A stretch of DNA of 32,000 nucleotides from an archaeon. Lineage in GTDB: Archaea > Iainarchaeota > Iainarchaeia > Iainarchaeales > CSSED10-239. Made by a program: the position numbers and the translations under genes. The stretch is taken from the NCBI GenBank assembly GCA_035390665.1, contig DAOOUC010000001.1, positions 108,634 through 140,633 on the forward strand. Reading direction: 5' to 3'. Shown one piece after another: positions 1 through 32,000 of this stretch (position 1 is its first letter; each line of letters starts with the position of its first letter). The notes under the pieces are model-generated. The model searched no databases and had not been told where the DNA came from. It saw only the letters and a program-made list of their open reading frames with translations.

Positions 1-1
1 G

Positions 2-220
2 CCAATATTAGCAAAGAAGCATTGGGCATTAGGTTTTTTATTATTGATTCCAATAGTTAATATTGTTTTTTCAATAATCTGGTGCTGGGACATCTACAAG
101 AAAAGAAAGTTTTCAGGGGCATTAAGCCTAGTAAAAGCAGGCTATGTGGTAATTCCATTAATTCCCTTTGTTTTTATTGCGGATTTTATAATAATGGGAA
201 TCATTGCTTTTGAGAAGTAA
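2..220 (+). CDS. C-terminal fragment of a hypothetical membrane protein (gene runs off the left edge)
   Basis: Frame is open from the window edge to TAA at 218-220. Translation ...HWALGFLLLIPIVNIVFSIIWCWDIYKKRKFSGALSLVKAGYVVIPLIPFVFIADFIIMGIIAFEK gives hydrophobic helices split by a basic loop. No family recognised. Confidence 0.35.
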   Translation, partial: PILAKKHWALGFLLLIPIVNIVFSIIWCWDIYKKRKFSGALSLVKAGYVVIPLIPFVFIADFIIMGIIAFEK

Positions 221-623
221 TTTTTACAAGCCAAACAACCACAAACAGCATTAGAAACCAAGATATTATGTGAAGCTCTTGATGCAAGCCTATCTTTTCT
301 GATAGCATAACGATGATTATTCTTAACAGGTTTACTAAAAACAGCACAATTGTGCTTACTGCTATTGCTTTATTTGAAATCTTTTGTTTTATTGTCTTTA
401 AGGCAATAACAACCCCTAGATAAGCAGAGACTGAGACAATCCCCGAACAATAAACCACAAAGTCAAAGGCCTCATAATTCACATTGTTTCCAAGAAGCCA
501 AAAGATTAGTTTTTCTTCAAGACCAACTAAGAAGTTACCAAAAATAAAGACGCCGATAGCTAAAAATAAGAAATAGCTAATAAAGAAAACCAAAATAAAT
601 CTAATCTTCTCTTTTGTGTTCAT
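201..623 (-). CDS. short exosortase/archaeosortase-family membrane protein (candidate)
   Basis: 140 aa, all-helical membrane protein with an ATG start. It has the ordered Cys/Arg/His signature of the exosortase-archaeosortase core: VVYCSGIVS ... VNLLRIIIV ... LHQELH. Confidence 0.5.
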   Translation of the reverse strand: MNTKEKIRFILVFFISYFLFLAIGVFIFGNFLVGLEEKLIFWLLGNNVNYEAFDFVVYCSGIVSVSAYLGVVIALKTIKQKISNKAIAVSTIVLFLVNLLRIIIVMLSEKIGLHQELHIISWFLMLFVVVWLVKITSQKQ

Positions 624-661
624 CTATTATATTATAAATAAATGTCTTTAAAATAGTTAGT

Positions 662-1315
662 TTATATTAAACTAAAAACCAATAAAGATAGTCCACCAAT
701 AATTAATGTTGTTAAAAAATTAGTTTGACTATTATCAAGATATCCTTTGTTTTCAAATAGTGCTCCAATAAAACTATCTATAATTGTTCCAAGCATTCCA
801 AAGCTTGCAATTATTAATGAAATATTGAAGCTTACTTTAAAAATAAAATAAAATAATCCAAAACTAAAAGCTGAAACCATTAAAGCCCCAAATAACCCTA
901 AGATTGTTATTCCGCCATTTGTTCCAGGTTCTACTTCTTTAAAATTAGTTATAAGTCTTGGTTTTATTTTAGATAACCTTCCAATCTCTGAAGAAAGAGT
1001 ATCAGAAAATGCTGCTGCAATTGTTGAAGCAGAAGCATAAATTTGTCCAAAAACAACTAACACCGTTCCAATAAGACAATTGCCTAAAAGATTAATGTAG
1101 TTTCTTTTTTCTTTTTTATTTTTAAGAACAACAGTTATTCCTTCTGCAATACAGAAATAAGAAAGAAGATAAATAAACAACATTATTTTTCCAAAATATA
1201 AAAATACTCCGCTCATTCCAAATATTATAGAAATAGTAAATAGGTCGTATTTTCTAGTAATAAAAAGAATAATTCCTAAAATATAAAAAAAAAGAAGATA
1301 GTAAATAAAACTCAT
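662..1315 (-). CDS. DUF92 / TMEM19-family integral membrane protein
   Basis: 217 aa multi-pass membrane protein. Contains the central motif AAAFSDTLSSEIGRLS ... VEPGTNGGITILG typical of DUF92 (TIGR00297-like) proteins. Confidence 0.6.
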   Translation of the reverse strand: MSFIYYLLFFYILGIILFITRKYDLFTISIIFGMSGVFLYFGKIMLFIYLLSYFCIAEGITVVLKNKKEKRNYINLLGNCLIGTVLVVFGQIYASASTIAAAFSDTLSSEIGRLSKIKPRLITNFKEVEPGTNGGITILGLFGALMVSAFSFGLFYFIFKVSFNISLIIASFGMLGTIIDSFIGALFENKGYLDNSQTNFLTTLIIGGLSLLVFSLI

Positions 1316-1324
1316 ATTCTTTCC

Positions 1325-1894
1325 TTATACAACCGTTACTTTAACAACCATAACTTTGTTAACATAACCTAATTTTATAAGTTTTGCTTTACATCTTTCT
1401 GAAATGTGTTGAAATATTAAATCATTCCAGTTTTCTTTTGCTGTTTTTGCTGTAATCTCTTCAGTAAAGAAATCAACAATTGCTTTTCTTGCTTGTGTTC
1501 TTAAAGGTGTTGTGTATTTTGCACCAGTTATTGCAAGAATCTTTAATTTTAATTTGATTCCGTCTTTTGTTGTAACATAGAAAACTGGTTCAATCTTTGA
1601 CTTTTGTCTTCTTATAAGTCTTCTAAGTAGGCTTGTTTTTGCTTCGAATTTTGAAATAACTGTGTCAGCTTTAGCGCCTGTTATTTTATTTATTTTAAAA
1701 CTTACTTCAAAGCTTGAGTCTCTTATATTTCCTGTTAATTCATTTAATCCTTTCTTAACAACTCTTCCAATTAAGTTTTTAGGATTAATTGTGATTGTTT
1801 CTCCGATTTTCTTTTCATCAAAAGTAGTATCTGCAGAAACATCATACCATTTTTTCTTTTTCCATGTATCAACTGTACTTTTTTTATCTGCCAT
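1325..1894 (-). CDS. rps3ae: 30S ribosomal protein S3Ae (eS1)
   Basis: N-terminus DTWKKKKWYDV...KKIGETI...LIGRVV...LTG and ...LLRRLIRRQKSKIE match the archaeal S3Ae pattern. Size 189 aa. Confidence 0.9.
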   Translation of the reverse strand: MADKKSTVDTWKKKKWYDVSADTTFDEKKIGETITINPKNLIGRVVKKGLNELTGNIRDSSFEVSFKINKITGAKADTVISKFEAKTSLLRRLIRRQKSKIEPVFYVTTKDGIKLKLKILAITGAKYTTPLRTQARKAIVDFFTEEITAKTAKENWNDLIFQHISERCKAKLIKLGYVNKVMVVKVTVV

Positions 1895-1908
1895 AATTTA
1901 AACACCCA

Positions 1909-2313
1909 TCACTTTACAAGTAGCTTTGCTGAGTCATCTGAGTATCTCCAATCGCTACTGATTTTTTTTGCTTTAATATAATGTTTTCTAAGTCTTTTAA
2001 TTTTAGAAACAGTTTTTTGATATCCTCTTTTACCGCTTGTATCTTTTTTATTGTTTTCGTTATGTTTAATTAATTTAACACTTTTATTAATAAGATACAA
2101 TAATTCGTCAGGTAATTTATCGTTTTTTAGATTAAGTTCTTTTTGAACCTTTCCAATCTTTTTACCTGTTGCCTCAAGAACAGAGTTAACTCCATATTTT
2201 TTTTTTAAAGTTAATCCAATTTCTGTTGTTGTCTTACCTTTCTTTGTAAGATCTTCAATTACATCATATATTTCTTTTTTATCTAAAACCTTTTTTTCTG
2301 TTTTATCACTCAT
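1909..2313 (-). CDS. rps15: 30S ribosomal protein S15 (uS15, S15P/S13e type)
   Basis: 134 aa. Motifs LPDELLYLINKSVKLIKHNENNKKDTSGKRGYQKTVSKIKRLRKHY ... WRY match the archaeal S15/S13e C-terminal domain. Adjacent to rps3ae. Confidence 0.85.
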   Translation of the reverse strand: MSDKTEKKVLDKKEIYDVIEDLTKKGKTTTEIGLTLKKKYGVNSVLEATGKKIGKVQKELNLKNDKLPDELLYLINKSVKLIKHNENNKKDTSGKRGYQKTVSKIKRLRKHYIKAKKISSDWRYSDDSAKLLVK

Positions 2314-2460
2314 CGTTTAATCACTTTATTTTTATTAATATTAGTCAATTATTTATGTGGCGAATAAAATAATAACTAAAGAAGTTTTTTATACCAAAAA
2401 ATTGGTTAATAATATATATTATCTGTTTCGATTTATTTAAATACGTTTTTATTTTGGTTT

Positions 2461-3024
2461 TTAAAGATATCTTGCTCTTTTCTCTATAATCTCTATTTGG
2501 CTAAGGATCTTTGGTTCTTTTGTTTCTTTTTTATACCCGACTAAGATCTTTTCCCAGAATTTTTCTGTTTTTTTGCTTGCTTTTAAGGTTTTTTTAAAGA
2601 CAAGAAGGTCTGTTGCCTTGTCTTCAATCTTGTTTGAAAGATAACCAAGGCCAAAGTCAATAAAGTAAATCTTTTTAGTCTTTGTTGTTAGAATATTAAT
2701 AAGATTTAAGTCTCCATGTATTATTCCATTATTATGAAGTCTTGCAATTTCTTTTCCAATAGTTTCTAGATATTTTTCATGTTCTTTAGTATTTTCAATC
2801 TTTTCCATAATAATGGTGTTTTCTGTAACAGAGTAAACAACAGGAGTATTAAGACCTAAGCAACTTGCTTTTTTAAGAAGGGTTGCTTCTTGCTTGTTTC
2901 TTGTTTTAATTATTTTTTTATCAAGTACAGGGTCTCTATAGTCCTTAGATATCCTTTCTTTAATAATATTCTTGCCTTTAGAAAAGATTTTAGCTTCAGC
3001 ACCACTATTGATTTCTTTACTCAT
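2461..3024 (-). CDS. bud32: Bud32/PRPK-type Kae1-associated serine/threonine kinase (KEOPS subunit)
   Basis: GAEAKIF...IKERISKDYRDPVLDKKI...R...EATLL; IIHGDLNLINIL; YFIDFGLGY...EDKATDL. The ORF-track start at 3045 is TTG. The first ATG (MSKEINSGAEA) is at 3024 and overlaps the upstream gene's stop by 8 nt. Confidence 0.8.
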   Translation of the reverse strand: MSKEINSGAEAKIFSKGKNIIKERISKDYRDPVLDKKIIKTRNKQEATLLKKASCLGLNTPVVYSVTENTIIMEKIENTKEHEKYLETIGKEIARLHNNGIIHGDLNLINILTTKTKKIYFIDFGLGYLSNKIEDKATDLLVFKKTLKASKKTEKFWEKILVGYKKETKEPKILSQIEIIEKRARYL

Positions 3025-3526
3025 CAAAACACATCTCAAGTTCAAGTGCTTTTTCTTTTAGGCCTTCTATGTCGTAATTAGTTAGTGCATCAATATAACT
3101 ATTCCAATAGATTTTATTAAGTTTCTTAGAATAAGTATTATTAAATTTTTCAAGAAGCAATTCTTTATTTTGAATTTGCATTTCAATTCTTGCAACTGTG
3201 CTTCTTGTAATACACCTTGTTTCAAGTTGAGAGTACTCTAAATGTCTATTAATCTTTTTAGCTTCAAGCATTAAATCAAGATATTCTGTAATTGGTCTTG
3301 TGTATTTGTCTTGATTTAGTTCTTCTAATTTTATTTTATATTCTATGTAATTTTCAGGAACAAGATAATTAGAAGTTATAAGATATTCTTCATTAATTTT
3401 AGATATTTTATTTATTTGAAAATTAGCAATAAAACCAATAAACAAGAAGATAATAAGTGCAGTTATAGCTAAAATAACCAAATGTCCCAATATTGTTGTT
3501 GGTTTTCTTTTGGATGCTAATGACAT
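3017..3526 (-). CDS. hypothetical N-terminally membrane-anchored protein
   Basis: 169 aa with an ATG start. One N-terminal TM helix (ILGHLVILAITALIIFLFIGFIA) followed by a charged helical region. Overlap-coupled between valS and bud32. No family recognised. Confidence 0.5.
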   Translation of the reverse strand: MSLASKRKPTTILGHLVILAITALIIFLFIGFIANFQINKISKINEEYLITSNYLVPENYIEYKIKLEELNQDKYTRPITEYLDLMLEAKKINRHLEYSQLETRCITRSTVARIEMQIQNKELLLEKFNNTYSKKLNKIYWNSYIDALTNYDIEGLKEKALELEMCFDE

Positions 3527-5889
3527 ATTATTTCACTTGTATTTGTGTATTCTATATTATATATATTATGTGTCTTTTTTATATCTTTTTCTATTTTCTC
3601 AAATTTCTTATTTATCTGAATTTTCTCTATTTTGTCCTTTAAAGATAGATTATTTTCTTTCTTGTATTTCCAAATTGTATTGTTAAGGTTTTCAATATCT
3701 TCTAAATTCAAAATGCTTTCGTATTTTTCTGTAGTTGGGTATTTTTCAAGATTTATGTCTTTATTATAAAGTTCTTTAGATATAATTGAAGTTGTAAATG
3801 GAGTTATTGGATATAATAAAACCAAAAACCTTTCTAAACAATAATTAAGAGTATCAATTGCTCCGTTCTGTTCTTCTTTTGAAAATTCTCCTTCTTGATT
3901 ATATGCTCTGCTTTTTACAAGCTCTAAGTAGTTTGAAGAAAAAGTTGTCCATAAGAAGTATTTAAGTTTTACAATAGGGTTATGAAAGTCATATGCCTTA
4001 TATTGTTCATCACAATAATCAATAATTTCATTTATTTCTTTTCTTAAAAGTTTATCAAGTTCAGTATATTCTGCGTTTATTCCTTCATTTCTTTTAAATT
4101 GAGAAATAAACTTAGATGCATTCCAAAGTTTGTTTAGGGTTTTTTGTTCTGAAGATATTCTGTCTTTAGAGCACTTCAAGTCCTTTTCATTTAGATTTCC
4201 TTCATCAGCAACCCAAAGTCTTAAAGATTCTGCACCGTAATCTCTTAATATCTCTTGAGGATCTACAACATTCCCAAGAGATTTAGCCATCTTGTTTCCT
4301 TTGTCGTCTAGAATATGCTGATGTATATAAACATCATCAAAAATTATATTTCCTGTAAACAAGTAACACTTAAGAAGAGTGTAATACAACCAAGTTCTTA
4401 CAATTTCTTTTCCTTGTGGTCTTAGAGTACAAACAGGGTGTTTATTGTAAAATTCAGTTCCATAGTTTAAAACAAACAAAGGAGATATGGATGAATCAAA
4501 CCAAGTATCAAAAACTCTTTGTTCTCCTTCTATCTCTTGACTGCCACATTTTGGACAGCTATTAACTGGTGCTTTTTCACACCAAGGTTTTTGATATTTT
4601 CCAGAGGTTCCTAATATTGCTTCTCCGCAAGTTTTACAATACCAGATAGGAATTTCAGTTGCATAATATCTTCTTCTAGATATTGGCCAATCAATAGAAA
4701 CAACATCTAACCAGTCAAGAAGTATTTTTTTAGTTGCAGGGTTTGTAAAGTTTACTTTTTCAGCAATTTTTCTCATTTCTTCAATATAGTCTAATTGTTT
4801 AAGATAATATTCCTTTAAAGAAATAAATTCAATTTCGTCTTTTGATCTCTCACAGATTGGAACTTTGTGTTGTATTGTTTTTTCTTCAGTAACAAGATTG
4901 TTTGCTTTTAGTTCTTCAATCATTTTTTGTCTTGCTTCTTTTACTTTTAGGCCTTCTAAAAATCCTGCATTGTTATTCATTTTTCCAGTAATATCAATTG
5001 ACATTATTGGTTTAATTCCTTGTTCCATGAAAAATCTAATATCTGAATAATCTCCTGCAGAACACATCATGACTAGCCCAGTTCCCTTATCAACTTTTGC
5101 TTGAGGATGAGATTTGATTGGAACTTCTCTATTAAACAAAGGAGAAATTGCAGTTTTTCCTTCAAGCTTTTGCCAACGTTCATCTTCTGGATTAAATATA
5201 ACCATTCCAAGAGAGCAAACAAGTTCTGGTCTTGTTGTTGCGATTGGTATTTTTTCTCCTGTTTCTTTAACACTAAAAAGTATTGTATAAAATTTAGAAT
5301 CAACAATTGCATAATCTATCTCAGAATCAGCAAGAGTAGTTTTACAACCAGGGCAATAGTTTGTTACTTTTTCATCAAGGTAGATAAGCCCTTTGTTGTA
5401 AAGTTCAATAAATGTAGTTTGAGTGAGTGCTCTGTATTTGTCTGAATCCGTTTTATATAAAGAACCAATTTTTCCATTTTCGTCATAGGTATTAAAAGAA
5501 ATTCCAAGTTCTTTAAAGGTTTTGCTTGTTTGGTTGGAGGTTTCTTCAAGAAGTTGTTTACAATAGTTTACATATTCAACTCTTGGAGTATTAAGAATAG
5601 ACATTTTAAATTTCTTTTCTGCAGCCATTTCAATAGGAAGTCCATTTCTATCAAGTCCATAAGGAAATAATACATTAAATCCTTTTTGTCTTTTGTATCT
5701 AGAAATAAAATCCATTATTGCATAGGTTGAAGCATGCCCCATATGTACTGGACTATTGATGTATGGTGGTGGCGTGTCTATACTATATACTGGAGAATTA
5801 TCTTTTTCTTTAAATTCAAATATTTTAGAATCTATTTCTTTTTGAATAATTTCTTTTTCAAGTTCCTTGTTCCATTTTTCTAATGCCAT
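3517..5889 (-). CDS. valS: valyl-tRNA synthetase (class I aaRS)
   Basis: 790 aa. SIDTPPPYINSPVHMGHA (HIGH-type motif in archaeal ValRS context), GLDRNGLPIE, and the KMSKS-type loop GNKMAKSLGN. A Cys-rich insertion (CPGC ... CKTC ... CPKC) is typical of the editing/zinc regions. Confidence 0.8.
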   Translation of the reverse strand: MALEKWNKELEKEIIQKEIDSKIFEFKEKDNSPVYSIDTPPPYINSPVHMGHASTYAIMDFISRYKRQKGFNVLFPYGLDRNGLPIEMAAEKKFKMSILNTPRVEYVNYCKQLLEETSNQTSKTFKELGISFNTYDENGKIGSLYKTDSDKYRALTQTTFIELYNKGLIYLDEKVTNYCPGCKTTLADSEIDYAIVDSKFYTILFSVKETGEKIPIATTRPELVCSLGMVIFNPEDERWQKLEGKTAISPLFNREVPIKSHPQAKVDKGTGLVMMCSAGDYSDIRFFMEQGIKPIMSIDITGKMNNNAGFLEGLKVKEARQKMIEELKANNLVTEEKTIQHKVPICERSKDEIEFISLKEYYLKQLDYIEEMRKIAEKVNFTNPATKKILLDWLDVVSIDWPISRRRYYATEIPIWYCKTCGEAILGTSGKYQKPWCEKAPVNSCPKCGSQEIEGEQRVFDTWFDSSISPLFVLNYGTEFYNKHPVCTLRPQGKEIVRTWLYYTLLKCYLFTGNIIFDDVYIHQHILDDKGNKMAKSLGNVVDPQEILRDYGAESLRLWVADEGNLNEKDLKCSKDRISSEQKTLNKLWNASKFISQFKRNEGINAEYTELDKLLRKEINEIIDYCDEQYKAYDFHNPIVKLKYFLWTTFSSNYLELVKSRAYNQEGEFSKEEQNGAIDTLNYCLERFLVLLYPITPFTTSIISKELYNKDINLEKYPTTEKYESILNLEDIENLNNTIWKYKKENNLSLKDKIEKIQINKKFEKIEKDIKKTHNIYNIEYTNTSEIICH

Positions 5890-5953
5890 TTATGATTACC
5901 TTGTTAAATATAATATATATTTATGAAAATTAATAATTAAAAATAGAATTGTT

Positions 5954-6607
5954 TTAGATTTTATTAATTTGTTTAATGTATTTAATAAGTATTTTGTTTG
6001 CCTTTATTTCATTGTCGTGAGCATTAATTTGTTCAATGATCTTTTCAACTTTTGCTTGAGCATTTTCGGATTTAAACTGTTGTTTCTTTTTGTTATGGTC
6101 TCCTATGTTGTTATCTTTGTAAATTATTGATTTATTAACAGTGTCTGATAGTTTCTTTCTGTAATCATAGTCTACTAAAAAAGTATCTAGTAAAGTTTCA
6201 TAAGCAGGATCCATTAATACCTCGTCTGTTAGTTTAGTGCTAATAACATCTTCCTTATATTCAGGATTAATCATTTGTTTGATTTTATGTTGCCAGAATT
6301 TCTTCTTAAAAATCATTGTTGCTTTTACTTTCTTGTAGTAATTTTCTGCTTGACTTTTTTCTTTTTCCCAAAAGTTTTTTAGTTTCTTTAGTTTAGAATT
6401 TGTGGCCTCAAGATCATCAATTTTTAATTGTAAATCTGAAATTTTAGGATGAATTATTCTTTTATTTTCAATAATTATAAATTTTCTTTTAAAAAATAGG
6501 TCCAAATAAGGCTTATCATTTGTTTTTTCTAGTCTAAACTCTTGCAAGAATGCTTCGTAGTTGTTTATTGTTTTGGATAATGGCATATTTAAACACATTA
6601 AGCCCAT
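5954..6607 (-). CDS. hypothetical Lys-rich coiled-coil protein
   Basis: Long ORF. The track start at 6637 is TTG; the first ATG is at 6607, with alternatives at 6598 and 6586 (MPLSKTINN). No recognisable motifs. Lies directly downstream of hicA on the same strand. Confidence 0.45.
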   Translation of the reverse strand: MGLMCLNMPLSKTINNYEAFLQEFRLEKTNDKPYLDLFFKRKFIIIENKRIIHPKISDLQLKIDDLEATNSKLKKLKNFWEKEKSQAENYYKKVKATMIFKKKFWQHKIKQMINPEYKEDVISTKLTDEVLMDPAYETLLDTFLVDYDYRKKLSDTVNKSIIYKDNNIGDHNKKKQQFKSENAQAKVEKIIEQINAHDNEIKANKILIKYIKQINKI

Positions 6608-6670
6608 TGTATTTAGATAAAATTTTAGTAAACACAATATAAAAAAGTAAAGCTAAATGTTTTTAAAGCT

Positions 6671-6886
6671 TTATAATCTTTCAAATTCGTCTTTAGAAAT
6701 GTTTAAGGTCTTTAAAATCTGATGTATTGTTCCAATTTTTAAAATTTTGTGATTAGGAATAACAAGTATTTTATTTTCCTGATTTTTAAAAATAAGGTGG
6801 CTCCCTTTTTGTCTAATTAATTTATATCCTTGTTTTTCAATAATTTCACAAACGTACTTTGAAGAAGTGTTTTGTAATTTAGACAT
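6671..6886 (-). CDS. hicA: HicA-family mRNA-interferase toxin
   Basis: About 71 aa. IEKQGYKLIRQKGSHLIFKN...ILVIPNH..LKIGTIHQILKTLNIS is the YcfA/HicA fold signature with the catalytic GSH. The track start at 6892 is GTG; the ATG at 6886 overlaps the hicB stop by 8 nt. Confidence 0.75.
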   Translation of the reverse strand: MSKLQNTSSKYVCEIIEKQGYKLIRQKGSHLIFKNQENKILVIPNHKILKIGTIHQILKTLNISKDEFERL

Positions 6887-7112
6887 TAACACTCACTTGC
6901 ATTTGTTTAATAGAAATCGAAGACACAAGATTTTTTAATTTGGTTTTATTTATTTCTTCAGTGTATATCTCTATTGCTTCTTTAATATTTTTTAGAGTAT
7001 CTTTCTCTGTTTCTCCTTCAGAAATACAACCAGGAAGAGAAGGCACATATGCAGTATATCCCCCTTCTTCTTGCTTTTCTAAAATTATATCAAATTTCAT
7101 AGTCTTTTTCAT
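6879..7112 (-). CDS. hicB: HicB-family antitoxin (UPF0150 type, no obvious DNA-binding extension)
   Basis: MKFDIILEKQEEGGYTAYVPSLPGCISEGETEKDTLKNIKEAIEIY is the HicB N-terminal domain signature. The ORF extends to an ATG at 7211, but the extra 33 aa look non-homologous. Internal starts at 7112 or 7100 are more likely; the start is uncertain. Confidence 0.7.
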   Translation of the reverse strand: MKKTMKFDIILEKQEEGGYTAYVPSLPGCISEGETEKDTLKNIKEAIEIYTEEINKTKLKNLVSSISIKQMQVSVNV

Positions 7113-7250
7113 ATATATTACTGATTTAATATATTTAAATATAGCTGGTTTTGTTTTTTGGAATTGTGAGAATTTTTCAAATAATTTTTTGATAATTACA
7201 AAAATTTCCATTTATAATTATTTCTTATCTTAATATATATGTGATAATTT

Positions 7251-7571
7251 ATGTTTGGCGGAATAGATCCTAGAAGAATGCAATCAATGATGAAACAAAT
7301 GGGTATTGAAAATACAGAAATACCTGCAAAAAGAGTAATCATTGAAACTGATTCTAAAAGAATAATTATTGAAAACCCAAATGTTACTCAAGTTTCTATG
7401 CAAGGACAAAAGACTTTTCAAATAATGGGCGAAGTAAGAGAAGAAACAGGCATTCCAGAAGAAGATATTCAAATGGTAATAGATGCAACAAAAAAATCAA
7501 AAGAAGAAGCAAGAAAAGCATTAGAAAAAGAAAATGGAGATATAGCAAAAGCAATTGAATCTCTTCAATAG
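7251..7571 (+). CDS. nac: nascent polypeptide-associated complex protein (archaeal NAC alpha, NAC + UBA domains)
   Basis: MFGGIDPRRMQSMMKQMGI...IIENPNVTQVSMQGQKTFQIMG, followed by a C-terminal UBA-like segment EEDIQMVIDATKKSKEEARKALEKENGDIAKAIESL. Confidence 0.85.
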   Translation: MFGGIDPRRMQSMMKQMGIENTEIPAKRVIIETDSKRIIIENPNVTQVSMQGQKTFQIMGEVREETGIPEEDIQMVIDATKKSKEEARKALEKENGDIAKAIESLQ

Positions 7572-7573
7572 TT

Positions 7574-8848
7574 TTATTTGCTTAAACTTAAATACAATAA
7601 ATTATCTCTTTGATAATATCCTTGTAAATTTAATTCTATTTCTGTTTTATTTAAATCCTCTGGATAATCTAAAAGTACATCTGTTGTTGGTTCTTTATAG
7701 TTGTATTTCTTTCCAGAAATTATAACTTCAGTTGTATCAACAGAAGCAAGAACAGTAAATTTTAATTCTTGGTTGTTTAATTTATTTTTTAATTCAGAAG
7801 CATTTATATCAGAATAATCAAATTCAATATAAGCAGTAACTTCTGGTTCTTGTAGTATTTCTGTATTGGTAATTTCTAAAGCAGAAATTAATTTTGTTTT
7901 TGTCTCCAAGTATTTTTCAAAAGTGATATTATTATCAAAATTAATTGTAGTTATATTTTCATCAACTAAATAATCAACAAAGCCCTTTTCTTCTTTTAAT
8001 ATATTTAATTTACTCTCAATTTCGGTTTTGTTTTTATCAGCAGTATTAATTTGTAATTGTTTAGTAATCTGGTATTCAAAAGAAGTATTTTCGTAGCTTT
8101 CTTTAACTTTATTTTCAATTTCTGTTTTATTTAACTTATCTAAAGAATAATTTATTTGACTATAGATTTTATCTTTAAATTCTGTGATTTTAAAGTTTTC
8201 ATAGCCAATAAGCATTTGGAATTGGTTGCTATTATTTATTTGTTCAATTCCTCTTGATTGTATAAGTTCTGTTCCTCTAAATGTTGCATATGCTGCAACT
8301 GAAAGATTGTCTCCTTTTAATGTTTCCATTCCAAGAATCCCTTCCATATTTTGTACAATAAATTCATATTCTATTTCTTGGTTTTGATCGTTTGTAAATT
8401 TTACTTTTTCAGGTATTTCTAATAATCCAAATTGATAAAATTCAGGTGTTTCAAAAATATTTAGATTTTTTATGCTATCAATTATTTCTTGTTTTTTTTC
8501 AGGAACAACACTTAAAGTTATTATAAGATTAATGTTTCCATCTGCATCTGGCCTAAATTCTATTTGTTTGTTTTTTATTCCAGAGACATCAAGTAGTTTT
8601 GTGTTTATTGAGGTTTCTTCAAAATCTAAAGGTCTTCCCGCAGCAATAATTTGAGGGAATAGTTCTCCAACATTAGCATCAATTGTAGCAGTATAACTTA
8701 CAAGTTCTAAATTTTGATTAGTATCTATTGGAGTATAGTCCTCTCCAGGCGTGCTTGTATTGTCGCTAAATGTAATCATAGCAAATAAAGAGCCCACAAA
8801 AAGTATTACAATTAATAAAGAAAATATTGTTTTTTTATCCATTTTCAT
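7574..8848 (-). CDS. hypothetical N-terminally anchored extracellular protein
   Basis: 424 aa with an ATG start. Signal/anchor helix KKTIFSLLIVILFVGSLFAMITF, then a long Asn/Glu/Ile-rich region with many N-x-S/T sequons. The motif NKTEIE occurs three times. No family recognised. Confidence 0.55.
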   Translation of the reverse strand: MKMDKKTIFSLLIVILFVGSLFAMITFSDNTSTPGEDYTPIDTNQNLELVSYTATIDANVGELFPQIIAAGRPLDFEETSINTKLLDVSGIKNKQIEFRPDADGNINLIITLSVVPEKKQEIIDSIKNLNIFETPEFYQFGLLEIPEKVKFTNDQNQEIEYEFIVQNMEGILGMETLKGDNLSVAAYATFRGTELIQSRGIEQINNSNQFQMLIGYENFKITEFKDKIYSQINYSLDKLNKTEIENKVKESYENTSFEYQITKQLQINTADKNKTEIESKLNILKEEKGFVDYLVDENITTINFDNNITFEKYLETKTKLISALEITNTEILQEPEVTAYIEFDYSDINASELKNKLNNQELKFTVLASVDTTEVIISGKKYNYKEPTTDVLLDYPEDLNKTEIELNLQGYYQRDNLLYLSLSK

Positions 8849-8928
8849 AAATCGTTCACATTAAAATTTTATTTGATAATAATAATATATTATAGAAACT
8901 AAATATATTTAAACTAAATTGATTAAAG

Positions 8929-9855
8929 ATGTCTTTAAAACTAGGGAAAATAAAATTAAAAAATAAAGGTATTCTTGCACCGATGTTAGAATATACAAAT
9001 CTTTCTTTTAGACAGCTTTGTGCAAAAAATAATTGTGCTTTGGCTTACACAGAGATGATTCACACTAGTTACATTTTAAATTCTCCAATAGACGAAATAA
9101 AAAATAAAACAAAAGATGAAGACTATCCTGTTTCTTTGCAGTTAGTTGGGGATTTTACAAATACTAAAGAAACAATTGATGCTTTTACTAAAGTTCAAGA
9201 CATAGAAGATTACGATATTATTGACTTTAATCTGGGATGTCCATCTCCAAAAATTGCAGCAGGAAAAGGAGGGGCAATTCTTCTTAAAGATATTTCAAAA
9301 GTTTCTAAAACTTTAAAAGAAATAAAAGAAATAAGCAATAAGCCAATAACTGCAAAAATTAGATTAGGATATGATAAAGATAATTCTAAAGATATTTTAA
9401 ATAAATTAGAACTTTCTGGAATTGATGCTTTAGCTATTCATGGCCGCTTAGGTGTTTCTGATTATTCAATACCTTCAGATTATAAAAAAGTAATTTCTTT
9501 AGCAAAAGAAACCTCTTTACCAATAATCTATAACGGAGATATTACTTTAGAAACTTCTGATTCTTTTAAAGGCATTGATGAATTTAGTGGATTAATGGTT
9601 GGAAGAGATGCCGTAAGAAACCCAAGTATTTTTTCTAAGATTGCAGGTATCAAACAAAAAACAATCCAAGAAAATATTTCTTTGTTTTTAAAGATTTCAA
9701 AAAAATACAATAACTCAATAATAAATCAAAAACTTGTACTTCTACAAATGCTTGCGGGTTTTAGTGGAGCAAGACAATTGAGAGCGAAATTAACAACTTT
9801 AAAAACACAAGAAGAATTAGATTTGTTTTTAGAAAAACACAAAATAGACAATTAA
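8929..9855 (+). CDS. dus: tRNA-dihydrouridine synthase (Dus family, FMN TIM barrel)
   Basis: LAPMLEYTNLSFRQLC, DFNLGCPSPKIAAGKGGAILL (catalytic Cys loop), AKIRLG, AIHGR, NGDI. Confidence 0.8.
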   Translation: MSLKLGKIKLKNKGILAPMLEYTNLSFRQLCAKNNCALAYTEMIHTSYILNSPIDEIKNKTKDEDYPVSLQLVGDFTNTKETIDAFTKVQDIEDYDIIDFNLGCPSPKIAAGKGGAILLKDISKVSKTLKEIKEISNKPITAKIRLGYDKDNSKDILNKLELSGIDALAIHGRLGVSDYSIPSDYKKVISLAKETSLPIIYNGDITLETSDSFKGIDEFSGLMVGRDAVRNPSIFSKIAGIKQKTIQENISLFLKISKKYNNSIINQKLVLLQMLAGFSGARQLRAKLTTLKTQEELDLFLEKHKIDN

Positions 9856-10533
9856 AAGTATAAGTAAAACTATCAAAAAAGATTTCCAATTTCTAAATAT
9901 AAACAGAAATATATTTTTAAAAAATTCAAATACATATTCTAAAAATTTTTTTGGATCTTTGATTTCATCAAGCATTTCAATAAAAAGGTCTTTATTGTCT
10001 TTTGTTTTTTGATTAATAATATTAAAATTATTAATTTTACCTAAAACCGCATCAAGAGAAAGTTCATGGTTTTCAAAATTACATTTCCAAATCGGGATGT
10101 ACATTTCTTCAAACCCACTTAAAGTTAAATTGTCTTTATCTACTTCAAATTTACAAGATAGCATTTTAGCAATTATGTCTTGCGCTTCAGCTTTAGTAAG
10201 TAGTGATTTTTTTAATCTTATCTCTACTTTTTCAAGGGCAATATCAATGGTGTCTATATTTTGAGGGGTTTCATGCTCTAATAGTTTAAGATATTCTTCT
10301 TGAGATCTATTTGTTAAAGAATTTAGTGCAACTTGCCCAGTATAATGCTTATACACGTTGTTTTTTTTAGAATCAACATCATAGAAACAGACCCAAAAAG
10401 GGACAATATTAAGGTGGAAGTTATTTTTAGTAATATTCACCTTATGTCCTTTCCTGTTAAATTCTTTTTGAACTATAGAAACTGCTTCTTCAAGAGTTAT
10501 CTTAACAGGAAAAGCATTCTTGTTTAATTTCAT
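9829..10533 (-). CDS. hypothetical tail-anchored membrane protein with an internal two-fold repeat
   Basis: 234 aa with a C-terminal TM helix (SFLIVLLILLIVYFVFF). Two modules of about 45 aa each start with T-x-x-EA-x-x-I(V/I)-x-K and end with (V/I)P(F/I)W-x-C-x-(Y/F). Lies 13 nt downstream of sepF on the same strand. Confidence 0.5.
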   Translation of the reverse strand: MKLNKNAFPVKITLEEAVSIVQKEFNRKGHKVNITKNNFHLNIVPFWVCFYDVDSKKNNVYKHYTGQVALNSLTNRSQEEYLKLLEHETPQNIDTIDIALEKVEIRLKKSLLTKAEAQDIIAKMLSCKFEVDKDNLTLSGFEEMYIPIWKCNFENHELSLDAVLGKINNFNIINQKTKDNKDLFIEMLDEIKDPKKFLEYVFEFFKNIFLFIFRNWKSFLIVLLILLIVYFVFF

Positions 10534-10546
10534 TTTTTAAATGAAT

Positions 10547-10891
10547 TTATCTTTTTTTAACAATTTTTACTTTTGATGGTGTTAAAAGAATCTTTGATGG
10601 TGAGATCATTGCAAGGTCTCCGCCTGTATCTTTAACAAACATCTTAATTTGTCCTAAAAATTGTTTTGCTCTTTGAGCATTTCTTTTTGTTAAGTTCTCA
10701 ACATCTAAAAGAACAAGATTTTTTTGTTTTAATTCTTTTATTGTTTCTTCAACTTCTGCGTTTGTTTGTAAGCTGATTGGTTTTACCCAAAAGTCTACGT
10801 CTTCTGGTTCTTCCTCAACTTCCATATTGTTTAAGTAGTCGTCTACGTCTAGGTCTTCTCTTTTTGAGAAAACGCCGTCAAAAAATGCCAT
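10547..10891 (-). CDS. sepF: archaeal SepF-like cell-division protein (FtsZ membrane anchor family)
   Basis: 114 aa. Acidic linker (DVDDYLNNMEVEEEPEDVD), then VKPISLQTNAEVEETIKELKQKNLVLLDVENL ... VKDTGGDLAMISPSKILLTPSKVKI, collinear with archaeal SepF. Short hydrophobic N-terminus MAFFDGVF. GAGGTGG Shine-Dalgarno upstream. Confidence 0.75.
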   Translation of the reverse strand: MAFFDGVFSKREDLDVDDYLNNMEVEEEPEDVDFWVKPISLQTNAEVEETIKELKQKNLVLLDVENLTKRNAQRAKQFLGQIKMFVKDTGGDLAMISPSKILLTPSKVKIVKKR

Positions 10892-11084
10892 GTTTCTCCA
10901 CCTCTAATTTTTCCCCTTTTTATTTAATTTAAAATACTAGTAATAAATATATTGAACCAAAATATATAAAAACGAATTGTTGTATATGCGGTTGTTTTTT
11001 TCTAAAAAAATAAAAGCAAATGCTTTTAAATACATATAGTTTAATTAGCACTAATTTATATGGTTTTTTGGTTATATATTCTAT

Positions 11085-12248
11085 ATGAAATATACTCACA
11101 TTATTATTCATTATTCAGAGATTGCAATTAAGAAAGACAATAGAAGTACTTTTGAAAATATTCTTATTAAAAATCTAAAAGAGTGTCTAGCGATTGATGT
11201 TTCTCAAATCTACAAACGATTTGGAAGAGTTATTTGTGTATTATCAGAAACCGCAAATTTAGAAAATATTAAATTCACTCTATCTAAAATACCAGGGGTT
11301 CATAGTTTTTCTTTTTGTTTAACAACAGTTCAAGATTTAGAAGAAATTAAAAAAACAGCAAAAGATATTGCAGAAAATACAACCTTTGAAAATTTCAGAG
11401 TATCTTCTAAAAGATCATTTAAGGGCTTTAAGTATACTTCTCAAGAAATTGATAGGCTTGTTGGCGAAGAAATCTTTGAAAATCTTAAAAAGAAAGTAAA
11501 ATTAAAAAATCCAGAACTAGAAATTAATATTGAAGTTACAGAAAAGGAAGTTTTTGTTTATACTAATAAAGAAACACATATAGGAATTGGTGGACTTCCA
11601 GTTGGTTCAACAGGAACTGTAGTGTGCTCTCTTTCTGGGGGAATTGATAGTCCTGTTTCAGGGTATATGCTAAACAAAAGAGGGTGTAAGGTAGTTTATG
11701 CACACATTCAAAGTAATAATCTAGTAACAAAAGAAGTTGAAGAAAAAATCTTTAAGCTTTGTTCTACTTTAAGAAACTATCAAGGAAGAACAAAACTAAT
11801 AGTAATTCCTTTTTCTGAGATTCAAAAACAATTGTTAATGGTTGTTCCTGCAGATTATAGAATGATAATTTATAGAAGATTTATGTTTAGAATAATTAAC
11901 AAGTTAGCAGAAAAAGAAGGCGCTCTTGGAATTGTTACAGGAGACTCTGTCGGTCAAGTTGCTTCTCAGACACTTGAAAACTTAAACTGTATTTATGAGG
12001 CTTCAAAGCTTCCAATTTTTTCCCCATTGATTGGTTTAAACAAAGACGAGATTATTGAAATTTCTCAAAAGATTGGAACCTATGATATTTCAATTATGCC
12101 ATATCCTGACTGTTGTTCCTTTATGGTTGCAAGGCACCCTAAGACAAGAGGAAAGATTGAAGAAGTAAAAGACATTGAAAGCAACATCAAGAATATTGAT
12201 GCATTAGTAGATGATGCAATATCAAAAGCAAAAGAGCACATCTTTTAA
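11085..12248 (+). CDS. thiI: tRNA 4-thiouridine synthase ThiI (THUMP + PP-loop, no rhodanese domain)
   Basis: HYSEIAIKKDNR (N-terminal ferredoxin-like/THUMP region), PP-loop SLSGGIDSPV, GDSVGQVASQTLENL, PLIGLNKDEII. Confidence 0.85.
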   Translation: MKYTHIIIHYSEIAIKKDNRSTFENILIKNLKECLAIDVSQIYKRFGRVICVLSETANLENIKFTLSKIPGVHSFSFCLTTVQDLEEIKKTAKDIAENTTFENFRVSSKRSFKGFKYTSQEIDRLVGEEIFENLKKKVKLKNPELEINIEVTEKEVFVYTNKETHIGIGGLPVGSTGTVVCSLSGGIDSPVSGYMLNKRGCKVVYAHIQSNNLVTKEVEEKIFKLCSTLRNYQGRTKLIVIPFSEIQKQLLMVVPADYRMIIYRRFMFRIINKLAEKEGALGIVTGDSVGQVASQTLENLNCIYEASKLPIFSPLIGLNKDEIIEISQKIGTYDISIMPYPDCCSFMVARHPKTRGKIEEVKDIESNIKNIDALVDDAISKAKEHIF

Positions 12249-12272
12249 TGCTTTTGTTCATCTATTTAATTT

Positions 12273-13832
12273 ATGTTTTCAATAAACTTAAATCAAAAGA
12301 AAAAGGCCCTTGAACCACTTATTGCAACTATTTTGTTAATAGTTGTTTCTGTAATTTTAGTTACAATTGTTTTAACTTGGGGCAAGAACTTTTCAGTAGA
12401 AGAATTAAATAAAACAAATAATATTATTTACGTAAAATCAGATATAAGTAACTATATACAATATAAAACAAGAAGTAATACAACAAGCGAAAACAACATT
12501 TTAGAAATAAAAAATATACATCCAACAGAAACTGCAACAATTGTCGGATATAAGATATTATCTCCAAATAGTAAATTTAGATTTTTAGACGATTATCAAT
12601 TTAGTCTTGATGAAAATGCTACATTATCTCCCGGTCAATCAATTTTTTTAGGATTAGCCTGTACGCCAGAGCAAACATTTAATGTTGAATTATTAACAAG
12701 TGATAGCAAATATATTTTTATAAAATATAATAGTCTTAATTCTAGTCCAGCAAGTTGTATAAAAGACATGGATTTTGGTTGGCATCACGCATGTGTGGTT
12801 TTAGCAACGGGCAAAGTAAAATGTTGGGGGCGAAATGATAATGGCCAATTAGGAGATGGCACAATAGCTCAAAAAAAAATACCAATAGAGGTCTTAGATA
12901 TAAATTCAGGGGTTGCAATAACCGCCGGAGATTTACACACGTGTGTTGTTTTGAGTTCAGGAGAAATAAAATGTTTTGGAGATAATCCTTATGGTCAATT
13001 AGGTAATCAAAATACAACAGATAGCAACTTTCCAGTAACTGTTTTGGGAATAAATAATGCAATAAAAGTTTCAGGTGGTTGTTGGCACACATGCGCATTA
13101 CTAAATACTGGTGAAATAAACTGTTGGGGGGCAAATACAAATGGCCAATTAGGTAATGGTACAAAGACAAATAGTTTAATACCAGTTTCTGTTATTGATT
13201 CAAATAATGATATTATTACAAACTTTGTAGATGTAAAAGTAGGCTGTACTAATAGTTGTGCATTACTAAATAACGGACAAATAATGTGTTGGGGTAATAA
13301 TCAATATGGGAAGTTAGGAGATGGCACAACAACAGATAAAAATACTGCAACACCCGTTTTAAATGTGGAAAATGCAATGCAAATAAGTATTGGTTCAGAA
13401 TATGGTGGTTGCTTGCGAGAGCACAACGGAACAGTTAAATGTTGGGGGCGAAATAATTTTGGACAAATTGGAGATGGCACAAACACAGATCAGAACACAC
13501 CTACACAAGTTTTACAAATTACAGATGCAATAGATATTGATAGCGGGAATGGTCACAATTGCGCAGTCCTATCCAATAATGAATTAAAATGTTGGGGACA
13601 AAATAGTGCCGGGCAATTGGGGGACGATACATGGGTAAATAAATCTGTACCCACCACCACAGTAAATTTAATTGATTCAAAAGACGTGGTTCTAGGAGAT
13701 GAATTTAGTTGTGTTAAATCAATATATGGTGAATTAAGATGTTTTGGCAGTAATGGTCAAGGGCAGTTAGGTTTAGGAAATACAACTGCCAGTAAAGTTC
13801 CGTTAGATATAAATAATTCTTTTTATGATTGA
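12273..13832 (+). CDS. archaeal type IV pilin-like protein fused to a seven-blade RCC1 beta-propeller
   Basis: N-terminus MFSINLNQKKKALEPLIATILLIVVSVILVTIVLTWGKNF is a class III signal plus pilin helix. Its first ~45 aa closely match the pilins at 27301 and 27805. Residues ~165-519 carry seven repeats of the RCC1 hairpin C(W/F)G-x-N-x-x-GQLG-(D/N)-G-T. Confidence 0.8.
   Translation: MFSINLNQKKKALEPLIATILLIVVSVILVTIVLTWGKNFSVEELNKTNNIIYVKSDISNYIQYKTRSNTTSENNILEIKNIHPTETATIVGYKILSPNSKFRFLDDYQFSLDENATLSPGQSIFLGLACTPEQTFNVELLTSDSKYIFIKYNSLNSSPASCIKDMDFGWHHACVVLATGKVKCWGRNDNGQLGDGTIAQKKIPIEVLDINSGVAITAGDLHTCVVLSSGEIKCFGDNPYGQLGNQNTTDSNFPVTVLGINNAIKVSGGCWHTCALLNTGEINCWGANTNGQLGNGTKTNSLIPVSVIDSNNDIITNFVDVKVGCTNSCALLNNGQIMCWGNNQYGKLGDGTTTDKNTATPVLNVENAMQISIGSEYGGCLREHNGTVKCWGRNNFGQIGDGTNTDQNTPTQVLQITDAIDIDSGNGHNCAVLSNNELKCWGQNSAGQLGDDTWVNKSVPTTTVNLIDSKDVVLGDEFSCVKSIYGELRCFGSNGQGQLGLGNTTASKVPLDINNSFYD
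12765..13829 (+). repeat. seven tandem RCC1-type coding repeats (about 50 aa / 150 nt period)
   Basis: Blade cores: KCWGRNDNGQLGDGT, KCFGDNPYGQLGNQN, NCWGANTNGQLGNGT, MCWGNNQYGKLGDGT, KCWGRNNFGQIGDGT, KCWGQNSAGQLGDDT, RCFGSNGQGQLGLGN. DNA-level similarity is visible, e.g. aaatgttgggggcgaaat at both about 12821 and about 13437. Confidence 0.8.
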
Positions 13833-13837
13833 TTTTT

Positions 13838-14875
13838 ATGACAGATAAAAGAGTGGTTGTTGGTGTTTCTGGTGGCGTAGACTCAAGTATGGCTCTTGTA
13901 GTTCTTCAGAATAAAGGCTATACACCAATTGCAGTTTCATTAAAGCTTCCTGTTTGGATTGGGGCAACTTGTAAAGAAAATTCTTGTTGTACGGATAAGT
14001 CAATTGCTATTGCAAAAGATGTTTGTAAAAAATTAGGAATAGAACATCACATAGTTGATGAAAGAAAAAACTTTGAAAAAGAAGTTGTTGGTTATTTTAA
14101 AAAAGAATTAAAGAATAACAGAACTCCAAATCCTTGTGTTGTGTGTAATAGATTTTCTAAGATTAAAGCACTTATAGATTTTGCAGACAAGCACAAAATC
14201 CCTTTTGTTGCAACAGGGCATTATGCTAAGATAAAAGAAGGTTCTCTTTGTAAACCAAAAGATAAAGAGAAGGATCAAACCTATGGTCTTTGTCTTCTAA
14301 GAAAAGAATGGTTAAAAAGAATTATTTTTCCATTAGAGGATTTGACTAAAGAACAAGTTTATAAGTTAGCCCAGAAGCAAGATTTTGATTATTTTTCTAA
14401 AACTAAGCAAAGCCAAGATTTTTGTTATGTCTCAGGAAATGATATTTCTAAGTTTATTGAAAAAGAGTTAGGAAATAAACCAGGAAATATTGTTACAACA
14501 ACAGGAGAGATTCAAGGAAAGCATAATGGTTTATGGTATTACACTCTAGGCCAAAGAAGAGGGCTTGGAAGAAATGGCACAAAGTATTATGTGTGTGGAT
14601 TTGATACTAAAAAAAATCAGTTAATTGTCACAAGTTCTCTTGAAAGTAAAATTAAAGAAATTATTATTGAAAAAGTAAATCTTTTAGATAAACTTCCAAA
14701 AAAAATTAAAGTTAAAGTAAGGTACACACCAAACGAGATTCCTGCAAAAATACAATTGCTTTCAAATAATACTGCAAAAGTTATTTTTGATAACCCCCAG
14801 GCTGTTGTTACTCCCGGACAATTCTGTGTGTTTTATTCTAAAGATAAATGCCTTGGTGGAGGAATCATAAAATGA
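13838..14875 (+). CDS. mnmA: tRNA-specific 2-thiouridylase MnmA (PP-loop ATPase)
   Basis: VVVGVSGGVDSS PP-loop, TPNPCVVCN (catalytic Cys), KDQTYGL, SQDFCYV (second catalytic Cys), GGGII C-terminus. The track start at 13829 is TTG; the first ATG is at 13838. Confidence 0.85.
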   Translation: MTDKRVVVGVSGGVDSSMALVVLQNKGYTPIAVSLKLPVWIGATCKENSCCTDKSIAIAKDVCKKLGIEHHIVDERKNFEKEVVGYFKKELKNNRTPNPCVVCNRFSKIKALIDFADKHKIPFVATGHYAKIKEGSLCKPKDKEKDQTYGLCLLRKEWLKRIIFPLEDLTKEQVYKLAQKQDFDYFSKTKQSQDFCYVSGNDISKFIEKELGNKPGNIVTTTGEIQGKHNGLWYYTLGQRRGLGRNGTKYYVCGFDTKKNQLIVTSSLESKIKEIIIEKVNLLDKLPKKIKVKVRYTPNEIPAKIQLLSNNTAKVIFDNPQAVVTPGQFCVFYSKDKCLGGGIIK

Positions 14876-15519
14876 ACAAAAAAAAGATTATTGAGAAAAC
14901 AAAAGAATTTGTAAAAACAGAAATGTTAAAAGGAGATCCAGGACACGATTGGTCACATGTTTTAAGAGTCAACAACATTGCAAAGAAAATTGCAAAGAAA
15001 GAAAAAGCAGACATCTTTATTGTAGAACTTTCAATTTTGTTTCACGATATAGCAGATTCAAAATTTACAGATGGAGATGAAACTATTGCTCCAAAGAAAA
15101 TAACTAATTTCTTGGAGTCTTTAAAAGTTGATAATGAAACCATTGAAAAAATAAACTATATAGTGGAACATATGTCTTTTAAGAAAAATCAACCAATAGA
15201 AAAAAGTACAGAATTTAAAGTGGTTCAAGACGCAGATAGATTAGATGCAATCGGGGCAATCGGTATTGCTCGTGCTTTCTCTTTTGGAGGATATAAGAAT
15301 AGATTAATGTATAATCCAGACGAAAAACCAAATCTTAATCAATCAAAAGAGCAATATGTTAAAGCAGAAGGCACAACAATAAATCATTTTTATGAAAAGC
15401 TTTTGCTTCTAAAGGATTTAATGAACACAGAAACAGCAAAAAAAATTGCAGAAAAAAGACACAAAGTTATGGAAAAATACTTAGAACAATTTTACAAAGA
15501 ATGGAATGGAAAAGCATGA
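14872..15519 (+). CDS. HD-domain metal-dependent phosphohydrolase
   Basis: HDWSHVLRV ... LFHDIAD ... VQDADRLDAIGAIGIARAF. The ATG at 14872 overlaps the mnmA TGA (ATGA junction). The track start at 14848 lies inside mnmA. Confidence 0.75.
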   Translation: MNKKKIIEKTKEFVKTEMLKGDPGHDWSHVLRVNNIAKKIAKKEKADIFIVELSILFHDIADSKFTDGDETIAPKKITNFLESLKVDNETIEKINYIVEHMSFKKNQPIEKSTEFKVVQDADRLDAIGAIGIARAFSFGGYKNRLMYNPDEKPNLNQSKEQYVKAEGTTINHFYEKLLLLKDLMNTETAKKIAEKRHKVMEKYLEQFYKEWNGKA

Positions 15520-16079
15520 ATAATATTTATTATTTTATGAGACATGGTCAAAGTCTTGCAAACCTTAAGCATTTAGTTATTAGTTCTCCAGATAACGGTG
15601 TTAAACATTATGGACTTTCGGCTCTAGGTAAAAAACAAGCTTTAGAATCAATATCCAAGAATAAAGATCTTGACAAGAACACAATAATTTATTCTTCTGA
15701 TTTTAAAAGAGCAATAGAAACAGCAGAAATTGTAAGCAGTTATCTAAAAACAAAAAAACCAATTTTAAGAAAAGAATTAAGGGAAAGATTTCTTGGAGTT
15801 TATGAAAAAGGCAAAGATAATATGTATCATAAACTTTGGGAAGAAGATATAAAAGGAAAAACACTAAAAAGTGTAGAGCCAGTAACTTCTGTTGAAAAAA
15901 GAGTAGAAAAATTAATTAAAGAAATAGAAACCAAATATAAAAATAAAAAAATTATTTTTGTAACTCACGGAGATATTATTAGTATAGGTCTTTCTATTAT
16001 TAATAATAAAGAAATAATTAAACATCACCAGATCTATTCCATACTTGAGAATGCAGAAATAAGAAAAGCAAACAAATAA
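15516..16079 (+). CDS. histidine phosphatase superfamily protein (phosphoglycerate-mutase-like)
   Basis: YFMRHGQSLAN (RHG catalytic motif), SSDFKRAIETA, FVTHGD. The ATG at 15516 forms an ATGA overlap with the upstream stop. Confidence 0.7.
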   Translation: MNNIYYFMRHGQSLANLKHLVISSPDNGVKHYGLSALGKKQALESISKNKDLDKNTIIYSSDFKRAIETAEIVSSYLKTKKPILRKELRERFLGVYEKGKDNMYHKLWEEDIKGKTLKSVEPVTSVEKRVEKLIKEIETKYKNKKIIFVTHGDIISIGLSIINNKEIIKHHQIYSILENAEIRKANK

Positions 16080-16192
16080 TTTGCTTTTCAAATTCAACAC
16101 ACTTAAAAAGGCTTTTGTTCTTAATATATAATATTCTCTAGTGAAATAAAGATAGGTAATAGATTATTTTAAATTTGGAGAAAAGAGAAAGA

Positions 16193-17410
16193 ATGGCAGA
16201 GAATATTTTTTATAATTTTTTAAATGAAAATTCGGTTTTTACAGATAAATCAAAGATATCTCCACATTATGCTCCAGAAAAACTTCCTTTTAGAGATGAA
16301 CAAATAAAGGATTTATCTTTATGGCTCTCTCCAATTTTAAAAAAAGCAAAACCACATAATGTTTTTATTTATGGTAAAGTTGGAACAGGAAAAACAACAG
16401 TTGTTAAGCACGTTACAAGTCAATTAGAAAAGTTTTCTAAAGACCAGCATTTACCATTACAAACAGTTTATTTAAATTGTAGAAATTATCAAACAAAATA
16501 CACGGTTTTAGTGTATTGCGTTCAATTATTTTATCCTGATCAAAATTTCTTTGGTTATTCTAGATCTTTTATTTATGATAAATTTCTAACATTTATTAAA
16601 GAAAATAAAATTAATTTTGTTTTGATTCTTGATGAAGTGGACAAAGTTAAAGAAAAAGAAATTGATGATTTAATTTATACACTTACAAGAACAAACGATG
16701 AACTTGAAGGGGGTTCTGTTTCAATTATTGGAATCTCAAATAATCTTTTCTTTAAAAACAATTTAGATTCAAGAACAAAAAGTACTCTTTGTGAACAAGA
16801 AGCGGTCTATCCCCCATATAATGCAGATGAATTAAGAGATATTTTAGATCAAAGAATAGATATTGCATTTAAAAAAAACGTAGTTGATAGTTCTGCGATT
16901 AATGCAGCAGCTGCAATTGCTGCAAAAGAATCAGGAGATGCAAGAAGAGCAGTTATGTTGTTACTTAGGGCCGGAGAGATTTCTGATTTAAATAATCTTC
17001 CAAAAGTAACAGATAAAGAAGTTTATGAAGCAAAAGAAAAAGTTGAACAAGAGGTTATGAAAAGTATGGTTTTAACTCTTCCAGTTCAACTACAATTAGT
17101 TTTATTTGCAATTGCAGAAAGTTCTTTAAAACCAAAAGGGATTTTAGCAATGTCAGGTATGGAAACAACAGATTCAAATGTTTTATACTCTGGAGAAATC
17201 TACGATAAATATTGTTCTCTTTGTGATAAATATTCTGAAAAAGGAGTTTCAATAAGATGGTTTAGAGAATATATTACTGAACTTGAAACATATGGTTTTA
17301 TTTCTACAACAATTTCAGGAAAAGGAGTTAAAGGAAATACAACTCTTATAAGACTAGGCGTAGATGCACAGAGTATTATTGATTTGTTAAAACCAGAATT
17401 TAATAATTAA
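16193..17410 (+). CDS. cdc6: Orc1/Cdc6 replication initiator (AAA+ plus winged helix)
   Basis: LPFRDEQIKDL, Walker A IYGKVGTGKTT, Walker B LILDEVD, GISNN, sensor-2 GDARRAVMLLLRAGE, C-terminal wH. The track start at 16175 is TTG; the first ATG is at 16193. Confidence 0.9.
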   Translation: MAENIFYNFLNENSVFTDKSKISPHYAPEKLPFRDEQIKDLSLWLSPILKKAKPHNVFIYGKVGTGKTTVVKHVTSQLEKFSKDQHLPLQTVYLNCRNYQTKYTVLVYCVQLFYPDQNFFGYSRSFIYDKFLTFIKENKINFVLILDEVDKVKEKEIDDLIYTLTRTNDELEGGSVSIIGISNNLFFKNNLDSRTKSTLCEQEAVYPPYNADELRDILDQRIDIAFKKNVVDSSAINAAAAIAAKESGDARRAVMLLLRAGEISDLNNLPKVTDKEVYEAKEKVEQEVMKSMVLTLPVQLQLVLFAIAESSLKPKGILAMSGMETTDSNVLYSGEIYDKYCSLCDKYSEKGVSIRWFREYITELETYGFISTTISGKGVKGNTTLIRLGVDAQSIIDLLKPEFNN

Positions 17411-18016
17411 ATGGCCCATTTGGCCCAATCTATTTTATTTATATGTGTTTTTGTGTATAATTATATTTGTGATAAGAGTATGCCAGAAACAAAAAAACTA
17501 CTTGATCCAATAAGGATAAAAATTCTTTCTGCAATGCGAAAAAAAGATGTTTTGTCTCCAAATGTAAGACACATAAAAAGATTAACAGGGTTTCACAGAT
17601 CTACAATAAAATCATCAATAGAAAGTTTAGAAAAATCAGGATTAATTACAGGATATGCGCCTTCAATAGATCCAGTTGTTGCAGGATATGGTTTAAGAGT
17701 TTGGACTTTTTTACAAATGGATTTATCAAATGATAATGCAAATAAAGGTTTTCAACAGATAGTAAAAACTATACCTAATGTTTATCATTGTTCTGAAGTA
17801 ATAACAGATAAAGGTTACAATGTTTCTATAGGATATTTAGCAAAAAGCGTTGAAGATTATTATAATAATATTCAAAGACAATATTTTACAACTTATCCAC
17901 AAGTATATAATTATATAAAAGAAAGAACTGTATTTTACTTATCACAACCAAATTATGTACAGAAGAATGTAAGCGATACCTTGATTGATGTTTTAGAAAA
18001 AGAAGCAGGAATATAA
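17411..18016 (+). CDS. Lrp/AsnC-like winged-helix transcription regulator (start uncertain)
   Basis: LDPIRIKILSAMRKK...IKRLTGFHRSTIKSSIESLEKSGLITGYAPSIDPVVAGYGLRVWTFLQMD gives an HTH followed by a RAM-like domain. The ATG at 17411 follows the cdc6 TAA directly but adds a hydrophobic 23-aa extension. The ATG at 17480 (MPETKK) is preceded by AT-rich TATA-like sequence and may be the true start. Confidence 0.55.
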   Translation: MAHLAQSILFICVFVYNYICDKSMPETKKLLDPIRIKILSAMRKKDVLSPNVRHIKRLTGFHRSTIKSSIESLEKSGLITGYAPSIDPVVAGYGLRVWTFLQMDLSNDNANKGFQQIVKTIPNVYHCSEVITDKGYNVSIGYLAKSVEDYYNNIQRQYFTTYPQVYNYIKERTVFYLSQPNYVQKNVSDTLIDVLEKEAGI

Positions 18017-18814
18017 ATGCAAGTTGAAATTAGTTATGAATTGTCTGCAGGAAAAAACGCAGAAAATAAATACAGGGGCAGAAATAGATATTTAGAAAAA
18101 ATAAAAGGAATAGACAAAGCAGTAGAAATAACAAAAACAAAGATGTTAAAAATCGATAAACAAAAATTAAAAAAACCAGATATTGAAATTCAAAAGAAAG
18201 AAATAAAAAATAAAGATTGGTTTGAAAAATTCAAATGGTTTTATACTACAAATAATTTCTTAGTAATTGCGGGAAGAGATGCAAAGAACAATGAGCAATT
18301 AGTAAAAAAGCATTTTTCTGAAAACGATTTATATTTTCATGCAGATATTCATGGAGCACCACACACGGTGTTATTAAATCCAGAAAAAAAAGAAATCTCT
18401 GAGATTGATAAAGAAGAAGCCGCAAATTTTGCTGCAATTCATTCTTCTGCATGGAAAAGTCAAACCTTTTCAATTGATGTTTATTCTGTTGGTTATGGAC
18501 AAGTTTCTAAGACTGCAGGAACTGGAGAGTCTCTTGGAACTGGCGCTTTTGTTATAAGGGGTAAAAGAGATTATTATAAAAAAATAGATTTAACTTTAGG
18601 CATTTATTTTGATAATAAAAGACAAAAAATAATTGCTTCTCCAATATCTGTTTTAAAAAACCAAAAAGAAATAACTCAATTACTTCCTGGAAGCATTAAA
18701 AAATCAGAAGTTTGTAAGATAATAACAGAAAAATTAAAAAAAAAAGGAATTAATGTATCAGTAGACGATTTAATGAGTTTACTTCCACCAGGAGATTGCG
18801 AAATAAAAAATTAA
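18017..18814 (+). CDS. NFACT-R (DUF814) domain protein, equivalent to the C-terminal third of Rqc2/NEMF/RqcH
   Basis: SAGKNAENKYRGRNRYLEKIKG (conserved NA-x-x-Y coiled-coil segment), then DWFEKFKWFYTTNNFLVIAGRDAKNNEQLVKKHFSENDLYFHADIHGAPHTVL (NFACT-R core). Only 265 aa; no NFACT-N or HhH part. Confidence 0.7.
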   Translation: MQVEISYELSAGKNAENKYRGRNRYLEKIKGIDKAVEITKTKMLKIDKQKLKKPDIEIQKKEIKNKDWFEKFKWFYTTNNFLVIAGRDAKNNEQLVKKHFSENDLYFHADIHGAPHTVLLNPEKKEISEIDKEEAANFAAIHSSAWKSQTFSIDVYSVGYGQVSKTAGTGESLGTGAFVIRGKRDYYKKIDLTLGIYFDNKRQKIIASPISVLKNQKEITQLLPGSIKKSEVCKIITEKLKKKGINVSVDDLMSLLPPGDCEIKN

Positions 18815-19600
18815 ATGGCGAAAAAAATTATGGGCAAATTTTCAAGAATAAAAAAAATATTTAAAAAAAAAGAAAAAGTTGAAAAGAAACCAGTTGTTGA
18901 TAAAATAATAGAAGAACACAAAGAATCAAGCAAGGTATTAAAAGCAATTAATTCAAGATTTAAAGAAGAATTACAGTCTGCTAATGCCCTAAACATATTT
19001 GATGAATTATTGGACTATTCTCAATCAATTGTAGATTCTAGAGAATTTAATTCAAAACGTTTTTTAGAATGTTTTAGAAATAGAGATGGAAGAGTTCTTA
19101 AAAAAACACCACATTATATTTTACAATATCTTAGAAGTCCAACACAGAAAGGTATTGATTTATCTTTAACTTTGATAACTACAAGAGGGGCTAGTAATTA
19201 TTTAGTTAGATTAGTGTCTTTGGAATCAGCAAAGGAAAATGCAATACGAGAAAGTTCTATTGTCAAAAAAAAATACGCTTTGCTTTTGGAACAACTAGGA
19301 GTAAAAACAATTAAAGCAGAATTTAGTTTATTCGACCCAATAAAAAAAATTGATTTGTCAGTTTATCCTAATTTTGAAATAAGAGAGGCCGCAATTCCAA
19401 CAGATTCTGAAAAACAAAGATTTATTGATAGTATAGACCAAAGATATAAACAATTAATAAAGAAAAAAACAGAACTTAAGGATACCCAATTAGTTGATCT
19501 TTCCGTGATTGGCACAACCCCCTTACCAATATATAAAATTACTAAAGACTCTTCAAGATATAAAGAAGGAGAATTAGTAGTGGATACGAGAGTGAATTAA
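18815..19600 (+). CDS. hypothetical protein, translationally coupled between the NFACT-R gene and cdc48
   Basis: 261 aa. Its ATG directly follows the upstream TAA, and its stop lies 1 nt before the cdc48 ATG. Basic N-terminus (KKIFKKKEKVEKK). No family recognised. Confidence 0.55.
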   Translation: MAKKIMGKFSRIKKIFKKKEKVEKKPVVDKIIEEHKESSKVLKAINSRFKEELQSANALNIFDELLDYSQSIVDSREFNSKRFLECFRNRDGRVLKKTPHYILQYLRSPTQKGIDLSLTLITTRGASNYLVRLVSLESAKENAIRESSIVKKKYALLLEQLGVKTIKAEFSLFDPIKKIDLSVYPNFEIREAAIPTDSEKQRFIDSIDQRYKQLIKKKTELKDTQLVDLSVIGTTPLPIYKITKDSSRYKEGELVVDTRVN

Positions 19601-19601
19601 A

Positions 19602-21728
19602 ATGATAAAATTAAAAGTCTTAGAAGCAAATGAAGAATATGTAGGGAAAGGAGTAGTTACTTTAAGTACTTCCATAAAACAAAAACTAGGGCTTGTTTCT
19701 GGAGACACAATAGAAATAAATGGAAATAAAATTACCGTTGCAAATGTTTGGCCAGAAAAAGAAATTACAGAAGAAGAAACAATAAGAATGGATCAATTCA
19801 TAAGACAAAATGCAGGAGTAACAATTGGAGAATATGTTACAATCAATAAAATAAATCCAGTTGTTGCAAAAAAAATTATACTTTCTCCAAATACAGAACT
19901 TACAATTTTTTCAGCAAATTATGATTTAATCATAAAGAAAGCATTAACTGGAAGAGCTTTTAGAGAAGCAGATAGTGTTGTTGTTGGGGTTTTTGGAACA
20001 AGTGTTATTTTTACAGTCCACTCTACTGAGCCAAAAGAAAGTGTTTTACTTTCAGAAGAAACAGAATTTATAGTTAGTGAAAAACCATTATCTAGAATTA
20101 CTAAAAAGCAGATTCTTGGATATGAAGATATTGGCGGATTAAAAAAAGAATTAGAGATAATAAGAGAGATGGTTGAACTTCCAATAAAGTATCCGGAATA
20201 TTTTAATCAATTAAATATTTCTCCACCAAAAGGAATACTTCTTTATGGGCCACCAGGAACCGGAAAAACTTTACTTGCAAAAGCAATTTCTGCAGAACTA
20301 AAAGCAAAATTCTTTTCTGTTGATGCCCCGCAAATTATGACTAAATATGTTGGCGAAGCAGAAGAAAAGATAAGAAATATTTTTTCAGCAGCGCAAAAAA
20401 ATTCTCCTGCTGTAATTTTTATTGACGAAATAGATGCAATTGCTTCTAAAAGAGAAACAATGGTAAATGATGTTGAGAAAAGAGTTGTTGCTCAACTTCT
20501 GTCTTGTATGGATGGAATTGGAGACAGAGGCGAAGTTGTAGTAATTGGTGCAACAAACAGACAAGCAGATATTGATTCAGCATTAAGAAGACCAGGGAGA
20601 TTTGACAAAGAAATTGAAATCAGCGTACCAAATCAAAAAGCAAGAGAAGAAATTTTAAAAATTCACACACGAAATGTACCATTAAACAAAGATGTGTCAT
20701 TAAAAGAGATTTCAGAAATAACACACGGATATGTAGGTGCAGATCTTTCAGCTCTTGTAAAAGAAGCAGGAATTTCTGCAATTAAGAATTCAATTAAAGA
20801 GACTAATCCAAATTCAGAAGATAATAAAGCACTAGAGAATTTAAAAATAAAAAAGCAAGACTTTACCTATGCTTTAAGTGTTGTTCAGCCATCAGCTTTA
20901 AGAGAAGTTTTTGTAGAAACACCAACAATTAATCTTAAAGATATTGGAGCATTACATGAACAAAAAGAAATTTTTAAAGACATGATAGAATTAACAATTA
21001 ACAAAAAAGAAATTGTAGAAAAAATGAACTTAAGGATTCCAAGAAGTGTTCTGTTATATGGTCCTCCAGGAACAGGAAAAACAATTTTTGTTAAAGCTTG
21101 TGCTAAAGAATACGGTTTAAATTTTATTTATGTAAAAGGGCCAGAAATTTTAAATAAATGGGTGGGGCAATCAGAAAAGACAATAAGAGACATTTTTAAA
21201 AAAGCAAGAGAGGTTAGTCCTGCAATTATTTTCTTTGATGAGATTGATTCTTTGACCAGTGAAAAAAATTTTGAGAATAATCAACCAAGAGTGCTTGATC
21301 AATTATTGACTGAACTTGATAATCTAAATAAAGATATAATTTTTGTATCTGCAACAAATAGGCCAGACTTAATCGATAACTCTCTTCTAAGAAGTGGAAG
21401 GATTGATAAAATTATAGAATTTAATGTTCCAAATAAAGATGAAAGAAAAGAAATTCTTAATTTAATTCTAATTAATATTCCAAAAAAAGAACTAGATATT
21501 GATGAAATTGTAGAACTTACAGAGAATTATTCTGGAGCAGACTTAAATCTTTTAATAACAGATGCAACTCTGCTTTCTTTAAAAGAAAAAAATTATAAAG
21601 AAACAAAATTAACACAAGAGCACATCATTAAAACATTAAAGAAAATAAAACCAACAATATCAAAAGAGCAATTAAATTATTATGAAGAGTTTAAACAAAC
21701 AAATAAGATTTTAACATATATACAATAG
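19602..21728 (+). CDS. cdc48: Cdc48/VCP-type AAA+ ATPase (N domain + D1 + D2)
   Basis: N-domain LKVLEA...[27 protein letters not shown]. Two Walker A loops ([26 protein letters not shown]), two Walker B motifs (IFIDEID, IFFDEID), and SRH regions (ATNR...[10 protein letters not shown]; [18 protein letters not shown]). Confidence 0.9.
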
Positions 21729-21738
21729 AGGAAAAAAT

Positions 21739-21825
21739 ATGGGTGCAACACCAAAAACAAATTTTAGAAGAATAAAACAAAGGCCAATTCTAAAGGCCCC
21801 AAAAATAAAGAAGAAAAAAAGTTAA
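21739..21825 (+). CDS. possible very small basic protein (28 aa), unverified
   Basis: ATG at 21739, preceded by GAGGAAAAAAT. Translation MGATPKTNFRRIKQRPILKAPKIKKKKS, stop TAA at 21823-21825. Below normal ORF-calling thresholds. Could equally be a non-coding 3' region. Confidence 0.2.
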   Translation: MGATPKTNFRRIKQRPILKAPKIKKKKS

Positions 21826-22430
21826 AAGAATCCAAGTACAAACATAAAGAATATTGGTATAGCAATTAATATACCCCAAACTAAAGGATTCCATCTAATT
21901 ATTTTTGCACCATCAAGTGGTCCAAATGGAATAAGATTAAAAAATGCAATCCATAAGTTAATCATTAATCCATAACTAACAACTAACATTGGTGCACCAA
22001 TGATAGCGGCAATAAAAAATAAAAGAGCCATTACTAAATTTGTTACTGGCCCAGCCATAGAGGTTATTCCATCTTCTTTAATGCTGTGCGATTTTCCATA
22101 AATATAAACTGCCCCGGGAGCAATAAAAATTACGCCTAAAAGCCCAGCAAGTGCAATACCAAAAATTAAAAAAGGAAGCCACATTACAAATCTAGCTTGT
22201 GCTCCAAAATGGATTCCTGTGTATTTGTGTGCCATTTCGTGAGCAATAAATGAAGTGGCAGTAATTATAAGACTTAATCCGAAGTTTGTTAAAAATCCAC
22301 TCCAGGTAAAAACAAAATTTTTGGTTACATAATCCAAAAGACTATAATTTCCAATAACTATTGCAAAGCAAAAAGAAATTGCTATCCAAGCAATAAATAA
22401 ATCATAAATTTCTGAGTTTTTTTTAATCAT
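21822..22430 (-). CDS. site-2 protease family (peptidase M50) intramembrane metalloprotease
   Basis: HEMAHKY (HExxH in a TM helix) and FNLIPFGPLDGAKI (LDG motif). Multi-pass membrane protein. The track start at 22445 is TTG; the first ATG is at 22430. Confidence 0.75.
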   Translation of the reverse strand: MIKKNSEIYDLFIAWIAISFCFAIVIGNYSLLDYVTKNFVFTWSGFLTNFGLSLIITATSFIAHEMAHKYTGIHFGAQARFVMWLPFLIFGIALAGLLGVIFIAPGAVYIYGKSHSIKEDGITSMAGPVTNLVMALLFFIAAIIGAPMLVVSYGLMINLWIAFFNLIPFGPLDGAKIIRWNPLVWGILIAIPIFFMFVLGFF

Positions 22431-22441
22431 AATAATGCCTC

Positions 22442-23188
22442 TCAAATATTAATGTTAGGAAACAATTTTAAAAAGTTGGTTTGAATTATTTCTTTTAGTT
22501 CATTTAATTCAATTTTATACTCTGCAGAAAATATTTCATAAGATTTTTTAATGTCTGAAATTAAAAGTGGTTTTCCATCATAAGAAATAGGGTAATCTGT
22601 TTCTATAAATATTTGATCTAAATGTTCTTTTATGTTTAAAATATTTGGTTTAGAAAATCTAGAAGTAAGATAATATCCTCTGTCAAGTGCAGTATTTATT
22701 TCTTCATCTGTACCAGAATACCAATGTAGTATTATCTTTTTATGGTTAGTTGTAGATAAGATATCTAATATTTTTTTGGTTGCATATCTTGTATGAATGA
22801 CTATTGGATAATTAAGTTTTTCTGCTAATTCTAATTGTTTTTCAAAAACAATTTGTTGCTCTTTTCTTATAGATTGATCTTTTGTAATCTTGTAATCAAT
22901 TCCAACTTCGCCAATTGCAATTGCATTTTTAAAATTGATTTTTTTAATTTGATTTAGGCATTCTTCTAAGCTATTTTTTAAGATAACATCAGGATATAGG
23001 CCATAAGCGAAATAAAGTCCAAGAATGTTCTCTTGTCTTATTTTTTCCAGTTTTTCAACACTTTCTAAAGAGACAGCAGCAGTTAAAGATATTTGCTCTT
23101 TGCTATTAAATTGTTTTTTTAATTCTAAAATAGATAAATCATCATAATGACAATGCATATCTATGAATTTAAAATCTTTATTGTCCAT
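22442..23188 (-). CDS. tatD: TatD-family metal-dependent hydrolase/DNase
   Basis: FIDMHCHYD, IGEVGIDY, VIHTR, ILHWYSG, IETDYP: the ordered TatD metal-ligand motifs. Confidence 0.8.
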   Translation of the reverse strand: MDNKDFKFIDMHCHYDDLSILELKKQFNSKEQISLTAAVSLESVEKLEKIRQENILGLYFAYGLYPDVILKNSLEECLNQIKKINFKNAIAIGEVGIDYKITKDQSIRKEQQIVFEKQLELAEKLNYPIVIHTRYATKKILDILSTTNHKKIILHWYSGTDEEINTALDRGYYLTSRFSKPNILNIKEHLDQIFIETDYPISYDGKPLLISDIKKSYEIFSAEYKIELNELKEIIQTNFLKLFPNINI

Positions 23189-23197
23189 AAATATTAT

Positions 23198-23836
23198 ATG
23201 CCTACACTTAATTTTAAAGAGTATAGTTTGGATATCCCTGCAAGGGTTTATCTTCCAAGCGATGACACGGATTTGTTATTGGAAATTATTGATGAAAAAA
23301 TAATTAAAACCAATAAAAAATACAATAAAGCAATAGAAATTGGAAGTGGAAATGCATTTTTATCTTTAGCAATCTATGATAATGTTAATGAATTATATTC
23401 TACAGATATTAATCCAATAGTAGTAGATTATTTATTAAATGTAAAAGAGAGATACAATTTAGAAAAAATGAAAATCATTTATTCAAATCTGTTTGAATCT
23501 ATTGATGAAAATGAAAAATTCGATTTGATTGTTTTTAATCCGCCATATGTACCAACAGAAGAATTAAGTGAAGATGAAGATTTAGATGAAATAAATGGTT
23601 ATGATTTGGCAGTAAATGGAGGGCAAGACGGCAGAGAAATTATTGATAAATTTTTAGATAAATTGCCTTTACATTTATCTGAAAAAGGAGAGTGCTATCT
23701 TTTGATTTCTTCTTTAAATAAGCCAATAGAAATTATTGAAAACCTTAAACAGAAAAATCTAAATTCAGAAATAATTGGCACAAAAAAATTATTTTTTGAA
23801 GAATTATTTGTATTAAAAATAAATTGGAAAATTTAG
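23198..23836 (+). CDS. HemK/Mtq2-like SAM-dependent N5-glutamine methyltransferase
   Basis: AIEIGSGNAFLSL (SAM motif I), DINP, LIVFNPPYVP (NPPY), GGQDGREII. The track start at 23147 lies antisense within tatD; the ATG at 23198 is preferred. Confidence 0.65.
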   Translation: MPTLNFKEYSLDIPARVYLPSDDTDLLLEIIDEKIIKTNKKYNKAIEIGSGNAFLSLAIYDNVNELYSTDINPIVVDYLLNVKERYNLEKMKIIYSNLFESIDENEKFDLIVFNPPYVPTEELSEDEDLDEINGYDLAVNGGQDGREIIDKFLDKLPLHLSEKGECYLLISSLNKPIEIIENLKQKNLNSEIIGTKKLFFEELFVLKINWKI

Positions 23837-23838
23837 TT

Positions 23839-24945
23839 ATGCCAGCAAATGTAACCTACGAGTATATTGCAGCTCAAAAGAAATACGATGAAGCAAGAAC
23901 AGATGAAGAAAAATTAATTGCTCTTCAAGGTATGCTATCGGCAGCTCCAACACACAAAGGCTCTGAAAATCTAAGAAAAGACATAAGTAAGAGAATATCA
24001 GAATTAAAAAACAAAATGGAGAAAAAAGCCGCCCAACAAAAAAAAACAGGAAATGCAATTAATATTAAAAAAGAAGGGGCTGGCCAAGTAGTTATTATTG
24101 GTCAAGCAAATTCAGGTAAAAGTACATTTTTAGCAAAATTTACAAATGCAAAACCAACCATTGCTCCATACCCATACACCACAACAAAACCAGAAGTAGG
24201 GGTTCTAAATTATGGTGGTGCTTTAATACAATTAGTAGAAGTACCGTCTTTTATGGAATCAAAAGAATTGGCTAATCAAATATTTTCTATTATTAGATGT
24301 GCAGATGCTGTTATTTTTGCTATTCCAAACAATTCAAAAGAGCAATTAGATCAATTAATTAATCTTTTAGAATCTCAAGACATATATATCACAAAGAAAA
24401 GACCAAATGTAGAATTTACTAAAAGTCAATATCCTGGAATTACTTTTATTAATGAGCAAAATTTACTTGTCCCAAAAGATCAAGCCGTTGCACTTTTAAG
24501 AGATGCGGGATTTAGAAGCCACACAGTAATTCTTGGACAAAAATTAGATTTAAATGCTCTTTTACTTTTAATGAACCCAAGAGCAGTTTATCATAGTGCA
24601 ATTGCGGTTTTTATGCCAATACAAAAAGAATATAAATTGCCTGAAGAATATAAAAATATTAAATTATTCAATATAAGTCAAGAAACAGAAATAACTGAAA
24701 TTATTTTTAAAATGGTAAATAAAATCATTGTTTATACAAAAAAACCAGGACAGAAGGCAGATCTATCTGATCCGTTGGTTTTAGAAAAAGGGACGACAGT
24801 TACAGAAGCAGCAAAGCAAATACACAAAACAATTTCTAAAGATTTAAAGTCTGCAAAAGTGTGGGGGAGTACAAGATTTCCTGGCCAAAATGTTTCTAAA
24901 AATTATGTTCTTAAAGATAAAGATATAGTAGAATTTGTTGCTTAA
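23839..24945 (+). CDS. DRG/Obg-family GTPase with C-terminal TGS domain
   Basis: G1 GQANSGKSTF, G2 YPYTTTKPEVGV, then a TGS-like end VTEAAKQIHKTISKDLKSAKVWGSTRFPGQNVSKNYVLKDKDIVEF. The track start at 23824 is TTG; the first ATG is at 23839. Confidence 0.75.
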   Translation: MPANVTYEYIAAQKKYDEARTDEEKLIALQGMLSAAPTHKGSENLRKDISKRISELKNKMEKKAAQQKKTGNAINIKKEGAGQVVIIGQANSGKSTFLAKFTNAKPTIAPYPYTTTKPEVGVLNYGGALIQLVEVPSFMESKELANQIFSIIRCADAVIFAIPNNSKEQLDQLINLLESQDIYITKKRPNVEFTKSQYPGITFINEQNLLVPKDQAVALLRDAGFRSHTVILGQKLDLNALLLLMNPRAVYHSAIAVFMPIQKEYKLPEEYKNIKLFNISQETEITEIIFKMVNKIIVYTKKPGQKADLSDPLVLEKGTTVTEAAKQIHKTISKDLKSAKVWGSTRFPGQNVSKNYVLKDKDIVEFVA

Positions 24946-25025
24946 TTATTTTACATAAAAAACAACATTTAAAAATCATATCTTTATATATTATTTTAGA
25001 AAAATATATTTATAACTCTAAAAAT

Positions 25026-25910
25026 ATGAAAGAAGAACAAAATAAACAAGAAAGCAAGAAAGATGCTTTCGAAGAAAAATTGTATACTTTATTCTTGCCA
25101 TTAACAGAAAAGATAGAAATGAAAGAACTTGAAGAAAAGTTAAGGCAAGCAGATAGTCCAGATGAATTGGATTATTATTTATCTAAGCATTTGTTTTTTG
25201 CTGTATTTGTACCTTTATTATTTTTACTGTGCGGTTCTTTTATATTTATTTTTTTAGATCTGCCACAATATTTACCTAATTTTTTTATTTTTTGTTTTTT
25301 TTCAGTGTTTGCAATAATTATTTATGCAATAATTAATCCTTATCTTCAAGTTGGTTCAAAGACATCCAATATAAAAAATAGTTTGTCTCTTGCAATCTTA
25401 AGTATGTCAAGTATTGCAGAATCTGGTGCACCTCCAGAAACAATGTTTCACACAAGTGCAATAAAATCAGAAACCCCGTATTTAAGTAAAGAATTTGAAA
25501 AATTAAATGGATATTTAGCATTAGGATATTCTTTACCTCAAGCAATAGATCATTTGTGTACAAGCACACCATCTCCAGAATTAAAAAAATTCTTATTAGA
25601 ATTAAAATCCAGTTTAGAATCTGGTGGTTCTTTACCTGAATTTATGAAAAAAAAGGCAGAGCATGCTCAGTTCACTTATAAATTAATGCTTGATGGGATG
25701 AATAAAAGAGCAGAAACTTTTGGAGATATTTATTCTGCAATAGTTATTGCTGGTCCACTATTCCTATTTTCTTCAATTATGCTTTTAGGTATGATTGGGG
25801 GTGGCGGATTTGGAGGAATGAGTATTGAAACTTTGATGGTTATTGGGGTATTTGGGCTTGTTCCATTAATTAATATTTTTTTTATAATAATTTTACAATT
25901 CGTATCATAA
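25026..25910 (+). CDS. type IV filament platform protein, single T2SS-F domain (FlaJ/PilC N-half or TadB-like)
   Basis: 294 aa. TM helices flank a cytoplasmic T2SS-F-type domain: LSLAILSMSSIAESGAPPETMF...YSLPQAIDHLCTSTPSPELKKFLLELKSSLESGGSLPEFMKKKAE. Confidence 0.7.
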   Translation: MKEEQNKQESKKDAFEEKLYTLFLPLTEKIEMKELEEKLRQADSPDELDYYLSKHLFFAVFVPLLFLLCGSFIFIFLDLPQYLPNFFIFCFFSVFAIIIYAIINPYLQVGSKTSNIKNSLSLAILSMSSIAESGAPPETMFHTSAIKSETPYLSKEFEKLNGYLALGYSLPQAIDHLCTSTPSPELKKFLLELKSSLESGGSLPEFMKKKAEHAQFTYKLMLDGMNKRAETFGDIYSAIVIAGPLFLFSSIMLLGMIGGGGFGGMSIETLMVIGVFGLVPLINIFFIIILQFVS

Positions 25911-26738
25911 ATGAAAATAAATCCAAGATTAGCATTTCTGCTAGATTATGCAGCAAAAGGAGCGATTGGTTCACTTATACTTGGAATATTTTTAATTAGA
26001 ACAAAATTGATGATCTTTACAATTTTTCCAGTAATTTTAGCAGTAGGATTAGCATCTATAATTTACACAAAAAAAATAAGGTCATTAGAGACCAACCTTT
26101 TTGTTTTTCTTGATGATCTAAAAGATTTATTGCAAGGTGGAATGAATATAGTTACAGCAATGGAAATTATAGCAGATCATGATTATGGGGCATTAAACGA
26201 ATACACTAAAAGAATTGCTGCACAATTAAAAATAGGTGTTGCATTTGAAGTAGCATTAATTGAAGTTTTTGGAGAAGTAGATAGTCCATTATTTAGTAAA
26301 ATTGCAAATGTAATTGCTGAAACCATGAAATATGGTGGTAATTTAATTAAAATATTTAGTTCTGTTTCAAATTATGTAAAATTAGTTGATGAAATGGGAG
26401 AAGAAAGAAGATCTAAAACATTTTCAACAGTCTTCTCATCCTATTTTATGTTTTTCATTTTTATTGCAATTATTTTAACTATCCAAATTGTTTTCTTACC
26501 AATGTTAACATCTAGTGATTTAAATGCAGTTGGTGGCGGAACCGGTGGTGCATCATTAGGTGATATTAATTTTAATGCATATTTCTTATATCTTTTAATA
26601 ATACAAGCAGGATTTGCAGGTCCAATAATTGGAAAAATTTCGGAAGGAAATGCGATTGCAGGAATTAAACATTCTATTATACTTTTAGTTATTTCAATTC
26701 CATTATATGTTTTAGTTTCATTGTTTTTTGTTAAGTAA
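25911..26738 (+). CDS. type IV filament platform protein, single T2SS-F domain (FlaJ/PilC C-half or TadC-like)
   Basis: 275 aa. LKDLLQGGMNIVTAMEIIADHDYGALNEY...LKIGVAFEVALIEVFGEVDSPLFSKIANVIAETMKYGGNLIKIF plus flanking TM helices. The ATG directly follows the TAA of the upstream half, in the same frame. Confidence 0.7.
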   Translation: MKINPRLAFLLDYAAKGAIGSLILGIFLIRTKLMIFTIFPVILAVGLASIIYTKKIRSLETNLFVFLDDLKDLLQGGMNIVTAMEIIADHDYGALNEYTKRIAAQLKIGVAFEVALIEVFGEVDSPLFSKIANVIAETMKYGGNLIKIFSSVSNYVKLVDEMGEERRSKTFSTVFSSYFMFFIFIAIILTIQIVFLPMLTSSDLNAVGGGTGGASLGDINFNAYFLYLLIIQAGFAGPIIGKISEGNAIAGIKHSIILLVISIPLYVLVSLFFVK

Positions 26739-26752
26739 GTAAATAAGTAATA

Positions 26753-26760
26753 TTTATAAA
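26753..26760 (+). promoter_or_regulatory. candidate TATA box for the pilin gene string
   Basis: TTTATAAA lies about 40 nt upstream of the 26800 ATG, in the only real intergenic gap of the locus. Weak evidence, because the whole genome is AT-rich. Confidence 0.25.
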
Positions 26761-26799
26761 TATATATATAATATTAATAATTAGAATAAAGAGATTAAT

Positions 26800-27276
26800 A
26801 TGTTTAAGATAAATACAAATAAAGGTGTTTCTCCATTAATTGCTACAATTTTACTTGTAGCTGTATCTTTATCTCTTGCAGGAATATTATATTCTTGGGC
26901 ATCTCAAAATGCAGGAGATACAGTAAATAGTGTTACAGAAACATCTAAAAAGTGGGATTATTGTAAAGGTATAACCCTAAATATGGAATATGGGTGTAGA
27001 TACGATTCTACAACCGGAATAAGTTTTATACTTTATGATAATTCAACAGTTGATTTTGATGAAAATATTATAATTAATATTATTGATGCTAATAACAATA
27101 TAGGAACAGCAACAGTTACACCAAATTTTCAAGGGCGTGCAATGGTAATTAATAATACAGTATATTCAGAATCTGAGACCCAGCCTCTAACAGATCTTAC
27201 AGAACCATTACAACTTGTTAAAGTATACATGAATGGGTGTCCAGATAGAACAGCACAGACAAGAAGCTGTGATTAA
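26800..27276 (+). CDS. archaeal type IV pilin-like protein, paralog 1 (Pilin_N / class III signal peptide)
   Basis: MFKINTNKG-VSPLIATILLVAVSLSLAGIL. Four Cys: C-x10-C after the helix and C-P-x8-C next to the C-terminus. Confidence 0.75.
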   Translation: MFKINTNKGVSPLIATILLVAVSLSLAGILYSWASQNAGDTVNSVTETSKKWDYCKGITLNMEYGCRYDSTTGISFILYDNSTVDFDENIIINIIDANNNIGTATVTPNFQGRAMVINNTVYSESETQPLTDLTEPLQLVKVYMNGCPDRTAQTRSCD

Positions 27277-27287
27277 TTTTTATAAAA

Positions 27288-27292
27288 GGAGG
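27288..27292 (+). promoter_or_regulatory. Shine-Dalgarno sequence (GGAGG) for pilin paralog 2
   Basis: AAAGGAGGAAATTAAA-ATG, with 8 nt spacing to the ATG at 27301. Confidence 0.6.
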
Positions 27293-27300
27293 AAATTAAA

Positions 27301-27780
27301 ATGAATAAGAAAGCTTTAGAACCATTAATTGCAACAATACTTTTAATCGTTGTTGCAGTAATTTTGGTAACAATAGTTCTTGCATGGGGTAAGAACTTTT
27401 CAACAGAAGGATTAAATAAAACAAATGATGTTTTAAATGATGATTGTGCTGGCGCACAACTTGCAATTTCAGATTGTGAAATAATGAGTGATGGAAATAT
27501 TACATTTCAATTAAAGAATATAGGTCAAAATTATTCTTTTGTTAGTACAGATACATTTAAGATAATGTTATCTCATAATTCTTTAGGTGCAGAAGCCGAA
27601 AAAACATTAACATATGCTGTAGGATCTTTTCCAGGATTAACACCAGGCCAAACAGTTATTGCAAAAGTAGCACCAGTAACTTCAACTTGGACAGATGATG
27701 CAGGAGACGTTATTAATGTAATGGTAAGATCTGGAACATGTCCACAAGCAAGTGTAACAGTTTCAAATTGTCACAGATAA
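27301..27780 (+). CDS. archaeal type IV pilin-like protein, paralog 2
   Basis: MNKKA-LEPLIATILLIVVAVILVTIVLAWGKNFSTEGLNKTNDV. Cys frame DDC-x9-C ... C-P-x8-C-HR. Confidence 0.8.
   Translation: MNKKALEPLIATILLIVVAVILVTIVLAWGKNFSTEGLNKTNDVLNDDCAGAQLAISDCEIMSDGNITFQLKNIGQNYSFVSTDTFKIMLSHNSLGAEAEKTLTYAVGSFPGLTPGQTVIAKVAPVTSTWTDDAGDVINVMVRSGTCPQASVTVSNCHR
27316..27435 (+). repeat. 120-bp direct repeat, copy A (5' constant module of pilin paralogs 2 and 3)
   Basis: By my alignment, 119 of 120 nt are identical to 27823-27942, with a single C/T difference at the 33rd position. Flanking coding sequence is highly diverged. Confidence 0.85.
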
Positions 27781-27789
27781 ATAATTTTA

Positions 27790-27794
27790 GGAGG
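27790..27794 (+). promoter_or_regulatory. Shine-Dalgarno sequence (GGAGG) for pilin paralog 3
   Basis: TTAGGAGGAGAATAAAAT-ATG, with 10 nt spacing to the ATG at 27805. Confidence 0.6.
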
Positions 27795-27804
27795 AGAATA
27801 AAAT

Positions 27805-28278
27805 ATGTTTAAGAAAAAAGGATTAGAACCATTAATTGCAACAATACTTTTAATTGTTGTTGCAGTAATTTTGGTAACAATAGTTCTTGCATGGGGTAAG
27901 AACTTTTCAACAGAAGGATTAAATAAAACAAATGATGTTTTATCAGATGATTGTTCAGCAGCAACAATAAATGTTTCAAATTGTGATTATAATGCAGCAG
28001 CAGGAACAAATGGAACAATTAGTTTCTTGTTAAAAAATACAAGTAGTACCTACTCTTTTGTTGCAGATGATTTTACTGCAAACTATATAGATGACGTAAA
28101 TTCATTAAATAGTGAAATGAGTTCCGTTTTTACTACAACACCAGGCGCAATAACACCAGGCGCAACAGTAATTGTTGCAGATACAGGTGTAAATATTACA
28201 GACACAACAAGAGTAAAAATGCAAGTAAGATCAAAAACCTGTCCAGGTATAGCTTTTACTGAAGTAACCTGTTCATAA
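27805..28278 (+). CDS. archaeal type IV pilin-like protein, paralog 3
   Basis: MFKKKG-LEPLIATILLIVVAVILVTIVLAWGKNFSTEGLNKTNDV. Cys frame DDC-x9-C ... C-P-x8-C-S. Confidence 0.8.
   Translation: MFKKKGLEPLIATILLIVVAVILVTIVLAWGKNFSTEGLNKTNDVLSDDCSAATINVSNCDYNAAAGTNGTISFLLKNTSSTYSFVADDFTANYIDDVNSLNSEMSSVFTTTPGAITPGATVIVADTGVNITDTTRVKMQVRSKTCPGIAFTEVTCS
27823..27942 (+). repeat. 120-bp direct repeat, copy B
   Basis: See copy A at 27316-27435. Confidence 0.85.
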
Positions 28279-28310
28279 ATGGAAATAAAAAAGAAGAAAA
28301 TTGGATAATT

Positions 28311-28790
28311 ATGACTCTAAGAAAAAAAGCAGTTTCGCCAATAATCGCAACCATTCTTTTAGTAGTGATTGCTCTAATATTAGTTGGAATACTTCTATCT
28401 TGGGGTCAAAATTTTATTCAAAGAAGTACTGCTGATGCAGATAACGCAATTGATAGAAAATGTATTGGCGCAGACATTGAATTTAGTGTGTGTGAATATG
28501 TTAGTACATCAGGATCAGAAGCATTAACTTTAATAATTGTTAATACAGGAAAAATAGATTTTAAAGAAGATACAAATCTATCTTTGACAATTATTGATTC
28601 TGAAAATAATCTATTTGAAGCAACTGATGAAACAAATAATCTTTTAGAAGGCGCTGCTTTTGTTAAAGGTGCATCCACACAAAAAGAAATTGATTTGAGT
28701 GTGTCTTCTACAGACTTAGTCGCACCATTTGATGTAACAATAAGAAGTAGTCAATGTCCGACTTTTTTTAAGAAAACCACTTGTAGATAA
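28311..28790 (+). CDS. archaeal type IV pilin-like protein, paralog 4
   Basis: MTLRKKA-VSPIIATILLVVIALILVGILLSWGQNF. Cys frame C-x9-C ... C-P-x7-C-R. Confidence 0.75.
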   Translation: MTLRKKAVSPIIATILLVVIALILVGILLSWGQNFIQRSTADADNAIDRKCIGADIEFSVCEYVSTSGSEALTLIIVNTGKIDFKEDTNLSLTIIDSENNLFEATDETNNLLEGAAFVKGASTQKEIDLSVSSTDLVAPFDVTIRSSQCPTFFKKTTCR

Positions 28791-28792
28791 TT

Positions 28793-29299
28793 TTAGTATT
28801 TTTCTATTTTTATTTTGTGTATGTTTTGTTCTTTGTCAACTATGGCTATAATGTATTTTGTATTAATGGTGTTAGCAAGCCTTTCTGATTTTATTAGTTT
28901 GACAAGATCTTCTTTAGGTTTATGTGATTCTTTAACATCTACAACAAAAACGGTGTGTGTGTGTTCTTTTGTCTTTGATTTATTGTAAATTCTAAAATCA
29001 AATCCAAAAATTAACCCGTCTTTTACAATATAGCCATTTTCTACAAAATCCTTAAATACTAAATATTTATTATCAAAGTTATCTATTTCTTTTAAACAAA
29101 TTTCTTTTAATTTTTCTGTATTAATATTTTTGTTTTTCTCTGTAATTTTAATTTTGTTTTTTTCTAAAAGATAAAGGCTTTCAAATAAATCTAAATAGAA
29201 ATCTAGTCCGTTCTTATGCCCAAAGCCCTTCTGGGATAATTGACTTTTAAGATTATTGTCTTTTACAAGACATTTATTTTTTTCTAATATTACAATCAT
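28793..29299 (-). CDS. endA: tRNA-splicing endonuclease (short homotetramer-type EndA)
   Basis: LSLFESLYLLEKNKI-type N-domain, then GYIVKDGLIFGFDFRIYNKS...HTHTVFVVDV...LVKLIKSERLANTINTKYIIAIVD (catalytic C-domain pattern). The track start at 29308 is GTG; the first ATG is at 29299. Confidence 0.75.
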   Translation of the reverse strand: MIVILEKNKCLVKDNNLKSQLSQKGFGHKNGLDFYLDLFESLYLLEKNKIKITEKNKNINTEKLKEICLKEIDNFDNKYLVFKDFVENGYIVKDGLIFGFDFRIYNKSKTKEHTHTVFVVDVKESHKPKEDLVKLIKSERLANTINTKYIIAIVDKEQNIHKIKIEKY

Positions 29300-29304
29300 A
29301 TTTA

Positions 29305-29592
29305 TCACTTGTATAAAGTAAACATATTTCTATCTATTCCATAAAATAATCCAATTCTAACGCCTGCATCAATCCAACCATAGGCATAAGAATAAGAGGC
29401 AAGAGCTCTAGTAAAATCTTCCTTTTCTTCTAAGACCTTTCCATCGTCAAGATAGTTTTTTGCCATTGAAAGATAGTCGTTTGCCATGTCTTTTAGAAAA
29501 GAATCGTTTTCTATATTTATTTTAATAGTGCCTATTGCTTTTTCTAGAAGCCCTCTATATTTTAAGCAATATTCTTTAACATCTGTATTCAT
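29305..29592 (-). CDS. DUF357-family small archaeal protein
   Basis: ALASYSYAYGWIDAGVRIGL matches the conserved core I recall for DUF357. The ATG at 29592 is preceded by AGAGGT; an alternative ATG lies at 29616. Confidence 0.55.
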   Translation of the reverse strand: MNTDVKEYCLKYRGLLEKAIGTIKINIENDSFLKDMANDYLSMAKNYLDDGKVLEEKEDFTRALASYSYAYGWIDAGVRIGLFYGIDRNMFTLYK

Positions 29593-30307
29593 CAATTGAC
29601 CTCTTTTCAAATTCATTTAGATTTCCGCAAATAATTAAAGATTGCGGATAAGAATTAAATTTTAATTTATTATAGTCTTTAAAATCAAATGTAATTATCT
29701 TTTCATCAATTCCAGAAATCCCACACAATGCTACACAAGTTAGATTTTCAAGATTTTTATTTATATCAATTTCTTCAAGTAATTGACAAGCTTCTAAAAC
29801 ATTCATAAATCTTTTTTCTTCAACCTTTATATCTAAAAGACAAAGAGTGTGGGCTCCAATTTTAAGGTTATCAATAATACAATCATAAAAACTTGTGGGT
29901 TTATAATTTTTCAGTGGATAAACAATACTAGTAGTTTTTCCAAATTTATATTCAAATAATCCTGAGTTGCCTCTATAATTAAATATTGAGATTCCAGATA
30001 TGATTTTTACGTTTAGATTTTTTTGTTTTGCTTCTTCAAGTATTGTATAATGTGTTGTTGCAGAAAAAGGATTGCCAATAACTAAAAGGCAAGAATCATC
30101 CTTTAGAAATTTCATTTCTTGTTCAAGTTCTGTTCTATTAAGTTTTATTATTTTTTTAGAAATTGTTTTTTCAAGTTCATCAACATCTCCATTAGAGAAA
30201 ATATTTGTGTAATTATCAATATAAACTTCTGAACAATTATTGATGGCGTTCATTGCTTCAATAGTTATTTGTTTAGTATTTAATCCTATTCCAATAATAT
30301 AAAACAT
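29576..30307 (-). CDS. dph5: diphthine synthase (Dph5, tetrapyrrole-methylase fold)
   Basis: MFYIIGIGLNTKQITIEAMNAINNCSEVYIDNYTN ... LVIGNPFSATTH ... the archaeal Dph5 pattern. The track start at 30322 is TTG; the first ATG is at 30307. Confidence 0.85.
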   Translation of the reverse strand: MFYIIGIGLNTKQITIEAMNAINNCSEVYIDNYTNIFSNGDVDELEKTISKKIIKLNRTELEQEMKFLKDDSCLLVIGNPFSATTHYTILEEAKQKNLNVKIISGISIFNYRGNSGLFEYKFGKTTSIVYPLKNYKPTSFYDCIIDNLKIGAHTLCLLDIKVEEKRFMNVLEACQLLEEIDINKNLENLTCVALCGISGIDEKIITFDFKDYNKLKFNSYPQSLIICGNLNEFEKRSIDEYRC

Positions 30308-30308
30308 A

Positions 30309-30698
30309 TCAATATACTCCAATCTCTATATATACATTATGATTGGAATTATTAATATACTTTATGGAATTGGACAGTAGTTTTATTTTTGTGGCATTTT
30401 GACAATTTATTTCTTTCTGTGTTTGATTAATTTTTATATATCCGCAAGTATTAGGGAAAAGAGACACAAAATTTTGTTCTAAAATATTAATATTATCAAT
30501 TTGTAAATGTTGAGAAGTAATCAAAAGATCATTAATTTTTTGTATTTTTATTAAATCTAAGTTATTTTCTTGTTCTTGGCCATTGCTTAAATTAAAAACA
30601 AGAATAAAAAAAGCACAAAATAAAAGAGCAAAAATCCCATCAGCACTAAATATTTGACCTTTAACAAAAACTAATTTCTGCGATTTTAAATTCCCCAT
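30309..30698 (-). CDS. small prepilin-like protein (KGQ-type class III signal candidate)
   Basis: MGNLKSQKLVFVKG-QIFSADGIFALLFCAFFILVF, followed by a ~95-aa soluble part. Last of four such genes in a row. Confidence 0.45.
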   Translation of the reverse strand: MGNLKSQKLVFVKGQIFSADGIFALLFCAFFILVFNLSNGQEQENNLDLIKIQKINDLLITSQHLQIDNINILEQNFVSLFPNTCGYIKINQTQKEINCQNATKIKLLSNSIKYINNSNHNVYIEIGVY

Positions 30699-31062
30699 TA
30701 TGGATTACCCCTCTAGTAAATGTTTTTTTTATATCAGGAGATTGATCATAGATTGTATTATTTCCTATTTTTATTCTGCACACATTTTGTTCTTCCAATT
30801 GTGTAAGGATCTTAGTATTTAACTTTATTTCTAAAATATTTTTGTAGCAAAGGCCTTTTCTATTTAGCGGGGTATATGCAAAGAAATCACAATCAGATAC
30901 AAGTTTTTCAACAAATAGTATTTCTTCTAATTCTTTTATATTTTGTTTTGTATTATCATCTTCTATCTTTATTTCATAGACATTATTGATGATTATAAAT
31001 AAAACAAAAATAGTTATTAATGTAAAAAACAAAAGATCAATAATCATTATTTGTCCTTTCAT
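30661..31062 (-). CDS. small prepilin-like protein (KGQ-type class III signal candidate)
   Basis: MKG-QIMIIDLLFFTLITIFVLFIIINN if started at the ATG at 31062. The track start at 31110 is TTG and adds 16 aa. Confidence 0.5.
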   Translation of the reverse strand: MKGQIMIIDLLFFTLITIFVLFIIINNVYEIKIEDDNTKQNIKELEEILFVEKLVSDCDFFAYTPLNRKGLCYKNILEIKLNTKILTQLEEQNVCRIKIGNNTIYDQSPDIKKTFTRGVIHNGEFKIAEISFC

Positions 31063-31243
31063 TTCTAATCCAATTGTGTTCTTTATAGTTTTGTTTAATA
31101 ATCTCATCAATTTTTTTATTAATAATAGGAGAAATCTCTAATTTTTCTTTAAGAATTAAAGCAACATCAATAAAAGTAGAGATAATTAAAATTGCCCCTA
31201 AAAGGCACAATAGAAATTCAATTGTAATTTGGCCTTTATTCAT
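31037..31243 (-). CDS. small prepilin-like protein with a canonical G(-1)/E(+5) class III signal (DUF361/Epd-like)
   Basis: MNKG-QITIEFLLCLLGAILIISTF gives Q-x-T-x-E-x-x-L after the Gly. About 68 aa. The ATG at 31243 overlaps the upstream stop by 8 nt; the track start at 31249 is TTG. Confidence 0.55.
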   Translation of the reverse strand: MNKGQITIEFLLCLLGAILIISTFIDVALILKEKLEISPIINKKIDEIIKQNYKEHNWIRNERTNNDY

Positions 31244-31742
31244 ATACAATCACTTCTACAGAATAATTCTTAGGGAAAGAAAAAACTGTCTTTGAGCAAT
31301 TGGTTGAAAGTTCAAAAGAAAGTTGTTGTGTCTTTGTTATTCCATTTGTTAACGTATATCTTTTAAGTGTAATATTAGGAGCCGGTTTAAGAACAATAGT
31401 TTTTGATATCTTTAGTAATTCAGAATAGCTAATTTCTTTTCTTTGATTTGTTTTTAGGTCTAGTACAAACCAATTTTCAGTTTCTTGACTTTTTAGATAT
31501 GATGCCAATTTTTGATTAATTGTTTGATTAAGAATAATAGGATCATTACTTCCATATTTTAATTCCATCTTGATGTATTCTTCAAAGTTTATAGTTGCAC
31601 TTTGTTTTTTTGTATCTAGTAATTTTATAGATAGTAAGCTATAGTAGTTTTCTCGTTTATTAGATATTATAATACTAAAGAATAAAGAAACAAACAACAA
31701 GACACACACACTTAAAAATCCTTTTTTATTTTTTGAAAGCAT
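31236..31742 (-). CDS. hypothetical N-terminally anchored protein, possible prepilin-like (first gene of the operon)
   Basis: MLSKNKKG-FLSVCVLLFVSLFFSIIISN, then a 140-aa soluble domain. ATG start at 31742. Confidence 0.4.
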   Translation of the reverse strand: MLSKNKKGFLSVCVLLFVSLFFSIIISNKRENYYSLLSIKLLDTKKQSATINFEEYIKMELKYGSNDPIILNQTINQKLASYLKSQETENWFVLDLKTNQRKEISYSELLKISKTIVLKPAPNITLKRYTLTNGITKTQQLSFELSTNCSKTVFSFPKNYSVEVIVYE

Positions 31743-31813
31743 TATTTATAATTTGTATTTTGTTGTTTAATAAAATTGTGCTACAAAAATTTGTGAAATT
31801 GTTAAAAACACAA

Positions 31814-31882
31814 CGCGATTTGGCAAAAAGGGGAAGGAAGAAGTAGTTTTGGTGGTTCTTAACTACTTTCCTTTAAATTGCG
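31814..31882. other. extended imperfect hairpin in non-coding DNA (possible small structured RNA or regulatory element)
   Basis: Outer stem CGCGATTT (31814-31821) pairs with AAATTGCG (31875-31882), including one G-U pair. Inner stem GTAGTT (31843-31848) pairs with AACTAC (31861-31866). GGAAG/TTCC pairing lies between the stems, around a 12-nt loop. Confidence 0.25.
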
Positions 31883-32000
31883 ATTAAGTCTTTTTCAACT
31901 CAAAAATGATTGCTCCTATCTTTTTGAAGTTTTCTTAATCAATATTATATTGTTGTTTTCAAAATAGGGGTCATTTTCGGGGGGGTAGCTGTCCAGTGCG

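Follow-up and report, generated by a model that had tools for sequence, protein, structure and literature searches.

A candidate archaeal modular type IV pilin with an RCC1-like propeller encoded between thiI and mnmA in a DPANN genome

Pilins with additional modules and related surface proteins

One of the closest described systems comes from an ultrasmall bacterium. PilX2 of Nanosynbacter lyticus TM7x (Saccharibacteria, CPR) is a minor pilin of the thin T4P-2 pilus that carries a heptabladed RCC1 propeller; in the deletion mutant filaments still form but host binding falls from 10.6% to 4.6%, and PilX2 has been proposed as a filament adhesin (PMC11623550). Modular pilins are also described in other bacteria, such as PilB (vWA) and PilC (ConA-like lectin) of Streptococcus sanguinis, and pilin-RCC1 architectures appear in Dataset S1 of the same survey (Raynaud et al. 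2021, PMC8179133). That bacterial set is defined by the IPR012902 prepilin motif (G↓F/M...E5, the arrow marking the cleavage site), and the survey does not extend to archaea, a word absent from its text. In archaea, the small pilins PilA1-6 of Haloferax volcanii are encoded away from the assembly genes, have a nearly fully conserved H-domain and use common PilB3/PilC3 machinery (PMC4371748). The original prediction for the gene reported here, which lies in a 32,000-nucleotide stretch of DNA (the window) from an Iainarchaeota archaeon, knew of no characterised pilin-RCC1 fusion; this novelty claim has to be withdrawn, as bacterial fusions are catalogued and PilX2 has been linked to host binding.

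Like PilX2, the target protein would be a minor pilin bearing an RCC1 propeller, and both occur in ultrasmall organisms whose genomes are reduced. PilX2, however, is bacterial and type IVa-like, is encoded inside its T4P locus and has no predicted PilD signal peptide, whereas in the target the predicted class III-type site (KKA↓LEP) and the modelled beta-sandwich are both archaeal in type, and its gene lies outside the pilus locus. The likeness drawn here is one of architecture, and the archaeal protein is described from its sequence and predicted models. In both the modular pilins of Raynaud et al. (2021) and the target, a small pilin module bears a bulky functional module that is not pilus-specific, for display on the filament, probably at its tip, and by the definition of these authors the target divides into a pilin module (residues 1-162) and an RCC1 module (residues 163-519). 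The IPR012902 motif does not describe its N-terminus (KKA↓LEPLIAT), which lacks G↓F/M and has its glutamate at +2 and not at +5. The target therefore appears to work like a modular pilin but to stand outside the bacterial set, with an archaeal Pilin_N-like N-terminus. The gene is a real example of the known "modular pilins" design, and neither a new kind of system nor a new principle.

Other displayed proteins share parts of this plan. The GlcS/AraS/TreS proteins of the Sulfolobus bindosome and the SPIII substrate-binding proteins also join a class III N-terminus to a non-pilin functional domain, and their genes likewise lie dispersed outside the assembly locus, with a common base machinery probably serving many different heads. 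As described, though, bindosome proteins have the helix only, with no pilin globular module, and carry solute-binding domains encoded next to ABC transporters. In contrast, the target has a full pilin module, a candidate protein- or glycan-interaction propeller and no transporter nearby, and so falls outside the SPIII substrate-binding group. The PilY1/PilC tip adhesins of bacterial type IVa pili also show a seven-bladed beta-propeller at the pilus tip for adhesion, but PilY1 is a non-pilin held there by minor pilins, with a propeller of another family (IPR008707). The target, by comparison, has its own pilin module and only RCC1-type Pfam matches at E up to 0.01, which sets it apart from PilY1/PilC. 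With PilA1-6, finally, it has in common an H-domain that is shared with pilins of its own genome, here of class b, although PilA1-6 are pilins without an added module.

Insertion site and modules of the gene

The open reading frame is annotated identically by NCBI and JGI (product HOW29171.1), and its product has four parts, namely a basic leader, a hydrophobic helix, a beta-sandwich and an RCC1 propeller (Table 1).

Table 1. Features of the target gene, its insertion site and the pilus locus (positions in the window)
Feature	Position	Strand	Basis
thiI, upstream flank of the insertion site	11085..12248	+	Pfam ThiI, THUMP, ThiI_fer
Whole gene, modular pilin-RCC1 protein	12273..13832	+	519 aa plus stop, ATG start; ORF, identical copies, colinear homologs
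Leader of class III-type signal peptide, MFSINLNQKKKA, residues 1-12	12273..12308	+	Read from sequence; predicted cleavage KKA↓LEP
Hydrophobic N-terminal alpha-helix (alpha1), residues 13-49, conserved WGKNFS and NKT sequons	12309..12419	+	Hydrophobicity, AF2, paralog alignment
Predicted pilin globular module, seven-strand beta-sandwich, residues 50-162, IVGYKI motif, Cys130/Cys162	12420..12758	+	AF2, structure match, module profile
Predicted seven-blade RCC1-like beta-propeller, residues 163-519, almost no linker to the pilin module	12759..13829	+	Pfam, DNA repeats, AF2
mnmA, downstream flank of the insertion site	13838..14875	+	Pfam tRNA_Me_trans N, M and C domains
Two adjacent T2SSF (PilC/TadC-like) platform genes	25026..26738	+	Pfam T2SSF, 5.8e-14 and 3.7e-17
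Class-a pilin, VSPLIATILLVAVSLSLAGILYSW	26800..27276	+	TIGR02537, 31.4 bits vs cutoff 20
Two class-b pilins (27301-27780 and 27805-28278)	27301..28278	+	N-terminal 48 residues match target
Class-c pilin, VSPIIATILLVVIALILVGILLSWGQNF	28311..28790	+	TIGR02537, 33.2 bits vs cutoff 20

The gene follows the end of thiI by 24 bp, its stop codon lies 5 bp before the called mnmA start, and the other neighbours are a SepF, an HD protein and a His-phosphatase. Since thiI directly adjoins mnmA, with no intervening gene, in five relatives (L054-L058), a lineage-specific insertion at the thiI-mnmA junction is supported, in agreement with the earlier view that the gene had entered a housekeeping block. Around the target, a search for target-site duplications and mobile-element signatures found none and returned only internal RCC1 repeats and short low-complexity matches. 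Counts from a scan for sigma-70 promoters and terminators were at the level of shuffled sequence, under a model that does not apply to archaea. A TATA box for a leaderless mRNA might be present in the motif TTTTAAT, some 27 nt before the ATG, a point of little weight.

The N-terminus reads MFSINLNQKKKA followed by LEPLIATILLIVVSVILVTIVLTW, a short charged leader and then a hydrophobic stretch, as expected of a class III signal peptide. The sole hydrophobic segment of the protein covers residues ~12-36 (24 residues long), and AF2 predicts a helix at residues 14-49. In a stretch of 40 codons around LEPLIATILL, 35-36 residues are identical between the target and the pilins 27301 and 27805 (~90%) at a nucleotide identity of 79%, and the target differs from these class-b pilins at 12-14 synonymous versus 4-5 non-synonymous positions. 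The close likeness of leader and helix to the two pilins had been recognised in the original prediction, together with two conserved N-x-S/T sequons, and both observations hold, as NFS and NKT are kept in all three proteins. Because nucleotide identity is only 79%, with this many synonymous differences, the likeness points to selection on the protein and not to a recent copy; recent gene conversion or copying of a pilin 5' end is rejected on the same values. Cleavage is predicted at KKA↓LEP. The consensus [K/R][S/A/G]↓[I/L/V][S/E]P occurs at this site in 143 of 150 family members and, judged by sequence, is close to KA↓IS, RA↓LS and RA↓VS, where FlaFind predicts PibD processing of characterised archaeal pilins (PMC4371748).

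Curated models describe this N-terminus less well. Pilin_N (PF07790), the Pfam search that had been proposed at the outset, stayed below threshold on the target (10.7 bits vs cutoff 25.2, E=1), and the target's listed matches at E up to 1 do not include TIGR02537. The latter model is passed by the class-a and class-c paralogs (26800 and 28311; Table 1) and by the module homologs P0121 (21.9 bits) and P0140 (20.6 bits), and lies just below its cutoff of 20 on 27301 and 27805 (18.6 and 19.4 bits). As the curated pilin HMMs are sub-threshold or absent, it is the paralogs and the family profile that support homology of the target N-terminus.

The AF2 model of the N-terminal pilin module (mean pLDDT 86.9) consists of helix 14-49 and seven strands. 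A single PDB entry matches it at E<=1e-3, the type IV pilus of the archaeon Pyrobaculum calidifontis (8fk7_A, E=7e-7); further listed structure matches are 6w8x, 8q30, 6nav and 5kyh, with Sulfolobus pilins and Iho670 at E 1e-2 to 4e-2. TM values to solved pilins are low (0.39-0.46), probably owing to the angle between helix and domain. At the level of prediction, the module has the pilin fold, a long N-terminal helix and then a beta-sandwich. Within the module family Y93 is invariant and C130 is found in 21 of 32 sequences. A further claim, that residues 45-165 resemble the globular part of the neighbouring pilins, did not survive comparison: BLASTP gave E=0.05 over 12 residues, and profile-profile hhalign a probability of 1.3%. 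Residues 50-162 are predicted to form a pilin-type beta-sandwich, but one of another module family than that of the neighbouring pilins. The whole pilin module was rejected as a paralog of 27301/27805, since the globular part shows no significant similarity in either comparison.

The remainder of the protein was assigned with the RCC1-type Pfam families PF00415/PF13540/PF25390. RCC1 matches in seven stretches (1.2e-53, 179.9 bits, cutoff 21.7), as does RCC1_2 (1.1e-52, 175 bits, cutoff 22), and WD40_RLD reaches 8e-75 (252.8 bits, cutoff 150); all four Pfam families listed for the target at E up to 0.01 are RCC1-type. The motif [CM][WF]GxNxxGQLG recurs at residues 184, 234, 284, 339, 390, 440 and 490, and the DNA of this part contains seven 50-nt repeats spaced 150-165 nt. 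AF2 pLDDT exceeds 95 over residues 163-512 (94-98 across 170-510), the low-confidence junction between the two modules being limited to residues 155-159. The best Foldseek match among solved structures is UVR8 (4dnw_A, E=3e-36, TM 0.90, rmsd 1.8 A, 364 columns), and HERC2 RLDs, RCC1, RPGR and BLIP-II are matched as well. A closed seven-bladed propeller, which the original prediction had read from the repeats, is accordingly well backed at the level of prediction by profiles, model and structure match alike; its mass is roughly 39 kDa. The eukaryotic function of RCC1 is guanine-nucleotide exchange on Ran-type GTPases, an activity not expected of an extracellular propeller. A recent horizontal transfer of the propeller was considered and dropped, as GC3 is low in both halves of the gene (0.14 and 0.21) and gives no signal; the ~40% identity of the propeller to bacterial RCC1 proteins leaves the question of transfer undecided.

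The pilus locus and the proposed role of the protein

The window contains a pilus locus in which two T2SSF genes are followed by four pilins (25026-28790). The T2SSF pair and pilin array are conserved in 13 related loci (both T2SSF genes in 12 of 13; 51-82% identity), the class-a N-terminus is found in 12 further genomes besides the source genome, and the class-c pilin is also conserved in relatives. The class-b pilins 27301 and 27805 are the likely filament partners of the target, to judge from sequence. In their first 28 mature residues, modular pilins are 80% identical to class-b pilins of the same genome, compared with 47% for class a and 56% for class c. Moreover, in six of six genomes the modular pilins are closer to the resident class-b pilins than to class-b pilins from elsewhere, and 4 of 720 permutations reach the observed value; part of this excess in helix similarity could, however, stem from gene conversion or from relatedness of the genomes compared (CAZPGO and JAQUVR are close). 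Across the 32-kb window and 10 kb beyond each end (52 kb), no gene for a prepilin peptidase (Peptidase_A24) or a T2SSE assembly ATPase was found, and the window ORFs without a Pfam match include no multi-TM GxGD protein. The target gene lies 11 kb from the T2SSF/pilin locus and is embedded among tRNA-modification genes, so that co-regulation with the pilus is not evident.

We favour, with a probability of about 0.6, the reading of the target as a modular (minor) archaeal type IV pilin, which would assemble together with the class-b pilins and present its propeller as an adhesin. The precursor would enter the membrane through its single N-terminal hydrophobic helix, and a PibD/FlaK-type prepilin peptidase would remove the 12-residue basic leader at the predicted site. 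The mature helix, near-identical to those of 27301 and 27805, would then pack with them in the core of a pilus presumably built on the T2SSF platform pair. As the propeller joins the beta-sandwich without a real linker, the subunit is expected for steric reasons to sit at the filament tip or sparsely along the filament, where the outward-facing propeller may bind a protein or glycan on a host cell or surface. Cleavage, filament incorporation and ligand binding are steps that we infer, because the curated HMMs are sub-threshold and neither peptidase nor ATPase lies within the 52 kb. The combination of pilin module and complete propeller passed the tests that were run, and the earlier proposal of a filament-displayed adhesin fits the evidence as a candidate.

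Different explanations of the same architecture have to be weighed. The class III N-terminus might be processed and yet serve only as an anchor, within a short pseudopilus or close to membrane and S-layer, as proposed for Sulfolobus sugar-binding proteins, with the propeller acting at the cell surface. The distance of the gene from the T2SSF genes would suit this display, given that genes for bindosome-type proteins mostly lie apart from the pilus locus (bioRxiv 10.64898/2026.04.22.720090). We nevertheless consider it unlikely: a complete pilin globular module stands between helix and head, unlike in bindosome substrates, the helix tracks the class-b pilins of its own genome, and by Pfam the target has no substrate-binding-protein domain and the window shows no ABC-transporter neighbours. 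If the N-terminus were not cleaved at all, the protein could be an ordinary membrane-anchored one (N-in, C-out) exposing an RCC1 ectodomain independently of pilus machinery. A single hydrophobic segment close to the N-terminus, the sub-threshold pilin HMMs and the lack of a peptidase gene in the window and the 10 kb on each side are all compatible with such an anchor, but we judge it improbable in view of the ~90% identity of the helix and the next 15 residues to bona fide pilin paralogs, with synonymous divergence, the processing site kept across the family and the pilin fold predicted for the adjoining domain.

Secretion of a soluble RCC1 protein through a Sec signal peptide, as a free binder or an inhibitor like BLIP-II, is suggested by the presence of BLIP-II among the structural matches of the propeller and by the closest RCC1 relatives, bacterial proteins that for the most part appear to start with a Sec-type signal peptide. 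Typical Sec h-regions are shorter than the hydrophobic stretch of at least 24 residues seen here, which runs on as a 36-residue helix, and a conserved module of ~150 residues is not expected within a signal peptide; in addition, none of the 119 best RCC1 matches other than the target itself has the target's N-terminus. Secretion in soluble form is consequently very improbable. An artefact, in which chimeric assembly or a wrongly called ORF had joined part of a pilin gene to an RCC1 gene, could be suspected from the higher GC of the RCC1 part (0.357) than of the N-terminal part (0.256), but GC3 is low on both sides of the junction. Furthermore, the identical 519-aa protein is found on at least seven contigs from five independent samples and assemblers, always in the thiI-X-mnmA context, and colinear full-length pilin and RCC1 homologs with 32-45% identity occur in other archaeal MAGs (P0167, P0248, P0236 and P0204). 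The chance of an artefact, which the original prediction had named as grounds for abandoning the fusion, is negligible on these data.

The carrier module family and attachment in DPANN archaea

Little is known of how DPANN archaea recognise partners or surfaces and attach to them, as hardly any have been cultured. If the modular pilin reading is true, the pilus would be a generic shaft, with specificity residing in swappable head-bearing minor pilins of which the RCC1 protein is one, and the target gene, P0172 and their relatives would be concrete attachment candidates. The signature K/R-S/A/G↓I/L/V-S/E-P-LIATILL ... IxGYKI ... module boundary could then be used to mine attachment factors from MAGs. 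The parallel with PilX2 of TM7x suggests that CPR bacteria and DPANN archaea may have reached the same solution, which is relevant to research on episymbiosis.

Searches differed in what they could recover. Bacterial RCC1 proteins with two propellers dominated a full-length homolog search, and none of them had the N-terminus of a pilin; a word-indexed search run with a module profile of 32 sequences gave nothing but proteins under 300 aa and passed over the long fusions. An exhaustive search of representatives, by contrast, matched the module profile to 735 proteins at E<=1e-3, and the pilin module thus appears to head a large family in Iainarchaeota-like DPANN archaea.

A broader reading is offered tentatively, at clearly less than even odds. 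In it, a conserved carrier module of ~150 residues, matched to the class-b pilin of a single conserved pilus, would bear interchangeable heads (lectins, GLUG, Lcl_C and Kelch/NHL/RCC1 propellers), with a dozen or more genes per genome inserted singly between housekeeping genes and varying between strains. Such a recognition cassette system would resemble the diversification of phage receptor-binding proteins, and its RCC1 member would be an independently evolved archaeal counterpart of the saccharibacterial PilX2, CPR and DPANN having converged on the same pilus-tip adhesin.

Extra C-terminal modules are common in the family, as 130 of the best 150 module-bearing representatives are at least 250 aa long and carry them. 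Among 106 scanned proteins the added domains were GLUG (22), Laminin_G_3 (19), Lcl_C (7), RCC1 (5), Kelch (2) and NHL (2), which suggests that the heads are mostly lectin- or adhesin-type modules; the ConA-like lectin PF13385 is a frequent head in bacterial modular pilins and in the archaeal module family alike. One MAG carries at least 12 modular pilin genes, and their presence differs between strains.

A pilin module joined to a complete RCC1 propeller

The target ORF encodes a real fusion, and the original structural reading of it is right. Seven stretches each matched Pfam RCC1 and RCC1_2, far above cutoffs, as did the RCC1-like domain WD40_RLD (8e-75). The blade motif recurs at residues 184, 234, 284, 339, 390, 440, and 490, and the DNA carries seven 50-nt repeats spaced 150 to 165 nt apart. 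In the predicted full-length structure (mean pLDDT 87; 94-98 across residues 170-510), 28 strands are arranged as seven four-stranded blades. This modeled propeller superposes on UVR8 (TM 0.90, rmsd 1.8 Å, ~360 columns), with HERC2, RPGR, and RCC1, all complete seven-blade RCC1-like domains, as further structural matches; the proposal of seven consecutive blades closing into a propeller is thus borne out at the level of prediction. Since the propeller starts at residue 163, directly after Cys162, and the sole low-confidence junction is residues 155-159, the two parts are joined essentially without a linker.

The N-terminus aligns with four small pilin-like ORFs at 26800-28790, the nearest being those starting at 27301 and 27805. 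Their proposed closeness at the protein level was confirmed: over 40 codons around LEPLIATILL, 35-36 residues and 22-23 codons are identical, with 12-14 synonymous differences and a nucleotide identity of 79%, whereas the two pilins share 97% identity with one another along that stretch. The previously noted NFS and NKT sequons are conserved in this alignment. Such synonymous divergence implies that the shared N-terminus is kept by selection on the protein, and it rules out a recent copy or mis-assembly as the source. The suggested resemblance of residues 50-165 to the globular part of the neighboring pilins did not hold, as BLASTP gave E=0.05 over 12 residues only and hhalign of the two family profiles a probability of 1.3%. 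An AlphaFold2 model of the N-terminal 168 residues (37 aligned homologs, mean pLDDT 86.9) shows a single long helix (14-49) and then a seven-strand beta-sandwich (62-153). Its only solved-structure match at E<=1e-3 is 8fk7_A, the archaeal type IV pilus subunit of Pyrobaculum calidifontis (E=7e-7), followed at E 1e-2 to 4e-2 by pilins of S. solfataricus, S. islandicus, and S. acidocaldarius and by Iho670. TM scores against solved pilins are low (0.39-0.46), as would be expected from a different helix-to-domain angle.

An assembly chimera had been named as a concern. However, the identical 519-aa protein occurs on at least seven contigs, in the order thiI-X-mnmA wherever flanks are visible, and the five listed places each represent a different sample (three are JGI metagenomes, and the others a Logan SRA and an ENA assembly). 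GC3 in the two halves is low (0.14 and 0.21) and near that of the flanking genes. The search for the same fusion in other archaeal sequences also yielded colinear full-length homologs: P0167 (605 aa; 44% identical across residues 1-500, sharing both the SCIKD junction and the ...YD C-terminus), P0248 (MEI8364765.1, "archaeon"; 514-516 aa with cluster members P0311-P0313; 38% identity over residues 6-514), and P0236 (1061 aa, on a 978-kb contig). P0204 (286 aa, 3,112-bp contig) holds the module and first two blades only, and P0277 and P0259 have the order module, spacer, RCC1.

Features of the target and the window
Feature	Position	Strand	Remarks
Target ORF	12273..13832	+	519 aa; identical NCBI product HOW29171.1, "hypothetical protein [archaeon]"; also in JGI data
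Basic leader MFSINLNQKKKA	target residues 1-12		
Hydrophobic segment	target residues 13-36		only one in protein
HicA/HicB toxin-antitoxin pair	6671-7211	minus	adjoins NAC gene; Pfam from gene tables of matching contigs
424-aa protein	7574-8848	minus	N-terminal hydrophobic segment; no Pfam match
234-aa protein	9829-10533	minus	C-terminal transmembrane segment; no Pfam match; directly adjoins SepF
mnmA	13838-14875	+	tRNA_Me_trans N, M, and C domains; MnmA-type tRNA 2-thiouridylase adjoining ThiI
Cdc6/Orc1	16175-17410		5 kb from orientation switch
Two adjacent T2SSF platform genes, then four pilins	25026-26738 (T2SSF); 25026-28790 (array)		
Four consecutive small ORFs	31236-31742, 31037-31243, 30661-31047, 30309-30698	minus	Epd/Flp-type class III sites

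One carrier module with many heads

When a profile of the N-terminal ~165 residues (target and four homologs) was run on 1.84 billion representative proteins, 735 matched at E<=1e-3, of which 30 reached E<=1e-30, nearly always at the extreme N-terminus. Among the 150 best, 130 reach at least 250 aa (median 464, maximum 1271) and carry extra sequence C-terminal to the module. Pfam scans covering 106 of them gave GLUG (22), ConA-like Laminin_G_3 (19), Lcl_C (7), Peptidase_M26_N (6), RCC1 and DUF5018 (5 each), DUF5122 propeller (4), CHB_HEX_C_1 and PKD (3 each), and Kelch, NHL, DUF285, and PT-HINT (2 each), which by domain annotation reads as a lectin-, adhesin-, and propeller-type catalogue. The module is recognized by an H-domain LIATILLIVV..., a [W/F]GKxF[T/S] motif, an invariant Tyr in IxGYKI, and, frequently, a Cys pair near its boundary (C130 and C162 in the target). 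It occurs in GTDB MAGs titled Candidatus Iainarchaeum, "ainarchaeum", Diapherotrites, or unclassified archaeon, with weaker, mostly helix-only matches in Forterrea, Woesearchaeota, and Nanoarchaeota MAGs. At least 12 module genes of head-bearing length are present in MAG CAZPGO01, where the eight complete ones scanned comprised five ConA-like, one Lcl_C, one weak fibrinogen-C-like, and one unmatched head. Furthermore, a 647-aa module protein (P0172) is flanked by the genes for RIO kinase and S15 on contig Ga0116241_10001723 (L052 6222-8165), a site that is empty in the window (gap 2314-2460) and in one other sample, so that modular-pilin content differs between near-identical strains. One carrier pilin module is thus combined with a wide choice of heads; each small genome has several copies, the set is strain-variable, and this family-level pattern is of more interest than the single pilin-RCC1 gene.

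The design is that of the bacterial "modular pilins", of which a survey of IPR012902 counted more than 1,200 in 264 architectures, with ConA-like lectin domains among the commonest modules and RCC1 repeats (IPR000408/PF13540) in three or more singleton architectures (Raynaud et al. 2021, PMC8179133). Unlike those proteins, the target lacks the bacterial prepilin motif (neither G|F/M nor an E at +5 is present), and it fell below the cutoffs of curated archaeal pilin HMMs. Consequently, it is filed outside the bacterial family; it would work like a modular pilin and is probably an archaeal type IV pilin. The original prediction knew of no characterised pilin-RCC1 fusion, but PilX2 of the Saccharibacteria TM7x joins a lollipop pilin module to a heptabladed RCC1 propeller, and its deletion leaves thin pili while host binding falls from 10.6% to 4.6% (PMC11623550). 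The target is an archaeal instance of a known design, not a new kind, and the likeness of this DPANN protein to that of a CPR bacterium is striking. No description of archaeal pilin-RCC1 proteins or of the carrier-module family was found in the open-access literature searched.

Local pilus locus and proposed display of the propeller

The T2SSF-pilin arrangement, which in the window follows a gene for a Drg-type GTPase, recurs at 13 related loci of Iainarchaeota-like MAGs (L016, L018, L021, L023, L024, L026-L030, L035, L040, and L047), 12 with both platform genes (51-82% protein identity). Three pilin classes recur: a (26800 type), b (27301 and 27805), and c (28311). Over the first 28 mature residues, modular pilins average 80% identity to class b of the same genome, 47% to a, and 56% to c. 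They are nearer to their own class b than to that of other genomes in 6/6 genomes, and only 4/720 label permutations gave a value as high as the one observed. Where class b has PIVATILLVVV, so do the modular pilins of those genomes, and LEP is found in both here. We read this tracking as suggesting co-evolution of subunits with a common filament core and peptidase, to which gene conversion or kinship of some genomes could add. Among experimentally studied pilins, the nearest analogy is PilA1-6 of H. volcanii, encoded away from the machinery, with a nearly invariant H-domain and one PilB3/PilC3 assembly system (PMC4371748).

The four consecutive minus-strand ORFs carry the sites KKG|FLSV, MNKG|QITIEFLL, MKG|QIMIID, and VKG|QIFSAD; the second, in a 68-aa ORF, scores 22.1 bits against the Pfam Class_IIIsignal cutoff of 23.7. 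By their site motifs they look like a second, Methanococcus-Epd-like pilin set. Class III substrates of two kinds are thus probably present in the organism, the target being of the other, Pilin_N-like kind. The set is convergent with the T2SSF-pilin array, with endA, DUF357, and a TP_methylase-family gene in between.

We consider the target a modular minor pilin, with a probability of about 0.6. Its leader would be removed at KKA|LEP, its helix would co-assemble with class-b pilins on the T2SSF platform, its bulky, linker-free propeller would confine it to the filament tip or to scattered sites, and the propeller would bind a protein or glycan ligand. Anatomy, predicted folds, family setting, and H-domain coupling are what the data show of this model; the processing, the incorporation, the place in the filament, and the ligand are inferred. 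The pilus argument has its main gap in that neither an assembly ATPase nor a prepilin peptidase was detected in the window and 10 kb on each side, with no ATPase adjacent to the array.

The Sulfolobus bindosome is a well-known case of functional domains other than pilins that carry class III signal peptides, and on archaeal substrate-binding proteins such peptides were recently reported to be widespread. A bindosome-like display of the target, on a short pseudopilus or the cell surface, is an unlikely alternative but the leading one. The site [K/R][S/A/G]|[I/L/V][S/E]P is present in 143 of the 150 best module proteins; retention as an uncleaved signal-anchor membrane protein is improbable, and Sec-dependent secretion considerably more so. 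With one protein recovered from five samples, an artefact is hardly conceivable.

The thiI-mnmA junction and its surroundings

The order SepF-thiI-mnmA-(HD)-HisPhos-Cdc6 is conserved in five related metagenome contigs (thiI 68-82% identical). Four of them have only 11-12 bp between thiI and mnmA; L054, the fifth, aligns with mnmA from residue 18 onward, 68 bp past thiI, so that no gene would fit in between. At the same junction the closest relative, whose thiI is 92% identical, carries an unrelated ORF of 240 aa (L059 794-1516). The target, 24 bp from thiI and 5 bp from mnmA, is therefore a lineage-specific gain, in agreement with the predicted insertion into a housekeeping block, and the junction appears to be a recurrent spot that tolerates insertions. 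The surroundings of the target show neither flanking repeats nor mobility genes. Since MnmA enzymes belong mainly to bacteria and organelles, the window mnmA may have been acquired from bacteria.

The archaeal nature of the window is clear, as S3Ae, S15, RIO, Cdc6, CDC48, tRNA-intron endonuclease, SepF, and NAC indicate. Gene orientation changes from mostly minus to mostly plus at ~11 kb (~10890-11085), cumulative GC skew has its minimum at ~5-11 kb and then rises steadily, and a second Cdc6-like gene lies just past the window end (L050 8555-9646). An origin of replication may be close by. The adjacency of the 234-aa ORF to SepF is kept in matching contigs, and its product may be a SepF-associated membrane anchor; the 424-aa protein is probably surface-located or secreted.

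Follow-up and report, generated by a model that had tools for sequence, protein, structure and literature searches.

Four tandem genes for type IV pilin-like proteins with a four-cysteine frame in a DPANN-type archaeon

Four tandem genes of a DPANN-type archaeon are likely, with a probability of about 0.7, to encode subunits of a type IV pilus-like filament, which fall into distinct ancient classes and whose head domain is stapled by two bonds, one between the first and third cysteines (C1-C3) and one between the second and fourth (C2-C4). The genes lie in a stretch of 32,000 nucleotides, called the window here. From the sequence of the window and of related genomes we infer filament assembly, the formation and pairing of the disulfides and the roles of the classes. 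Each subunit would be cut behind its class III signal and would consist of a small beta-sandwich head on a long N-terminal helix that serves as its anchor. We regard the four genes as a lineage-specific, previously undescribed member of the archaeal type IV pilins; a literature search returned no description of this family, nor of any four-cysteine pilin from DPANN archaea.

Small-genome DPANN-type archaea are believed to rely on touching other cells, and pili are prime candidates for making this contact. The host genome is 848 kb in size with 28% GC, and its assembly is 86% complete. For one lineage, the locus provides a defined and conserved set of three pilin classes, together with a testable disulfide map and with one gene, B2, as the class that varies between near-identical strains; it is a sensible choice for structural studies and for the population genomics of surface variation, and it leaves current knowledge of how type IV filaments work unchanged.

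The array and its surroundings

The genes and the sites next to them are the following.

25026..25910, + strand: platform protein gene 1, single T2SSF domain, TadB/FlaJ-half-like (Pfam PF00482, E 5.8e-14)
25911..26738, + strand: platform protein gene 2, single T2SSF domain (Pfam PF00482, E 3.7e-17)
26739..26799, + strand: AT-rich intergenic region with a TATA-like box before the class A gene (..atttataaatatatatataat..), without GGAGG; candidate promoter
26800..27276, + strand: class A pilin gene, 158 aa, Cys 55, 66, 147 and 157
27254..27271, + strand: terminator-like hairpin with a T-run behind it, located where the class A gene ends (pattern scan)
27301..27780, + strand: class B1 pilin gene, 159 aa, Cys 49, 59, 147 and 157, ending in ..NCHR; GGAGG upstream
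27316..27440, + strand: 5' module of B1, nearly identical in DNA to 27820-27944 of B2 (alignment)
27805..28278, + strand: class B2 pilin gene, 157 aa, Cys 50, 60, 146 and 156; GGAGGAG upstream
28311..28790, + strand: class C pilin gene, 159 aa, Cys 51, 61, 149 and 158; no GGAGG upstream

A preliminary description of this DNA had reported four tandem reading frames of 157-159 aa with a class III signal and a pilin helix at 26800-28790, and this was confirmed. None of the four genes is truncated, each begins with a start codon of its own, and all four proteins carry a cleavage motif of the type K-[GA]|[VL]-[SE]-P. As had been stated, each protein contains exactly four cysteines and none besides; the eight peptides quoted were correct, and the spacings C-x9-10-C and C-P-x7-8-C, the latter placed 1-2 residues before the stop, hold in the four proteins. 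The GGAGG sites announced for the internal genes precede the second and third genes only, the fourth gene having none. The intergenic region that precedes the class A gene may serve as its promoter. Terminator-like hairpins were detected at five sites in the region by the pattern scan, against 1.3 expected.

The neighbours of the array encode a DRG-type GTPase, the two T2SSF proteins, EndA, a DUF357 protein and Dph5. Among the related loci whose flanks were read, platform gene 1 is directly upstream of the pilin array in L001, L036 and L038, and platform gene 2 is syntenic in these three and in L002. The genome has five matches to T2SSE ATPases and three to A24 prepilin peptidases (Peptidase_A24); none of the ATPase matches lies within the window. 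Because the ATPase is not adjacent, the type of machine is not fixed by context.

The archaellin/pilin N-terminal domain model of NCBIfam (TIGR02537, cut-off 20) matched A with 31.4 bits and C with 33.2 bits, while B1 and B2, at 18.6 and 19.4 bits, were slightly under the cut-off. Pfam Pilin_N (PF07790) was below its cut-off or absent in all four proteins (class C, 18.7 bits for a cut-off of 25.2). The helix of class A is of its own type (..VAVSLSLAGILYSW..). No Pfam or NCBIfam model matched the head domain and no sequence relative of it was found in the PDB; when a sequence profile was compared with the PDB, the matches were confined to the N-terminal helix (8fk7, Iho670, 8rey, Natrinema PilA2).

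Structures were predicted (AF2) for two of the paralogs, A (pLDDT 89.4; helix at residues 12-56, then nine strands) and B2 (pLDDT 84.3; helix at residues 8-46). In both models the long N-terminal helix is followed by 7-9 beta strands, and the predicted fold, a helix plus a beta-sandwich, appears closest to that of archaellins. The best Foldseek matches of the B2 model were the archaellins 9eq7 of Halobacterium salinarum (E 3.4e-4, TM 0.57-0.61) and 5z1l of Methanococcus maripaludis (TM 0.55). Foldseek returned no match to the class A model in the PDB at E <= 0.001, only generic Ig-like matches (E > 0.03, TM <= 0.39).

The archaellin matches of B2, the NCBI label 'archaellin/type IV pilin N-terminal domain-containing protein' carried by a number of homologs and the lack of an adjacent ATPase could mean that the proteins do not form adhesive pili but are archaellins involved in motility, or else serve a secretion or uptake machine as pseudopilins. 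We consider this improbable. First, B2 has the helix-plus-sandwich fold of 9eq7 and 5z1l but is only 10-12% identical to them, and the four pilins, with about 157 aa, do not reach the length of the archaellin chains that were matched (177-199 residues). Second, no archaellum accessory genes are present near the array, and Pfam Arch_flagellin (PF01917) had no match in the genome, whereas control genomes were matched. Third, the stalk of class B is common to nine of the ten long adhesin-type pilins of the genome.

The best-matching known group is that of the archaeal type IV pilins that have a class III signal peptide (N-terminal domain TIGR02537 / PF07790), among them Haloferax volcanii PilA1-6, Methanococcus maripaludis Epd and Sulfolobus Ups and Aap. 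The four proteins resemble these pilins in their short basic leader, cleavage motif, hydrophobic N-terminal helix and (predicted) beta-sandwich head, and also in that several paralogous pilins stand beside platform genes in a genome that contains prepilin peptidase and T2SSE ATPases. They differ from them in a head that lacks any Pfam or NCBIfam model and any sequence relative in the PDB, in their strict four-cysteine frame, in the existence of three conserved classes in fixed order and in a platform that is split into two single-domain genes.

The four-cysteine frame and its pairing

A total of 463 homologs were found, and the four-cysteine frame is kept in 117 of the best 120. In a family alignment of 101 sequences the invariant columns are the four cysteines, one Leu, one Trp and nothing else; as the mean column identity of this alignment is 33%, the invariance of the cysteines shows that the pattern is not due to chance. 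Within the phylum (215 genomes), one GTDB family has it in 20 of its 21 species genomes, and a single further genome also carries it. The frame does define a family, a point that the preliminary description had suggested checking.

The preliminary description left a choice between two disulfides and a metal site. The full-length relatives numbered 229; of these, 179 carry the complete set of four cysteines, 25 have C1 and C3 alone and 5 have C2 and C4 alone. The presence of C1 was discordant with that of C3 in 4 sequences, and C2 with C4 in 17, compared with 33-48 for every other pairing; the sequences counted are related and hence not independent, and the C2+C4-only pattern stems from about two lineages. 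In some relatives a different extra pair of cysteines is found in place of C2/C4. This co-occurrence in distant relatives points to the pairs C1-C3 and C2-C4. In the four proteins of the window, 9-10 residues separate C1 from C2 and 8-9 separate C3 from C4, and these similar spacings would fit two segments lying side by side.

The head is thus most probably held together by two disulfides. One would join C1, where the helix ends, to C3, in the C-P motif that follows the penultimate strand; the other would join C2, in the first strand, to C4, which is located in the last strand or immediately behind it. The pair of bonds would fasten the opening and closing segments of the head alongside each other. 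Of the two, C1-C3 would be the older, widespread in related DPANN pilins, and C2-C4 a later addition in this lineage. More speculatively, one of the two cysteine pairs might bond a subunit to its neighbour, so that the filament would be covalently cross-linked.

The genome encodes a DsbA-like protein that has a membrane anchor and a CPYC motif; it was matched in 19 of the 21 genomes of the same family, and in most of them the match spans almost the entire protein. Neither VKOR nor DsbD (DsbD_TM) was found in the genome (assembly 86% complete), which counts against disulfides and would agree with a single tetrahedral zinc or iron site made of the four cysteines, as would the presence of exactly four invariant cysteines and no others. 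Such a site, with no disulfides at all, is nevertheless very unlikely. The relatives that have kept C1 and C3 alone or C2 and C4 alone indicate that the cysteines form two independent pairs and not a four-ligand site, and the exchange of C2/C4 for another pair in other relatives is also at odds with it. In addition, the proteins contain no CxxC knuckles, they are predicted to be exported filament subunits, and the DsbA-like protein is an exported oxidoreductase. Of the two possibilities first considered, disulfides are the better reading, and a metal site fits the co-occurrence data poorly.

A disulfide in an archaeal pilin has precedents. Cryo-EM structures of the type IV pilins of Pyrobaculum arsenaticum and P. 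calidifontis revealed one disulfide, which was explained as a heat adaptation; in the P. arsenaticum pilin this intramolecular bond, Cys80-Cys139, ties the C-terminal segment to the head (PMC7347861, PMC10334743). The C-terminal segment of the pilins of the window would likewise be tied back to the head. Unlike the Pyrobaculum pilins, they would have two pairs, one of which begins right where the helix ends, and their host is a low-GC DPANN archaeon.

Classes A, B and C and their variation

The tree and the synteny indicate that the four genes are three ancient orthologous classes, A, B and C. The SH-aLRT support was 98 for clade A, 99 for clade B and 91 for clade C; inside clade B, the B1 sub-clade (93) is nested in the g1 clade of B1 and B2 (95). 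The order A-B-C is constant in about 20 species genomes, behind the two platform (T2SSF) genes. Class B has been duplicated in the genus of the window, hence the order A, B1, B2, C, and the tree shows its repeated duplication in single lineages. Class A is the most conserved class, its orthologs being 51-65% identical within the genus. Since three ancient classes are found in a fixed order behind a split platform pair, they probably have distinct structural roles: they would be major and minor or accessory subunits, not interchangeable variants.

The segment between the two cysteine pairs had been described as about 90 aa long, unalignable and free to diversify. It is actually 80-87 aa long and it can be aligned, between paralogs (B1 and B2 cores 35% identical, tblastn E ~1e-10; A and C cores 31% identical, tblastn E 6e-5) and also within classes, where the cores align well. 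Pairwise dN/dS (Nei-Gojobori) is unreliable across genera, as the AT-rich genome brings dS to saturation at 0.5-1.2, and the summary was therefore limited to ortholog pairs at least 60% identical and to strain pairs. Median dN/dS was 0.07-0.14 for the helix and 0.23-0.33, still well below 1, for the core. The core evolves at two to three times the rate of the helix and is the fastest-evolving region, so that the claim that the variable part lies between the cysteine pairs was upheld.

When near-identical strains are compared, no other part of the locus has diverged as much as the pilin array, above all its B2 core. B2 is 88.2% identical in nucleotides and 82.6% in amino acids to B2 of strains L036 and L038, compared with 99-100% for most flanking genes; in the core, protein identity falls to 70%, with a dS of 0.46 and a dN of 0.158. 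This divergence looks like the result of imported alleles. The first ~70 nt of the B1 5' module make up a conversion tract of recent origin, which is not the same from strain to strain, and all 11 synonymous differences between B1 of the window and B1 of strain L036 fall within this module. Conversion was seen only in the conserved 5' module and not in the variable core.

Bacterial type IVa pilins have a C-terminal D-region disulfide, and Neisseria PilE/pilS is a system of antigenic variation. By analogy with pilE/pilS, the four paralogs could be a within-genome repertoire for antigenic or ligand variation, in which a constant cysteine frame holds a freely diversifying surface, and it was as such a repertoire that they had been presented. 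The faster evolution of the head, the divergence of the B2 core relative to its flanks, the 5' conversion tract common to B1 and B2 and the repeated duplication of class B are all in keeping with this view. It is nonetheless unlikely, and as stated it is largely refuted: the paralogs are ancient orthologous classes whose order is kept, dN/dS is well below 1 gene-wide and in the core, all genes are complete with their own start codons, and conversion does not affect the variable core. Furthermore, the assembly (86% complete) contains no truncated or silent core copies, as the four cores, searched against all of it by tblastn and blastn, returned the four genes only. What stands of the proposed surface diversification is the divergence of the pilin genes, above all of the B2 core, between strains of the population, as distinct from variation among the copies of one genome.

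Cassette-based antigenic variation was rejected, given the absence of silent copies, the support for classes A, B and C (98/99/91) and their conserved order.

The pilins of the window share with type IVa pilins and Neisseria PilE a conserved N-terminal helix, a variable head and a cysteine pair that brackets a C-terminal loop, and with Neisseria the homogenisation of the 5' ends of paralogs by gene conversion. They differ in that their head is not homologous, that silent cassettes are lacking and that alleles appear to be replaced between strains, in place of within-genome switching.

On the reading that we favour, with three classes of filament subunits, class B is the one that undergoes duplication and that recombination between strains replaces. 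A bolder proposal, which we hold only tentatively and judge doubtful, is that the pilus is heteropolymeric and that strains living together exchange its exposed class B subunit through homologous recombination, thereby escaping viruses that bind the pilus or changing host specificity. If true, whole-core alleles would be replaced within the frame of an invariant helix and cysteine staples, a population-level mechanism in an episymbiotic archaeon.

Two observations bear on which class provides the major subunit: class A combines the highest conservation with an upstream region of its own, and the class B stalk is common to modular pilins.

The pilin genes and their locus

The four proteins encoded in tandem are pilins. 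The preliminary description had the coordinates and lengths of all four genes right, as well as the peptides and Cys spacings that it quoted; each protein contains four Cys (C1 to C4, from the N- to the C-terminus) and no other.

26800-27276 (+): pilin gene A; Cys at residues 55, 66, 147 and 157
27254-27271: terminator-like hairpin and T-run at the end of A
27301-27780 (+): pilin gene B1; Cys at residues 49, 59, 147 and 157
27805-28278 (+): pilin gene B2; Cys at residues 50, 60, 146 and 156
28311-28790 (+): pilin gene C; Cys at residues 51, 61, 149 and 158
30309-31742 (-): four small ORFs with class III-like leaders of the K-G-Q type

The NCBIfam archaellin/pilin N-terminal model scored A and C above its cut-off and B1 and B2 just under it, and the family profile gave helix-only matches to solved archaeal filament subunits (8fk7, Iho670, 8rey and Natrinema PilA2). 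The AF2 predictions for A (pLDDT 89.4, helix 12-56, nine strands) and B2 (pLDDT 84.3, helix 8-46, seven strands) are confident models. The structures closest to the B2 model are archaellins (9eq7, E 3.4e-4, TM 0.57-0.61; 5z1l, TM 0.55); a structure search with the class A model returned generic Ig-like matches only. No match to Pfam Arch_flagellin was found in the genome. The GGAGG sites attributed to the internal genes are present at the second and third genes, and at no other of the four; an AT-rich, TATA-like region lies upstream of A.

The assembly comprises 848 kb in 21 contigs (GC 28%, completeness 86%), and its archaeal markers include a tRNA-splicing endonuclease, a Dph5-like gene of the TP_methylase family, Cdc6 and Cdc48. 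Homologous proteins are labelled in part 'Candidatus ainarchaeum sp.' or plain 'archaeon', and the more distant ones Aenigmarchaeota and Diapherotrites; from the named lineages, the genome is that of a DPANN-type organism. Two single-domain T2SSF platform genes lie immediately upstream of the array, and five T2SSE assembly ATPases and three A24 prepilin peptidases are encoded genome-wide. The neighbourhood beyond the array is also kept in a relative with a class A pilin only ~65% identical, in the order Cdc48, M50 peptidase, TatD, methyltransferase, GTPase, two T2SSF, pilins, EndA, DUF357, Dph5. One of the four small ORFs has a weak match to Pfam Class_IIIsignal (E 1.5e-4), and ORFs of similar size occupy the equivalent place in two relatives' loci (L001 and L002); they may be a second minor-pilin set of the same machine.

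The cysteine frame and its proposed pairing

A profile built from the four proteins matched 463 proteins of similar length. Among the best 120 of these, 117 keep the frame C-x8-14-C ... C-x6-12-C at the C-terminus and 105 have exactly four Cys; the invariant columns of a 101-sequence alignment are the four Cys, one Leu and one Trp, and nothing else. The frame thus defines a sequence family. When 1.84 billion cluster representatives were searched exhaustively, E <= 1e-30 yielded 25 clusters, <= 1e-10 yielded 416 and <= 1e-3 yielded 3795, with the weaker matches mostly via the helix. The strict family was found in 20 of the 21 species genomes of one GTDB family and in one genome of another, and phylum-wide in 22 of 215 genomes, including the window's own. 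The family belongs to the archaeal type IV pilins, is lineage-restricted and was hitherto undescribed.

A pairing of the Cys was proposed from natural variation, by scoring each position as present or absent.

Cys positions present in 229 full-length relatives
All four Cys: 179
C1 and C3 only: 25
C2 and C4 only: 5
C1 and C3, plus a second pair placed differently: 15

C1 and C3 were discordant in 4 cases and C2 and C4 in 17, compared with 33-48 for every other combination; these counts come from relatives that share ancestry and are not independent events, and the C2 and C4-only proteins come from about two lineages. The low discordance suggests that the Cys act as two units, C1-C3 and C2-C4, as two disulfides would predict. 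A single four-ligand metal site, also proposed for these residues, is hard to reconcile with Cys that behave as two pairs, whereas two disulfides are supported, indirectly, by the pairwise co-occurrence. In the models of A and B2, C1 terminates the helix and C2 falls within the first long strand or at its start; C3 comes behind the penultimate strand, and C4 lies within the last strand or directly behind it. Since the C1-C2 and C3-C4 spacings are similar, we infer that the head's first and last segments would lie alongside each other, with a disulfide as a staple at either end. Pyrobaculum offers documented cases of pilins with a single intramolecular disulfide (PMC7347861, PMC10334743), compared with the two pairs proposed here.

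A candidate exported disulfide oxidoreductase is encoded elsewhere in the genome:

Contig C8, 8447-9799 (L039 1468-2823, - strand): DsbA-like protein of 451 aa, membrane-anchored at its N-terminus, with a CPYC motif and Thioredoxin_4/DsbA-like domains

Of the 21 genomes of the same GTDB family, 19 gave a match to it, near full length in most. Neither VKOR nor DsbD was found in the genome (86% complete).

Six Cys were observed in 11 of the best 120 homologs, with an additional pair around positions 90 and 122; the six-Cys B2 members suggest that a third disulfide was gained in some lineages. Such members occur in four relatives' genomes (G002, G003, G006 and G007; loci L016, L017, L020 and L021), the extra pair lying within the core, the segment between C2 and C3.

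Three classes in array order

In every genome with the strict family, three to five members stand in a tandem array. In a maximum-likelihood tree of 70 members, three clades track array position: A at the front (SH-aLRT 98), B in between (99) and C at the end (91). In the window's genus class B is divided into B1 (ending ..CHR) and B2 (support 95), so that the window reads A, B1, B2, C; B2 has undergone further, lineage-specific duplications. The paralogs are therefore three old conserved classes, of which one (B2) varies between strains, rather than the variation repertoire first envisaged. The only deviation from A-B-C seen was B-A-B-C, with an extra class B gene upstream of A, in two genomes of the genus (L019 in G005, L023 in G009).

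Class A comes first in the array and is the most conserved; each array read contains one copy. It has an upstream region of its own and a terminator-like end. The stalk of nine of the ten long, head-bearing pilins of the genome resembles class B most, the first 40 mature residues being 47-82% identical to B versus 20-35% to A. The main subunit could be either A or B. Long modular pilins lie on contigs C1, C4, C6, C7, C12, C13 and C16; the nine with a class B-like mature N-terminus include the RCC1-propeller pilin (window 12273-13832).

Divergence of the core between species and strains

The middle had been described as ~90 aa and unalignable; it measures 80-87 residues and can be aligned. Core identity is 35% between B1 and B2 (tblastn E ~1e-10) and 31% between A and C (E 6e-5), and a strand motif, I-[ST]-F-x-L-x-N, recurs among the paralogs. 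Within classes the N-terminal part is 80-100% identical and the core down to 44-70%; genus-wide, pilins are 40-65% identical versus 66-83% for the T2SSF genes. Median dN/dS, for ortholog pairs at least 60% identical, was 0.07-0.14 in the helix, 0.23-0.33 in the core and 0.20-0.26 in the Cys loops, and at region level the helix and core values all stayed at or below 0.67. At this level the core is evolving fast under relaxed purifying selection.

The locus was also found on two metagenome contigs, L036 and L038, which come from near-identical strains.

Window compared with the strains
Flanking genes, L036: 98.2-100% nt, dS 0-0.04
Some flanks, L038: 97.3-98.1% nt, dS ~0.09
A: 97.3% nt, dS ~0.1, dN/dS 0.08
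B1: 97.5% nt, dS ~0.1, dN/dS 0.03
C: 96.8% nt, dS ~0.1, dN/dS 0.20
B2: 88.2% nt, 82.6% aa identity

In B2, identity falls to 72-78% at 27984-28175, and the core reaches dS 0.46 and dN 0.158. As dS rises along with dN, the simplest reading is that diverged alleles were imported by homologous recombination, rather than positive selection acting locally by itself. A search of the assembly (86% complete) for partial or silent copies of the core elsewhere found none. Lesser dips were observed in the A core, at the B1 start, and in the class C loop after C2, where there is an indel.

All 11 synonymous differences between window and L036 in B1 fall in the 5' helix module. The B1 (27316-27440) and B2 (27820-27944) 5' modules are nearly identical DNA in the window strain, whereas in L036 (6148-6310) several synonymous sites within the first ~85 nt separate that of B1 from B2; the B1 module is thus a recent conversion tract towards B2 that differs between strains.

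The class C protein of the window departs from that of L036 only in the loop right after C2 (28490-28515, residues ~63-69), by substitutions and an indel of 2 residues; B2 likewise has an indel in this loop. The L038 T2SSF genes, compared at window 25191-25290, 25791-25890 and 26391-26788, contain short patches 94-97% identical, the rest being 99-100%, a mosaic typical of recombination and reaching beyond the pilin genes.
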